A DNA stretch of 64,000 nucleotides from Macrostomum lignano (lineage: Eukaryota): positions 124,001 to 188,000 of the forward strand of contig NIVC01000391.1 in assembly GCA_002269645.1 (NCBI GenBank). The letters are read 5' to 3'. The position numbers and the translations under genes were made by a program. The notes beneath the pieces are model-generated. The model ran no database searches. It saw only the letters and a list, made by a program, of their open reading frames with translations, and was not told the DNA's origin. Positions 1-64,000 of the stretch are shown here, piece after piece (positions within the stretch are counted from its first letter, which is position 1; every line of letters begins with the position of its first letter).

Positions 1-275
1 ATCAAATAGAGGCGAGAATCCATCAAATAGAGGTGAGAGTCCATCAATTAGAGCTGAGAGTCCATCAATTAGAGCTGAGAGTCCATCAATTAGAGCTGAG
101 AGTCTATTAATTAGAGGTGAGGGTCTATCAGAGGTGAGAGTCCATCAATTAGAGCTGAGAGTCTGTCAATTAGAGTCTGTCAATTATAGCTGAGAGTCTA
201 TTAATTAGAGGTGAGGGTCTATCAGAGCTGAGAGTCCATCAACGTTGAGGTGAGAATCTATCAACGTTGAGGTGA
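1..275. repeat. Degenerate ~21-bp minisatellite (CATCAATTAGAGCTGAGAGTC) in an RBM39 intron
   Basis: About a dozen imperfect tandem units directly visible; lies downstream of the GTGAG donor at 391. Confidence 0.85.
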
Positions 276-391
276 GTTTCCACAAATTATAAGTGGGAAT
301 TAATCAAACTCATATTACAATACAAGTATAAATCAAATATGGTTGAGCTACCGTCCCCAGTCAGTGAGCACAGAAATTGTCACAGGCTCAC

Positions 392-2565
392 CCGTCAGCC
401 CGATGGCCAGCTGCACGGAGTCCACATCCTGGAACTCAACATACGCGATGCCCTTGGACCGGCGAGTCCTGTTGTCCATGATCAATCGGACGTCGCGAAT
501 TTTTCCAACGCTAGAGAAAAAGTCGTCCAGATCGCGCGGCCGAATTCTCGGCGACATCTGCCAGACGAAGACTGTCCGAGCGTCCCGGTCCTCTGGGCTG
601 AGCTCTGGCGTCTGGCCCTTAGCGATGCGGTTCTTGTCCGACTGCCAGAACAGCACGCCGCCTTTGCCGCGCTGCAGCTCGTCAGCCGGCGAGCGGGACC
701 TCGAGCGGGACGAGCGGCGGCGGTGACGACGATCCCGATCCCGATCTCGGTCACGGTCCCGATCCCGGTCCCGATCGTCGTCTCTGCGTCGGTCCCGATC
801 GCGATCTCGTCCTCTCCGGTGGTCCCGGTCCCGATCCCGGTCCCTCTCCTTGTCCCGGTCCCGATCCCGGTCCCTCTCCTTGTCCCGGTCCCGATCCCGG
901 TCCCTCTCCTTGTCCCGGTCTCGATCCCGGTTTGATTTTCGTTCGCGACTTCGATCCCGATCTCGATCGCGGTCCCGATGACGATCCCGGTCCCGATCCC
1001 GATCTCGGTCGCGGGATTTCGATCCGCTGTCCTCCGGCTTCGGCGAGTCTTTGTTCACCGGCGGAATCGAGGCGGCCTCATTGGCGTCGTCGCTGGCCTT
1101 CCGTCTAGACGGGGAAGGGAAAGAAACAAAAGTGGGGAAACAGAGACTGAGAGAGGTCGCGATTGATGATAACTGGTGAATGGCTGGACAGTCGGGCGAG
1201 TGAAAACACCCGACAATACAATGCAAAAGCCTATGTCCGGGGTCTTCGCTCATTTGTTACCGTGGCAACTGATCCCTTCTTAATCAAAGCTGCGTCCGCA
1301 GCGGCAGAGGCAGAGAGACATACAGAGCGCCTCCTGCAAGGTTGCGAATTTGTCAAGTCAATAACTTTCAGCACAAGTTTTTTTGTCTTATTAGGCAAAC
1401 AATTTTAAGACGATGATGATGAAGCAAAGCAACCGCGAGGCTGGAGAGCGCGAGACCACACAGCGTTATCCAACTCACTGCCCAATCTCGAAGCCCTAGA
1501 AAGAGGATATTTACAAACTTGGCAACAGCGTAACCAACCAATTCAATTCTCTGGTCTGAATTCAATACCTTAGAAAAGGCAATTAGTTACTTGAGAATGC
1601 TGAGTAACTACTCGACTCATCGCCCCGGTAAGATCTGAAAAGCCAATTAAGCAATTAATCTGTACAGTACAGACGAGGAATAAAAACTGGGGTGCAAGAA
1701 TTGACGAGCTGCCGGAGTAGGAGCCAGCGTAAAATCATCTCGAGCCTTCACACCTGTCAATCAACTGGCGTCAGGCCTGCGGGGTTGTTGATTTTGATTG
1801 CAGTGGTTTGTTGGCATGGTAGCAGCTGCTCAGCTCCCTGCTCGGTGTCAGTTAATGGCCTAATTCTGCCGATCAAAATCAACCGACTGCCAGTTTTGAT
1901 CGGCAATAAAGAACGGCCTATTTTTAATTCTCAACTCGCTACTTGAGAGTAGGATGTCGAGAGGATTTGTCACTAGCCTTTTCATAAGCTTGCTTGTCAA
2001 AATCCTTGACTTTCTAACCTAAGCACGTCAGCTCCTCCCCTAGAACGTGACACATACCTTCCAGGACTGGAACTGCAGGTCCAGACAGACAGACAGGCGC
2101 CTGCTTCAGCAACCTAAGTTTTTTATTTAGGCGCATTTGGGAGCCCCCAATTTAGTTTCGAATATGAAGAAAGTTATTTGCTTTACAGTAAGAAACATGC
2201 AATTAGCTTAGAAGTATGCTTTAGAAATTCCTGCAATCTGACTAATAGAAATATTTAGATATTAAAAAAATAACAAATTCTACATTAAACAAGCTGACAT
2301 CAGGAATTAAACCGGGTCATTGGGAGTAATCACTGACTTACTTGGCTTCTGGTGACCGCTGATTATCTGGTGTGCTGTCCTTCTGTTTGGAACGCGCTGC
2401 AGGCTAAAAAGCACACAATGAAACAGAAATTATTTCTACTACTGAGTACACATTACCTAAAACATTATAAATAGCATAGCATAATTCATTTCAGCTTACC
2501 TTTGAGTGCTTTTTATAAGGAGCTTCTAGCAGCTCTTCTACATCGAAGCTTGAATCTTCTGACAT
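392..2565 (-). CDS. RBM39: RBM39/Caper-like splicing factor, 5' part: coding exons 2565-2500, 2403-2342, 1104-392; gene continues beyond the left edge
   Basis: Exon 1 encodes MSEDSSFDVEELLEAPYKKHSK (RBM39-type N-terminal LEAPYKK). GT/AG sites give consistent phases (66 nt, 62 nt, then +1 nt). Exon 3 has an RD/RS-rich tract followed by RRM1 (RDARTVFVWQMSPRIRPRDLDDFFSSVGKIRDVRLIMDNRTRRSKGIAYVEF). Confidence 0.93.
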
Positions 2566-2843
2566 ACTTTCTGAAATAAAAGTACAATAGGAAAATCAAA
2601 GATTTGCTACTTAGTAACCTCTGTTTTAATTGCAAAAAACTTTATGAATCTACCAGTATAATAGTTATAATAATAAATTTATATATACAAAATATAATTA
2701 AATACTTACAATTTTGTAATGTACAATTGTAAAACTTGGTTATACTTGTAACAGTTATACTAGGTCAAACTTTAAAAGAAAATAGTTAATAATATGATTT
2801 AGCCATAGGCCTACTTTTTAATTGCAATCTTTAATCCTATAGT

Positions 2844-3047
2844 TCTGGTGTATTCTTAACTCACACAACAACTTTATAAGTGAACAAATGTTAACTGTAT
2901 AGTCCAAAGGGCATGTCATGGGCAGAAATTTTCCTTGATTCAACATTTTTGAATCATTCAACACTTAACATTTGACATGCCCTTTGGACTGTACAGTTAA
3001 CATTTGTTCACTTATAAAGTTGTTGTGTGAGTTAAAAATATACCAGA
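2844..3047. repeat. Near-perfect inverted repeat (75-bp arms 2844-2918 and 2973-3047, 54-bp spacer)
   Basis: Arms are reverse complements with a few mismatches; abuts the hammerhead motif. Confidence 0.9.
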
Positions 3048-3084
3048 CCCTGAAGATGGTCATTGTTGGACCGAAACGCGTCGG
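3048..3084 (+). ncRNA. Minimal type I hammerhead ribozyme motif, Penelope-like retroelement remnant
   Basis: CC-CUGAAGA-U-GGUC(auuguug)GACC-GAAA-C(GC)GUC-GG: conserved core boxes, 4-bp stem II, palindromic ACGCGT minimal stem III, GUC cleavage triplet. Confidence 0.75.
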
Positions 3085-4309
3085 AAGAAAGAATTTATTA
3101 TAATCTATGTTGATTTTAACTTTCGTATTTCTCTGCCTGCTAAAGCGTGCTACCTTACGTCAAAAATAGTAATAGAATCCATTTTTGCAGACTATTTTTA
3201 CCTTACTTATACCAACATAAGTCTAAACATTCTTCCAATAGCATGTCATGTAAATAGGCCCTATTACAGCCAAGGTATGAACTATACTATAGGCATTTCA
3301 TTTTTAAAAAAAATTCTTTTGTTTTATCAATTAATTGCTAATGTGATGGACCTTGGATCTTGAATCTGACCCAATTTAAACTATATTTTAGTCTATATCT
3401 CTTAAAAAATAAAAGTCAGGGGTAAAAACCAAGGTAACATTAATGCCCTCCCTCTCCTACTTTAAAAGTAGGCGGCTATGACTTTCTGGGCCTCCTATAG
3501 TTAGGATCATGTTGTTTGTGCCAGAAGTTATCCAAAAATATTTTGTTTATATGCCAGGTACACCAGACACAAGTTAGTGCACAGGGTTATACTCATGGTA
3601 AGTAAACAATCTACTAGCCTTTCCCTTACTCTAGCATAGACATAAAATACAAAATGTTTTTTCACAAAGCTGTAATCCTTTATGTAATTAAATTATATAC
3701 TTAAAACAATGGTGGATCTAGAGGGGTAGGAGGCAGCTATCTCCCTATTTTGCTATTGTTGGACTTACATATAAGGGAAGCATTGCAATTTTGAACTTAA
3801 TTTAAGCCAATATATCCCCTAACCTAAAAAATAAAAAAATCCATCATTGACATACAACTTTAGAAGCACAATGTACATTTTTTTATCAAAATTTATAAAA
3901 TACAAAATTTTTTATAACTAAAATTTCTTAAGCTTGTACAAACTAGGGATTGACTGACCATGATTTTTTTCATGCATGATTGATTGGAACTAGACTGTGC
4001 ATAAAACTGTGTGTGACCATGAAATTTTTATAACATACATTTTAATTTAAACATAGAACTATTAATATTAATATTATCAAGTCTAGTAATTTTTATTGAT
4101 TAAAATTAAGTCTCTGTTTTATCATGTTTATTGTTTGACTGTATTTTATTATGTGGCTTTGTCATATCTGCACTGATTAATTGGAATTTTGGTTTGCTTT
4201 TCACATTGCTTCCTACTTTAGTCAATGTAATAAAGGAAATCAACAAAATTCATACACCACTTTTCTGATCCTATTGCAATGCATGACATAGGTGTGTGGA
4301 TGCCTACCC

Positions 4310-5307
4310 TGTAGAGATCTCCAAATACGATACAAAGTAAACTACTGTAAGTAGTAACATAAAAATGCGAAAAAATTGAATGTTATAAAAATTGCAAACT
4401 GTCATACTCTATTTTAAGACCGTGAATACAACGTACAACGAAGCATGAGACAAGTTGCAACGATGGTGAAATATGTCGCAACTATGGTGAAATATGATGA
4501 AATGAGATAAAATCTGATGAAATATGATGAAATATGAGTCGCGCTACTAAATATATACCAAAAATTCGACTATAAATATAAGCGTAAAATCCGAGCTGAA
4601 ACCTCAGACTCGGAGCAGCCTCAAAAGATCTTGTGGTTAGTTAGAGCAACTAATCGAGGCTATATCTCTGGGAGAGAAGCGTATCAATTGTGAAGTGTTG
4701 TTCAAGTCTTTGTTATTTTGATTAATTGAGAGCGATTTTATTGCCGGCCGGCCGTTGCTGATCCACTGACTTTACTGAGACTATTTGAGGCCTCCCATTT
4801 TCCTAAGGGATTGGATAGGATCTGCGGACCGATTCCGATACCCTTAGAGGATTACTGACTGTTGATTTGGATTATCCTAGGTTAACCGATAGGAGCACAC
4901 GACTCCGATTCCGTTAGATCTAGAAGAAGACGCCCCCTTTGGAGGACCTCGCGTTAGAATTTGAGTTTATTAGGGCGCACTGTTGATACTGATTTGGCAC
5001 TCGAGAAGCGTACTGAATCCCGCACTCAAGGAGATATTTTGACGTCGACTTCACTGTTCTGCTCTCACTCTCGGCCGACTTTGGACTTCGAAGACTTCAA
5101 GAAGATTCCTCCGGAGAAGAAGATTGGAAGAAGCGAACTCTACAAACGCGCGCAAAAAAAAAGAAACAAGGAACAAGCTCGGAGAACCTGCCCGACACAG
5201 AAGAAGAGCCCGCCACAGTAAGTGAACACGTTAATTTTGTTCCCAGGCTTAAGTGTCTGGAAGTGAGAGTTTTCGGGAGACTGATCACCTCCCGAATCAA
5301 CTCCTCA
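4310..5307 (+). repeat. 5' LTR of element 1
   Basis: TGTAGAG...CTCCTCA, 998 bp; about 10 substitutions versus the 3' LTR by eye (~99% identical). Confidence 0.97.
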
Positions 5308-5309
5308 AC

Positions 5310-5327
5310 TGGTGAGCCCGACGTGAT
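5310..5327 (+). promoter_or_regulatory. Primer-binding site, tRNA-Trp-like
   Basis: TGGTGAGCCCGACGTGAT, 2 nt after the LTR; 17/18 match to the tRNA-Trp PBS TGGTGACCCCGACGTGAT of avian sarcoma/leukosis viruses. Confidence 0.85.
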
Positions 5328-6133
5328 ACTGGGCTCTGAGAATTTTTTGTGTAAAAACACACGTGACCTTATTTGGGCAGTGTTAAAAATTTTCTTTGTG
5401 TAACCGACGTGGTTCGGTTATTGCACAAGTCTTTTGTGCTACTGAGCCCACGCAAAGTCTGGGCAGAGAGAAAATTTGTTATCGCACCTACGAATTTCAA
5501 CTTGATTATATAACTTTTACTGCACACTTGACGAAACTCGACTACTGTTAACGTTTCATTTTGATAAGCCTGACCCCAAAAATTTGCTTAGGCAACTGAT
5601 ACCAATTGTTCATCTCACGCTGCGAGTTTTAAATCTCCACGCTGTTTCACGCTGTTTCATTTTGCTCTAGCTCTCGCTGCAGATACCGCTTATCTAAGGA
5701 ATCACCTGTTGTTTACACACTTAGCGCTCTTGACTGGCCATCAAAAGCGTTATCGCTTGTGTCAAACTTTGCTTGACCCAACCTGCGCTGCAAAGCTACA
5801 CCTATCGCGTTAAAATTTCCGCCTGCAACTAATCCAGTTGTATAACACGTCTATTCATTACTGGAATTCAAACGAAAATTACGAAAAACCACTACCCCAA
5901 AACAAAAGAGAAATTTACGAACTGTCCTACCGTTGTCTTGACGCATATACTCTAAAACTCAAACGAAAAATACAAAAAACAGCTCCCAAAAGAAAACGAA
6001 ATTTACTAACTGAACTACTCTCATACACAACACACATACGTGCAAACAATAAACACTTGCCTACAACGCCACACTGGACGATCCATTGGAAATAGACCCA
6101 GATCTCAACCTTCTTCCATTTCCAATCGACAAC

Positions 6134-7126
6134 ATGGCACGAAGGAACCCTGCCGTCCATCGAGATATTAAGGAAACAGTCGGTTCTTACACTATGGACA
6201 AAGATTTTGCGACCTTCATTGACCACTTTGATTTAGTATCACGAGAATATGGATTACAAAATCCAGAAAAGGCGCTACTCCTTCCTCCATTACTACAAGG
6301 CACAGCCAGAGAAATTTATGGAAAATTGGATGCTGCCACACAGAGGGATTACCATGCCATGATTACCCAACTTCGAACACAGTTCGCACGATGCGGAACC
6401 AATCGATTGGTGTTGTTACACAAACTACACAATCGGAAAATGGCACCCACGGAATCATTCCTTACCTTCGTCGATGATATTCGAAAAATCATCAAAGCCT
6501 TGCATCAACAACAACCTCAACCAGCAGTAGCAGCTCAACCCCTTGGACCAGCAGAAGTGGCTGCTAGAGAAAGACAACGGCTTGCAGATCAAGAACAAAG
6601 TCTAATTCTTAATGTCATTAACAACGCTCAACCTGCCTTGCGAGATAGACTCTTGTGAGAAACAATTGAGACAGAAGAGCAGTTACTCCGCTGCGGAATG
6701 CAGTGGGAGGCAAGCGCACCTCTTCTTGCTAACCGCGCTAGTGACACCACACAATTAGCAGAACAATTAAGCAAGCTTATGCAACAACACCAAGCCGCAG
6801 CAATTGCAATGCGCCCGCAGCAAAGCAACCCTCGAAACGTTACTTGTCACAATTGCGGAAGAATGGGTCATTACTACAGAGATTGCCGACAAAACTTGCG
6901 CCAGAGTCAGCCACGAAATTATTCTGGTGGAAACAGACGAGACAATTGGTCTCGCTATCCTAATCAACAATATCCACCAAACAGAAATCGGATGAATAAC
7001 CGACCACCACCTTGGCGGGATAATCGTCCTAACAACACGATGGTACCTTACAATCCACGCCGAACAGCCCCACCAAGGCAGCCAACGCAGGTTTATAGAC
7101 AGTACACACAGGCCATTGAACCATAG
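6134..7126 (+). pseudogene. gag: Gag of element 1 (capsid-like region plus CCHC zinc knuckle), interrupted by an in-frame TGA at 6656-6658
   Basis: ORFs 6086-6658 and 6698-7126 share one frame; likely start MARRNP at 6134; CHNCGRMGHYYRDC knuckle; ends at TAG 7124-7126. Confidence 0.9.
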
Positions 7127-10100
7127 GTCAGTGAACAACAGGCTATCGAACCAAAATTTTCGGTGGAGGAACTGACGCCAGACTTCAGCATCAATGTACT
7201 TGATACCCTCCTTGAAGACACCGACTACCTGTTACCATCTCCAGTGGTACACGAATCTGAACCAAAATACGAGAATCTTGCTACAATTCTTGCTGCTGAA
7301 CGACGGAAACGGACAAACAAAGCTGTGAATACTCAACCGTTTCACCTCACACGCAACCAGTTCACTCAAACAGAAGATAACACCTACGTTATGATGAATG
7401 TCGGAGAACTGCGTCAAGAGACCTCTTCTATGCCGACTCAACCAGAATTTATGGATACTTTTCGAAGCCACCCTACGACGTGTCACCCACCAGCGTATCA
7501 GGAACCTCTAACACCAGTACCACACTCAAGAAAATGGTTCTTCCATCCACAAGACATTACTCCAGCTGAAGAACCAGAGAATGACTATGAAGAATTGGAT
7601 GAGACCACGATTACAAGTCACTCCAACAACAGAGAAGGACAAGAACAAAGTATGTCGATACCAAAGAAGAGCAAGAAGAGACACCCTCTAATAAAATGGC
7701 TATTTGCGATGATCCTTCTCGTCTTGCTACCACTGGTAACTTCAACTTCAGTACCAATGATCTGTCCTACAGATGCTACTATCCAGCCTGTCATCTACAA
7801 AATTCCTACGGAAGTCAAATGCAGTTACTTTAAGACGAATCAAACAAAGCCACTGCCGCTTACGATCGACATCTACAAAGCAAATACAAAGAAGCACCGA
7901 CAGATGGGAATTGTGTGCTTTAGAGACAAAGACGAACTCAAAAAGATTTGGATGGTACAATGGAACCGAATCAGATATTGGCAAACATCGATGAAGGTAT
8001 CACATGAAGAATGCCTCCAGTGGAACCAAACCCTGTTTTCCAAAGACGGTGAATTGAAGCTCCACGATACCTCAGCAAGCGGAGCACAACTATTCCGCAC
8101 TAACAACGTTGCCGATGGAAGATATGTACATTACCACGCAGCGCGATGGCCACTATACACCGTCTACAACAGCTATCTGATTCGAAACGTCTTGTTCTAC
8201 CACAATCCTTTCGACAACATGGAATCCTTGCAACTACCGCTTGACCAATGCCACTACAGCTCAGGATATTGCGCTACTCCTAACTACTACAAAGAGGAAG
8301 CTCAAAACTTACCGCTAGCTCCAAATTATTTTCATAACTATCGATACCAAATCGAGTACAGATCGGATTCTCGATACAAGGAACCGAGTCGAACTCGCAA
8401 ATACTTCATCGCATGGGAAGTTAAAACTGAAATAGATTGCAAACTACGGAAATACCACACTGTTCAAGGAAAATTGTTATCCAACACCTTCCTTGCAGAC
8501 TCCGGAGATCTAGCTCTTACTTTTCCGAAACAGCCAAGCTACACACAGTTGAAATGTAAAGACAACAATGAACAACTAATCCTATCTGACCAAGAAATAC
8601 CAATCATGCTAAAAGATATGGAGAAGAGCGTATTCTTGAAGGTAGTAAATGGAACCTATCCAAAAGAAGAAACATTGGAAAGACAGAAGCGAAACCTGGA
8701 TAAACCCTCGCTAGTATCGGCACGACTTCTGGCAGCAAAGCTGGCCACCATGGAACACAAACTACACAAGCAACTGAACTATCTGCACCGATCCATGGTC
8801 AAACTAACATGTCAAATGCACGAAACCAGTCTAAATTATGCAAGACAAAACTATTATGTCAATCCCACGACGACCTTCAGGAAGATCACAGGAATTGAAG
8901 ATGTCCTGGCAATTCCAGTCTACGGATATTTGCTAATCTACAAGTGTACTCCAATACAGCATTTCAACATTTTGCCGGCAAAAACGGCAACAACCTGTTA
9001 CGATAAACCCCGTATCGAAGCCTTCCACAATGGAAGACGAATTCAAGGATTTTTGGACACAGTACACAACATCATTGTCGGAACTGCCATTCCACGACCA
9101 TGTACCAACTCAGCTAACTATTTCAACGTGAATGGTCTACTACATCAAATTTCGTCGATGGGAGATATCAAGAACATCTCAAATTCACAGCTTATCGTTG
9201 ATGAGATGTACGAAATGTCCGATCTTCAGTTGAAATTCAATAAGCCCTTTGGAGATATTAAACTGGATGAAATCACCCCAGGATGGACAATTAACGATTT
9301 CCTACAAGTCTTTATCTCACAACGACAACTACTAACGAAGCTTTTTACGGAACGACAACGAGATGCAAAACGACCTACATCGCCGATGGGAATGACCATG
9401 CATAACGCCATCCAATCATTTTGGTCAAACAGCTTTTTGGATTTGATACAAGGAAGAGGAAGTCTGTACCAAGGATTCATATTTTCTAGCGCATGCATCG
9501 TGTGGGTCCATTTGGCGCTCATAATCCTCGTAACTGCAGTCAGATGTGCAGCAAGAGCCTGCCCTCAACAACTACATATTTTCCCAGTCGGACAAAAGGA
9601 AGACGAAACAAAGGAAGAACCAACGGAAAATACGCCACTACAAGAAATGACACCGCCAGTGCCGATGCCAACAGCTCCAACAACTCAAGACATTTATCCG
9701 AAAATTAATCATAAACTTGCTACGCCGTTGCCAACTCCACCACCGCACAACAGCGATCCAAAATGGCCTGAAAATTACGTCTGCACACTACAAGCCAACA
9801 TGGGACGTGCAGTAGCACAGGTCCTCATCAACAACTTGCCTAGTAAGGCACTTCTCGATTCCGGTAGCTCAATTACCGTCATCACGAAGAAGCTTTGCAA
9901 CAAACTACAACTAACCTTGCGTCCAGCCTCCATCGCCATTGCAGGAGCAGGAGGACATGCTCTCAACATCTTGGGACAAGCAGGAATCACACTCAAGATT
10001 GCGAACAAACAGCTACCAGTCCAGGCGTACATCATTGACCATCTGCCAAATCAAGACATGATTATTGGAATCGACACCTTCCGACAATTGAAGTTACCGC

Positions 10101-12271
10101 TTACGTTTGACTTCAACAAGCAAATGTTCAAACTCAACAATACGGAACACCCACTAGTGAGTCAAATTCAAGTCCAGCCAAAAGTACACCTGACACACGA
10201 CGTCTTCATTCGACCGGAAAGCACTTACTGGATTCGAGCCTCAATTGTTACCTCGGACGAAGTAGAAGAAGCTATGATTTTTGAGCCAAAACGAAGATTA
10301 CTCACAAACCGAGAAATCCTCATTCCCACAGCACTGGTACTAATCACAGCCGACAAAACGATTCCGGTACAAATTGTCAATCCTAACCAGCACCCAGTGA
10401 GAATCTATGCAGGAACTTGCATTGGACACCTTAGCACACAAGCTTCAGTGATGCTTATTCAATCAACGTCGACAACATTACCAAGGCAACAATTCCTAGA
10501 ACAAATCGATCTGTCACAAAGCCCGATTACTGAAGAACAAAAGAACCAAGTTAAAGATCTTGTATGGAAATACAACGACGTCTTCTGCCACCACGACTAC
10601 GACATTGGGCGAGCCAAAGACATCAAACAGAAGATCACCTTGCTGCCACACCAGGAACCAATTCAATGCAAACTGTACCCAATTGCGAAACACCTACAAC
10701 AACATTTTGACAAAATCATCGAGAAAATGCTCAAAGCCGGCATCATCAAGAGGACAGTTTCAGCCTATTCCTCGCCATGCTTGCTTGTCGAGAAGAAAGA
10801 AACAAACGAGAGAAGACTTGTCTGCGATTTTCGAGTCCTAAACAAGTATATTCCGACAGATCAACAAAGTCTACCCAAGATTTCGGAACTTCTGGCAAGA
10901 CTCAACACAGCGACACTCTTCACAGTCTTTGACCTACATCATGGATTTTGGCAAATCGAACTAGAAGAAGATTCTAAGCAATACACAGCCTTCAAAACGT
11001 ACAAAGGAGAACTCTTCGCTTACCAAAGAAGTCCTATGGGAATTTCAAACTCACCTGCCACAATGAGCCGACTAACAGCCTACATGCTTGCGGGATGTAC
11101 CAATCTACTCCACTATGTCGACGACATTCTTGCTTTCGGAGAAGATTTCGAACAACTACTCCAAACGATGGAACTCGCGTTATTCCTTCTCAGGCAACAA
11201 GGTCTCAAGCTACAACCCACCAAGTGCAAGTTTTGCCGAAGCTCGGTACGCTACTTGGGACACCACGTATCCGCAAAAGGAATTTCACCGGATCCCAGTA
11301 ATGTGGAGAAGATAAAGAAATTCCCGCGACCAACCTCTATAACAAAATTGCAGTCATTTCTGGGACTTGCACAGTACTTCCGAAAGTTTCTGCCAAACTT
11401 TGCCAAAACTGCCCAACCGTTGTACGAACTGCTAAAACACCCAAAGTGGAAAGAAGAAAACTGGAAGGACAAACAACAAGAAAGCTTCGAAAAGATCAAA
11501 CACCAACTGACGACCGACGCCTTACTGCAACATCCAAACTTCCAAAAACCTTTCATCATTGAAACCGACGCCTCAGGAAGTGGACTAGGCGCAGTCCTAC
11601 TACAAGAAACGGAAAGAAAGGTCGAAAAACCCATCGCCTACATCAGTCGAGCTCTACGACCAAACAAAACCAAGTGGTCCGCCACAGAACGAGAATTACT
11701 TGGAGTTCTGTTTGCACTACGACAGTTTCACTACTACATTTACGGTTCTCCATTACCGACAATCATCAGGACCGATCATGTACCGCTGACACACGTTGTC
11801 AAGACGAAAGGACAGACTAACAACCGCCTCATCCGAATGACACTCAAAATTCAGGATTACAACTTCCAACTAGTCTACAAACCGGGACCACTCAACAAAG
11901 CCGCAGATGCCCTTTCCAGAGCCTACGAAGTCAATGCCATTCATCCAATTCCGAAAATGCAAGAATTGATTACGGCACAGCAAGACGACACCTTCTACAA
12001 GGCCGCACAAAGCAACAACGACACCACGCAAGCCAAATTAACAAAACAAGAAAGAAAATTCCTTAAAAAACAGAGCGACAATCTAATCTTCAAAGAAGCA
12101 ATCCTTTATTGGATCTGTGACAACATTCCGCGACTCTATCTGCCATATTTGTTTCGAGCCGCCATCTTGCAAGAATTGCACGACATGCCAAGAAACATGC
12201 CACGACAGGACACCTTTCTGCCAAGAAGACAATCGACCGAGTGGCAAAATTCTACTTTTGGCCGACAATGA
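7127..12271 (+). CDS. pol: Env-Pol polyprotein: leader, internal signal sequence, class III-like glycoprotein, TM, tail, aspartic protease, RT, RNase H; in frame with gag across one TAG
   Basis: Codons 7127-7162 are open and in the gag frame. LLDSGS protease (~9851), RLVCDFRVLN, DLHHGFWQI, YVDD (11114-11125), ETDASGSGLGAVL and TDH RNase H motifs. Confidence 0.92.
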   Translation, partial: VSEQQAIEPKFSVEELTPDFSINVLDTLLEDTDYLLPSPVVHESEPKYENLATILAAERRKRTNKAVNTQPFHLTRNQFTQTEDNTYVMMNVGELRQETSSMPTQPEFMDTFRSHPTTCHPPAYQEPLTPVPHSRKWFFHPQDITPAEEPENDYEELDETTITSHSNNREGQEQSMSIPKKSKKRHPLIKWLFAMILLVLLPLVTSTSVPMICPTDATIQPVIYKIPTEVKCSYFKTNQTKPLPLTIDIYKANTKKHRQMGIVCFRDKDELKKIWMVQWNRIRYWQTSMKVSHEECLQWNQTLFSKDGELKLHDTSASGAQLFRTNNVADGRYVHYHAARWPLYTVYNSYLIRNVLFYHNPFDNMESLQLPLDQCHYSSGYCATPNYYKEEAQNLPLAPNYFHNYRYQIEYRSDSRYKEPSRTRKYFIAWEVKTEIDCKLRKYHTVQGKLLSNTFLADSGDLALTFPKQPSYTQLKCKDNNEQLILSDQEIPIMLKDMEKSVFLKVVNGTYPKEETLERQKRNLDKPSLVSARLLAAKLATMEHKLHKQLNYLHRSMVKLTCQMHETSLNYARQNYYVNPTTTFRKITGIEDVLAIPVYGYLLIYKCTPIQHFNILPAKTATTCYDKPRIEAFHNGRRIQGFLDTVHNIIVGTAIPRPCTNSANYFNVNGLLHQISSMGDIKNISNSQLIVDEMYEMSDLQLKFNKPFGDIKLDEITPGWTINDFLQVFISQRQLLTKLFTERQRDAKRPTSPMGMTMHNAIQSFWSNSFLDLIQGRGSLYQGFIFSSACIVWVHLALIILVTAVRCAARACPQQLHIFPVGQKEDETKEEPTENTPLQEMTPPVPMPTAPTTQDIYPKINHKLATPLPTPPPHNSDPKWPENYVCTLQANMGRAVAQVLINNLPSKALLDSGSSITVITKKLCNKLQLTLRPASIAIAGAGGHALNILGQAGITLKIANKQLPVQAYIIDHLPNQDMIIGIDTFRQLKLPLTFDFNKQMFKLNNTEHPLVSQIQVQPKVHLTHDVFIRPESTYWIRASIVTSDEVEEAMIFEPKRRLLTNREILIPTALVLITADKTIPVQIVNPNQHPVRIYAGTCIGHLSTQASVMLIQSTSTTLPRQQFLEQIDLSQSPITEEQKNQVKDLVWKYNDVFCHHDYDIGRAKDIKQKITLLPHQEPIQCKLYPIAKHLQQHFDKIIEKMLKAGIIKRTVSAYSSPCLLVEKKETNERRLVCDFRVLNKYIPTDQQSLPKISELLARLNTATLFTVFDLHHGFWQIELEEDSKQYTAFKTYKGELFAYQRSPMGISNSPATMSRLTAYMLAGCTNLLHYVDDILAFGEDFEQLLQTMELALFLLRQQGLKLQPTKCKFCRSSVRYLGHHVSAKGISPDPSNVEKIKKFPRPTSITKLQSFLGLAQYFRKFLPNFAKTAQPLYELLKHPKWKEENWKDKQQESFEKIKHQLTTDALLQHPNFQKPFIIETDASGSGLGAVLLQETERKVEKPIAYISRALRPNKTKWSATERELLGVLFALRQFHYYIYGSPLPTIIRTDHVPLTHVVKTKGQTNNRLIRMTLKIQDYNFQLVYKPGPLNKAADALSRAYEVNAIHPIPKMQELITAQQDDTFYKAAQSNNDTTQAKLTKQERKFLKKQSDNLIFKEAILYWICDNIPRLYLPYLFRAAILQELHDMPRNMPRQDTFLPRRQSTEWQNSTFGRQ
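7688..9541 (+). CDS. Envelope-like fusion glycoprotein domain (herpes gB / chuvirus G / rhabdovirus G-like class III fold, inferred)
   Basis: Hydrophobic signal LIKWLFAMILLVLLPLVTS, Cys-rich ectodomain with N-x-T/S sequons, furin-type RQKR (8681-8692), gB-like NPTTTFRKITGIEDVLAIPVYGYLLIYKC and CYDKPRI..GFL..PC..YF blocks, TM segment at ~9473-9541. Confidence 0.75.
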
Positions 12272-13341
12272 CCAAAGACATCAGCAAATATTGCCACGAA
12301 TGCCATTCATGCGCAGCCGCCAAAACAGGACGACGCCAAAAGCCACAATTACAAACGGTACCTAAAACAACGACATGGGACACAGTCTCCCTCGACATTA
12401 CGGGACCGCTACCTGCCGCACGACAACACTCAATCAACTATACCTACATTCTCACCGCTCTCGACGTCTTCTCGAAATTTGCTGTAGCAATTCCACTGCC
12501 GAACATTACCGCCGAAACAGTAGCTATGACATTCTACAACGAGATTGTCTGCAAGTATGGAACACCTAAGACTCTAACCACCGACAACGGAACACAGTTC
12601 ACTTCACAAATATTTCAACAAGCTGCAAAACTGCTTAACATACAACAAATCTTTACGTCAACCTACAACCCCAAGGCAAACCTAGTAGAAAGATTTCACC
12701 GCAACCTACACGAAATGTTGACTCATTATGTCTACAAGCAACCAGAAGACTGGATCATCTACCTGCAAGCAGTAACGATGGCATACAACAGCGCGAGACA
12801 TCGGTCAACAGACAATACGCCATTCTTCTTAATGTTCGCTCGAGATTTTCAACCGCCCAGCCTACTCGCCAAACAATTACTGCCATCTCAGTATGTGGAA
12901 ACACCGTCGACACTCCACACCTTTGCAACACAACTACACCTGGCTTGGCAAATTGCCAAACATAATCTTGACAACCAGACGGCAACATCGACAACAGCCA
13001 ACAACGCATCTACGCTACAAGTCGGAGATATGGTCTACTTGCACTATCCAGCCCAACAGACGCATAAACACGCTCAAAAGTACAAAGGACCATTTTGAGT
13101 ATCAGCACTGACTTCGGCAACCACAGCCAAACTGGCCAATGTCCAAGATCCACATCAGCCGCAGTTCTATGTGCACATTCAACGACTGAAACGCATCAAC
13201 ACAGACTCTACGTTTCTGCCAAATTTAAACAATGAAAATCACACAAAAACACCGTCTAAACATATTGCTACTTCTCACGCCGAAACACAAACTACGGACA
13301 ATTCCCCAACTAACCACTCCTATAACCTCAGACCCCGCTAG
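12200..13341 (+). pseudogene. Integrase of element 1 (HHCC, DDE, GPF module), frameshifted from pol near 12190 and with a TGA at 13096-13098
   Basis: TGHLSAKKTIDRVAKFYFWP..CHEC, SLDITGP, TDNG, NLVERFHR; after KGPF* the frame continues VSALT..VHIQRLK..HSYNLRPR-TAG (13341). Confidence 0.9.
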
Positions 13342-13447
13342 ATTACTAACACCCGTGTGGAACTCGGGAAAGAATAAGTCCACAGCTCCTCTGTGCTTGT
13401 CGTAAGAGGCGACTCAACAGATATTCCTTAGCAACCGAAACGCAACA

Positions 13448-14116
13448 ATGGCTAACACATTCGAATGCCCTGTCTGTCTAGACGACACTCTCACCAAGAA
13501 ACCTCCGTGTATATGTGTAAATAACCACCGTGTATGCGGATCCTGCTTAAGTGATGCTCACCATATCCAGCCCTGGCAAGCCTGCCCCATGTGTCGTGGC
13601 GCCCTACGACAATGTATGGTTTGTACATCATGGCGCACCTACAAGTTCTGTACAAATGAACATTTTCTATGCATGCAGTGTACCAAGAAATTAGCCACTC
13701 GAGAAGTGCTTATGTGTCCTGAATGCGATGCTTTTCCTCTAGTAAAAATGCGCGATCAACTTTTACGTATACAACCGGTACAAACGGTTCAGTTATCTGC
13801 ATCCATAGTGCATCAACTCGCTCCAATAGACGCTATTCGCCGACTAGATGAGTGGCCCCTTCCTAGAAACTCTCGCTCCGCATATGTGCACCTCGTTATG
13901 TACGCACATCATAATAGACACCAATTAATACTCTTTCCGTTACAATGTATTCAGCAACGTCTTTTACGGTACCTATCAATATGCGAGCAACCAAGTCTCC
14001 CATTTCACTGTGCTATAATACCACTACTTATCAAAAAGCATGCCGATTTAACCATGTTAGTAACGTACAATGAGTTAACAGCCTGGCAAGGCAATACGTA
14101 CGACGAAGTAGATTAG
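13448..14116 (+). CDS. Accessory ORF A, 222 aa: two tandem RING-like zinc fingers plus a C-terminal EWPLP domain (putative E3 ligase)
   Basis: FECPVC..C.NNH.VCGSC..CPMCR (SINA/Siah-like spacing), then CMVC..CTNEHFLCMQC..CPEC. Confidence 0.8.
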   Translation: MANTFECPVCLDDTLTKKPPCICVNNHRVCGSCLSDAHHIQPWQACPMCRGALRQCMVCTSWRTYKFCTNEHFLCMQCTKKLATREVLMCPECDAFPLVKMRDQLLRIQPVQTVQLSASIVHQLAPIDAIRRLDEWPLPRNSRSAYVHLVMYAHHNRHQLILFPLQCIQQRLLRYLSICEQPSLPFHCAIIPLLIKKHADLTMLVTYNELTAWQGNTYDEVD

Positions 14117-14149
14117 TAAAGTTTACCAGTACCTTCCCTTATTCCCCAG

Positions 14150-14752
14150 ATGGAATCATGTCCCGTGTGCTACGAGGAAGAAATCACACCATACGTCTAC
14201 TGCCAGAACGCACATAGGCTGTGTTTCCTCTGCCGCACTACAGAACTGATTGACAAGTGCCCCCTGTGCCGAGCACCACCTACCAACTGCCAAGTGTGCA
14301 ACGCCGTCCCACAAAGGCAACTCTGTGAAAACAAGCACTGGGTATGCCACGACTACGTCATGTCGATACAGCGATACAACATTACAAGGTGTGTCACCTG
14401 CGCTCAACCAATCTTAATCGACACCCCGGGCAACAATGAATTCAAAATCACGCTAACGACGGACACCTTAAACAACTTAAGGACAACTGATCTTGCCCAG
14501 ATCATCAGAGAGTGGCCTATACCCTACAACCGGCAACCGCAGCTAACCTTCTTGTTCCAACGGGCCCGACATTACGCCATGACGACAAACGCCCTTCCTG
14601 CGGAGGAAATCTACCTCAACCTACTTCACGAGACCAACACTCAGGAGTACACAGCAGTTCAACATCTCATTTGGCCCATAGCATTACTAACGGCAAGTAT
14701 CAATAACTACTTTATCACAACGCTCAACAACCACTTTGCTTCTTGCTACTAA
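14150..14752 (+). CDS. Accessory ORF B, 200 aa: double RING-like paralogue
   Basis: CPVC..CQNAHRLCFLC..CPLCR; the second finger has Tyr at one Cys position (CHDY); IREWPIP motif. Confidence 0.8.
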   Translation: MESCPVCYEEEITPYVYCQNAHRLCFLCRTTELIDKCPLCRAPPTNCQVCNAVPQRQLCENKHWVCHDYVMSIQRYNITRCVTCAQPILIDTPGNNEFKITLTTDTLNNLRTTDLAQIIREWPIPYNRQPQLTFLFQRARHYAMTTNALPAEEIYLNLLHETNTQEYTAVQHLIWPIALLTASINNYFITTLNNHFASCY

Positions 14753-14953
14753 ACATTCACATAGCTCAATTGACTAACACTTAGTGATGAAAGATAAGAA
14801 ACTCTACGCCATAATCACAAGCGATAACCATCGCAACTCTCAAGCCCACTACAACTAGTCCACCATAATATATATATGTCTGCCACTACTCGCCTACATA
14901 CATAGCACACGCCCTACGAAACTACCCTACCACGCTACCATAACTTGCTTATA

Positions 14954-15562
14954 ATGTCTGCAGTAGAATGCCCTGTCTGCCTGGAGGAGGCCACCTACCA
15001 GCAGGTGATGTGCCAATACGGGCACAAAACCTGCTTCAGGTGCGTCGACTCCAGCATGATAGCCACTTGTCCACTATGTCGCGACCCACTCATAGCGTGT
15101 AGCCTTTGTGGGGACAATCCCCAGGTGAAGCTGTGCCAGTCTCGTCACTGGTGCTGCTTCACCTGCCTGCAAAGGCTGGGTACACGTGGTATCACCTATT
15201 GCCCTAATTGCCTTGACACTCTCCTTCCCCCGACAGTAGAATTAAACCAAAATACCGAAATCTGGCCAGAGGTGGGCCTGTATAACCTGGAACAATTCAC
15301 CGAATGAGAAATCGCCAGCAACATCCGAGAGTGGCCGCTGCCGGTCAAATTGCACGACGCACGCCAGCGACTGCTAGCTTTCGGCCGGCAACAAGCGGTT
15401 ACGGAACCGCCTAGATCGGCGGAGGACATCTACAACCAACTAACTAATACGATGAACAGCTCCCACTACATCCCACTACAACATCTGTTCTGGCCAGTCG
15501 CCATCTTGGTGACACGAACGCAACGATACATCCGGCGCACTTTGACGGACATTTTTCAGTAA
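14954..15562 (+). pseudogene. Accessory ORF C: double RING-like paralogue with an in-frame TGA at 15305-15307
   Basis: ECPVC..CQYGHKTCFRC..CPLCR, CSLC..CQSRHWCCFTC..CPNC; ORFs 14945-15307 and 15350-15562 share one frame; IREWPLP follows the stop. Confidence 0.8.
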
Positions 15563-15807
15563 ACACTGACACTATCATGTACTTAACGGTTTTACTTCTA
15601 TGTGTGTATCTTGTACCTTCATATTTGATTCTCCTCATTACGTGAAACATTGCTCCGTTTTCACTATTTCATTTCACCTATATGTAATTGCTTCAGAATC
15701 AGGCATGCGATGGTATCATGAAAATCACTGTAACCACCGTGTAAATAAAATAATATCCACCATTTAATTACTCACATTTTAACACAAATTCGAGACAAAT
15801 TTTTCGT

Positions 15808-15822
15808 AAAAAAGGGAGATAT
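15808..15822 (+). promoter_or_regulatory. Polypurine tract of element 1
   Basis: AAAAAAGGGAGATAT immediately before the 3' LTR. Confidence 0.85.
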
Positions 15823-16820
15823 TGTAGAGATCTCCAAATACGATACAAAGTAAACTACTGTAAGTAGTAACATAAAAATGCGAAAAACTTGAATGTTATA
15901 AAAATTGCAAACTGTCATACTCTATTTTAAGACCGTGAATACAACGTACAACGAAGCATGAGACAAGTTGCAACGATGGTGAAATATGTCGCAACTATGG
16001 TGAAATATGATGAAATAAGATAAAATCTGATGAAATATGATGAAATATGAGTCGCGCTACTAAATATATACCAAAAATTCGACTATAAATATAAGCGTAA
16101 AATCCGAGCTGAAACCTCAGACTCGGAGCAGCCTCAAAAGATCTTGTGGTTAGTTAGAGCAACTAATCGAGGCTATATCTCTGGGAGAGAAGCGTATCAA
16201 TTGTGAAGTGTTGTTCAAGTCTTCGTTATTTTGATTAATTGAGAGCGATTTTATTGCCGGCTGGCCGTTGCTGATCCACTGACTTTACTGAGACTATTTG
16301 AGGCCTCCCATTTTCCTAAGGGATTGGATAGGATCTGCGGACCGATTCCGATACCCTTAGAGGATTACTGACTGTTGATTTGGATTATCCTAGGTTAACC
16401 GATAGGAGCACACGACTCCGATTCTGTTAGATCTAGAAGAAGACGCCCCCTTTGGAGGACCTCGCGTTAGAATTTGAGTTTATTAGGGCGCACTGTTGAT
16501 ACTGATTTGGCACTCGAGAAGCGTACTGAATCCCGCACTCAAGGAGATATTTCGACGTCGACTTCACTGTTCTGCTCTCACTCTCGGCCGACTTTGGACT
16601 TCGAAGACTTCAAGAAGATTCCTCCGGAGAAGAAGATTGGAAGAAGCGAACTCTACAAACGCGCGCAACAAAGAAGAAACAAGGAACAAGCTCGGAGAAC
16701 CTGCCCGACACAGAAGAAGAGCCCGCCACAGTAAGTGAACACGTTAATTTTGTTCCTAGGCTTAAGTGTCTGGAAGTGGGAGTTTTCGGGAGACTGATCA
16801 CCTCCCGAATCAACTCCTCA
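15823..16820 (+). repeat. 3' LTR of element 1
   Basis: Direct repeat of 4310-5307 followed by TSD ACCC. Confidence 0.97.
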
Positions 16821-18139
16821 ACCCTAACTGCACCACAGTGACATGATGGATGGGGGGACTGCTTCACACTTTTCAGCCTCCCGTTGCCTCCCCCTACTTT
16901 GTAACACCATGCCATACCTCCTGCTGCTCCCTATTGGAATAAGTTGACAAAATGCAGATGACCATTCATCACATTTTCAGATTCTCCTGGTGTCATGTTG
17001 CGCAACAGTGGTATCAAGTGGTGTATCGAGTTGCGCAATAGTGCCATCTAGCATTGTGTTGCGTTGCGGCTGCACAACACTGTGGCAACCTGGTGTCATC
17101 ATGTGTCACATTGTGGCCTGAATCTGCAGCCAAAACCTCGCAAACTGCATTTCATTGTAATCTGTTCACAGTTGTTTCTCAGTATTTAAATGTTTCAAAC
17201 ATGTTTGATAATAACTAGTTCTTGAAATTTGTTTTTATTTATTTTAACAGTAAAGTAAACAATACTTCAAATATAATTTTTAGAAATGTTACTTGTTAGT
17301 TACAATGCAGGCGCTGTTTTTCTAACTGTTGTACCTTTGTTGTTTACTTTTTATTGTTTTTAAATTTCATTTCTTTTTCTGAGAAATTGAAAGGAATACT
17401 CTGATCCCTCACCCCATGGTCTCAGTCTCGAGAGTGAATGGCAGAATGGGAATTGTAAATTTAAGTGAATGCTTGATGCCCTGATTTTGTCTCCCCCAGT
17501 CATTTGGTCAACAGACATTGGTGTCACGTCGCCGCGTCACCCCCCTACCAGTCAACAAAATTTAGTGTCATATCACACTTTTGAGGGTACAATTTTGGCA
17601 CCTGTGTGGGAGGAGGAGTCAGCAGGTTTTTGAAACTTTTTCCAATAGGGCTGCTGCTTTGCCCTGCCATGCTATGCCAGGCTGATAAGCGCTAGATGCT
17701 ATCCACCAAAATGTCTATGCATTGCAATTGGACTTTTTGTAGGTTCCACCATAGCCATAGTTATGGCTATGGGATCTTACAGCAAATATGGTAAAATAGG
17801 TGCCTATGGCAGCTACAGATATGCCTATGGTAGCTAGCTGCTCTTATGGCTACGACTACAGAAATATAATAGTTGCTGTCACATTCTATGGATTCCTATA
17901 GCCGTAGTTATTAATTTTTTAAAATTTAAAAAAGTATTAGAAATAGGTAGAGTAAAACAAAGATACTTTGGTAAACTGTATTATCAACTTAGAAAATAAA
18001 TAAAATATGAGGCCAACTCTGTTGGCAGAAAAAAGGGGATAGAACTCCCATTGCCAGAATTTCATTCCCTGAAATCCATCAGCTGAATCCAATGACACAA
18101 ATCCCATCGTCCAAATCCTCTCCAAAATTCTATTAACCT

Positions 18140-19410
18140 CCCAAAAACCATGTTGTTTTACCTGTTTGCAAAAATTGACTGCTTGCCATTGTCCAGACTG
18201 AGACTCTCGTCTGTCTCTCTCCTCTTTGCTCTCTTATCTCTAATCTCCTCTCTGCTCTTATCTGCTTATTTATCTATCATTTCTCATCTCATCTCTCATC
18301 TCTCCTTTCTGCACTCTCATATCTACTCTCTTTTTTCTCCTTACTACTTTTTCCTCTCTCCTCTTTTATCTCTTCTCTCTCCTCTCCTTTATCTCCTCTC
18401 TGCTCTCATCTCTCCCTTATCCTCTCCCTCCCCTCATCTCTACTCATTTATCTTTTCTCTCTCATCTTTCGGCTCTACTCCCTCCTGTCTCCTCTTTCTC
18501 CTCTCTTTCTAATCCCCTCATCTTTTCTCTCACCTTTATTCTCTTTTTTTCTTTTCTCTAATCTGTCCCTTTTAATTCTCTCTTTTTATGTTCTCTTTCA
18601 TCTAATATTTTATCTACTCTTTCCTTTTCTCTTTTCTTTACTCCCTTTCATTTAGCCATTTCATCCTCTCTATGAAACAGATATCATCTAAATCCTTTCC
18701 ATTAAACTGCAATCCAGCGTGTATCATCTCCTTCAAGCTATAATCCATCAATTTAAAAAAATATTATCTCTATCAAATTTCAGTCAATCAAGACTATGAA
18801 ACTGAAGTCTATAAAAATTTGCTTTTTACTTGTTTGGGTATTGTCAAAAAATCTTCAAAATCCTCCATAAAACCTCTGAAACATCATAGCATGTTTTCCC
18901 TGTTTGCAAAAATTGACTGCCATGGTCCAGACTGAGACTCTCTTGTCTCCTCTCTCCTCTTTGCTCCTTTATCTAATCTCTTCTCTCTGCTCTCATCTCC
19001 TCTCTCATCTCTACTCTTATTTTCTTATCAATCATCTCCCATCTCTCATCTCTCCTCTCTGCACTCGCATCTCTATTTTCTCATCTCTATTCTCTCATCT
19101 TTCCTCTCTCCTCTCTACTGTCTCCTGTCTCATCTCTTCTCTCTCCTCTGTACTCTCTTATCCTTCCTCTCTCCTCTCCATCTTTCCTCCCTCCTTTGCT
19201 CTCTCATTTTTCCTCTCTCCCATCCTTTCTTCCTTCTACATTCTCTTCTCTTCACTTTCCCTCTTCATCATTCCTGCCTCACTCCCCTCTTCTCTCCCCT
19301 CTGTCGTCGACTCATCTTTAATCCCTCAGCTCTCATATCTACTGTTGTTTCTATCATCTTTCTATCATCTTTTCTTGAAATCTCTCTTCTCTCTACTCTT
19401 TTATCTGATG
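18140..19410. repeat. Two related CT-rich low-complexity blocks (~18140-18660 and ~18885-19410) with a shared ~55-bp head
   Basis: Both start CCTGTTTGCAAAAATTGACTGC..GTCCAGACTGAGACTCTC followed by polypyrimidine sequence. Confidence 0.7.
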
Positions 19411-21808
19411 GACTGAAAGCGCTAATAATCAAACCAATTGAAATTTGTCACCCGCCTTCTCTATTACTGAAATTACTCAAATGATAGCTGGCTTGAATTT
19501 GTGTACGCAACCTCCCCTCCAACTACAATCTTGGCAGAAAGTTTAAAGTATGGAAATTGTTTTTTCAATGCTGTGCTTTTTGTTTTCATATTTAAAGCAA
19601 ATAACTTATATCCCCAAACTTAGTGTTGCAAGATCTTTCCAGCAATATAAATTCTCTCCTCTCAAGGCTTAAAACTAAAGGAACAGTTAGCATTTAAACT
19701 TCCTGATTTAAAGCATTAAAGTATCTATCGAGTGTAAATTCACTGCCTACTAGTAAGAGGCTCGCAAGTTTATTTATTGAATTTAGCTGCCCCACTAATA
19801 CACAGCCTTTTGAAAGATGCCAATAATAAAACCAATTGAATCTTTACATAGTCCTTATCTATCTGTTTACACAGTACATTGCTATGTACACTCAGCCCAA
19901 ACCACCACCCCCTATTCCAGGGGAATCATTAAATTTTACTACACCCCTAACATGCAGGGGTTTTATTAGCATTGAACCCAGAACACACATCACCCACCCC
20001 TCCAAAACACAGTGACCTGCGGGAGGATGTTGGGATGGTTGTTTTTACAATTATGCCACTACCCCTCCACTAGAGAGGCAAAGTGGCCAAAGGTTAAGAA
20101 AACAGTTTTTTGCTTTTTTAACAGACTTTATTTTGGAAATTTCAACATTAAAATAGCCTATTTGTTGCATAGGAAAATTCTATATTGATATATATATAAG
20201 TCTCACATTTGAGTTGGCAGCCATCTAGGAGGAGATATGCATTAAACCCAGCCGGTTGATTGATTGATCCACTCAGCTTTAGATATAAGATACCTAATAA
20301 AGTACAATAAAACACTAGCAAACTCTAATTTTTATTAATGTGAAAAAGTTCAGCATTAGTACTTTTAGTAGCAATTAAGTATTGTTGCTTTGTAAAAAGA
20401 CGAAATATAATCTTACAAAGGCAATTGAGTGTTACTTTGATTTTCTAACTTAATTTTCAGTTGTTGAAGCACCAGGTTATCTTCTTGATTCAAAATATTT
20501 TGTTTTCTAGACTTTTGTTTAAAAATGCGGCTATGGCTATGGGAATTATGGGAATATGGTAATATTAGGGTCCTTATGGCTATGGAATATGCAGAATTGG
20601 AATAAGCCATAGTTTTGCTTATGGCTATTACTACGATACATAGACCCTTCTTATGGCGGAACACTAGCTTTTTGATACTTATTTTGCTTATCATAGTTGC
20701 ATTTACTAACTCTAATGCTTAGAAAAGTTAATTATTGTTATCAGTACTTTATAGTTATATTATACTATGACTTAAAAAAAGTAAGGTTCAATTCATGAAA
20801 TTCACAAATTATGATTATCAAAAGACCATACATGGTTTTTTCCTTGTGATCACTATTTTTATGATTGTGACCATGATAACAATCAATCTCTAATATAAAG
20901 TATAGTGGTTTGGCTGCCTTTAGCATAGCCTTTTTATTTTCCAGCTTTAAAAAAAGTGTATATCTATTATACAATGCATGCTACTAAAATTTAGGTATAT
21001 AATTACAATTTTTAAAAAAAATTGTTGGCCAAATGTATGCTAGAAATTTCTAGGACAAATGACATGATCTTAAGTATAGCTAGCCTTTTCCTTTGCTGTG
21101 CCTATGGTATGCTAGACAGCACTTATATTGCTAAGGGAAAAGAGCAAATCTTTGCTAATTGCTATCCATGGCATGAAAATGGCCATAGGTTGTAAAAAAA
21201 TATTAGGTTATGTTACATTATATATATACTATAAATTCAAGTTTAGGCCTATTGTTTATGCCAAAAAAATTAATTTACTTGTGTAAATTGTGCTGTGTTA
21301 TTTTACTTATATATGCTAGAAATGATCAAAAGGCATTGTAACAATAAAAGATCTTTTTGCATTGTATTTGTAGTAATATAGGTAAGACTATAAAATCTTT
21401 TCTTGCATTACAAAATTTTGGTCTTTTATATACTAATACAATAGGCCCTAGTAATACTATACTCCAGCTCTATGGCACATTTTTAGAGGATTATTCAATA
21501 TAATTGATACTTTGAACCACTCATTTTTATATCTGTCATATACCAAAGGCAATTTTTTAGGTTTGGTTAAAATTGTTATATTCTAAATTGTTATAAAATG
21601 ATGATAACTTGGCCAATCCATAAGACTTTACCATTTGAATATGATGAATTTGTCAAATTTCTTAGAATTGAAACCAAATAAAACAAAATAACATAGAACC
21701 CTTACCCTAAAATAATCTTATTAGGCCTAATTTAAAGCACATTTTTTTCTAACAGCTAAGGCCTAAGCTCTGAATAAGAAATAGTATCTTGAATAAAATT
21801 TTAAAATA

Positions 21809-22753
21809 TGTGCAAGCGCTTAATGCTACTAATAGTAATAATAATAGTTTTTGTAAATAAATTTGTCAATAATAATTTCGAGTTTTATCACTCAAGAATA
21901 GTATTCACATATTATTTGTTTTAATCTTCTAACGTTTAATAATAATATTCATGTAAAAATTGTATGTATTTTTAAACCAAAAACTAATTTTAGCCCTATT
22001 TGTTTTAATACTGCATATATCAAAATTAATATTGATCAAGTCTCAAAATAATATAAATAGACGGGATCTGGCCAGAGAGCCACCAACTGGCTGATTGCTT
22101 GTTCCTAAATTAGTCTCAAGTCTCGCTACTTGTTGAGCCTTAAACTGTTACTTAGAAATCTTTTCAAGACTTAGTAAATTTTTCGATTCAAAGAGTGAAG
22201 TGGAAGTTAATCATATCACAGATACTACTGATACTCAGAATACCAAGGAGATTGAAGTAAAACAAAGTAGATCTCGGGAATACATATACAGTATTGAGAA
22301 GGCCGTGACCCTCTAATCTCGGGAACGCCTAAACGACTGGACTAGACGATCAGACACTTAAATAACTACAAAAGAATTACAAGGAAGATCATTCTGAGAA
22401 ATACATTCCAGGCCAATAGTAGACCACTCGGCATATACTAAGAACGCTACCAATACATATACTAAGAACGCTACCAATAGAAGTAGATACTTAGACTAAT
22501 CCTTAGACATATACCTAGACTTATTCTTAGACTTATACTTAGACTGATACTTAAAGACTTATACTCAGACCTATTCTAAGAAACATTTCTCAGATTATTC
22601 TAATATTGATAAACTCATAATTTATTAATCGAATAATCTTGGTGGCAGCTACCAACCTAAGAAGAACACTTAAGAGATTAGTAAATTAGCCCTGTGACAG
22701 CTTTTGGTGACAGTGTGAAATTATTATTAGAGACAGAAGTAACCCCTAGGACA
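21809..22753 (+). repeat. 5' LTR of element 2
   Basis: TGTGCAAGCG...CTAGGACA. Confidence 0.96.
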
Positions 22754-22757
22754 ACTT

Positions 22758-22775
22758 TGGTGGCAGCGGTGGGAT
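22758..22775 (+). promoter_or_regulatory. Primer-binding site, tRNA-Leu (AAG/TAG type)
   Basis: TGGTGGCAGCGGTGGGAT is complementary to the metazoan tRNA-Leu 3' end ATCCCACCGCTGCCA-CCA. Confidence 0.88.
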
Positions 22776-22923
22776 TCTCAGTGTATAGGAATCACCACTG
22801 TTACAACTTGGTGGCAGCGTAAAGGATTAGAGAAACGGCCAAAAATTAGACAGATCAGAGAAACGGCGAAGAACTCCGGCAGTTGAAGATCATCAGTAAG
22901 AAATTTTAAGATTAAGAAGAGAG

Positions 22924-23940
22924 ATGGCTAATGCCAATGATGCAATCGCTATGCTAGCTGAAGAGCTACGGAACAGGTTAGAATTAGGACCACAAAGGCA
23001 CGTGAAAATTCAGAAATTTACACCTGGCCAAGACATCAGGATTTGGCTGACTGCGTTTGACCAGCGCTGTGAAACTGAAGGTATTGAAGAAGATCACCGG
23101 AAGCAAGAGCTTCTCGCGAACCTCGACCTGGCTACTGCATTCGCAGCAGTTCAGCGTCTGAACCTCCCAGATGATCTGGAGTACGAAGAATTTAAGGAGA
23201 GACTTATAGAGCGCTTTGGTAGAATCGGAAGTTCAGCAGAGTTTAGAGAAGAATTTAGAAGCCGAATGCAAGGCAGGAATGAGTTAGTAGAATCGTACAC
23301 TGATTGTCTAATTGAGCTAGCTTCGCGAGCCTTCCCGAACATGACTATGGAACAGCGGGAAGAGGAGATCGTGGAACAGTTCATCAAGGGTGTGAGAATT
23401 CCACCTGAAACCCGCGAGAAACTGATCTTCGCTCAGCCAGCTAATCTGCAAGAAGCTAGAAGGATGTTGAGGAGAATGGAAGCAGCCTGGAACATGTCAC
23501 GCAGGAACTCAGGTATGAGAGTGGCTAGGAATGAGGAAGAGCAAGAACAGAAGAGGGCTGAACAGGAAAGGCTGGAAGAGATCATTAAGAAGCAGAAGTT
23601 TGAGATCGAACAGCAGAGGAAGGCTTTGCAGGAGCTAAGAGAAGAGAAGATGCAGAATAATCAGCAGCAGTATCCGCAGAATTATTCGTACGCTCTAGCA
23701 GCCAGGCAGTATCCGCAGAGATACCAGCCTCAACAGCTGCGGCCTGTTCCGCCACAGTATGGAGCGCAGGCGCGACAGCAGATGTTTGCCGGGCAGCAGC
23801 ACCCGAACCAGGGTCAGCCGAGACAACAGTCGCAGACTTGCTATAACTGCGGGAAGATCGGCCACATTGCAAAGCAGTGCAGGAGTGCCAAGCAGAACGT
23901 TCCGCAGATGCCGAATCGTCAGAATAATCAGGGAAACTGA
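22924..23940 (+). CDS. gag: Gag of element 2, 338 aa
   Basis: Capsid-like region (FRSRMQGRNELVESY), coiled coil, Q-rich tract, CYNCGKIGHIAKQC knuckle. Confidence 0.92.
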   Translation: MANANDAIAMLAEELRNRLELGPQRHVKIQKFTPGQDIRIWLTAFDQRCETEGIEEDHRKQELLANLDLATAFAAVQRLNLPDDLEYEEFKERLIERFGRIGSSAEFREEFRSRMQGRNELVESYTDCLIELASRAFPNMTMEQREEEIVEQFIKGVRIPPETREKLIFAQPANLQEARRMLRRMEAAWNMSRRNSGMRVARNEEEQEQKRAEQERLEEIIKKQKFEIEQQRKALQELREEKMQNNQQQYPQNYSYALAARQYPQRYQPQQLRPVPPQYGAQARQQMFAGQQHPNQGQPRQQSQTCYNCGKIGHIAKQCRSAKQNVPQMPNRQNNQGN

Positions 23941-26900
23941 GAAGCGAGGGCCGAATTACGAGGCCACGTCCCTCTAGCGAAATCCAGAGCAAAATTCAGG
24001 CCTCTGAATTTGTAAATAATGCGTACAAAGTTAACAAACAGTACATGTATAGGCCACGCGAAGATTATAATAAGTTCAGAAAACCAAACAAAAAACATGC
24101 GAATGCACATACAGTACCGAATGTAAATACTACGCGTGCACCTATTTGCTCACCTAAGAAAAGTACTCCAAGCCCGAGAGAGGAGTACGTTAAGATGAAT
24201 GAAAGTGCAGACGAAGAAGTTATTACTAGCGCAGAGAAGAAAGGAAGAGAAGCAGTTATCGATGGAAAGATTCGTAGGCAGAACATTCGTTTCTTACTAG
24301 ACACAGGAGCCGGTCACAACTTCTTAAGTAAGAGTACTTGGAGAAGAGTATGTAGAGAACAGGAGATCAGGCCATCTGATCGGAGAGTAACCGCTTTCGA
24401 TGGAGCAAGAGTACAGATCGAAGGAGAAGTATCAGTGACAGTAATGTTCGGAGAGATAGAGATCGAGACCGACTTCCTGCTGTGCAATCACGAATGCGAC
24501 GATATTCTAGGAATGGAGTTCTTCATGAACTTTTGCGAAAGTATGAGCTTCGATAAGGGAATGATGGTTCTAAAAACAGGAGAATGTATTCCAATGCAGT
24601 TTACTAAGTTGCCGGTACGAGTTTGCCGAGTATACTGCTATGACAAGGTAGTCGTGCCAGCTAATAGTGCTTTAAGAATACCAGTCAAATTAGCCAAAAG
24701 AGCAGAAATGAACTACGGTACGCCGATGATGATCGAGACGACTAAAGGACATATTCCAGTAAACGAAGACTCACTGGATATGGTTCCAACCCTACTAACG
24801 ATGAAAGACGGAACCGGAGTAGTAGAAGTAATTAACAGACAGAGCAATGACGTAACAATTAGAAAATCAGCAATGGTAGGCATTGCCAAGCCATTGAAAG
24901 CCAAAGAGCTAACTTACTTTGTTGCTAAGAAAAACACTGGACAAGTCAACTCCGCGAAATGCACCGAAAATGCTGAGGATGCCGATGAATGGATTCAGGA
25001 GGTTAACATCTCGGATGAGCTAACACCAGAGCAGAAAGACAAAGTAATCGAGTTACTCAAAGAGAATAGGAAAGCATTTTCGCAGACGAATCAAGACATG
25101 GGTCTCACGCATCTTGTGACCCACGAGATATCGTTAAAGGACTCGACGCCAGTCAGAATACCTACTCGCAGAATACCACCGCATCTGCAGAAACAAGTAG
25201 ACGAACAGTTAGACGATATGCTCGCTAAGAATTTGATAAGACCGTGCTATAGCACCTATTCGACGCCATTAGTAATTGTGCCTAAGAAAGATGGAACGAT
25301 TAGGATTGTCAGCGATTTCAGAGTCTTGAACTCTCGAGTTAACTATTATCCATATCCGTTACCGAATATTCAAGAGACCTTCTCTCATCTAACGGGAAGC
25401 CAATACTTTAGCAGCTTAGACTTAAATTCAGGCTATTGGCAGGTACCGATTAAGGAAGAGGACAAATTTATGACGGCATTTTCGACTTTGACTAGGGGAC
25501 AGTTCGAGTATCAGGTCATGGCTCAGGGACTATCTAATGCACCTGGAACATTCCAGAGATTAATGAACCTAGTGCTGATGGGAATTCAGCACAAGTTCGC
25601 CATGTCGTACATTGACGACATAGTAACCTACTCAGAGAGATTCGAAGATCACTTGAGTCATTTACGAGAAGTATTCAAGAGACTAGTGACAGCCGGATTA
25701 AAGTTAAGGCCGAAGAAATGTAATCTATTCCAGAAAGAGCTTAAATATCTAGGACACATAGTTGGCAGAGAGGGAATTAAGACAGATCCAGCTAAGATAG
25801 AAGCAATCCAGTCATGGCCGACGCCTAAGGACGTTAAAGAATTAAGAAGCTTCCTAGGTCTCTGTAATTATTACTGTAGGTTCGTGAAGAATTACGCGGA
25901 AGCAGCGCACCCGCTCTTCCAGCTAACTAAGAAGGGAATTCAGAATTTTAGGGAGAAATGGACTAAGAGTCATGATGAGGCATTTGCGCTGTTAAAGCAG
26001 AAAATGACATCAACCGAAGTCTTAGCATACCCAGAGTTCACAGACAACGAAGAAGTTCGAATGGTGCTTGACACTGACGCGAGTGATGACAGAATTGGGG
26101 CCTGCTTAGGTCAGATACAATCCGATGGAGTCGAAAGACCCATCGCGTACTTTAGCAGGGCCATGAAGGAATCGGAAAAAAGGTATCCAATCACGAGAAA
26201 AGAATTGCTAGCATTAGTGGACGGAATGAAACACTTCCGATTCTATCTCATCGGAAAGAGATTCCTGGCAAGAACAGATCATCGCGCTATTCTATGGCTA
26301 CTTCGCCAGACTGAAGCGCAGGGAATCCTCGGTAGATGGATAGAGAGGTTAAGCGAATTTCAGTATGACATTGAACACCGCAGTGGTGCTAAACACACCA
26401 ATGCAGACGGACTATCCAGACGACCCGCAGAACGATTAGAGAAAAATCAGGAGGCTAAGGCAGAAAAGTGCACTGACGCTGAGACAGGTCCAGTACCTCC
26501 TACCGTTACGGTAAATCGAAGTCAGACCGAAGTCTCAAATTGCAAGCACCAGAGCTGCCAGACTGATCTGATTAGAGAAGAAGTAGAAGATGATGAAGAG
26601 TTCGAAGATGCAAGAGAGTATTTCGAAGATGAAGAAGATGAGTACGAAGACGCCAGCGATTATTTCGCTGATGATGAAGAGGTATATGACGATGCAAAAG
26701 AGAGTTTTGAGGGAACCTCTTGTCGGAAACTCCTTACCGACTATCTCTTTGTCCCGCTTAAGAAGGAGCAGCTGACATCAGCTCAGCGTGACAACCCTTC
26801 TACAAGGACGCTGATAGCTTGGAAAGAGCAGAAAATCCAAGAGCCGAAATTGCTCGAAGATGCAACTAGAGAGCTGAAGCAGATGGCAAAGTTCTATCAG

Positions 26901-28487
26901 CGGATGAAGCTAGACGATGAACTTTTGACCATAGACGAAGACGGAACACGTAAGGTCGTGTTGCCAGAGAACATAGAGAAAGAAGTATTTCGAGAGTTGC
27001 ATGACAGTCCTCTCGCAGGTCACCTAGGTCGCGATAAAACACTGCAACGTGTACGCGATCGATTTTGGCGACCAGGACTGGCAACTGCAGTGGAGAAGTA
27101 CATCTCGGAATGCATCCCATGTCTAGAAAGTAAGGCAGGAAATAAGGTGAAGGCGCCAGTGCAATCATTTCCAATATGCGAGCCGTTCCATAGGCTGCAT
27201 ATTGATCTGATAGGACCGATCTCAAGAGAGAGCCGAAGAGGTCATCGCTACGTACTGACAGTAGTAGATAGCACCACTCGGTTTCCGTTTGCGTTTCCAG
27301 TACGAAATCAGAAATCAGATACCGTGATTAAAGTTATACAAGAGAGAATATTTAGCGAATACGGACAATGCCAGTGGATTCACACTGACAATGGCAAGAC
27401 ATTCGTCAGCCGTCAGTTCCAGGCATTTTGTAGGATGTATGGCATCAAGCATACCTGTACTACACCGTATCACGCGCAGAGTAATGGACTCGTAGAGAGA
27501 TTCAATAAGCAGATAAAGTCGATAATAACGTGCCTAGTAGAGAAAGACCATTCCGACTGGGATCTGCTAATTCCCGCAGCTTTGGTAGCTGTGCGTACCA
27601 GCGTGAACCAGACTACCGGGTTCACCCCGCACTACCTGCTATTTGGCAGAGAAGCAGACCTCAGAATTGACAGCATTGTCAGAAAACCTAGGCAGTATCA
27701 CGACTATCCAAGCTACGTGCTAAGCCATGCCGAAAGACTCGAAGAAGCGCAGAAAATCGTGCAGAAGAAATTGGAGAAGGTAAAAGATCGTAGGGAAGAA
27801 GATAATGCTGAGAATAAGCCACCGAAGCATGTACCGGTTGGATGCCTCGCATTGATCAACAATCCGCAGTTGCAAAGGGAAGAAAGCCATAAGTTCCACC
27901 GCAAGAAAAGAGCCGCATTCAGAGTGCTTGCGCAAATTTCTGAGACAGTTTTCCGAGTGCAACGAGAGGTAGACGGAGTGAGAAGTGGCGAAAAGATGCT
28001 AGTGCATCGGAACAATCTCACCCCAGTGCCTAACTCAGAAATAAACTTGCCGGATGAACAGAACAAAGAAGCAGAACCGAAAGAAAGGCCAACTATCAAG
28101 CAGAAAAAGAAAGAACCGAAAGTTAAGAAAAGGCCACAGCAACAGCGACAGCCAAAGCAGACAGGAAAACAGATAGAGCCAGCCATAGTATTAAGCGAAA
28201 GTTCCGAAGACGAAAGAATCCAGTGGAAAACCAGAGCAATCGAAGATGAGATTGAGCAGAATGAGATAGAGCTAAACGAAGAATTTGAGCAAGAAGATGA
28301 TGAGTCAACAGATAGTGAGAAGACTGAGCCAGCCGAAACAGATGACGCATTAGAATTAGATAGGAGAGAAAGGAATGAAGACGAAAGGATTGAGCATAGG
28401 CCGCATTACAATCTGAGACCAAGAAGCGAGAGAGTTGTCACCTCAGGATTCGCCCCCCGCAGGCGATACGCCCATTATCTGAAATGA
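23928..28487 (+). CDS. pol: Pol of element 2 (PR-RT-RH-INT), reached by -1 frameshift; first ATG at 24045
   Basis: LLDTGAGHNF, IVSDFRVLN, YIDD, DTDASD, GHLGRDKT..CIPC, HIDLIGP, TDNG, NGLVERFN. Confidence 0.95.
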   Translation, partial: SGKLRSEGRITRPRPSSEIQSKIQASEFVNNAYKVNKQYMYRPREDYNKFRKPNKKHANAHTVPNVNTTRAPICSPKKSTPSPREEYVKMNESADEEVITSAEKKGREAVIDGKIRRQNIRFLLDTGAGHNFLSKSTWRRVCREQEIRPSDRRVTAFDGARVQIEGEVSVTVMFGEIEIETDFLLCNHECDDILGMEFFMNFCESMSFDKGMMVLKTGECIPMQFTKLPVRVCRVYCYDKVVVPANSALRIPVKLAKRAEMNYGTPMMIETTKGHIPVNEDSLDMVPTLLTMKDGTGVVEVINRQSNDVTIRKSAMVGIAKPLKAKELTYFVAKKNTGQVNSAKCTENAEDADEWIQEVNISDELTPEQKDKVIELLKENRKAFSQTNQDMGLTHLVTHEISLKDSTPVRIPTRRIPPHLQKQVDEQLDDMLAKNLIRPCYSTYSTPLVIVPKKDGTIRIVSDFRVLNSRVNYYPYPLPNIQETFSHLTGSQYFSSLDLNSGYWQVPIKEEDKFMTAFSTLTRGQFEYQVMAQGLSNAPGTFQRLMNLVLMGIQHKFAMSYIDDIVTYSERFEDHLSHLREVFKRLVTAGLKLRPKKCNLFQKELKYLGHIVGREGIKTDPAKIEAIQSWPTPKDVKELRSFLGLCNYYCRFVKNYAEAAHPLFQLTKKGIQNFREKWTKSHDEAFALLKQKMTSTEVLAYPEFTDNEEVRMVLDTDASDDRIGACLGQIQSDGVERPIAYFSRAMKESEKRYPITRKELLALVDGMKHFRFYLIGKRFLARTDHRAILWLLRQTEAQGILGRWIERLSEFQYDIEHRSGAKHTNADGLSRRPAERLEKNQEAKAEKCTDAETGPVPPTVTVNRSQTEVSNCKHQSCQTDLIREEVEDDEEFEDAREYFEDEEDEYEDASDYFADDEEVYDDAKESFEGTSCRKLLTDYLFVPLKKEQLTSAQRDNPSTRTLIAWKEQKIQEPKLLEDATRELKQMAKFYQRMKLDDELLTIDEDGTRKVVLPENIEKEVFRELHDSPLAGHLGRDKTLQRVRDRFWRPGLATAVEKYISECIPCLESKAGNKVKAPVQSFPICEPFHRLHIDLIGPISRESRRGHRYVLTVVDSTTRFPFAFPVRNQKSDTVIKVIQERIFSEYGQCQWIHTDNGKTFVSRQFQAFCRMYGIKHTCTTPYHAQSNGLVERFNKQIKSIITCLVEKDHSDWDLLIPAALVAVRTSVNQTTGFTPHYLLFGREADLRIDSIVRKPRQYHDYPSYVLSHAERLEEAQKIVQKKLEKVKDRREEDNAENKPPKHVPVGCLALINNPQLQREESHKFHRKKRAAFRVLAQISETVFRVQREVDGVRSGEKMLVHRNNLTPVPNSEINLPDEQNKEAEPKERPTIKQKKKEPKVKKRPQQQRQPKQTGKQIEPAIVLSESSEDERIQWKTRAIEDEIEQNEIELNEEFEQEDDESTDSEKTEPAETDDALELDRRERNEDERIEHRPHYNLRPRSERVVTSGFAPRRRYAHYLK
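23931..23975 (+). promoter_or_regulatory. -1 programmed ribosomal frameshift signal (G GGA AAC plus downstream stem-loop or pseudoknot)
   Basis: Slippery heptamer in correct phase just before the gag TGA; the -1 frame is open from 23928 into pol; GAGGG/CCCTC and GGCC/GGCC pairings lie downstream. Confidence 0.85.
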
Positions 28488-28892
28488 TCAAATTTGTATC
28501 ATGCCAAGTATTAAAATTGTAAATAGGTTTGCTTAAAAATTAAAAATGTTCTATGAATAAAATCTGTTGTAAATATTAAAAAAATTATAAAAATATAAAA
28601 AGTTTAAACAAAAAAAAAATACAAAAACATTGCGCATTACTAATAGTAGAGTATAGAGAATTGTGCAGTAAAGATTCGAGAACCACTCCGCATAAAAATC
28701 CTAGCAACGCTTAGTAACGGTGCGAACCAATGAGCGAGCCCGTTTGAAATTTGCTAAACCCTCTCGAGCGAACACGAAGATGCGGTCCAGTTTTTCGAAT
28801 ACATTATGAAAACACGAGCCAACCCAAGGAATCATATTAGTTCTCACTGTAAGCTTAAAGATTACAAACCATCAAGTCTGACAAGCCCAGCC

Positions 28893-29777
28893 ATGGAAGA
28901 CGAGAATATCGACGATTTCCTGAAGGCTCTGCTCGACGAAGAGGTGCCGATCTCAACGCCGCCGCCGCAGGAAGCTTCAGCGGCCGCAGCTTCGTCAGCA
29001 CCAACAACAGCCTCGTCAGCCGCCTCGTCGTCGGCAACCTCATCAGCGCCAACATCAGCAGCCCCGCCAGCAGCCCCCGAGGACGAAGCACCGCTCCGAC
29101 AGCCGACTCGGCCCCGCGCTCTTGGCAGTTCGAACAAGCGGCCTCGAGAACCGTCGCCTGTCGCTTCAAATGCTCTGCAGTTACGCGTCGATGAGCCCCC
29201 GCATCAAAAGCGCGCCGCTGTCATCAGGGCTCAAGCAGCAGCACCCGTACAGCAGTACATGCCGCAGAACTGCCGAGCAGCCGCCGCAAGCCAGGAGAGG
29301 CGCACCGTGCAGCTGCCGACACCATCGACGGTACCGAAGCGAACGGCTCGTGGTCCACGACTGAGTGCAGCACCGGCAGCCCCGGCACCAGCTCCGGCAG
29401 GATCGACAGTTGCCCAAGAACATCTCGAAAACACTCTGCGAGAGGCGATGCACGCTGTTCTGCGTCAGCATGGCGAGCAACTCGAGAAAATCGCCCACGC
29501 AATCCGCCAGTATCTCATGCGGATTGGCCGTCTTCGATTAGATCAGGCCTTGCCGCAGAGGTCTCAGGTTTGGACAGCGATCAGGGCTCTGCGAGACCGT
29601 CTCGAGCAACGGCAGGCTGTCACGGTACTGCAGTACATCGCCCTCGGCCTCCGCCGTGCCATGCCTCCAAGTGACGAGACTGTCCAACATCAGCTGCTCG
29701 CAGTTGAAATGCGCTGGCTGTTTGCCCAACTCGGCTGGCCATACTACCGAGAACTGCCTGACCCATGCAATTTTTAA
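28893..29777 (+). CDS. Orphan ORF3 of element 2 (~294 aa from GCCATGG; open frame from 28806): acidic N-terminus, Ala/Pro/Ser-rich linker, helical C-terminus, no TM segment
   Basis: Long intact GC-rich ORF between pol and the PPT with strong Kozak context. Confidence 0.7.
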   Translation: MEDENIDDFLKALLDEEVPISTPPPQEASAAAASSAPTTASSAASSSATSSAPTSAAPPAAPEDEAPLRQPTRPRALGSSNKRPREPSPVASNALQLRVDEPPHQKRAAVIRAQAAAPVQQYMPQNCRAAAASQERRTVQLPTPSTVPKRTARGPRLSAAPAAPAPAPAGSTVAQEHLENTLREAMHAVLRQHGEQLEKIAHAIRQYLMRIGRLRLDQALPQRSQVWTAIRALRDRLEQRQAVTVLQYIALGLRRAMPPSDETVQHQLLAVEMRWLFAQLGWPYYRELPDPCNF

Positions 29778-30183
29778 GTATGCTTTCTTTTTAACTTTTT
29801 CTACTTTTACTACCTGTTTGCTATGCAGCTTTTAGTTTTATATCTTGCTTGTTTGCATTAGTCTAATAATTTTTCTGATAGCTTCATTTTTATATAGTTT
29901 ATGTAAATATTCATTGCCTACATATGCTATATTCTCAATGTTTGCCTTATAACTAAGCAGCCTTTGTTTGCCTGTATGCTTGTGTTTTTCTAATTGTGCT
30001 CTATTAATTGCATTTTTGACTATTTTTCTAAAAAGTTTGTCTGTTTTATTTTTATCTTGTGCTACATTTATAGTTTTATATTGCATACGCTAATTTCTTG
30101 TATTTGTTTCTATGCTGTTGTGTTCTACATGCTAAATAAATTTTCACTCAAATATTCAATATTTTTATTCAAATTTATTTTTT

Positions 30184-30197
30184 AAGGGTGAGCAGGT
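30184..30197 (+). promoter_or_regulatory. Polypurine tract of element 2
   Basis: AAGGGTGAGCAGGT before the 3' LTR. Confidence 0.7.
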
Positions 30198-31142
30198 TGT
30201 GCAAGCGCTTAATGCTACTAATAGTAATAATAATAGTTTTTGTAAATAAATTTGTCAATAATAATTTCGAGTTTTATCACTCAAGAATAGTATTCACATA
30301 TTATTTGTTTTAATCTTCTAACGTTTAATAATAATATTCATGTAAAAATTGTATGTATTTTTAAACCGAAAACTAATTTTAGCCCTATTTGTTTTAATAC
30401 TGCATATATCAAAATTAATATTGATCAAGTCTCAAAATAATATAAATAGACGGGATCTGGCCAGAGAGCCACCAACTGGCTGATTGCTTGTTCCTAAATT
30501 AGTCTCAAGTCTCGCTACTTGTTGAGCCTTAAACTGTTACTTAGAAATCTTTTCAAGACTTAGTAAATTTTTCGATTCAAAGAGTGAAGTGGAAGTTAAT
30601 CATATCACAGATACTACTGATACTCAGAATACCAAGGAGATTGAAGTAAAACAAAGTAGATCTCGGGAATACATATACAGTATTGAGAAGGCCGTGACCC
30701 TCTAATCTCGGGAACGCCTAAACGACTGGACTAGACGATCAGACACTTAAATAACTACAAAAGAATTACAAGGAAGATCATTCTGAGAAATACATTCCAG
30801 GCCAATAGTAGACCACTCGGCATATACTAAGAACGCTACCAATACATATACTAAGAACGCTACCAATAGAAGTAGATACTTAGACTAATCCTTAGACATA
30901 TACCTAGACTTATTCTTAGACTTATACTTAGACTGATACTTAAAGACTTATACTCAGACCTATTCTAAGAAACATTTCTCAGATTATTCTAATATTGATA
31001 AACTCATAATTTATTAATCGAATAATCTTGGTGGCAGCTACCAACCTAAGAAGAACACTTAAGAGATTAGTAAATTAGCCCTGTGACAGCTTTTGGTGAC
31101 AGTGTGAAATTATTATTAGAGACAGAAGTAACCCCTAGGACA
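30198..31142 (+). repeat. 3' LTR of element 2
   Basis: Direct repeat of 21809-22753. Confidence 0.96.
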
Positions 31143-32842
31143 AATATATCTACATTTTTTAATTATAGAGTTATTAAATTGTTACAACGCAATCTTTCTA
31201 GGCCCTATTATTCAATCCTAGTTAAACATTGAATATTCAGCTAGACTATTAGGCCCCTAACTTTAATATAGGAATTAGTCCAAGGCTTTGCATCTTTTAA
31301 GTAAATGGTATAAATGTAATTTTTAAGTTAAAAATCATTTGTTGCCAAACAAGAACATGTTGCTGCTATGAGAGGCAAGATCTTTGTGTAGGCTTAGCCA
31401 ATGAAACATAATAACAATAGGCTATTACAATTTAATGAATTTAGCATTATCTAAATGCAGAGATGATGACAATTTAGATAATTTAGGCCTAGTTGTTTTT
31501 CTTGTAACTTGCACATAACAATTTCAAATATCACAACTTCGACCAAAGCCAATTTTTCTGGCATGTGTAAGATTCAGGAGTGGGCCACAAAGACTAGGCC
31601 TATACTATTACTATAGACATAGTTACATGAATTAGAATAGCAGGCTAGGCTTGACTTTACTAGGCCTAGTCAATGTTTTATCATACTGATACATTATTAA
31701 ATCACGCATTAAAAAATTGCCTATTCGTTTTACAATTTTCCTAGGCATAATATTATAATAATAAAGATTCCATGAAGCGAAGGCTAATCAGTTGTTATTA
31801 AATTAAAGTCTAAAACTTATCGATCAATGACAATAAGGCCTATTGGCCCTATGGTATTGGAATTAAAGTTATTAAGGCAATCCTACACTTGATTGCACAA
31901 TCCTACACAGGAAATCATCTTCCATGACCATGATTATTGATATAGCCCAGGGGTCGGCAAACTGCGGCCCGCGGGCCAGATCCGGCCCGCGTCATCTTCA
32001 AGTCCGGCCCGCAGCACTCTTACTATCTGACAATGTAAAAGTGGCCCGCGAACCAATTTTGTGTTGAAACATTCAACTTTTCAAGCAAAATTAGCTTTCA
32101 CCTCGGCATTCCTATCACAATACTGTGTCAATTTCAATTGCCGTGTTGTTGGTGGCATTTGGTCTATCATATAAAATTGTCGGCTATCCTTTAGTACTCG
32201 TAGAATCGTTCGTTAAATTAATTTTTGTTTGAATTCGATTTCTTTCTATTTTTAGAGTCCAAAAATATGAAACAAGTGAACAATCTAACAGTTTACAATT
32301 AAATATACTGGCAGCTAAATTGTTTGTTATAGTCAATTGCCACATCACGACACGAGGGTACTACTTTAACGGGTCTGTATAAAAGCAGGGCACCATTGGC
32401 ACATTGGACACCCCTTATGTTAACAAAAATCGAATTTTTTATCGTTGTTTTGCTTGTATAAAGATACTTTGTCTTCGGATGAAAATGTAAATATTTATTT
32501 ATAATTGCACTTTTTCATATACTTCTAACAACCATGAGAAATTGGTAGTATCAACAAGTTTTATTGTACATTTAAATTCATTTCTTATCTTGCTTTATTG
32601 TCGAACTACTTTCGGTACGTCATTTTCATTTACCTAGTTGGTGCACTTACAGAAAACAGAAACATTAAATGCCGTTTCTTGTCCTCAATAAACGTTGGAA
32701 AAAGTGAGCAGCAGACTAGTTGCAGAATTTTATAGCCGGACATGGCATATTAGAGTCTTTGACAATTTGCAGCTGCTCTGGCTTGTTTACTGCCTTTCCA
32801 TAAATCAACAGAAATGGTGAAGTGAATGTGAATCTAATCCTT

Positions 32843-32881
32843 CTCTCTCTCTCTCTCTCTCTCTCTCCCTCTCTCTCTCTC
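32843..32881. repeat. (CT)n microsatellite
   Basis: Direct observation. Confidence 0.9.
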
Positions 32882-33823
32882 CCATAATGTTAATGTTTGA
32901 TTTGTTGTTAATATGGACTTTTAAAATCCCCTGTGTCTTAAATAAAAAAACGAATATTTTTTTAAGTTATGATTTCCATTAAAGTGCAATTAATTAATGC
33001 TTTAAAAACATTTAAACTCAATAAATTATTTATTCTCTTATCAAATAGAATCCAACTCTAGAATCTTTTTCAAGAAAGGAATACTAACTATCCTTAATAT
33101 TCAATACGCATGATAATAAAGCAGTGCATTACTTTATCAATTTAGAGAATCTAACAAGGAAATAAATATAATTTAGTACAGTACCATTGTAAGCAAAAAA
33201 AACATAAATTTACAGGTACGATTTTTTGTAAAGATAGATACAGCTGAAAAATTAAAATTTGACAAAAGAATACCAAAAACACTAAAAATGGGGAGAAAAA
33301 GTAAAACAAACATTGGCATTAATAAAAAAGTAATAAATATTGCAGCTGAGCAAATGAAATTAGCAATTAAACAATGTAATGAGTTAAATGATAAATAACA
33401 AAGAAATGCTAAATGACATCTAGCAATGTATATTAAAGCAATTGAAGTGCACTCTGAGTTGAAAGGCTTATAACTCATAAAGTACAGTTTAAATGCAATG
33501 TAACTTTTTATTCATTTGTAACTTTATAACAATAAAAATCATTACCATAAACAATTGTATAAAAAGTTGCTATTAATAGTCTTATGTACTTTATCTCTAC
33601 TCTAAGAGCTAACTTTCTATAAATATATATGATTCCTGGTATAAAACTAGGGATTCTTTTAAAAATTCATGCTGCAATATGCATATATCACACTCTTGAC
33701 CCAAGAAAATTATTGAAAGTGGTCAACCAATTAGCACAAAGAAATTATAGACAGGGCTATAATGGTGCGAGTGGTGTTTCGGCACACCACGTGAACTTTG
33801 TCACTCTAAAAAAATTGCACAGG

Positions 33824-34594
33824 TGTAGTAGTGCTTCAATACTGTACGAATTTTGAGCAATAAAGGTATGTTTTCTTAGAAACTAAACTCGTGCGAAATA
33901 CTAGATAAATATTTTGTTTTACCGTACCGAATATTTTTGTTTTACTGCGCAAAATAAATTGGGGAATTATTTTTTTTGTTTTAATCGTATGTGGGGAAAA
34001 TCACTATATATAGGAGCGGTTTTGCGACAAATATACTCTTACTGTCTTTTACTCGTGAGCAAATAATTGCGAACAGAATAAGCAGTTCAATCTAAACCAT
34101 TTCAAAGTCTTTGAGCTAAATAGCGACTTATTTATTTGCAAAACCTGTGAAACGATTCTAAGAAATTTGCTAAGAGAAGGGAATTGGGACTAATTCTTGG
34201 AGATATACCAAGAGAGGCGCCGTGACCCTCTAGTCTCGGTGAACGCCCGATTAGGACTATACACTAATACATATACCAGTACTAGACCGCTCAGGCCATA
34301 AGCTACTAGAACGCTACCAGAAAGCAAGCCATAAGCTACCAGAAACGCTACTAAGAACGCTACCAGAAACGCTACTAAGAACGCTACCCAGAAATATTTA
34401 AATGAAATTCTAAGAAATAGTTAGGGAGTAAAAGCAAGTATAATCAGGATAACTGTAGTTGGCAAATCGGTGGGATTAAAATTGATAAAGTAAGAGGTGA
34501 AAGGCCTGTAACAACTTTGGTGGCAGCTCGTAGGATATTTAATAAACACTAATAGTTAGAAGTTTAGAAAGACAGAGCCAAAAGGCCTGTCACA
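33824..34594 (+). mobile_element. Solo LTR (771 bp) of a family related to element 2
   Basis: TGTAGT...TGTCACA with 4-bp TSD CAGG; shares CCGTGACCCTCTA(A/G)TCTCGG, AAGAACGCTACC repeats and an internal TGGTGGCAGC with LTR2. Confidence 0.82.
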
Positions 34595-34927
34595 CAGGTT
34601 TGTATTGTTATACATGGGAAAGGGGGTCATTAGGCTAGAAATTGACTACTGCAACTCCCCCTGCTTCATGAAGGTTATGGCCTTCTTGGGTCTGTCGTTG
34701 TATTAGCCTACTAACAGGCTACAAGAAAAAGCATCCTCTAATAACTATATGAGCAACTTCTCCTAGTTCTTAGCGTCCCTGGCTGTTGGCTTAAAATAAA
34801 AAATGGACACGCAAACTGTGGTGACTTCAATTAAAAAATTCTAGCTCTGTGCAGAGATTTAGCACAAAGTTAAAACTCTGCATGTAAGCTTTGAATGTTA
34901 TTCTTCAATGTTGCTTGAGCTGCACAA

Positions 34928-35420
34928 CTAAGGTTCCCTGGATTCACTAGATGCATACATCACAATAACAGAGTCTCGCGACAGAGAATCCAAGGGAATC
35001 CCCACTGGGATGAAGCGAACATGGAAGTCGTCTACTTCGTACACAGTACCGTTTGATGCGAATGCGTAGCAGACATAGTGCCCCTTGTTGGCCGCTTCAC
35101 CGCGATGCACAACAACGGCTTTTAATCGATAGATTGAGGAACGAAGTGATAAAAAATTTTGGATCATAAGTGGAGCGCGATTTTTGCTAGGTAAGTTGGT
35201 GTTGTGGATTGCGCCCGATAGATTGAGACACACAGCACCTTCGGTTTGCTGAGTATGGTTGTCTTTTCAACAAGCTGGCCTCCTTTGCAAGAAGAACATG
35301 GGAGTAGTACACTGCGAGGAGTACTAGAGTGACAAAGTGCACCTTCAATTAAGAGTGAGAGGTCTTGTCGATCATCAGTGTTAGAGGGAGCAACTGACAC
35401 GCTGTGTCTCATTGAAGAAA
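34928..35420 (-). pseudogene. Fragment of a ubiquitin-specific protease (USP/C19) catalytic domain, frameshifted
   Basis: His box YRLKAVVVHRGEAANKGHYVCY..VDDFHV; upstream CSSC..KTTILSKPKVLCVSIYR fingers-region motif in another frame; splice acceptor at 35421-35422; no Cys box seen. Confidence 0.8.
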
Positions 35421-38094
35421 CTGCGGAATGTTCAAATGAAAAGCAATGCACAATTTAAATTTTTGGAGCAGTTACACTAAAGAAAATTATTATTTTATAA
35501 AATTAAGAGAGGCTAATAAAATTAGTAGGGCTTGAATTGAATAATATGCTGTGAAGACTCAAACTTGTAAGCCAAGAAGGCTAGAATTAGGGTTAGCAAT
35601 TAGGCAATTAGGCGAACTATAGACATTAAGGAATGTGTAGGTATTAAATAAATAAATCATGCAGGTGCTAATAGTAGCTTAAAACCTATCACTTGGTCCC
35701 TTAGAACGCCATAATTTTGGACTTAGAATAAAAAATAGTGTTTTACTGATTGGGCACTTGTTCTTATTGGAAAATTTCTCATAAATATAGAAATATTAAT
35801 ATAAACAATACTAATAAATTTGCCTATTAAAACTTTGTGGCATTCATAGGATTTTAGAAGAAGGAAGTATACCCTGCAACATATGTGCAGAATATTTATG
35901 TGCTAAAGGATTTAGGTCTGAAATAAATAACGACAATAAATGTTTTGTGAAGATGGTTTATATGTTGTTTATTCAAAGCATCACATATAACTTTTCAGTA
36001 AAAAGACTTCTTGTTCTGTAAGGTAGATTTTTTACTTATATGCTTGCATTTTTTACCTAATAATTTAAATGAGTAGCACAATTTCTTAAATATCATGACT
36101 TGGCAAATTATTCATAATAATAAAGGTTTTCTTAAACTTAAAAGGATTGTATATAAAGAAGAGACAGTAATTTAAACTTTCACTGAGTAGCTATTCCTTT
36201 TTTGTTGGTTGAAATCATACAAAAAGTAATTGAACTTATTAATTTATGGTCCAACTTATCATTTATTGTCCATCTATTTAACTTATCAATTAATTTATTC
36301 AATTAATTGAATAAAAGAATAAGCTTGGAAATTATTAATTTAATCATCATCTTACAAAGTAAAAAAAAACTTTTTAGTTGCAATTTTTTCATCAAATAAT
36401 CTGCCAATGTATTAACTTTTAAAATATAGAAATACTTGCAATTTGGAATATCCAAAGTTCGTTCTTCATGAAGTAATCCTAACAGAATAAGTTGTGGTTT
36501 TTTGATAAGAGCAGAATGCTTCATTTTATGGAAAATTGAGTTCTGACTATTAGTTTGATCATTTTTGCGCATATTTAGCATTAAATCGGTACGCCTGTAG
36601 TACAGAACCTTCGGGGTAGTAAAATCACAGTGTAATAGCATTGCAAGCTGCAGTTTTTGCATGTGCGATTATTTTAAAAAATCGAATGCCAAATTAAACA
36701 TGTACAAAAAACGATAATACAAAGAATATTTAACAAATCATCTATCACGAAAGCAAGGATGTCATTTCTGTTATAATCATTTAAAAAAAATTTTTTAAGT
36801 AACTCCACAAGTTTATTCTGCATTTTCATATCTAATTTTGTTATAAAAAGGGGTGTCCAATGTGTCCAATGTGCCAGTGCCAGCTTTTATACAGACCCCT
36901 ACTTTAACGTTGGGTAATAGGGGTAATAGTGTCACTGGGTAATTTTATCCAGGACACATTTTTCCACAATTTTTTAATTTGTGCGTTGATGTCAGGAATT
37001 CTTAAAATAGTATAAGTTTTGCGCGCACAAAGCATTAATATGTCTATGGTCAAAGTCGGTGACAGTGCGGAGCTGGGGGACTTTTAAAGGGAGATGCATT
37101 TGAGATTGAAAAATTAGCTACCGAGCTGCCATACTGGGATTCAAGTCAAGCCACTGCTTACTTTGCTGATTTTGGACTATTACTCTCTGGATGGCTGGAT
37201 CTGGATGACCAGTGGCCTCAAGTTGGATTGTGTCACTGTTTAACTTTCAGTAGTACCCTCGTGTCGTGATTTGGCAATTAACTATAACAAACAATTTAGC
37301 TGCCAGTACATGTTAAACTGTTGGATCGTTCACTTGTTTACATTTTTACTCTAAAATTAGAAATGAATTAAATTCAAGCGAAAAAATAATTTAACAAACG
37401 ATTCTATAGGATACCAAATTGTCATTTATAGCCTCAATTTGTTGTGCATTTTTTTGGCCCGCCACCTCAGCCAGTCGTCCAATCCGGCCCGCACTGAAAA
37501 AAGTTTGCCGACCCCTGATATAGCCAATAGTTATAGGCATTACGGTTGTTGATATTTCTAATGCGAAATAAAAATGCAAAGTGTAGTGATTTTAAAATTA
37601 AAGTGCTGTCTGCGTCAAATAATTTTTATAGGCTAAAAATTGTTGTAGCACATCAGTTAGACTAAGATATTGATATCTACTTCTAAAATGTTTTTACATT
37701 TTGTGTATTATTATTTGTTTTAATTACTAAAAACTACAAATTTGAATTAGTCATTATGTTCTAGAAAATTTTAATTACGGCTGCGCGGCGACGGGTCTAC
37801 ATACTTCGAGTAGGAAGTTATCGGCCTCTATATACTGTCATCTGTTATCGAAGTAATACTTTGCCGAAGCAACCAGTTACCTTGTTACTAATTTTTTATT
37901 GGCCACTTATAATGACTGACTGCCTCCTGTGATAGTAAAACTAGGCGGCAATCTAGTAGGCCTAGACCTCTAATAATGATTAATGATAGGCCTAAATGAT
38001 AGGAAGATAGGCCCTAAGATAATGAAAATGGACTGTAATGAATTGGGTACCACTAGGTCCAGACGCCAGACGCATAATTGAAAATTATAACTAG

Positions 38095-39115
38095 GCCATA
38101 AGAAATTTTGAATGTCAGATCTGCGGGTGGCACTGGTCTATCAGCTTCGCGTCCCTTGTTCGCAATGCGCACTAATGTGCTCATATTTGGCACCTGAGGT
38201 GCCATTCGTGCTTCGCTCTGTTGAAGTTTCTCTTCGACGATCGCTGCTGCTGGGCAAAAGCAATGATGCTTAGCTTCATATTTTATCTCGGAGACCAGCT
38301 TTGGCTTCTCTCCTTCAAGAATTCATGGAGCGCAAGTGTGCGCTGCCTGTCCTTTCATAATTGTCCCATTTGTCTTCTGTATTGCTGTGCCTAGGCATTG
38401 CAAACCTGCACTACAGCTGGTGCATCTCCAGTATTGCGTGCCCTGCTTTGCTACATTGATGCCTAGGACAAATTCCTGGTTATTGATGCTGTGTAAAAGA
38501 ATGTCTTTTCCTTTTGTTGATATACTTAGGATGAATCCATTTCCGGGGCAGCTGGCTGCTTCATTGGCTGTGGCTCTAGGTCGGCAAATGACACTTCTTG
38601 AAGTTGCAGAGGCTTCGCAATTGGGCCTATGTTAGCTGCATAAAGCTCTTCTGAAAAGCCCAGCTTTCAGACTGCTGTCACTGCTGGCTGCTGCGGCTGC
38701 TGGATAGCCGGCATTGCTGGCTGCTGCGGCTACTAGACAGCTGGCACTGCTGGCTGCAGCTATTGGACAGCCAGCACTGCTGGCTACTGCAGCTACTAGA
38801 TAGCTGGTACTGCTGACTGCTGCGGCTGCTAGACAGCCAGCACTGTTGGCTGCTATGGCTACTAGACAGCTGGCACTGCTGGCTGCTGCGGCTGCTGGAC
38901 AGCTAGTACAGGCAGCACAATTGGCTGTTCAAGTTGTTCCTACAGCTCTTCCCAACAAAGGCTGCAGCTAAACTTGAAACTTTCTAGCTGCTGCAGATGG
39001 CGATACTGTTGGCGACTAACACCACTTTGGCACGCACAATGTTGCCACTTTTTGCATTGATCGCACTGCAAACCTTCTTGCCGCAGGTGCATAGCCTCTT
39101 AGCACACAACACAGT
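38095..39115 (-). pseudogene. Degenerate N-terminal part of a PHD-FLYWCH Mutator-type transposase
   Basis: Manual translation: RQEGLQCDQCKKWQHCAC..FSCSLC (PHD), STKGKDILL..YWRC..C..AH (FLYWCH-like), LVRIANKGREADRPVPPADLTF (pre-MULE motif); several stops and frameshifts. Confidence 0.72.
38678..38905. repeat. ~33-bp tandem repeat inside the MULE remnant
   Basis: CTGGCACTGCTGGCTGCTGCGGCTGCTAGACAG-like units. Confidence 0.8.
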
Positions 39116-40959
39116 TGTCGATATTGTTATTCATTCCGTGTGAGTAATAGCAAAACAAAAGAGTGTGTATAAGTAGATATATACTCCACAAATCAGTGGG
39201 ACCTGGCACATTTTCTCTAAATTGTGTCAACACTGCATAGTGCACACTGTTCAGTGTTCATGTGCCAACTAGCTAGTTAGCTAGTTCATGCTCAGATTGT
39301 AACACAACAACATTGCACAATAGTAATCAACACATGCTGAATACGCAATACAGCGTACACAATAAATCATGTACAAAGGCAGTTATCCGATGCCTTCAAT
39401 CTGGCTGTGGAACTTTCATCAACAGGCACGAAAAGATTTAAAATATTTGTCAACTGCAGAAATGAGGGTTGGAACATTCGTCAACCAAGTTGACAAAAAA
39501 AAGTTGACGAAAATTCCATAAACCCCTATAATTAGTATTAAGCGCCTATGAACTGAAAAAAATGTTCAGCCCTATTATTTATTATGTCAACTCACCTATC
39601 AAGCCCTTAGGCCTCAACTCAAAGTCAAGGTGCCAACTTGCCAAGTGACTGTAAGGCCTATTTAGTCAATCTGGTTACAGAAAAATCCTGCAACAGACAA
39701 TCTAGCAATAGTCAAAACAGTGACAATCCATCTGGCAACAATGTATAGCTGAAAGTTATTAAATTGGCAATTTGGCATTTAAATAGATTAGAATGCTTTT
39801 ATTAGTTCTAGGTATTTTTATCTTTATTACCTATTATTATTATTATTATTGATATTGTTGTTACATTACCTTTTAAAAAAATTGGACATAAGTGAAGCTT
39901 ATTTCGTCGGGCCAGTTTATTCCTAGGAAAGTGAGTTTGATTTAGTCAGCACTCGAGGTTTACCATAGGGCATAAATTAGGCCTATAATAAAGAAATAGA
40001 ATTGATTTAGTCAAGTGCCACATTTAAACCCTTTTATGACTTGATTTTATTCAATCATTGATCTATTCAATCAAAATAAATTTTATTTAGGCATCATAGC
40101 AGTAGCTGCAGGCATTTACAAAGTCATTATCTGTATGCAAGACCAGTAAAGACCCATTGATGCCTTTATTGGCAATGTCAATTAGCAGCAACTAGCAAGA
40201 TAACTAAGCATCCCATATCCCTCATGGTGCTCAATGATATGTAGCAATAATTTGTTGTGTTTATTTGTATTGTTTTTGTTTAATTACTCATAGGGATTAT
40301 CTTCTCAAAGCTATAATGACTAAATAAAATTCATTTTGACTTTATATAAAAGTTTTAAAAGACAGATTTAGAATAACTTAACTAAATTGATATTATTTTT
40401 TAAAATTAGTCTATGGTAACTATCTATAGCCATATGTTCATAACAAGACCTCTTATAGTAGCTCCACCTCCAATGGTGCAGATGCCGGTTAGATATTAAT
40501 AGACTACTTAAGTAATTATATTAGTATCAATTGACAAAATTGCTAGCACTAGGCCTAGTACTCTGTCAAAACTTTAGCAGCCTTGGCTATACCCTATGCC
40601 ATGATGACCTAGGCCTAGGCAGGTATAACTTGTATTGATTCCTATCCTAAGCCTAATTTGCTACAATTGTTTTATATGTCTAAGTATAAACCTATGGATG
40701 GTTATTTTGTCTATTGCTTTTGTCTACTCGAAATTAAGAAAAGTTATAGGCCCATACTTAGAAATAGTCAAAAGTTCTATCCTTAAAATGTGATAAAAAG
40801 TTTCTCATTTCTTATTCACAATTCTATCCTCAAGTTATGCAATTAAGCTGCCTGCAAGGAAGGGAAAGTTTATTGAATAAAAAATAAATATCAGTTGCAC
40901 AAAATAAATTATTTTTATACATTATATAGTTACAATCATAATTCTTAGTAGCATTTATA

Positions 40960-41285
40960 GGATCCCCTTGCATGCAGAAGTATAATGACTCTACTGGGCA
41001 TCCCAAGGTTGATGAGACTGCAAAAAGTATTGGGAAAGCTATTGCCAAGCATTTTCAATGACATGATACAGCTTTGCAATATTCTGTGGTGGATTCTCTT
41101 TTCATATGCTATATCTTAAGAAGTCCTAAACATGCTTAATAGCTTGATAGGATTTATGTATAGGAACAAGGAAACCTAGCACAGAGTGTGCAGCTGTATA
41201 GCTATTCTTTCAGATGACTAACAGCATTACAGCATTGGCTTAGTATGGTAGCATGTTGTCATCCAGACAATCCCCACATGGCAAT
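40960..41285 (-). pseudogene. Highly decayed Tc1/mariner transposase C-terminal remnant
   Basis: Manual translation ..AIKHV*DFLRYSI*KENPPQNIAKLYHVIENAWQ*LSQ.. resembles Tc1 NPIEHVWDxL..P.N..L..AW. Confidence 0.5.
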
Positions 41286-43310
41286 AAGTTTTGTGCATAA
41301 ATAAGTTGCATCACTCACAAACCTAATAAATAATAAAAAACCATCTTGCTTGGTCATTAGAAGGTATAACTTTTGACTATTGCTAAGTATATTATACAAA
41401 GCTTATATTTTAAAATCATGAGATATTGCAAGACATGTCTAAAGACTAAATAGTATATTTTAATAGATGATTATTTTTTTAATTAAATAGTTTTTTATTT
41501 AACTACAATTTATATTAAATACCATAGACAATAACAAGTTGATAATTAAATTTAAACAAAAGATCAATGTTTAGAAAAAATGTATTGGAATTTTTTAGAT
41601 GGGTGTACCTTTATGTCATATATTATACTTCTAACAGTTTTTAGCTCTCACTATCTATTGTTAAAATATGTTTGTTATTTTATTATTATCTTACTATAAA
41701 CTCATAATATCAATGGGTAATATTGTATCTGATATTTTGTAGCAAAAAAAACAAAACAACTATTATTTTAATATCCTAGGCATAGTTTGCCTTTGGTATC
41801 TCAATTTACAAATTACTTTGCTATGGACTCCCAAATCACTTAGCCAAATTATAGCAAATTTTGCACCCACCCTCAATTCATTACAGAAAGTGTCATTAGG
41901 CTACTTTAAAATTTCCTAAGCTCAAGTCTTCCTACCTAAAGTAAAAAAACTGCTAAAATGTCCAATTTTTTCTAGCGGAATGGGCATTTGCGCTTTCCTG
42001 CTGTGTCCCCCTAGGATAGCCCTGTAGCTAAGTCCATTTTTTCACTAAATCTTCCATAACACCGCTTCACTTTTACCAATTGTATTCAAATTTGACACAA
42101 ACAATCTTCAACTATTTTGAAACAATCGTGTTAAATTTAGAGTCTCAAAGTCAATCCTAAACAGTGTTGTGCACTTTTAAAGTTGGGCTGTTTTTTATCA
42201 GCAAGGTAGCCACCCCAACTTCTGCCTGCCTCTTTCAGTCTGGGCCCAGCCGCCCAGATGCATAAAAGGGGACCTTGTAAAACTGACTAACTTTTGCCTG
42301 CTACAAGTTTGCTATACATAAAGCAATTGACTTCAAACTTGACACAATTATTCATTGACTCATTCTATGTCTAAATGTAAAGATTCAACTCTGTAACTCA
42401 ATAAGAACAGAGACTGTAAGCATATGAAGTTTGTTTGCCTTTCTATTGTTTCTGCAACTTACTCACTCACTCATTCCCCCAGACTGCCTAGAGTTTGTAA
42501 TTTTGGATCCAAAATACTCATTATAAAAAGCCATTAACGAAACTATATGTTTTTATAACTCAAAGTTTCAAGGACTATTAGAGCAAAAAATGTAGTCTTC
42601 AGTAATATTTGACTTCTAAGAAAAAATTTGTATACATGCTTGTATTACAATTGAATCTACATTAATATAAACCATTTATTAGTTTAAAAATAGTAAATTA
42701 GACTAAAAGGAAGGTAACCTTGTATATAAAGTAAATATAAAAAATTACCTAATATTTTTATTATTAATTGGGACCTAGACACTTAATACTTTGATATCAA
42801 TTAATCAATGAATAGGTAGATAAAAATGTATTGCAACATAGATAATAATTTAAACATAAAACTAAATAAAAAATTTGAACATTCTATTATCCTAATATAA
42901 TTAAATATATGCCAAGTTTTAATTGGATTAAATTCAATGTGCATAAGCCCAAATGGGCTTCAAAAAGCTGTATTATGATATCATAAATTATTCAATTGAT
43001 ATCAAAGCATATATGTAGTAAGCATTAGTGACATAATAGAAAATAACCATTGTTTTACTTATATAAAATATTAAATAAAAACAGAAAATTATATCATATT
43101 TATATTACAGCAATTTTTTATTGACTAGAAATGCTATTTATTTTTGTTGGAATGTTTTATAATTGGAACATGCAATTTAATTTGTTTAACAAGCTGTCAA
43201 TTTGTCTATCAGATTCACAACACAACTATAAGCAAGACATCATTATAATAATTGCCCTACAAGATTAGCTAAATGATGAAGCATTTATCACAATTTGCAC
43301 TTGCAGCGGC

Positions 43311-46300
43311 ATGGTAGCCAGTTGGCTGGGTGAAATCATGGACGAAATCACAATCGCCTACATTTTGTTCATTTTGGCGGTGCTGCCGCTGGTGATTTGG
43401 ATATTCCAGATGCTCTTCTTTGCCCTAGCCTGGTACACTTGGTAAGTTGGTAGTGTCGGTGGGCTGGCATAACTACTGGTCTCGGCCGTGGCCTCAGAAT
43501 TTGCTGGCAAAGAGCCCCCTGGTGAACTTTGAGCAGAGAGTTGGGCAGTGTTATAAGCGCCTTGAGCTGTGGCCAGAGACTGAGTAGTATTGGATACAAT
43601 TCATCACAGCCCTGTTCGAGGCAGCTTCTCTTGAAAAAGTCCAGCAACTGGACCTTCTCGCTTGCCATTTAATTTTTCCCAATTAATCTCGCCGCCAGCC
43701 TCTGGGCCTTGATCCCCTGCGTATATGCTTATATTAGTTAGGAAAATAGGGATTTCTCATTGGCATGTCGGAAACTGTTGCACTGTTAGCTAACAATACT
43801 TTTCAACAGTTACTTATTGCACTCTGCGTCTTATACGAAGTAACTAGACAGTGTAAGCTAAGCCTGCTTGAATGGCTGAACAAAATGGTTCGAACAAAAT
43901 CGGTCCAGCCATTTTTTCTCTAATCTATCACATATATATATATATAGACATCACATTTTTAGTATATAGGATTTGAGCACATACATATAAGACAAAAATG
44001 TACTCGTACATACGACTGAAGTGTTTGAGCAACCACCCAAATTAAATTTTCACATCTGCAAATTGCCCATTTCCACACCTGCCAAGTTCCCAAATGGCCT
44101 CAAAACCAAAAAGCCTGAGAATCGCCTAACACCACATCTGAGAGTTGCTCAATATGAGTAACACACCTGAGGGTCACCAAATACGAGTACCACATCTGAG
44201 GGTCACCAAATACGAGTACCACACCTGAAAGTCACCAAATACGAGTACCACACCTGAGAGTCATCCAATCCCACACCTTAGAGTCACCAAATACCATATC
44301 TGAGAGTCATCCAATCCCACACCTTAGAGTCACCAAATACCATATCTGAGAGTCATCCAATCCCACACCTTAGAGTCACCAAATACCATATCTGAGAGTC
44401 ATCCAATCCCACACCTTAGAGTCACCAAATACCATATCTGAGAGTCATCCAATCCCACACCTTAGAGTCACCAAATACCATATCTGAGAGTCACCCAACC
44501 CAATACCATACCAGAGAGTCACCCAACACCACATCTGAGGGTCACCAAATACGAGTACCACACCTGAGGGTCACCAAATACGAGTACCACACCTGAAAGT
44601 CACCAAATACGAATACCACACCTGAAAGTCACCAAATACGAGTACCACACCTGAGAGTCACCAAATACGAGTACCACACCTGAGGGTCACCAAATACGAG
44701 TACCACACCTGAAAGTCACCAAATACGAGTACCACACCTGAGGGTCACCAAATACGAGTACCACACCTGAGAGTCACCAAATACGAATACCACACCTGAA
44801 AGTCACCAAATACGAGTACCACACCTGAGAGTCACCAAATACGAGTACCACACCTGAAAGTCATCCAATCCAATCCCACACCTTGGAGTCACCAAATACC
44901 ATATCAGAGAGTCACCCAACACCACATCTGAGGGTCACCAAATACGAATACCACACCTGAGAGTCATCCAATCCCACACCTTTCGCCCAGTTCGAAACCC
45001 GAGAAATCATTAAAAAATCAAATGCCCACGAATGATGAAGCACCATGCCACGCCGCAATCGCCATGGCAACCGCACCCGAACCCGCAGCCGCCGCCACCT
45101 GTATCATCCGAAGACGGCCGGAGACGTGAAAGGCGACCTACCCGGCGTGTCAATCATCAAGCCCCTCATGGGCGTGGATCCCTTCCTAGAGGGCAATCTG
45201 GAGTCGCACTTCACTCTGCAATATCCGAACTTGGAATTGTTGCTATGCGTTCAAGACGAACGCGACCCGGTTATTGAGCTGGTGCACAAGCTGCAGACCC
45301 GCTTCCCGGACGTTGACTGCCAGCTGTTTGTCGGTAAGGCATTTTGTTCTGCTGTTAGATTAGCCTGAGAGTCCTCTCTCTCCCTGAGCAGCCTGTGCAA
45401 TTGAAGCCAGTTGGGCGTTGCCTGCTCGAGTCCGGCAGGCCGTGTGCCAGATATCAGATTGCCGATTGCAGAAGATCGAAAAGCTTCCTAGCCGAGCCCA
45501 AGTTCTGGCTCACTTTCTTCTTCAGACATTTTCTACACTCACTGCCACTCACTGCTGCTCACTGCCTGCCATTTCCACACTAATTCATTTCCACTTAGCT
45601 CTGATGCGCCAGCTAGTTCACGTCCGCATCATCATCCTGAAATCCTGTCTGCTTGTGACAGCTACAGCTGCCCGGCCACGCCCTTGCTTTGTGGCTGCCT
45701 TCCATCCACAACTTAGATCTATAAAATGAAACACTGCGTGAGCTCCACCCACCTTAGTACTTTTGCTTCCTGTGTTTGTACCCGTTAGGTGGGGAGGGTT
45801 GCACCATCTACAGTTGCTTGCAAAAGTAAGAACGCCCCAAAACTTTGTTTAGAAAAATAGCTTCATAATTCAGGAATGAAATATAAGCAATTAATGCGAA
45901 AATTAAAAAAAAATTGTTTAGTAGGTCAAATTTAAACAAAAATAGCTAAGATATGATTCGCGATCCGCCCTGCATCGCCCTTAAGAACACCGCCGTAAGA
46001 ATCATCGTATCACCTTAGGATCATCGCCATTAGAATCATCGCCCTTGGGATCATGGTCATCAGAATCATCGCCATATGATAATCGCCATTAGAACCATCG
46101 CCCTTGGGATCATCGCCATTAAAATCGTCGCCCTTGGGATCATCGCCATTAAAACCATCGCCCTTGGGATCATCGCCATTAAAATCGTCGCCCTTGGGAT
46201 CATCGCCATTAGAACCATCGCCCTTGGGATCATCACCATTACGAGTAGAACCATCGCCCTTGGGATCATCGCCATTAGAACCATCGCCATTGGAACCATC

Positions 46301-48620
46301 GCTCTTGGGATCATCGCCATTAGAACCATCGTCATTAGAATCATCGCCATTAGAATCCTCGCCCTTGGGATCATCGCCATTAGAATCATCACCATTAAAA
46401 TCATCGCCATTGGGATCATCGCCATTAGAATCATCGCCCTTGGGATCATGGTCATCAGAATCATCGCCATATGATAATCGCCATTAGAACCATCGCCCTT
46501 GGGATCATCGCCATTAAAATCGTCGCCCTTGGGATCATCGCCATTAAAACCATCGCCCTTGGGATCATCGCCATTAAAATCGTCGCCCTTGGGATCATCG
46601 CCATTAGAACCATCGCCCTTGGGATCATCACCATTACGAGTAGAACCATCGCCCTTGGGATCATCGCCATTAGAACCATCGCCATTGGAACCATCGCTCT
46701 TGGGATCATCGCCATTAGAACCATCGTCATTAGAATCATCGCCATTAGAATCCTCGCCCTTGGGATCATCGCCATTAGAATCATCACCATTAAAATCATC
46801 GCCATTGGGATCATCGCCATTAGAATCATCGCCCTTGGGATCATCGCCATTAGGATCATCGCCATTATCGCCATTCGCCCACTTTCCACAAGCTGCCTCA
46901 CGCGAACCAATCAGATCTTTTCACCCCCGTCTCCAACCTGCAGGCGGCAAGCCGGGCGTCACCAACCCGATGGTGCACAACATGGCACCGGCCTACGAGC
47001 GAGCCAAGCATGACCTGGTGTGGGTGTCCACCTCGCGCATCCGGGCCTCGACGGCCATCCTGCTGGACCTGGTGGCCAGCGTGCAGTCGGACCCGCGCGT
47101 GGCCATCTGCCACCAGCTGCCCTACATGATGAACGATGGAGTTGGCGGTATCGCCGCCACAGTTGAGAAGCTGGCATTCGGCTGCAACATGGGCAGGAAT
47201 TATTTGGCACTGAACCGGCTGGGCACCCACGTGTTCACCGGCATGAGCTACCTGGTGCGCAAGTCTTACCTGGACGAGGTCGGCGGCCTGGCCCATTACG
47301 GTTGCTACTTGGCCGAGGACTACTTCCTGTCGCAGGCGTTGCACTCTCGCGGCTACGAACTAGTGCTGAGCGCCTTTCCCGCCCAGCAGATGGTGAGAAA
47401 TGCTCTGGTTTCCTGGATTGGAAGCTGGCTATAACCTGCCAGGGACCTCTAGCTACCACCTAGACTGGAAGCGGACCTGATAGGTACTTCTATGTTCCTG
47501 GGCTGGGATTGGACATTCACTCCAGTGAACTCTAGTTACCTGGTCTGGGATATGACGCACCAGGGATTCTAGTTACCTGGATTAGAACCCGACCATATTC
47601 ACCACCAGCAGACCATGGACCTTTAGCTGCCTGGCTTAAGACATTACCTGCCAGGGACCTTAGGCTAGCTGGACTAAGACCATTAGCTATCTGATACCTG
47701 AATTGAGACCATGCCCGCCAAGGACCTTTAGCTACCTGGACTAAGACCATACCCGCCAGGGACCTTTAGCTGGACTAAGACCATGCCCGCCAGGGACCTT
47801 TAGCTACCTGTACTAAGACCATGCCCGCCAAGGACTTTTAGTTATCTGATGATACTCGATTGAGACCATGCCTGCCAAAGACCTTTAGCTACCTGGACTA
47901 AGACCATATCTACCAAGGACCTCTGGCTACCTGGACTGGAAGCAGACTGCAACAGCCCACCACAGAATCGTAGCGCCACAATCTTTAACTAGAAAGACAG
48001 AGCTGTGAAAGTGAGGATTTGGGATTTTTAAAACCCATAGATAAGTCGCAAATAAAAATGAAAAAAATTCCTCTTTTAAACCTTCATCTAATTAATTATG
48101 CATTTCTATATTATCTTCAATAATAGCTTTCCGTTTCTGGCTACTCTACTATATAAGTAGGCAACGCAGAGTTTTCTATTCGTTTTGCGCACAGGTTGCC
48201 GCCTCGTCAATCGCCGGCTACAAGGACCGCATGGTCCGGTGGTGGCGGCTCCGGCTCAACATGATGCCGCTGGTGACGCTGCTGCTGGAGCCCCTGACCG
48301 AGTGCGTGCCGCTCGGCGCCTACATCAGCTGGGCGGTGTACTACCTGTTCGACGTCAACCCCTACCTGGTGTTCGCCGTCCACTTCGTGCTGTGGATCTC
48401 GCTGGATTATCACCAGCTGCGGCTTATTCAGAACTCCCCGCTGCCGTTCCGGTTGCCCAATTTTCTGGCCGCCTGGTGCCTCAGGGAGCTGCTCAACGCT
48501 TTTGTCTATGTTGAGGGCCTGCTCAACCCGCGACGCGTCCGCTGGGGAAAGAATACCTACAGGGTGACGCTGGGAGGCCACACCACCCTGGTCACCACTG
48601 CACCTGTGCTGCCGCTGTGA
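43311..48620 (+). CDS. UGCG: Divergent ceramide glucosyltransferase-like (GT21) gene, ~416 aa; exons 43311-43441, 45089-45333, 46944-47392, 48195-48620
   Basis: N-terminal TM exon; GVSIIKPLMGVD, ELLLCVQD, HQLPY, GMSYL, LAEDY, RMVRW, EPLTEC; GT-AG sites with consistent phases (2,1,0). Confidence 0.92.
44150..44985. repeat. Minisatellite in UGCG intron 1 (29-bp CACACCTGAGAGTCACCAAATACGAGTAC plus a ~47-bp variant block)
   Basis: Direct observation. Confidence 0.92.
45995..46870. repeat. 15-bp-based minisatellite in UGCG intron 2 with a 395-bp higher-order tandem duplication
   Basis: ATCATCGCCATTAGA / ATCGCCCTTGGGATC units; the unique GGTCATCAGAATCATCGCCATATG marker recurs 395 bp later. Confidence 0.92.
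47540..47940. repeat. ~38-bp degenerate minisatellite in UGCG intron 3
   Basis: AAGACCATGCCCGCCAAGGACCTTTAGCTACCTGGACT-like units. Confidence 0.85.
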
Positions 48621-48734
48621 CCGCGTGCTCACTGCCAGCTACCAGTGCTGCCTGACTGTCCAATTGCGAACTCAAGTTCTTCCCAAGTCACCACTGGGCC
48701 TGGGCAAACTGGCTGTCCCCCCTGCACTCCCAAC

Positions 48735-49195
48735 TCCCTTGCCTCCCAGATCCTTTTAAACTCCCTTTGCCTCCCAGATCCTTTTAAACTCCCTTTGCCT
48801 CCCAGATCCTTTTAAACTCCCTTTGCCTCCCAGATCATTTAAAACTCCCCTTGCCTCCCAGATCCTTTAAAACTCCCCTTGCCTCCCAGATCCTTTAAAA
48901 CTCCCCTTGCCTCCCAGATCATTTAAAACTCCCCTTGCCTCCCAGATCATTTAAAACTCCCCTTGCCTCCCAGATCCTTTTAAACTCCCCTTGCTTCCCA
49001 GATCCTTTTAAACTCCCTTGCCTCCCAGATTCTTTTAAACTCCCCTTGCTTCCCAGATCCTTTTAAACTCCCTTGCCTCCCAGATTCTTTTAAACTCCCC
49101 TTGCTTCCCAGATCCTTTTAAACTCCCCTTGCCTCCCAGATCCTTTTAAACTCCCCTTGCCTCCCAGATCCTTTTAAACTCCCCTTGCTTCCCAG
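48735..49195. repeat. 28-29-bp minisatellite downstream of the UGCG stop
   Basis: AAACTCCCCTTGCCTCCCAGATCCTTTT units. Confidence 0.92.
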
Positions 49196-50534
49196 ATACC
49201 CAGTTGCTGGGCCAGCCTCCCGGATCTTCAGATTTGGCCCTTTCAACAGATAGAGTTCTAGCAAAATGTGAAGTTTTGTCTTCCAAAAAACAGAACAATT
49301 TGTTAGCAGATTGCGCAGAGCAGTCCAAGCGTAGCCCTAGTGCTAATTGAGACCACTTGCTTTACTACTCGGCTTTAGTAATTTCGCTAGTAAATTAGTC
49401 ACTGTGCGTGTAATTGGCCCATCGTTTTTCTTAGCCACTTATTAAAAAAAAGATTTTCGTTGTTTCGTTTTTAAAAATCTGGTTCTCTATTCGCTACTCA
49501 ATCAGGCTTAGTGCAAATTTTTAATCTCAGTTCTCGTGGCTCCGATTAGTGAAACCAAGAAGCGATTATTCTGACCTTGACCCGTCCCTGTTGCAGCCAT
49601 ACGATTGATATATTCATAAAGCCTGCAATTGTGTTTTATTTATTTACTGATTTATCAGCTCTGCGCAAATCAAGTCATTAAATTGCGAGTATTTTTGCTT
49701 CGCTCAGGTGTCGCTAAAATTGCTTTTTGCAGGCTATTTGAGCTTACGCGCATTCAATTTAATCCAAGATGCGTTTGCCAAAGTAACGGAGCTACTTTTG
49801 TCTATGGTAGAAGGCTGGCATTTGCTTTGGTCCAACAAGTATCAATTTAGTCCATAGCTTCATTTGCAACTGTTGTGGAGAACCGTTGTGTGCAAGATTG
49901 CTGAATGTAAAAGAAAAGATGGTTTGCAGCATCCATCAGCGCGTTGAAACCACTGCCGGGCTTGTTGGGCCAAATCAAAAGCCGCTGTGCCAGCCTTGCT
50001 ACCATAGACAAAAGCTCCAAAGGACCAAATGGGCTGCAAAGAGCCTCCGCCTCGAAGCTTTGGTGTCTCTTCCCTCTCTGTGCAGTCTGCATGGCTTCGC
50101 TCTGATTTATGACTATTATTATTATTATAGCAATGTTTATTACGAGGTATCTATACACAAGTCCGCTTGCTGTGACAGATGGGCTGATCTAATCTTCCGA
50201 TAAATTTTTGTGTGTGTCTCGTTTGTTGTTGTTTTTTTATCAATTATTGCAGTATTTGTTGGTTTATTGTTGAATTTTTATTAGTTGTATTTCGGCTCAC
50301 ATTTATGTTATTGAAAAGTCACGGTATTCACCTAATTGGGCTTCGCTTTTTGTGAAATTCACCTTTCTGACTGTATTAATATCGGTTCCTTGCTTCACCG
50401 TTTATTGATTTCCGCTTTTTAATTTGATCTGGCTGTCTCTCAACTTAATATTGTCTGTGCTCAGTGCTCTCGCTTTGACCAGCACACGCTTAGCTCACAG
50501 TGTCCATCCTAACTGTCTTATCGGTTTTGCGCTA

Positions 50535-51360
50535 GTGAGTGCGGTGTGATCATTGAATGTGACCGCAGTGTGATCATTGAGTGTGACCGCAGTGTGAACA
50601 TCGAATGTGACCGCAGTGTGATCATTGAGTGTGACCGCAGTGTGATCATTGAGTGTGACTGCAGTAATACTGAAGTGTGACCGCAGTGATACTGGGTGTG
50701 ACTGAAGTGATTCTGAGTGTGACCGCAGTGATTCTGAGTGTGACCGCAATGATACTGAGTGTGACCGCAGTGATACTGATTCTGACTGCAGGGATACTGA
50801 GTGTGACCGCAATGATTCTGAGTGTGACCGCAGTGATACTGATTCTGACTGCAGGGATACTGAGTGTGACCGCAGTGATTCTGAGTGTGACCGCAATGAT
50901 TCTGAGTGTGACCGCAATGATTCTGAGTGTGACCGCAGTGATACTGAGTGTGACCGCAGTAATACTGAGTGTGACCGCAATGATACTGGGTGTAATCGTC
51001 GTGATACTGAGTGTGACCGCAGTGATAATGAGTGTGACCGCAATGATACTGGGTGTAATCGTCGTGATACTGAGTGTGACCGTAGTGATACTGAGTGTGA
51101 CCGCAATGATACTGAGTGTGACCGCAATGATACTGAGTGTGACCGCAATGATACTGAGTGTGACCAAAATGATACTGAGTGTGACCACAATGATACTGAG
51201 TGTGACCGCAATGATACTGAGTGTGACCGCAATGATACTGAGTGTGACCGCAATGATACTGAGTGTGACCGTAGTGATACTGAGTGTGACCGCAATGATA
51301 CTGAGTGTGACCAAAGTGATACAGAGTGTGACCGCAATGATACTGAGTGTGACCGCAATC
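50535..51360. repeat. 21-bp minisatellite
   Basis: GTGACCGCAATGATACTGAGT units. Confidence 0.92.
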
Positions 51361-52239
51361 AATGAGACCAGTCAAACGCTTACCCCGCTTATCTGTATAA
51401 TTTGTCCATCTCTCAGGCCTAAAACATTAAAAACAGGTGTTTTCACCTATCGTGACGGGGACCCCTCTGCTCATACTCGCACTGTGTGAGTTTGTCTCAC
51501 CTTGTTTGTCGCTATTCGCATTTTCCGAGTTGCTTGAATTGCTGGCAAAGACGCACATGAATCATAATTAATCTTCCACTTTTTGATAATAATTATTTTT
51601 TTGATTTCTCTGTCACTACTGTGCAACTAACCGGATTAACTGTCCAACTGCTAAGAGTCATAAATCATATTTAACGTTATTTTTTTTTTAGCTAGCAGTG
51701 TTTAGCGACTGCACTGTTGCCGTATTTACAGAGTTGTTAACTTTCTCTGTACATAATTACCAAAATCATGTACTCATTTATTGTTAACGCAATTGGGTGT
51801 CTTGTCCCCGCGTAGTGCAATAAATATTCAAAACATATTTTCTTTATAATGAACTTTCGGGTGATTTGGTTCGGTGTGTAGCTTTTGCGATTTTTTTTGT
51901 ATTAAACGCGCCGCCCGCGCTGTGCTGAGAACAAAGACCCCCAACCCCCCCCCTTATTGAATTACTCAGTCCGAAAACATGCAGTCATTTGTTTTATTTG
52001 CTGGGCCAATTTTTGCTATCTATACCGCCAGATTTATATAGCTTAGAAGCTGTCTCTTTAATAAATGCTTGCGTAAGGCATAGCCACCGCCAATCACCGG
52101 CTTTCATCAATGCTTCTGATTGTTTAGCAATGCTGAGTGAAAAAAATACCTGTTTCAAGGCTTGTTTTAATAGCTTCACTTACTTCTAACAGAGAACTTT
52201 CAATTAGTTTAAAATTCTGTGAAAGGAAGGATTAACAGG

Positions 52240-52915
52240 TGCCAAAATGAGTGCCAACGGCGCCACAATGAGTGCATGCGGCGCCAAAATGAGTGCATGC
52301 GGCGTCAAAATGAGTGCCAGTGCCAGCGGCGCCACAATGAGGGCATGCGGCGCCAAAATTAGTGCCAGCGGCGCCACAATGAGGGCATGCGGCGCCAAAA
52401 TTAGTGCCAGCGGCGCCACAATGAGTGCATGCGGCGCCAAAATGAGTGCCAGCGGCGCCACAATGTGTGCATGCGGCGCCAAAATGAGTGTCTGCGGCGC
52501 CAAAATGAGTGCATGCGGCGTCAAAATGAGTGCATGCGGCGTCAAAATGAGTGCCAGTGCCAGCGGCGCCACAATGAGGGCATGCGGCGCCAAAATTAGT
52601 GCCAGCGGCGCCACAATGAGGGCATGCGGCGCCAAAATTAGTGCCAGCGGCGCCACAATGAGTGCATGCGGCGCCAAAATGAGTGCCAGCGGCGCCACAA
52701 TGTGTGCATGCGGCGCCAAAATGAGTGTCTGCGGCGCCAAAATGAGTGCATGCGGCGTCAAAATGAGTGCATGCGGCGTCAAAATGAGTGCATGCGGCGC
52801 CAAAATGAGTGCCAACGGCGCCACAATGAGTGCATGCGGCGCCAAAATGTGTCCGCGGCGCCAAAATGAGTACCGGCGGCGCTAAAATGGGTGTCTGCGG
52901 CGCCAAAATGAGTTT
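52240..52915. repeat. GC-rich 21-bp-based minisatellite with a ~240-bp higher-order repeat
   Basis: GGCGCCAAAATGAGTGCATGC / GGCGCCACAATGAG units. Confidence 0.9.
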
Positions 52916-53284
52916 CTAATCTGGCACTAATGTGTACTGTAGTATCCGATCGTATCTCCAAGGAAGAATTAATTCAGTCTACAAGATACATGTATGCCTT
53001 CCATTCCATATACTAAAAATGGTCTCTAACTAGAGTTGATTCGACCTACTAAAGTTGATAAGCACACAGACACAGTCGAGTGTGTGCTACTGTTTCATTT
53101 AGTGTGGAATTTTCGGTCTAGCTCGTAATTTAGGTGAGACTAGCAATCTTCGCCCCCCGTTGGGGGACATCTGTATAGAACCTCTGTTCTCTACAAGTAA
53201 CAAAAAGATAGCCAAAAAAAGGCTTCACAAAGAAAACAGACAAAATACTCAAAGGAAGTGCAATGCAAAAAGAAATTATCCCAA

Positions 53285-54305
53285 GACAGCAAGCATCCCC
53301 CAGATAGCAACCATCCCTCAGATAGCAAGCATCCCCCAGATAGCAAGCATCCCCCAGATAGCAAGCATCCCCCAGATAGCAAGCATCCCTCAGATAGCAA
53401 GCATCCCCCAGATAGCAGGCACCCCCCAGATAGCAAGCATCCCCCAGATAGCAAGCATCCCCCAGATAGCAAGCATCCCCCAGATAGCAAGCATCCCCCA
53501 GATAGCAAGCATCCCCAGATAGCAAGCATCCCCCAGATAGCAAGCATCCCTCAGATAGCAAGCATCCCCCAGATAGCAAGCATCCCCCAGATAGCAAGCA
53601 TCCCCCAGATAGCAAGCATCCCCCAGATAGCAAGCATCCCCCAGATAGCAAGCATCCCCCAGATAGCAAGCATCCCCCAGATAGCAAGCATCCCCAGATA
53701 GCAAGCATCCCCAGATAGCAAGCATCCCTCAGATAGCAAGCATCCCCCAGATAGCAAGCATCCCCCAGATAGCAAGCATCCCCCAGATAGCAAGCATCCC
53801 CCAGATAGCAAGCATCCCCCAGATAGCAAGCATCCCCCAGATAGCAAGCATCCCCCAGATAGCAAGCATCCCCCAGATAGCAAGCATCCCCCAGATAGCA
53901 AGCATCCCTCAGATAGCAAGCATCCCCCAGATAGCAAGCATCCCCCAGATAGCAAGCATCCCCCAGATAGCAAGCATCCCTCAGATAGCAAGCATCCCTC
54001 AGATAGCAAGCATCCCCCAGATAGCAACCATCCCTCAGATAGCAAGCATCCCCCAGATAGCAAGCATCCCCCAGATAGCAAGCATCCCCCAGATAGCAAG
54101 CATCCCCAGATAGCAAGCATCCCCAGATAGCAAGCATCCCTCAGATAGCAAGCATCCCCCAGATAGCAAGCATCCCCCAGATAGCAAGCATCCCCCAGAT
54201 AGCAAGCATCCCCAGATAGCAAGCATCCCCCAGATAGCAAGCATCCCCCAGATAGCAAGCATCCCCCAGATAGCAAGCTTCCCCCAGATAGCAAGCATCC
54301 CCCAG
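53285..54305. repeat. 18-bp (occasionally 17-bp) satellite
   Basis: GATAGCAAGCATCCCCCA units, highly homogeneous. Confidence 0.95.
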
Positions 54306-55000
54306 ATATTTAGGTGAGATTTCGCGGTGATTTTGGGTAAAATTTGTGCGAGATATCAAAAAGTTCATACAAATTCAAGTATGTTTTAAGAAAACCAATC
54401 TATAAATAAAAGTAGCCATGCTTGAATATATTTTGTTTTCTGATCAATCTTACAACTGAAACGCGTATAAAATGATTTATCAAAGCAATAAGAAAGAAAA
54501 AAGTTTACCGAATACAAAAGGCGCAGTTACTTTGGTTAGGTCTCCGAAAGTCTTTGAACCTAGTCTACGCGTTGTGTGGGCGGTATGCCAAATCAATATT
54601 TACGGTTAAGTTAGCCATAGGTTAAGGCAACTGATAATTTTCTAGCTGTAATAAAAGTATATCGTAAAATGGGAAAAATAGACGAATGATCGCTTCTTCG
54701 CTTTCTTTTAGTAGCTTACAAAGACTGGCTAACAATCTAAAGTACATGTAGAACTTACTCATAAAACAAAACAAATAACTATCTAATTAACTGATGGTTT
54801 TGTCGCAGTCACAGCTCAATATAAAGCTTTATATCTTTTTAGTCTATGGTCAAAAGCCTCGCGATTACCCTTTTCACTACAGATTCTCTGATTTAAACTA
54901 AAAATCAACCTGATCAACCGAAGGTTTTTCTGCCAGGATTCCGCCTTTTCTTTCCAACCAAGTCTTTGTACTCGTAGTTTAACTGTCCTGAAGAAATTTG

Positions 55001-58000
55001 CTACTGGTCGGGCTCGGGAACGCTGGACATGTACGGCCGGGTAGCGTAACTGCTGCGGTCCTGTGGGTACGCATAGCTCGGATGGCTGGTGTACAGCGAG
55101 GCTGTGCGACCCGGCTTGGCGTGCACAGGCAGCAATGGCTCTCCATGACCCTGCGAGTTTAGGAGCATCAAATTTCCTTTTAGGTTCATTCGCATTTAAA
55201 GCTATCTGAAACACTGCACCACCTTCTCAGGTGTCAGTGTGCTATCTGAGACACTCCACCACCTTCTCAGGTGTCAGTGTCAGTGTGCTATCTGAGACAC
55301 TCCACCACCTCAGGTGTCAGTGTGCTCTCTGAGACACTCCACCACCATCTCAGGTGTCAGTGTGCTATCTGAGACACTCCACCACCATCTCAGGTGTCAG
55401 TGTGCTATCTGAGACACTCCATCACTTTCTCAGGTGTCAGTGTCAGTGTGCTATCTGAGACACTCCACCACCTCAGGTGTCAGTGTGCTCTCTGAGACAC
55501 TCCACCACCACCTCAGGTGTCAGTGTGCTATCTGAGACACTCCACCACCTTCTCAGGTGTCAGTGTGCTATCTGAGACACTCCACCACCATCTCAGGTGT
55601 CAGTGTGCTATCTGAGACACTCCACCACTTTCTCAGGTGTCAGTGTCAGTGTGCTATCTGAGACACTCCACCACCTCAGGTGTCAGTGTGCTCTCTGAGA
55701 CACTCCACCACCACCTCAGGTGTCAGTGTGCTATCTGAGACACTCCACCACCACCTCAGGTGTCAGTGTGCTATCTGAGACACTCCACCACCTTCTCAGG
55801 TGTCAGTGTGCTATCTGAGACACTCCACCACTTTCTCAGGTGTCAGTGTCAGTGTGCTATCTGAGACACTCCACCACCTCAGGTGTCAGTGTGCTCTCTG
55901 AGACACTCCACCACCTTCTCAGGTGTCCAGGTGTTATCTATTGGCCTATAAAAACTATCTGTGCTCATCTGTTTTGACTCACCGGCAAGCGCTGCATCTG
56001 CTCCTCCAGTGATCCGTACAGGTGTACTTCAAGCGGCCAGTTCTGGGTGTAGAGTCCACCTGTAGCGCCGTAGCCCTGGTGCCCTCCGGCAGCCAGTTTG
56101 TCGGCGACGTAATGGACAGTCTGTTGACAGGATAATAGTTGCCAAATAGTGGCCTTTTCAAAGCAGCCTCTGCTACCACCAACCTCACTCCCTACCCCTA
56201 TGCCAGCACCAACCTCACTCCCACCCCCTATGCCAGCACCAACCTCACTCCCAACCCCCTATGCCAGCACCAACCTCACTCCCAACCCCCTATGCCAGCA
56301 CCAACCTCACTCCCAACCCCCTATGCCAGCACCAACCTCACTCCCAAGCCCCTATGCCAGCACCAACCTCACTCCCACCCCCTATGCCAGCACCAACCTC
56401 ACTCCCAACCCCCTATGCCAGCACCAACCTCACTCCCAACCCCCTATGCCAGCACCAACCTCACTCCCAACCCCCTATGCCAGCACCAACCTCACTCCCA
56501 ACCCTATGCCAGCACCAACCTCACTCCCAACCCCCTATGCCAGCACCAACCTCTCTCCCAACCCTATGCCAGCACCAACCTCACTCCCAACCCCCTATGC
56601 CAGCACCAACCTCACTCCCACCCCCTATGCCAGCACCAGCCTCACTCCCACCCCCTATGCCAGCACCAACCTCACTCCCAACCCTATGCCAGCACCAACC
56701 TCACTCCCAACCCCCTATGCCAGCACCAACCTCACTCCCAACCCCCTATGCCAGCGCCAACCTCACTCCCAACCCCCTATGCCAGCACCAACCTCTCTCC
56801 CAACCCTATGCCAGCACCAACCTCACTCCCAACCCCCTATGCCAGCACCAACCTCTCTCCCAACCCTATGCCAGCACCAACCTCACTCCCACCCCCTATG
56901 CCAGCACCAACCTCACTCCCACCCCCTATGCCAGCACCAGCCTCACTCCCACCCCCTATGCCAGCACCAACCTCACTCCCAACCCTATGCCAGCACCAAC
57001 CTCACTCCCAACCCCCTATGCCAGCACCAACCTCACTCCCACCCCCTATGCCAGCACCAGCCTCACTCCCACCCTCTATGCCAGCACCAGCCTCACTCCC
57101 ACCCCCTATGCCAGCACCAGCCTCACTCCCAACCCCCTATGCCAGCACCAACCTCACTCCCAACCCTATGCCAGCACCAACCTCACTCCCACCCCCCTAT
57201 GCCAGCTCCAACGGCCGTCTTACTGTCTGCGCGATGCTCAGGGCGCACTGTTTGTCCTTCTCGTTGTCAAATGCGGACAGCAGAAACTCAACCCCAGCGG
57301 TTGACTGGTGGTCAATCAGGTAGCTGAAATAGTGAGGGACAAATCGGGTTAAACATTTTTCTACGGTTGCATTGCATTCATTTTTCCGGCAAAAAATCTG
57401 CCATAATAGACTCAAATGATGGTGTTATGGTCATTTGTTGTCGTTAGTAAAATAGCAGAATATTACATTTAAAGAGTCAGTTTTACTTCTATCTTATACT
57501 TTACTGATAGTAAAAGCATAAGGAAAATACTTTAAATAAAATGCTTCTTAAAAACGTAGTATCAAGAACCTTCAAGTTGTTAACATATCTGTATTTCAAA
57601 TTTCCCTAAATTTCTTATATCCCAAGATTGACTGGGCATGGTATATGATATGTCCACAGGACTTATTACTGTATTTAATATTGATATTGGTAAAGAATCG
57701 AGACATGCTATCTAAAGCTGATAAATGGGAGACACTCACCGCTTCAGGCACTCCAGCGCCATCAGCCTGTCCGTGCCAGACAGAGAGAACTCGCCAAGAA
57801 TCTGAGTCGCCTCTTGGCAAGTCATCCGACCAAAGCGCTGCAAAGGCAAAGCATTAGGCGATTGTTAATTTTAACCCATTGTGCCCATATGGCGAAAAAT
57901 AGATGCAATTTACACACCGGTTCCAGTAGACGGATTGCCTTGACTCTGTCTGCGGCATCCTTGAACTTCTGCAGGATCTCGATAGCCTGAAGCAGTGGAT

Positions 58001-58513
58001 TTTAATAAATAAATGCACATGTAGTAATATTGCCAATTGTTGGGTAAAACTCAAATGATTAATCAGGTAAATAAAAACTGAAGATTTATTAGTTCAACTA
58101 TTGCGGAGATTCTTTTGCTATACAAAAATAAAAAAAATGAACTTGATATTCTTTATATCAGCACTTTCTCAAGTATTGCATAAAATAAAAAAATCATATT
58201 TAAAGCATTTACCTAAATGTAATTTACTTTTATATTAAAGATCTCCATTCTCCACACAATATACAAAAAAAATATTTTTTCAAATATACTATTTGCTTTG
58301 TTTTAAAACATTTTTACCGAAATCTTACCAGCCAATTCATATTAACATGTTAATAAACTTCAGAAATTGGGTCAACTAACTAACCTGCCGAGACGTAATA
58401 ATTCCATTGCTATTATTTTTAAGGATTTCAAATTTTCTTCTTTTATCGACTGAAGAACAGCTTAATTGGCGAACAACATCTTGGAACTCTTCATTAGTTA
58501 TTGGCCGAGTCAT
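55001..58513 (-). CDS. DUF4476 / PROSER1-N-terminal-like protein, 227 aa; exons 58513-58385, 57986-57918, 57837-57740, 57323-57224, 56120-55983, 55150-55001
   Basis: Manually assembled; all GT-AG junctions are phase-consistent (0,0,2,0,0). Repeated helical pattern AIEILQKFKDAADRVKAIRLL / CQEATQILGEFSLSGTDRLMALECLKRYLID / FLLSAFDNEKDKQCALSI resembles DUF4476. The gene model is firmer than the family call. Confidence 0.75.
55215..55925. repeat. ~36-45-bp minisatellite filling intron 5 of the DUF4476 gene
   Basis: TCAGGTGTCAGTGTGCTATCTGAGACACTCCACCACC units. Confidence 0.92.
56170..57205. repeat. 31-33-bp C-rich minisatellite filling intron 4 of the DUF4476 gene
   Basis: CCAGCACCAACCTCACTCCCAACCCCCTATG units. 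Confidence 0.93.
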
Positions 58514-59562
58514 TTTTCCAGAAGCTGTAAAGGAAAGCCTCCTTGGAGCAAACTGTATTGGTAAAGAGATAAATCAGTCCGAACTTGTTTGTTCAAAACT
58601 GCAATTTCTAGCAACTGTTTACAATGCCAGCAATATTTATAACAAACAAGCTGCATAAATCGCTTCTTAATTAGTGGTTTAAAATATTTATAGCATTTTA
58701 ATATGATAATCTATATTTGCTTGTAATATTGAAAATAAAAAAAACTGTTTTCGAAACTAAATAAATGTGCTTAAAATCAAAGCCTAATTGTAATAAAATA
58801 AACTATTGATAATTTATACGCATTTACCTAACGAACAAGAGAACCACTGTTTAGTAGAAGCAGTGAGGAAAATGAGGAGCAGAGTGGCAGGTAGATCCGC
58901 ATCGTGAAAAAATCTGCTTTCAATTTTTCCCGTGATTCCGGAGTTGCCAAGAGTCCTTCTGTACTACAACAGAGTGCAGTCGATGACATGGATCAATTGG
59001 CAAAGATCGAGATGCTTAAAATTTGAGTAATTATTTACTGCTGTTGTGAAGAAAAAATATTCCTTTTATTATTATGTCACCATTTGGTAAAGCATCTTTG
59101 GTGATTATACATGCATGTACTACATAAGCTGCATGTATAGTACTCATACTCCTACATGCACATAAATAGCCTTAATTCATATCTCACCAAATACGCTGTC
59201 AATAAATATCTGAAAAATGTATAAACCTGGATCAGCGTCACGAAATACATGTATACAGGCACAGCTGGGCTAGGCTTAATTAACTTCTTTAATACAAGTA
59301 CAAGTTTAGCCACCACAAAATAATTATTCGTTGTTCCAAACGCTTTCTTTCTCCCACGGTCTCCTTAGTAATTTTGTTAGTTAGTTGGGCTTCTTTATAG
59401 CAGTATGTGAATACCGTAAATAATGAGATACTATATGTACGTACATGTTCGATAAATAGAAGTTACAATTTTTCTTGCACACTCGTACATACATGCTACA
59501 TGTGTCGCCATGGATTTTTTTGATGGGGGGCAAAACCAAAGAATTCTACATTGCTTCTAATT

Positions 59563-62500
59563 CGCGGCGTCGCCAATTCTCCATCTGAAGCCTCTCGCTT
59601 CGGTTCCGGGAGGGCGCCAACGCTCGGACACCAGCGACCCCGCAATCACACCGTCCGGTGTGCTCAGGGGTGTCCAGTTGGCCGCTCTCTGGGACCACAG
59701 CTGGTCTCGCAGTCCACGCAGCTCCCAGCAGGTGTCTCGGGCTGTGCAAATCCGAATGCAGCTCGGGACTCTGTGAACTGGGACTGAGGGCGCGCCAGCT
59801 GTGGAAGCAGACTGATCGACTGCTGCCTCCGGGCCCGAGCGAGACACCCCTGCGCGCTGCTGTGGCATCAGGGGTTTCGCTTGCTTCTTGACAGGACTTG
59901 TGGCTTAGGTTATTTGAGAACTCGAAAACTACTTTAGCTTGCCACTAAATGTACCGGTGCTTCCCACTTGTCCCAATCGCTGAGATTTCAAGGCTTACGG
60001 GGGGATTTTTAAGCCTTTAAAACTTTTAAGCTTTTAAGGTCTATATGCAAATGTATTTTAACATACACGTTAAGGGCGTTGTGAAGCAGAATACTTTACA
60101 ACGCTGAGTGAAGCGCTTAAGTGCTATGCATAAGTATTTTTTGCCTTTGAAATTTAGGGCTTGTGAAGCCACTCGGCTACAGAAATTACAAGGTTTGTGG
60201 TAAAAAAACCATAAACCTTAGATAATCCTAGGAATTCTAATGCTAAGCTCAAATTAGTATTCCACTTCACCAAATGGTAGCTTCATTTTGGGATATTACT
60301 GCTTCTTCCAAGTAGTATATTCACGCCAATTTCGCTGCGTTTTTAAAGGACCATTGGGCCAACAGTGACCTTACTGGAATAAATCCCCCGTAAGCCTTGA
60401 CATCTCAGCGATTCCCCCCATAAGCTTTGACATCTCAGCAATCCCCTCGTAAGCCTTGACATATACATGTACATATAAAATGTATATATAGAATCGTTAA
60501 TACATACTGTACATGTACATGTTACTGCACATGTGGATACATAGTGTACATGTACATGTATACTGTACACGTACGTATCTCACATATTTAAACTCCATTT
60601 TTCTGTGAGCTCATGCGCATACACTCTCGCTCGACCCCGGAGGCAGCAGTCGATCAGTCTGCTTCCACAGCTGGCGCGCCCTCAGTCCCAGTTCACAGAG
60701 TCCCGAGCTGCATTCGGATTTGCACAGCCCGAGACACCTGCTGGGAGCTGCGTGGACTGCGAGACCAGCTGTGGTCCCAGAGAGCGGCCAACTGGACACC
60801 CCTGAGCACACCGGACGGTGTGATTGCGGGGTCGCTGGTGTCCGAGCGTTGGCGCCCTCCCGGAACCGAAGCGAGAGGCTTCAGATGGAGAATTGGCGAC
60901 GCCGCGGACTTGAAAGCCGCGGCATTGACGAAGTAAGCGAGTTAGAGGGGACACTTGTTCTTCGACAGGACCCACTTCCAGTCGGTCATGGTGTCAGCCG
61001 ACTTGTGAAAGCAGATCCAACTGGCCTGCGCTCTCCGCTTGGAGGCCTCAGGGCGCTCCGGGGAGGCAGATTTATGCTGCCCAAGCGCAGGTCTATTTTT
61101 AGCTCCGTGTGTCACTGCGTGGCAAGGTTGTGAAATTCAGCTTCTCAAAATAGCCTCTGTAATTTCATCATGCCTGCGCTGCCCCAGTACGTTAATTCTT
61201 TTTTTCTGAAATCATTACAGGTAGGGGTCGCTTACAAAAAGCTTAAGCTAAATTTATCCCGTTTTCAGGAGTCTCAAAGTGACTGGTGGATATCACTGAA
61301 CTGCCCTGAGACATTGTAGGCATTGTGAGCAATTTGAGCATTGTGAGCATTGTGAGCGTTGTAGGCATTGTAAGCATTGTAGGCATTGTGAGCATTTTGA
61401 GCATTGTGAGCATTGTGAGCGTTGTAGGCATTGTAAGCATTGTAGGCATTGTAGGCATTGTGAGCATTGTGAGCATTGTGAGCATTGTAGGCATTGTGAG
61501 CATTGTGAGCATTGTGAGCATTGTGAGCATTGTGAGCATTGTGAGCATTGTAGGCATTGTGAGCATTGTGAGCATTGTGAGCATTGTGAGCATTGTGAGC
61601 ATTGTGAGCATTGTAGGCATTGTGAGCATTGTGAGCATTGTGAGCATTGTATTAGGCATTGTGAGCATTGTGAGCATTGTGAGCATTGTGAGCATTGTGA
61701 GCATTTTGAGCATTGTGAGCATTGTAGGCATTGTGAGCATTGTGAGCATTGTGAGCATTGTGAGCATTGTGAGCATTGTAGGCATTGTAGGCATTAGGCA
61801 TTGTAGGCATTGCGGCCATTTTGGGAATGGTTTTCAATCTAATTTGAATTGAATTGAGATCGGTGCAAAGTTCTCAAATTCCAAGCCAGTTGAGTCTGTG
61901 AGCAAGCTGTTTGATTCTAAGGGGGAGAATGAAGCCATTGAAGGTTTTCCCCTTTATGTGAGATTGATTAGACAGCAGACAGCGGATGCATATAATGCAC
62001 TTCACCTGCAGAAACTGCACCTGCCTGCACAGTTGCCTACAAAAATAGAACAACCGGATTGCCATCTGCATCTGTTAGAGCTTTAACAGTGAGCGCTTGA
62101 TTGCTATGCGTGTGGACTTTGAAGCGTCATCTTCTGTATGGCTAAAAATAGCACAGGCAGATATGCAGTTTCTGGGCTTTCGCCTTTGTGGCGCAACCCA
62201 GGGCCAAGCGTCACTCCGCTAATTTGAGGCAATCTATAGCTAAAAATAGACCTGCGCTTGGGCAGCATAAATCTGCCGCCCCGGAGCGCCCTGAGGCCTC
62301 CAAGCGGAGAGCGCAGGCCAGTTGGATCTGCTTTCACAAGTCGGCTGACACCATGACCGACTGGAAGTGGGTCCTGTCGAAGAACAAGTGTCCCCTCTAA
62401 CTCGCTTACTTCGTCAATGCCGCGGCTTTCAAGTCCGCGGCGTCGCCAATTCTCCATCTGAAGCCTCTCGCTTCGGTTCCGGAGGGCGCCAACGCTCGGA

Positions 62501-62716
62501 CACCAGCGACCCCGCAATCACACCGTCCGGTGTGCTCAGGGGTGTCCAGTTGGCCGCTCTCTGGGACCACAGCTGGTCTCGCAGTCCACGCAGCTCCCAG
62601 CAGGTGTCTCGGGCTGTGCAAATCCGAATGCAGCTCGGGACTCTGTGAACTGGGACTGAGGGCGCGCCAGCTGTGGAAGCAGACTGATCGACTGCTGCCT
62701 CCGGGGCCGAGCGAGA
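59563..62716. repeat. Three copies of a GC-rich sequence in alternating orientation: 59563-59844 (fwd, partial), 60625-61104 (rev), 62238-62716 (fwd)
   Basis: Near-identical sequence read on opposite strands. Confidence 0.88.
61305..61812. repeat. 9-bp satellite (GAGCATTGT / TAGGCATTG)
   Basis: Direct observation; lies between inverted copies 2 and 3. Confidence 0.93.
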
Positions 62717-62909
62717 CTCCCCTACCTGTGAAACTTAAAAGTTTCTCCCGGCTTGATGCTCTGTTTTTGAAGCAAATTTTCTGCATGCTGATGCTGCAAT
62801 TCTGCTACTCAGCCGCGATGTGGAACAGTTTAATTATCGTTTAATCGATTCCGGAAGATGGGTGCATGGCTGGGATGCTTGCAACGTGAGAGTATGCAGA
62901 TTTTCCATG

Positions 62910-63005
62910 AGAGTACATCAGAGTATATCGGAGTACATCAGAGTACATTGGAGTACATCAGAGTACATTGGAGTACATCAGAGTACATCAGAGTACATCA
63001 GAGTA
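62910..63005. repeat. 10-bp tandem repeat GAGTACATCA/GAGTACATTG
   Basis: Direct observation. Confidence 0.85.
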
Positions 63006-64000
63006 TGGGTTGATACTCGTAAGTTGCTTTGCCATCTTTGTCTGCAGAATTTAGAGTTCGGTGAGTGGCCAAGTTATTCTGTGCTGTGATGCTATCTAGT
63101 GAGCCTTGAGTCCATTGAGTTAGTCATGAGTCTGTAAGGATTTAAAGTAAATAAAAGGAAAGTAAAAGAGCTGGGCGGTTGTTCTTATTTTATTTAATCA
63201 AAAGTAAGAAGTATGGAGAAGTAGTAAGGAAGTAAAGATTATCCGCTGTGGGCACCGTATATTTATAGCCATCAGGAGCATCATCGGAAACTTCTAGAAA
63301 ATTCTAAGCATTATAACAAAACAAATATTAATTATTTGATTCCTATTAGATTTGCATTAATTGTAGTACTGCTTTACTGTAAAAAATTATACATTGAATA
63401 ATTATAAATGCGAGTATTGAAATTAGTTACTGTGAGAGAATATTTCGAGAATTTAATTTGATTATTTAGAAATTAAATAATTCAAATGCCTCGAACTTTC
63501 GCGAAGGTCACTACAAGTGCACTGAGGGAGTCATGAGTCCATTAAGGGAGCTGTGAATCCATTGAGCGAGTCATGAGTCGGAATTCAGCTAGAGAGACTG
63601 AGATGCAGCTTGTAATGCGGGTTTTCCTACTTTCATTAGTAGCATACTTTAGACATAAGCGGAATTTTTCAACCCGGAAGCTTGCAGGGCCTGTTGTTCG
63701 CGTGAGGTTGCAACTTGACCCCAGGCCTTAGTTCACAATTCTCGCGGAACTGGTTGGAATTATAAAAATAATATTTACAGAGAGCAATTTGATAGATTTT
63801 GATCGCAGGTGCGGGAATACAGGCTGGAGTGACGGATTCAGGCAACAGGTTTTTTATCTTGTTTTCTGTTGATGAGGGTGTTTTCGTGTCAGTTTATACT
63901 ACGCGTATAATTTATACGCGATCCCATTTTGGAATCCCATCTGTTAATCTGTGAAACATTTTTAAAAGTGATAAATTGATTTTTAAAATTGCTACAGTTG

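Follow-up and report, generated by a model that had tools for sequence, protein, structure and literature searches.

The 64,000-nucleotide stretch of Macrostomum lignano DNA analysed here (the window; contig NIVC01000391.1, positions 124,001 to 188,000) contains a recent, now dead insertion of an env-carrying Ty3/gypsy family. This 12.5-kb provirus, bounded by long terminal repeats (LTRs) at 4310-5307 and 15823-16820 that are 99% identical, is probably best explained as a broken copy of a gag-env-pol family whose working form is one uninterrupted open reading frame (ORF) of about 2,500 codons with small RING genes after it, and whose product would be threaded through the membrane of the endoplasmic reticulum (ER). 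Its features are as follows, with Env domains assigned by hydropathy where indicated.

4306-4309, no strand: target-site duplication, left copy (4 bp; right copy 16821-16824)
4310-5307, plus strand: 5' LTR (998 bp)
5218-5223, plus strand: splice-donor-like GTAAGT near the 3' end of the LTR
5310-5327, plus strand: primer-binding site, complementary to the 3' end of this genome's tRNA-Trp
6134-7123, plus strand: Gag, with capsid and then a CCHC zinc knuckle at 6845 (zf-CCHC E 4e-5); TGA 6656-6658 in frame
7124-7126, plus strand: TAG, a private nonsense lesion of this copy and not a site of readthrough (siblings without the stop; hairpin at chance)
7127-7663, plus strand: hydrophilic, fast-evolving leader or spacer between Gag and Env, opening with an INVL motif
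7664-7744, plus strand: internal signal-peptide-like segment (hydropathy), with a KKSKKR n-region, a hydrophobic core and small residues before PMIC
7745-9472, plus strand: predicted class III (herpesvirus gB-like) ectodomain, with 12 Cys, N-glycosylation sequons and a furin-like RQKR at 8681-8692
9473-9541, plus strand: Env transmembrane (TM) helix (hydropathy)
9542-9805, plus strand: Pro-rich tail joining TM and protease; it contains PTAP and, just 5' of the protease, a conserved PKWPxNYVCTL block
9806-10102, plus strand: aspartic protease (PR), LLDSGS at 9851-9868
10577-11860, plus strand: reverse transcriptase (RT) and RNase H (RH), YVDD at 11114-11125
12172-13341, plus strand: integrase (IN), with zinc-binding domain, core and C-terminal tail; frame moved by an indel near 12.2 kb; TGA 13096-13098
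13448-14116, plus strand: accessory ORF 1, Cys-rich and RING-like (222 aa)
14150-14752, plus strand: accessory ORF 2, RING-like (200 aa), with a pyrimidine tract and CAG ending directly at its ATG
14954-15562, plus strand: accessory ORF 3, RING (zf-C3HC4 E 4e-4; Sina_RING E 3e-6), interrupted by TGA 15305-15307
15808-15819, plus strand: polypurine tract
15823-16820, plus strand: 3' LTR, with TG...CA ends

The two LTRs differ by 10 mismatches in 1000 aligned bases. The target duplication at 4306-4309 was the sole match among nine combinations of end and length tried, and it yields LTRs with TG...CA ends. Paired LTRs of this form, the target duplication, the primer site and the polypurine tract, together with a Gag bearing a zinc knuckle and a Pol in the order PR-RT-RH-IN, place the element in the Metaviridae.

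A genome search matched about 40 loci, 20 of which were fetched as siblings; as the assembly may contain redundant contigs, copy counts do not equal independent insertions. Three of the 20 (L005, L006 and L016) hold stop-free ORFs of 2480, 2479 and 2495 aa, respectively, from the first Met, with every domain present in the order Gag-leader-signal-Env-TM-PR-RT-RH-IN. Env thus lies between gag and pol in siblings as well as in the window, as the first-pass annotation had proposed. When the TM-tail-PR region was used as a query against the genome, 146 matches were obtained; 53 of them (window included, counted by eye) cover the TM-PR junction in one frame, all but one of these free of stops, and 11 junction-covering matches sit in open frames of 2461-2538 codons. 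Twelve fetched siblings retain the end of env as well as PR, and in 9 of them the two are in frame. A one-off insertion of env is ruled out by the siblings, the env homologues and the genome-wide TM-PR matches.

The same arrangement extends to other proteins. Among 78 env homologues, 13 carry Gag, Env and Pol in one chain, 10 are Env-Pol, 21 Gag-Env, 33 env only and one PR-Env-PR; in none of the 78 does RT or integrase lie 5' of env. One of the 13 fused homologues, P0001, looks like a chimeric gene model, and another protein, P0003, presents Gag-signal-Env-TM-PR-RT-RH-IN in a single chain of 2208 aa. The UniRef protein P0002, from Macrostomum lignano, is 95% identical to L016 and 67% identical to the window ORF. 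RT and env trees, midpoint-rooted and built with unlabelled homologues, have the same main split, and in both the four sequences of this host cluster separately from the remaining fused proteins.

In the window itself, gag and the long ORF had been described as sharing a frame broken only by a TAG, which was proposed as a site of programmed readthrough. One frame is indeed common to the ATG at 6134, the open stretch at 7127-12271 (1714 codons between stops, or 1702 when counted from GTG 7163) and the intervening codons, and the TAG lies at 7124-7126; however, gag holds a second in-frame stop, TGA 6656-6658, and the copy is further damaged by TGA 13096-13098 and by the small indel near 12.2 kb that moves the integrase frame. 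None of the three stops was found in any aligned sibling. The TAG site carries no stop in any of the 20 siblings (14 sense, 6 not aligned), a comparison in which only the three closest siblings align well, and these (L001, L002 and L003; 88-89% identical across the site) have open frames through it. The site of TGA 6656 is sense in 18 of 20 siblings and not aligned in 2, and that of TGA 13096 is sense in 13 and not aligned in 7. A divergence of 0.5% per LTR predicts 1.7 nonsense changes, against the 3 observed (P(>=3) = 0.25).

Readthrough of this UAG, balancing Gag against Env-Pol in the manner of gammaretroviruses, would suit a TAG in frame and directly 3' of the nucleocapsid region, where a gag stop is expected. 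The pairing of GTCAGT with ACTGAC suggested as its downstream structure does form in the predicted fold, but its stability is at chance: -14.2 kcal/mol against -13.7 +/- 2.7 for shuffles (z = -0.19; 82 of 200 shuffles as good, with a tool that does not model pseudoknots), and both halves are missing from the three closest siblings (0/3). We therefore dropped the hairpin. With no sibling bearing the stop, with other private stops in the same copy and with unbroken siblings that consist of one ORF, a readthrough event setting Env and Pol stoichiometry deserves next to no credence; judged on the sibling sequences, it is already refuted for the family, and TAG 7124 is read as a private lesion of the window copy.

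The layout described for the long ORF was found in full: the KKSKKR motif (7664-7681), a hydrophobic segment (7682-7744), a Cys-rich ectodomain, a TM helix, a Pro-rich tail and then PR-RT-RH with no stop. The leader of other subfamilies is 24-41% identical to that of L005, and the INVL at its start may be a protease site, given the type of motif. By hydropathy, on which the signal and TM assignments rest, two strong hydrophobic segments flank env in the three unbroken polyproteins, the only other being a weak one inside integrase; a similar signal-like segment was present in all 11 distant fused homologues inspected. That the 7688-9541 region encodes a membrane glycoprotein agrees with a structure search, which returns a gB/class III fold. 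The ectodomain matches PF24664 at E 8.7e-5, below the curated cut-off, and an Env profile search reaches gB at E 1e-14. The predicted Env structure (pLDDT 79.9) matches HSV-1 gB in Foldseek at E 1.5e-21, with a TM score of about 0.5. The modelling thus shows an env predicted to fold like herpesvirus gB.

Ectodomain dN/dS is 0.07-0.09 in all three pairs compared, indicating that env is under purifying selection. We considered whether Env might no longer yield infectious particles, with the cassette serving as the membrane anchor or scaffold of an intracellular retrotransposon. Half of env (L008-L012) or TM-PR (L001-L003) is gone from many mobilised copies, as this would allow; however, all 575 aa of the ectodomain, with its cysteines and furin-like site, are conserved, which exceeds the needs of an anchor. 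The deleted copies are in addition short of parts of pol and best taken as non-autonomous passengers, and we regard an anchor-only role as improbable.

The topology most likely to follow from the single-chain arrangement is as follows. Translation would begin in the cytosol, and the internal signal would direct the ribosome to the ER; the ectodomain would enter the lumen, there to be glycosylated and cut by signal peptidase and furin, and the TM helix would halt transfer such that Pol emerges on the cytosolic side. Gag would be tethered to the membrane via the signal segment and Pol via the Env tail. Capsid, spike and enzymes would be produced 1:1:1 at a single membrane, much as from a flavivirus or alphavirus polyprotein, and the element's protease would cleave on either side of the env cassette to release Gag and Pol, probably as particles bud or afterwards. 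No recoding would be required.

Equimolar Gag and Pol are unusual for retroelements, and a single-chain model would need a balancing step. It is established that retroelements usually need an excess of Gag, and a single ORF in the DNA could conceal a different expression strategy in which most Gag, most Pol or most of both comes from other RNAs or from recoding, the threaded chain being a minor product. Such RNAs could arise by splicing around env, early polyadenylation or an internal start, or the balance could be supplied by Gag-Env helper copies. About 15 genomic copies are split just 3' of the TM, internal deletions that keep Gag are common (TM-PR lost in L001-L003, half of env in L008-L012), and at least one splice donor of the element can be used, all of which could be accommodated by this alternative. 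Three of the split copies (L017, L018 and L020) share a 1-nt loss after the TM, whereupon the frame would end as Gag-Env plus a short tail. However, the overlap in these copies holds no slippery heptamer (0/3), they carry scattered 1-nt losses that fit sequencing error or decay, and L019 is in frame across the junction despite an identity of 99.3-99.7% to them. A programmed -1 frameshift was therefore rejected. The splits may reflect sequencing error, decay or a helper lineage.

The read data, which are assembled contigs from four runs presumed to be RNA, bear on splicing. None of the 13 joints listed in these contigs skips env alone, and contigs span leader-signal-env (X11 record 12) and TM-tail-PR (X1 record 3, X5 record 27), which argues weakly against RNAs lacking env. 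No consensus donor was found in the gag-leader region of the four copies scanned, nor an acceptor near PR in the copies scanned. In L005, L006 and L016 the coding region of the TM opens with a pyrimidine-AG stretch, which was not found in the window; splicing into this region may occur. Taken with the in-frame sibling of the split copies, these observations lead us to consider other RNAs or recoding an unlikely main source of Gag and Pol, and we retain the single threaded chain as the preferred reading.

Retroviruses make env from a spliced RNA, and a similar route is proposed here for the RING genes. A contig in one of the four runs (X11) joins position 563 of L005 to 9322 at a GT..AG junction, with a GAA/GTAAGT donor and a pyrimidine-CAG acceptor located two bases 5' of the RING ORF 2 ATG. 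The window GTAAGT at 5218-5223 is about as far from the primer site as is the L005 donor, and we infer from this placement that it would serve as a donor. The three RING genes are thus probably expressed by splicing from the LTR donor. Comparison of RING ORF 1 with 58 candidates of like length gave no homologue at E <= 0.001; its Atlas hits were all under 0.9, and recognition fell short of the reliable range.

Late-domain-like motifs occur in 8 of 24 leader and tail segments, where shuffling predicts 1.4. Four related sequences from this host supply 7 of these 8, and the segments of distant homologues only 1 of 16; the enrichment is a lead only. We tentatively raise the possibility, which we hold to be well short of probable, that these elements are retroviruses built on a flavivirus plan: ER-threaded capsid, class III spike and RT would be made 1:1:1, late-domain-like PTAP/PPxY motifs would sit on the cytosolic flanks of Env and not in Gag, LTR splicing, no longer needed for env, would express three ubiquitin-ligase-like RING genes of counter-defence, and Gag-Env-only copies may add structural protein.

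The first-pass annotation suggested that the architecture might be undescribed, pending a literature search. Elements ordered GAG-ENV-POL have already been published (PMC13524379, citing Sacco et al. 2022 for nematodes), and the headline architecture is not new. Our literature search on gag-env-pol retrotransposons found only PMC13524379, and the text of PMC12801592 that was available makes no mention of env. The wording in the text of PMC13524379 is 'ORFs arranged as GAG-ENV-POL', free of discussion there of one polyprotein, topology, splicing or accessory genes; 'fused', 'single ORF', 'RING' and 'accessory' are absent from the eLife text, whose figures may state them, and 'polyprotein', 'frameshift' and 'splic' from that of the preprint, whose figures and supplements may differ. 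A search of titles and the beginnings of abstracts returned no paper on RING genes 3' of pol, which figures, supplements and subscription papers may have. Neither the ER-threading topology nor the three RING genes 3' of pol was found described in the literature searched, although figures and supplements may hold them. The family offers a good case in which to ask how an enveloped retroelement assembles from one membrane-spanning chain without readthrough or frameshift control of ratios, and its RING cassette is a candidate counter-defence module. The family is also young and multicopy, and it lies close to named proteins from a flatworm used in the laboratory, which opens its native RNAs and proteins to direct study.

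Polyproteins of flaviviruses, hepaciviruses and alphaviruses combine, in this order, a cytosolic capsid, an internal signal, a luminal glycoprotein, a stop-transfer helix and cytosolic products. The comparison is one of working only: these are unrelated positive-strand RNA viruses whose enzymes are unpackaged, whereas here RT and integrase must be packaged. The likeness to gammaretroviral gag-UAG-pol is limited to the position of the stop after the nucleocapsid, in the window copy alone; the stop is not conserved here (0/20) and the downstream structure is unsupported. The abstract of Sacco et al. from 2022 reportedly describes a continuous gag-env-pro-pol ORF with extra ORFs. According to PMC13524379, env is 5' of pol in the nematode endogenous retroviruses (ERVs) of Sacco, Lau, Godinez-Vidal & Kaloshian 2022, as it is here, and L005, L006 and L016 likewise have a continuous gag-env-pro-pol ORF. 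In contrast to those ERVs, the host is not a nematode, the closest named proteins (P0002 and P0005) are from flatworm, and this host's rows form a separate group in RT and env trees that include no labelled member of the nematode clade. Atlas virus and related nematode belpaoviruses also hold Gag, Pol and Env in a single stop-free polyprotein (Merchant et al. 2022, PMC9094657, in the text available); they differ in being Belpaoviridae ordered Gag-Pol-Env, with a C-terminal class II phlebovirus-like env and a Pol that is not behind a TM anchor.

The closest likeness in kind, going by the text and supplement seen, is to the 'ancient errantiviruses' with gB-type env and GAG-ENV-POL order reported from Nematoda, Bryozoa and Platyhelminthes (Chary & Hayashi, eLife 2026, PMC13524379), which include a flatworm entry, Platyhelminthes_Rhabditophora_Mlig_errantivirus_2. 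By eye, P0003 looks like the tylenchid-type env sequences in that supplement, and env resembles the nematode c2 and bryozoan C2b domain I-II sequences. The 12-nt primer site of Mlig_errantivirus_2 is found in 15 of the 20 fetched siblings, the window subfamily having the tRNA-Trp site instead. Intact multicopy ORFs, as in that group, occur in the siblings, the window copy itself being broken. Shared with the group are a Ty3/gypsy Pol and, between gag and pol, a gB-type env whose class III ectodomain is flanked by a signal segment and a TM helix.

The gag-env-pol arrangement is enclosed by a complete Ty3/gypsy provirus that has two 998-bp LTRs, TG...CA ends and a 4-bp target duplication. Its boundaries and accessory genes are listed below.

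4310-5307: 5' LTR, 998 bp, 10 mismatches relative to the 3' LTR
13448-15562 (8600-9920 in the sibling copy L005): three RING-type accessory ORFs in tandem, after integrase and before the 3' LTR
15823-16820: 3' LTR, 998 bp, with a polypurine tract just upstream

By Pfam, gag has a zinc knuckle, the long ORF has protease (PR), RT and RNase H, a second frame of this copy has integrase, and three ORFs 3' of pol have RING-like matches. At 5310, the primer site corresponds to the 3' end of the genome's own tRNA-Trp genes, and there has been a primer-site switch inside this one family, with tRNA-Trp (5310-5327) in the window versus a different site in 15 siblings (L004-L008, L010-L012, L014-L020). 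At 22900-29774 (+) lies a second, different Ty3/gypsy element. Its 346-codon gag overlaps a pol of 1519 codons that is read in another frame, and a 339-codon ORF without a Pfam match comes after them. Elsewhere in the window, an exon-like ORF at 351-1256 (-) contains an RRM domain (E 1.6e-12) and a repeat rich in RD/RS, and probably belongs to a host RNA-binding protein of the splicing type. The window also holds dense minisatellite arrays with 9-40 nt units (44000-63000) and inverted repeats of 236-290 nt (59555-62716).

As the first-pass annotation claimed, gag and the long ORF share a frame containing an in-frame TAG, and the long ORF encodes a basic-plus-hydrophobic segment, a Cys-rich ectodomain and a TM helix before passing into PR-RT-RH without a stop. 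It was mistaken that only the TAG parts the two, as gag also carries an in-frame TGA (6656-6658). This copy has further lesions, namely an indel at ~12.2 kb that shifts the frame, and TGA codons at 13096 and within the third RING ORF; the three nonsense changes observed in the polyprotein region compare with ~1.7 expected under neutral decay (P = 0.25; LTRs 1% apart). The peptide QAIEP lies on either side of the TAG, a short tandem duplication where Gag meets the leader (7109-7156).

Searching the genome at the DNA level yielded 45 matches, and 20 loci were fetched for comparison. At the position corresponding to 7124, no locus carries a stop (14 have a sense codon and 6 do not align; alignment across the site is good only in the three closest siblings), which refutes the proposal of programmed readthrough there. 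The hairpin suggested to promote it scored z = -0.19 and is missing from the three closest siblings. Stops are likewise absent from the sites aligned to 6656 (18 sense, 2 not aligned) and 13096 (13 sense, 7 not aligned). In each of three loci the full series of domains, in order, is read from one ORF without stops, 2479-2495 aa long from the first Met. Among 146 genome matches to a TM-tail-PR query, 53 cover the TM-PR junction in one frame, 11 of which fall within open frames 2461-2538 codons long (visual counts; redundant contigs may be included).

Some copies count against reading the family as one unbroken Gag-Env-Pol chain. Approximately 15 genomic copies are split just after the TM, and L017, L018 and L020 have in common a 1-nt loss after this helix that would yield Gag-Env with a short tail. 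No slippery site was found at the break, and a copy 99.3-99.7% identical to these three is in frame; assembly error or decay is therefore the likelier explanation, and a helper lineage the less likely one. Large internal deletions, which count against the same reading, occur in 8 of the 20 fetched copies: L001-L003 are non-autonomous, lacking the TM, tail and protease, while L008-L012, five nearly identical non-autonomous copies, lack half of env plus pol and retain an open 1031-codon Gag-leader-half-Env frame and the RING ORFs (L009 is cut by the contig end). In L007, a ~3.5-kb insertion with its own ORFs (3750-7280) breaks env.

What lies between gag and pol is a genuine envelope gene. Herpesvirus gB was matched at E 1e-14 by a profile built from 56 homologues, and an AlphaFold model (pLDDT 79.9, pTM 0.52) matched gB structures (Foldseek E 1.5e-21, TM about 0.5). 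The ectodomain has a dN/dS of 0.07-0.09 in all three pairs tested, unlike the leader and tail, which diverge fast, and a furin-like site is present in 4/4 copies.

Fusion of Gag, Env and Pol is old and widespread. Single chains with all three sets of domains account for 13 of 78 env homologues (one seems to be a chimeric gene model), which rules against env being a one-off insertion; the remainder comprise 10 Env-Pol, 21 Gag-Env, 33 env alone and 1 PR-Env-PR. Fragments make up many of the 78. RT or integrase was found upstream of env in none of the 78, and a signal-peptide-like segment precedes env in all 11 homologues inspected. The relatives that carry names are proteins of Macrostomum lignano: P0002 shares 95% identity with L016, and P0005 (2852 aa) comes from a second family, distant but arranged in the same way. 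Both RT and env trees set this host's four rows apart from the other eight (midpoint root; env tree long-branched). Among other homologues, P0022 has a gB-type env with protease domains on either side, and P0010 has two protease domains 3' of env.

A single ORF encodes a gB-type ectodomain with a strong membrane segment on either side. Under established rules for signal and stop-transfer sequences, Gag and the leader would lie in the cytosol, the ectodomain in the lumen, and the tail and Pol in the cytosol; this predicted ER topology is retained from the first-pass polyprotein proposal, and its recoding step is dropped. On the inner side of a single membrane, the signal segment would anchor Gag and the spike would anchor Pol, and both would be freed by the protease of the element. 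Candidate protease-site motifs of the gypsy type lie at the leader start and just before PR. The primary ratio would be 1:1:1 without recoding, and any Gag excess would need further means. In contigs of four read runs, only guessed to be RNA and so weak evidence, no joint skipping env alone was found, and some contigs cross the TM-PR junction. Three siblings have an acceptor-like stretch in the sequence encoding the TM, which counts against the single-chain reading. Late-domain-like PTAP/PSAP and PPxY motifs occur in the cytosolic leader or tail in 7/8 segments from this host's families (window 9542-9805 and 7127-7663; L005, L016, P0005) versus 1/16 from distant homologues.

RING ORF 1 has relatives at many genome sites (150 scored matches), and no homologue was found among proteins of similar length outside this genome. 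A single contig, from run X11, carries an L005 joint with GT..AG ends that runs from an LTR donor to an acceptor 2 nt ahead of the second RING ATG; the joints listed for the other three runs do not include it. A donor is similarly placed in the window, where CAG directly precedes the second RING ATG. We found no paper on a RING cassette after pol in the literature searched.

The first-pass observation is partly borne out; readthrough is refuted, and the architecture is real but of an already published kind. The mechanism of assembly merits pursuit, as does the RING cassette. Sacco et al. reportedly described a continuous gag-env-pro-pol ORF. Chary & Hayashi (eLife 2026; PMC13524379) describe GAG-ENV-POL elements with a gB-type env from nematodes, bryozoans and flatworms, crediting the nematode ones to Sacco et al. 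2022. The text passages searched contain no discussion of polyprotein topology, splicing or accessory genes in such elements. A table in PMC13524379 includes a flatworm element that has the same 12-nt primer site as 15/20 siblings, whereas the primer of the window's subfamily differs. Atlas virus, as described in PMC9094657, also has a single polyprotein, in the order Gag-Pol-Env, with env last rather than between Gag and Pol as it is here.

Follow-up and report, generated by a model that had tools for sequence, protein, structure and literature searches.

Ty3/gypsy 'errantiviruses' of the GAG-ENV-POL layout, with an envelope of the HSV/gB type, have been described from flatworms, nematodes and bryozoans in the main text of Chary and Hayashi (PMC13524379). 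The giant gypsy-like elements of planarians, Burro/GYPSM1, carry domains related to ubiquitination and apoptosis (AIR1 RING-like, MATH/TRAF, BIR, BCL2 and SUMO-like) according to the available text of PMC6431247. Extra ORFs between pol and the 3' LTR are reported, in the accessible parts of the respective papers, for bdelloid rotifers (ORF3s, DEDDy and GDSL; PMC5408684) and for plants (aORFs; PMC7264820), and the gypsy-class element Cer1 of C. elegans has CERV, an accessory cysteine-containing protein with a role in gRNA export (PMC10309623, available text).

We analysed a window of 64,000 nucleotides of Macrostomum lignano DNA (positions 124,001 to 188,000 of contig NIVC01000391.1; "the window" below means this whole stretch), in which a retroelement carries a cassette of three genes for RING-like proteins between its integrase and its 3' end. 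The viral RING E3s ICP0 of herpesvirus, p28 of poxvirus and IE2/PE38 of baculovirus degrade host restriction factors. To our knowledge, few cases of animal retrotransposons countering host defence at the protein level have been documented.

An env-carrying Ty3/gypsy element and its 3' cassette

The cassette lies inside a Ty3/gypsy-type LTR element that occupies positions 4310-16820 of the 64-kb window. The features of the element, in window coordinates, are as follows.

4310-5307, plus strand: 5' LTR (10 mismatches per 1000 bases against the 3' LTR)
5218-5223, plus strand: candidate splice donor GTAAGT in the LTR (similar motif in the LTRs of two divergent subfamily groups)
5310-5327, plus strand: primer-binding site (PBS), starting with TGG immediately 3' of the LTR
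6134-7126, plus strand: gag, in several frames in the window copy (zf-CCHC E 4e-5, weak gag-family matches)
7127-12271, plus strand: env (putative gB-type)-protease-RT-RNase H frame (protease, RVT_1 and RNase H above the Pfam cut-off)
12121-13341, plus strand: integrase in its own frame, with an internal stop at 13096-13098 in the window copy (rve E 2e-16)
13352-13413, plus strand: conserved non-coding RNA element 5' of gene 1, a predicted pseudoknot (13352-13384) and two hairpins (subfamily alignment)
13448-14116, plus strand: gene 1 (R1 class), 222 aa, with a RING, a second C3HC4 finger and a helical WP domain (open ORF)
14130-14149, plus strand: candidate splice acceptor, a pyrimidine tract and CAG directly 5' of the gene 2 ATG (CAG-ATG count)
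14150-14752, plus strand: gene 2 (R2 class), 200 aa, architecture as gene 1 (open ORF)
14954-15562, plus strand: gene 3 (R3 class), broken in the window copy by an in-frame stop at 15305-15307
15807-15820, plus strand: polypurine tract (PPT), from sequence; the same tract occurs in other subfamilies
15823-16820, plus strand: 3' LTR (LTR pair comparison)

The paired LTRs, target-site duplication, PBS, PPT and gag-env-pol order identify an env-carrying Ty3/gypsy element of the GAG-ENV-POL type. The target-site duplication, four bases long, flanks the element on both sides when the LTR end is taken at CA, and the gene order is gag, env, protease, RT, RNase H and integrase, with env between gag and pol. 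The env region matches the PF24664 fusion glycoprotein at E 3e-5 to 8e-5, below the curated cut-off. The window copy is young, with LTRs 99% identical, and damaged, with gag and pol split into several frames.

In gene order, and putatively in env type, the element agrees with the errantiviruses as presented in the main text of PMC13524379. A table of that paper includes a single element from Macrostomum lignano; its PBS is identical to the one found in subfamilies L044, L054 and L066, so that it probably belongs to the cassette-bearing family. The terms RING, zinc finger, accessory and ubiquitin have 0 occurrences in the main text, where the 3' cassette is undescribed, and the main text of PMC12801592 does not mention RING. 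Our literature search found no description of the cassette; subscription papers, supplements, repeat databases and the earlier LTR classification cited in PMC12801592 may annotate these ORFs.

All three cassette genes lie where the sequence-only reading had placed them, between the integrase and the PPT (at about 15807-15820, with the 3' LTR from 15823). Its description of three consecutive ORFs of ~200-220 aa holds for genes 1 and 2 (222 and 200 aa) and fails for gene 3 of the window copy, where the stop is codon 118 and leaves 117 aa; other copies of the gene-3 class are open across this point. The spacers measure 33 nt between genes 1 and 2 and 201 nt between genes 2 and 3. The genes are paralogous (25-34% identity, BLASTP E 1e-13 to 1e-38) and under purifying selection (see below), which bears out the idea of old in-element duplications that were retained. 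Each contains two back-to-back fingers of the pattern C-x2-C...C-x3-H-x2-C-x2-C...C-x2-C, with 3 matches in the window versus 0 in 50 shuffles. The two C3HC4-like fingers proposed for every gene are thus recognisable as a pattern in each, but finger 2 of the window copy of gene 2 is short of one of its eight ligands (residue 69).

Other features of the window lie outside this element. At 22900-29777, a second, env-less gypsy element with gag (22900-23940) and pol (23928-28487) precedes a 339-aa frame, which had no match in Pfam and is possibly another 3' extra ORF. On the minus strand, a host frame with an RRM domain at 348-1256, overlapping an Arg/Asp-type repeat, resembles an exon of a splicing factor. 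At 59555-62716, minisatellites are surrounded by long inverted repeats (236-290 nt, 98-100%), and many tandem arrays are spread from 44000 to 63000.

Fingers, C-terminal domain and homologues

Finger 1 has all eight C3HC4 zinc ligands in 21/21 aligned family members, and in its CPxCR end the Arg after the last Cys is present in 21/21 and the Pro in 20/21. The ligands and the Arg are also found in homologues absent from this genome, in 16/16 pattern-matched rows of 17. We take this finger 1 Arg to occupy the linchpin position within the RING motif. According to the available text of PMC12326332, a linchpin Arg stabilises closed E2~Ub, and some active RINGs do without it. In finger 2, ligands 5 and 6 are present in 18 of 20 pattern-matched rows, and one of the exceptions is the window's gene 2. 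The last Cys of finger 2 is followed by a linchpin Arg in 0/20 rows of one set (A2), and by Arg in 0 and Lys in 1 of the 16 rows of another (A3). The SINA/Siah-like character ascribed to finger 1 is visible in the 19 of 21 family members that match Sina_RING at E up to 0.1, but remains below the Pfam cut-off in all three whole proteins of the window.

The predicted models are confident, with pLDDT values of 92.8 and 88.7 for genes 1 and 2. The RING of the gene 2 (R2) model superposes on the E2-bound RINGs of cIAP2 and BIRC7 with an rmsd of ~2 Å over 43-46 columns, at a Foldseek probability of 0.99 but with E above 0.1, and finger 1 also has an rmsd of ~2 Å to the RNF146 RING (predicted model). 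The top Foldseek row in the PDB is the SIAH1 RING-ZnF1 at E 0.02; no row in the PDB or BFVD reached E 0.001 or better, and the structural rows in BFVD are RING-only. The best VIA matches of the fold searches have Z-scores of 5.6 and 5.3, and the neighbours of finger 2 include the Nse1 RING (Z 5.3, rmsd 2.7, 61 aligned) and Lassa Z (Z 4.9, rmsd 2.2, 48 aligned). Both fingers are modelled as RINGs, and finger 1 bears in its sequence and predicted fold the marks of an active RING E3. E3 activity of the cassette proteins is likely. The earlier term 'double-RING', read as a double-RING E3, overstates finger 2, which never has the linchpin Arg; the catalytic look is limited to finger 1. Membership of the RBR ligases was rejected, as six residues separate the last Cys of finger 1 from the first of finger 2 and Pfam scans gave no IBR family.

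The C-terminal WP domain is helical in both models and, searched within the whole-protein models, has no significant fold match. Nothing in the libraries searched matches it, and the ESM Atlas offered for gene 2 only RING leads below 0.9, with no usable match for the C-terminal domain. The EWP(L/I)P motif earlier described for this domain is replaced by x-W-P, with W and P in 21/21 aligned members and the preceding E in only 3/21.

A profile search of 1.84 billion representative proteins returned six proteins at E up to 1e-10. P0002 belongs to the cassette family, P0003-P0005 are full-length homologues, P0006 is a partial one and the sixth protein consists of repeated SINA RINGs; further homologues are P0015 and P0153. 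P0002, a UniRef gene model labelled Macrostomum lignano, is by eye nearly identical to the L042 and L047 proteins. The best identity in this genome is 33% for P0004 and about 32% for P0005, and P0003 has no match there at E 1e-45; since P0003-P0005 are without a close counterpart in this genome, the cassette protein family exists in other organisms. Within the searches run, full-length homologues are confined to the cassette-bearing family and a few contigs absent from this genome. A single-protein homologue search with gene 2 yielded 9 candidates, none significant, and the gene-1 alignment gave 60 and 86 pattern matches against viral and metagenome contigs, none confirmed.

Of the cassette proteins, only finger 1 resembles host SIAH genes (40-44% identity over 43-56 residues), and own-genome searches detected neither finger 2 nor the WP domain in any host gene. 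The cassette genes are therefore not close to a host gene fragment, a possibility raised from the start, since the SIAH resemblance ends after finger 1. We infer that a SINA-type RING was captured and then duplicated inside the element. Separately, loci L106, L109 and L110 (contigs C210, C1491 and C2920 of this genome, G000) hold clustered host exons with a SINA-like RING and then a B-box-like motif, an arrangement that we take to be TRIM-like; they are cassette-like in finger 1 only.

Selection, family spread and putative expression signals

Neutral evolution across sibling copies, named in the sequence-only reading as an observation that would speak against it, is not what is found. Selection is purifying, with pairwise Nei-Gojobori dN/dS values of 0.10-0.47 in 25 of 30 pairs (5 are saturated, and the pairs are not independent); in 24 of these 25 estimable pairs the upper 95% bootstrap bound stays under 1. 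For the window copy, dN/dS is 0.19-0.30 for gene 1 and 0.17-0.38 for gene 2, in each case against three close copies, and 0.26 for gene 3 against a diverged copy with the stop codon left out. The integrase, for comparison, gives 0.03-0.13 in 7 of 8 pairs. Over 8 disjoint pairs the fingers have dN/dS values of 0.10-0.28 and the C-terminal domain 0.13-0.38, so both halves are constrained, and pairwise dN/dS gives no average signal of positive selection in either. The cassette genes are kept as proteins by purifying selection.

The cassette is a family trait. As anticipated, it recurs across the element family: own-genome searches gave at least 150 matches for gene 1, 133 for gene 2 and 150 for gene 3, figures that are not copy numbers. 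Among 40 stretches picked for diversity, 25 have the integrase directly 5' of the cassette; 12 of the other 15 have family PPT or LTR similarity and 3 have no context by those tests. Depending on the subfamily, the cassette comprises three or two genes or a single truncated one, and its gene number and class vary while RT is 77-94% identical between subfamilies. With near-identical RT, L043 and L045 differ in their second gene, and L042, L051 and L055 have either two genes or one truncated gene. The two subfamilies with a single truncated gene account for about 22 and 19 rows among the matches listed in the gene-1 search (inspected in 4 and 3 stretches), and their RT protein is that of a two-gene subfamily. 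Both cassette genes are open in a derivative that lacks pol and has identical 925-base LTRs. Since genes differ or are lost between near-identical RT backbones and the pol-less derivative keeps both, the cassette is modular and dispensable in cis.

Judged by sequence, the paralogue classes appear old. They are 22-46% alike, the first split of the protein tree separates the position-1 class from the downstream classes (this deepest join is long-branched and uncertain), and homologues absent from this genome sit on both sides of it. The RT tree comprises elements of this genome only.

The co-occurrence with the gag-env-pol layout that was to be checked does not hold. The cassette is not tied to it: the sister gag-env-pol families (RT 38-44% identical) have no RING gene, two of them having instead an unrelated ORF of ~255 aa at this place and one having none. 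In the 16 stretches examined, the sole profile match was a member of the cassette family.

Several observations concern the surroundings of these copies. The sister-family ORFs after the integrase (L072:4321-5103, L074:4369-5130 and L083:6187-6504) measure ~255 aa plus a further ~105-113 aa, and Pfam gave nothing significant for these extra ORFs. In L044 and L066, internal deletions between 100% identical LTRs have removed most or all of pol and kept the cassette region. Contigs C272, C2121, C1130, C87 and C4009 of G000 contain many clustered copies and fragments from different subfamilies, on one strand per contig, which suggests nested insertion or a piRNA-cluster-like locus; C1405 has a sister element on the opposite strand.

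The predicted pseudoknot before gene 1 and the CAG before the gene 2 ATG are new, putative expression features. The pseudoknot element fills ~60 nt between the integrase stop and gene 1 and is conserved across subfamilies, and its pattern has 101 matches in this genome versus 0 for the control. The hairpin loop and the downstream 3' strand covary in three variants, as they must in a pseudoknot; the variants are related and so amount to modest evidence. Rfam over positions 4000-17000 returned nothing at E up to 1, the pseudoknot included. A role as a readthrough or frameshift signal was rejected, because the integrase and gene 1 of the window are in different frames, L051 has intervening stops and the spacer is variable.

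A CAG ends 0-2 nt before the ATG in 9/9 second-position genes of several classes, against a background of 57 of 1223 ATGs, and in 2/2 sister-family ORFs. It is absent from first-position genes (0/7; in two of them the start was taken a codon too late, and neither reading has a YAG nearby) and from third-position genes (0/4). Two contigs of run X1, whose RNA nature is a guess, depart from the element exactly after 5217; the other side of this loose end matched no acceptor in the loci examined, and no spliced joint to any cassette gene is among the best 15 of 22 joints listed. Contigs of three runs, guessed to be RNA, cover the cassette, coverage being no measure of transcription or its level. 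Some contigs, those of the likely-DNA run included, join the LTR end (5307) to gene 1 at 13560 and 13757, which suggests that LTRs have inserted, in nested fashion, into the cassettes of other copies. Because trans-splicing and multi-gene precursors are frequent in M. lignano (PMC5730564, available text), a cis and a trans route are both possible for gene 2. The notion that gene-1 members are start-less and obtain their start from a spliced leader was rejected, as an ATG is present further upstream. One gene-1 class, to which window gene 1 does not conform, begins MGNALSK or MGNAQSR (L042:6498, L041:3455 on the minus strand, L051 and L055), a start that resembles an N-myristoylation signal.

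Proposed function and comparison with known systems

We suggest that the cassette proteins are small RING E3 ubiquitin ligases which the element family supplies itself and which act in trans as accessory proteins, with a counter-defence target as their leading use; as a whole mechanism this is put forward tentatively. Finger 1 would very probably be the catalytic RING that binds host E2~ubiquitin. Finger 2, with zinc ligands and no linchpin, would be structural or would aid substrate binding together with the helical WP domain. Gene 2 would plausibly be read from RNA spliced to the acceptor at its ATG, in cis from the LTR donor or by host trans-splicing, and the pseudoknot could plausibly serve the expression of gene 1. 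Each paralogue might conceivably send a different host restriction protein, a silencing or antiviral factor, to degradation. If the benefit is shared between copies, cassette-less copies can still spread.

Counted in favour of this explanation are the purifying selection, the invariant finger 1 ligands and Arg, the RING model, the old classes, the changes of cassette gene number and class over similar RT proteins, the open genes of the pol-less derivative and the precedent of ubiquitin-related cargo in Burro (PMC6431247). The joints listed include no spliced joint to the cassette, and genes 1 and 3 are without CAG-ATG; both count against it. The counter-defence target in particular is weakened by the spread of abundant truncated-cassette subfamilies, by sister families with other extra ORFs or none, and by the missing signal of positive selection, because an arms race might give one. 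Constant purifying selection with no arms-race signal fits a conserved target, and the same E3 hallmarks would serve ligases aimed at element proteins or neutral host machinery, which would ubiquitinate Gag or Env for budding or, for copy-number control or superinfection exclusion, remove a receptor or the proteins of competing elements. The env gene of the element and the N-myristoylation-like start of one gene-1 class also speak for this reading. However, that MG start is restricted to one class, truncated-cassette subfamilies and RING-less sister families persist, and a single element-encoded target creates no obvious need for several classes only 22-46% alike; we consider ligases of this kind somewhat unlikely.

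The proteins could also be non-catalytic zinc-finger adaptors or decoys that, much as arenavirus Z does, bind E2s, RNA or RING partners in the host, blocking or redirecting them with no ubiquitin transfer. The linchpin Arg, which finger 2 has in 0/20 rows, and the Nse1 RING and Lassa Z among the structural neighbours of this finger point this way, but the low Z-scores reflect the shared RING fold only, and an invariant CPxCR in finger 1 over 22-46% identity is the pattern of an active ligase, so that adaptors or decoys are unlikely. That the genes are captured host fragments or passengers, useless to the element, is highly improbable. It would agree with the broken gene 3 and the missing ligand of gene 2 in the window, with the loss of most of the cassette in some subfamilies and with the identity of finger 1 to host SIAH RINGs (40-44% over 43-56 residues); yet defects in single copies are expected after insertion, host genes with finger 2 or the WP domain were not found, conserved non-coding signals flank the cassette genes, and dN/dS far below 1 between subfamilies already largely refutes it.

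Should the cassette proteins be ligases, the genes would be ready-made baits, whose ubiquitinated targets are probably things the element gains by removing, and the contest of transposon and silencing in stem-cell-rich flatworms would become directly testable. Near-identical RT backbones with three, two or a truncated gene provide a natural comparison, and transgenesis is available in M. lignano (PMC5730564, available text). The widest claim would be of an animal LTR retrotransposon lineage with its own diversifying anti-defence ubiquitin ligases, encoding the ligase outright in parallel to lentiviral accessory genes, with a substrate domain of no described family and expression through an undescribed pseudoknot and host-style polycistronic trans-splicing; taken together this is doubtful. 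If the anti-defence reading is true, the ligase substrates would name transposon-restriction factors of a regenerating flatworm.

Precedents exist both for extra ORFs in the slot between pol and the 3' LTR and for ubiquitin-related cargo of flatworm elements, so the cassette is not a new class. With the SINA/SIAH RING E3s it shares the SINA-type ligand spacing of finger 1, but SIAH zinc fingers and a TRAF-type substrate domain are lacking and the C-terminal domain is all-helical in both models, for which reasons membership was rejected. The viral RING E3s are likewise small, parasite-encoded RING proteins; they are DNA-virus genes with no full-length homology to the cassette, and the analogy would be a functional one. 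CERV, reportedly made from a spliced gag-region transcript of Cer1, differs in that its Cys loop is not a RING and the protein is not an E3. Rotifer ORF3s and plant aORFs, as far as the available text of PMC5408684 and PMC7264820 describes them, resemble the cassette in slot, family-specific gain and loss, and expected expression from a spliced message. RING and ubiquitin have 0 occurrences in the available text of PMC5408684, whereas the cassette is a tandem gene family of up to three members within the element. The nearest precedent is Burro, which is also flatworm gypsy-like, has an in-frame env located between gag and pol, and carries ubiquitin-related cargo. Its domains, according to the available text of PMC6431247, lie mostly within an ORF1 polyprotein of ~5000 aa, whereas the window element has stand-alone, duplicated genes of ~200 aa 3' of the integrase, a different architecture.
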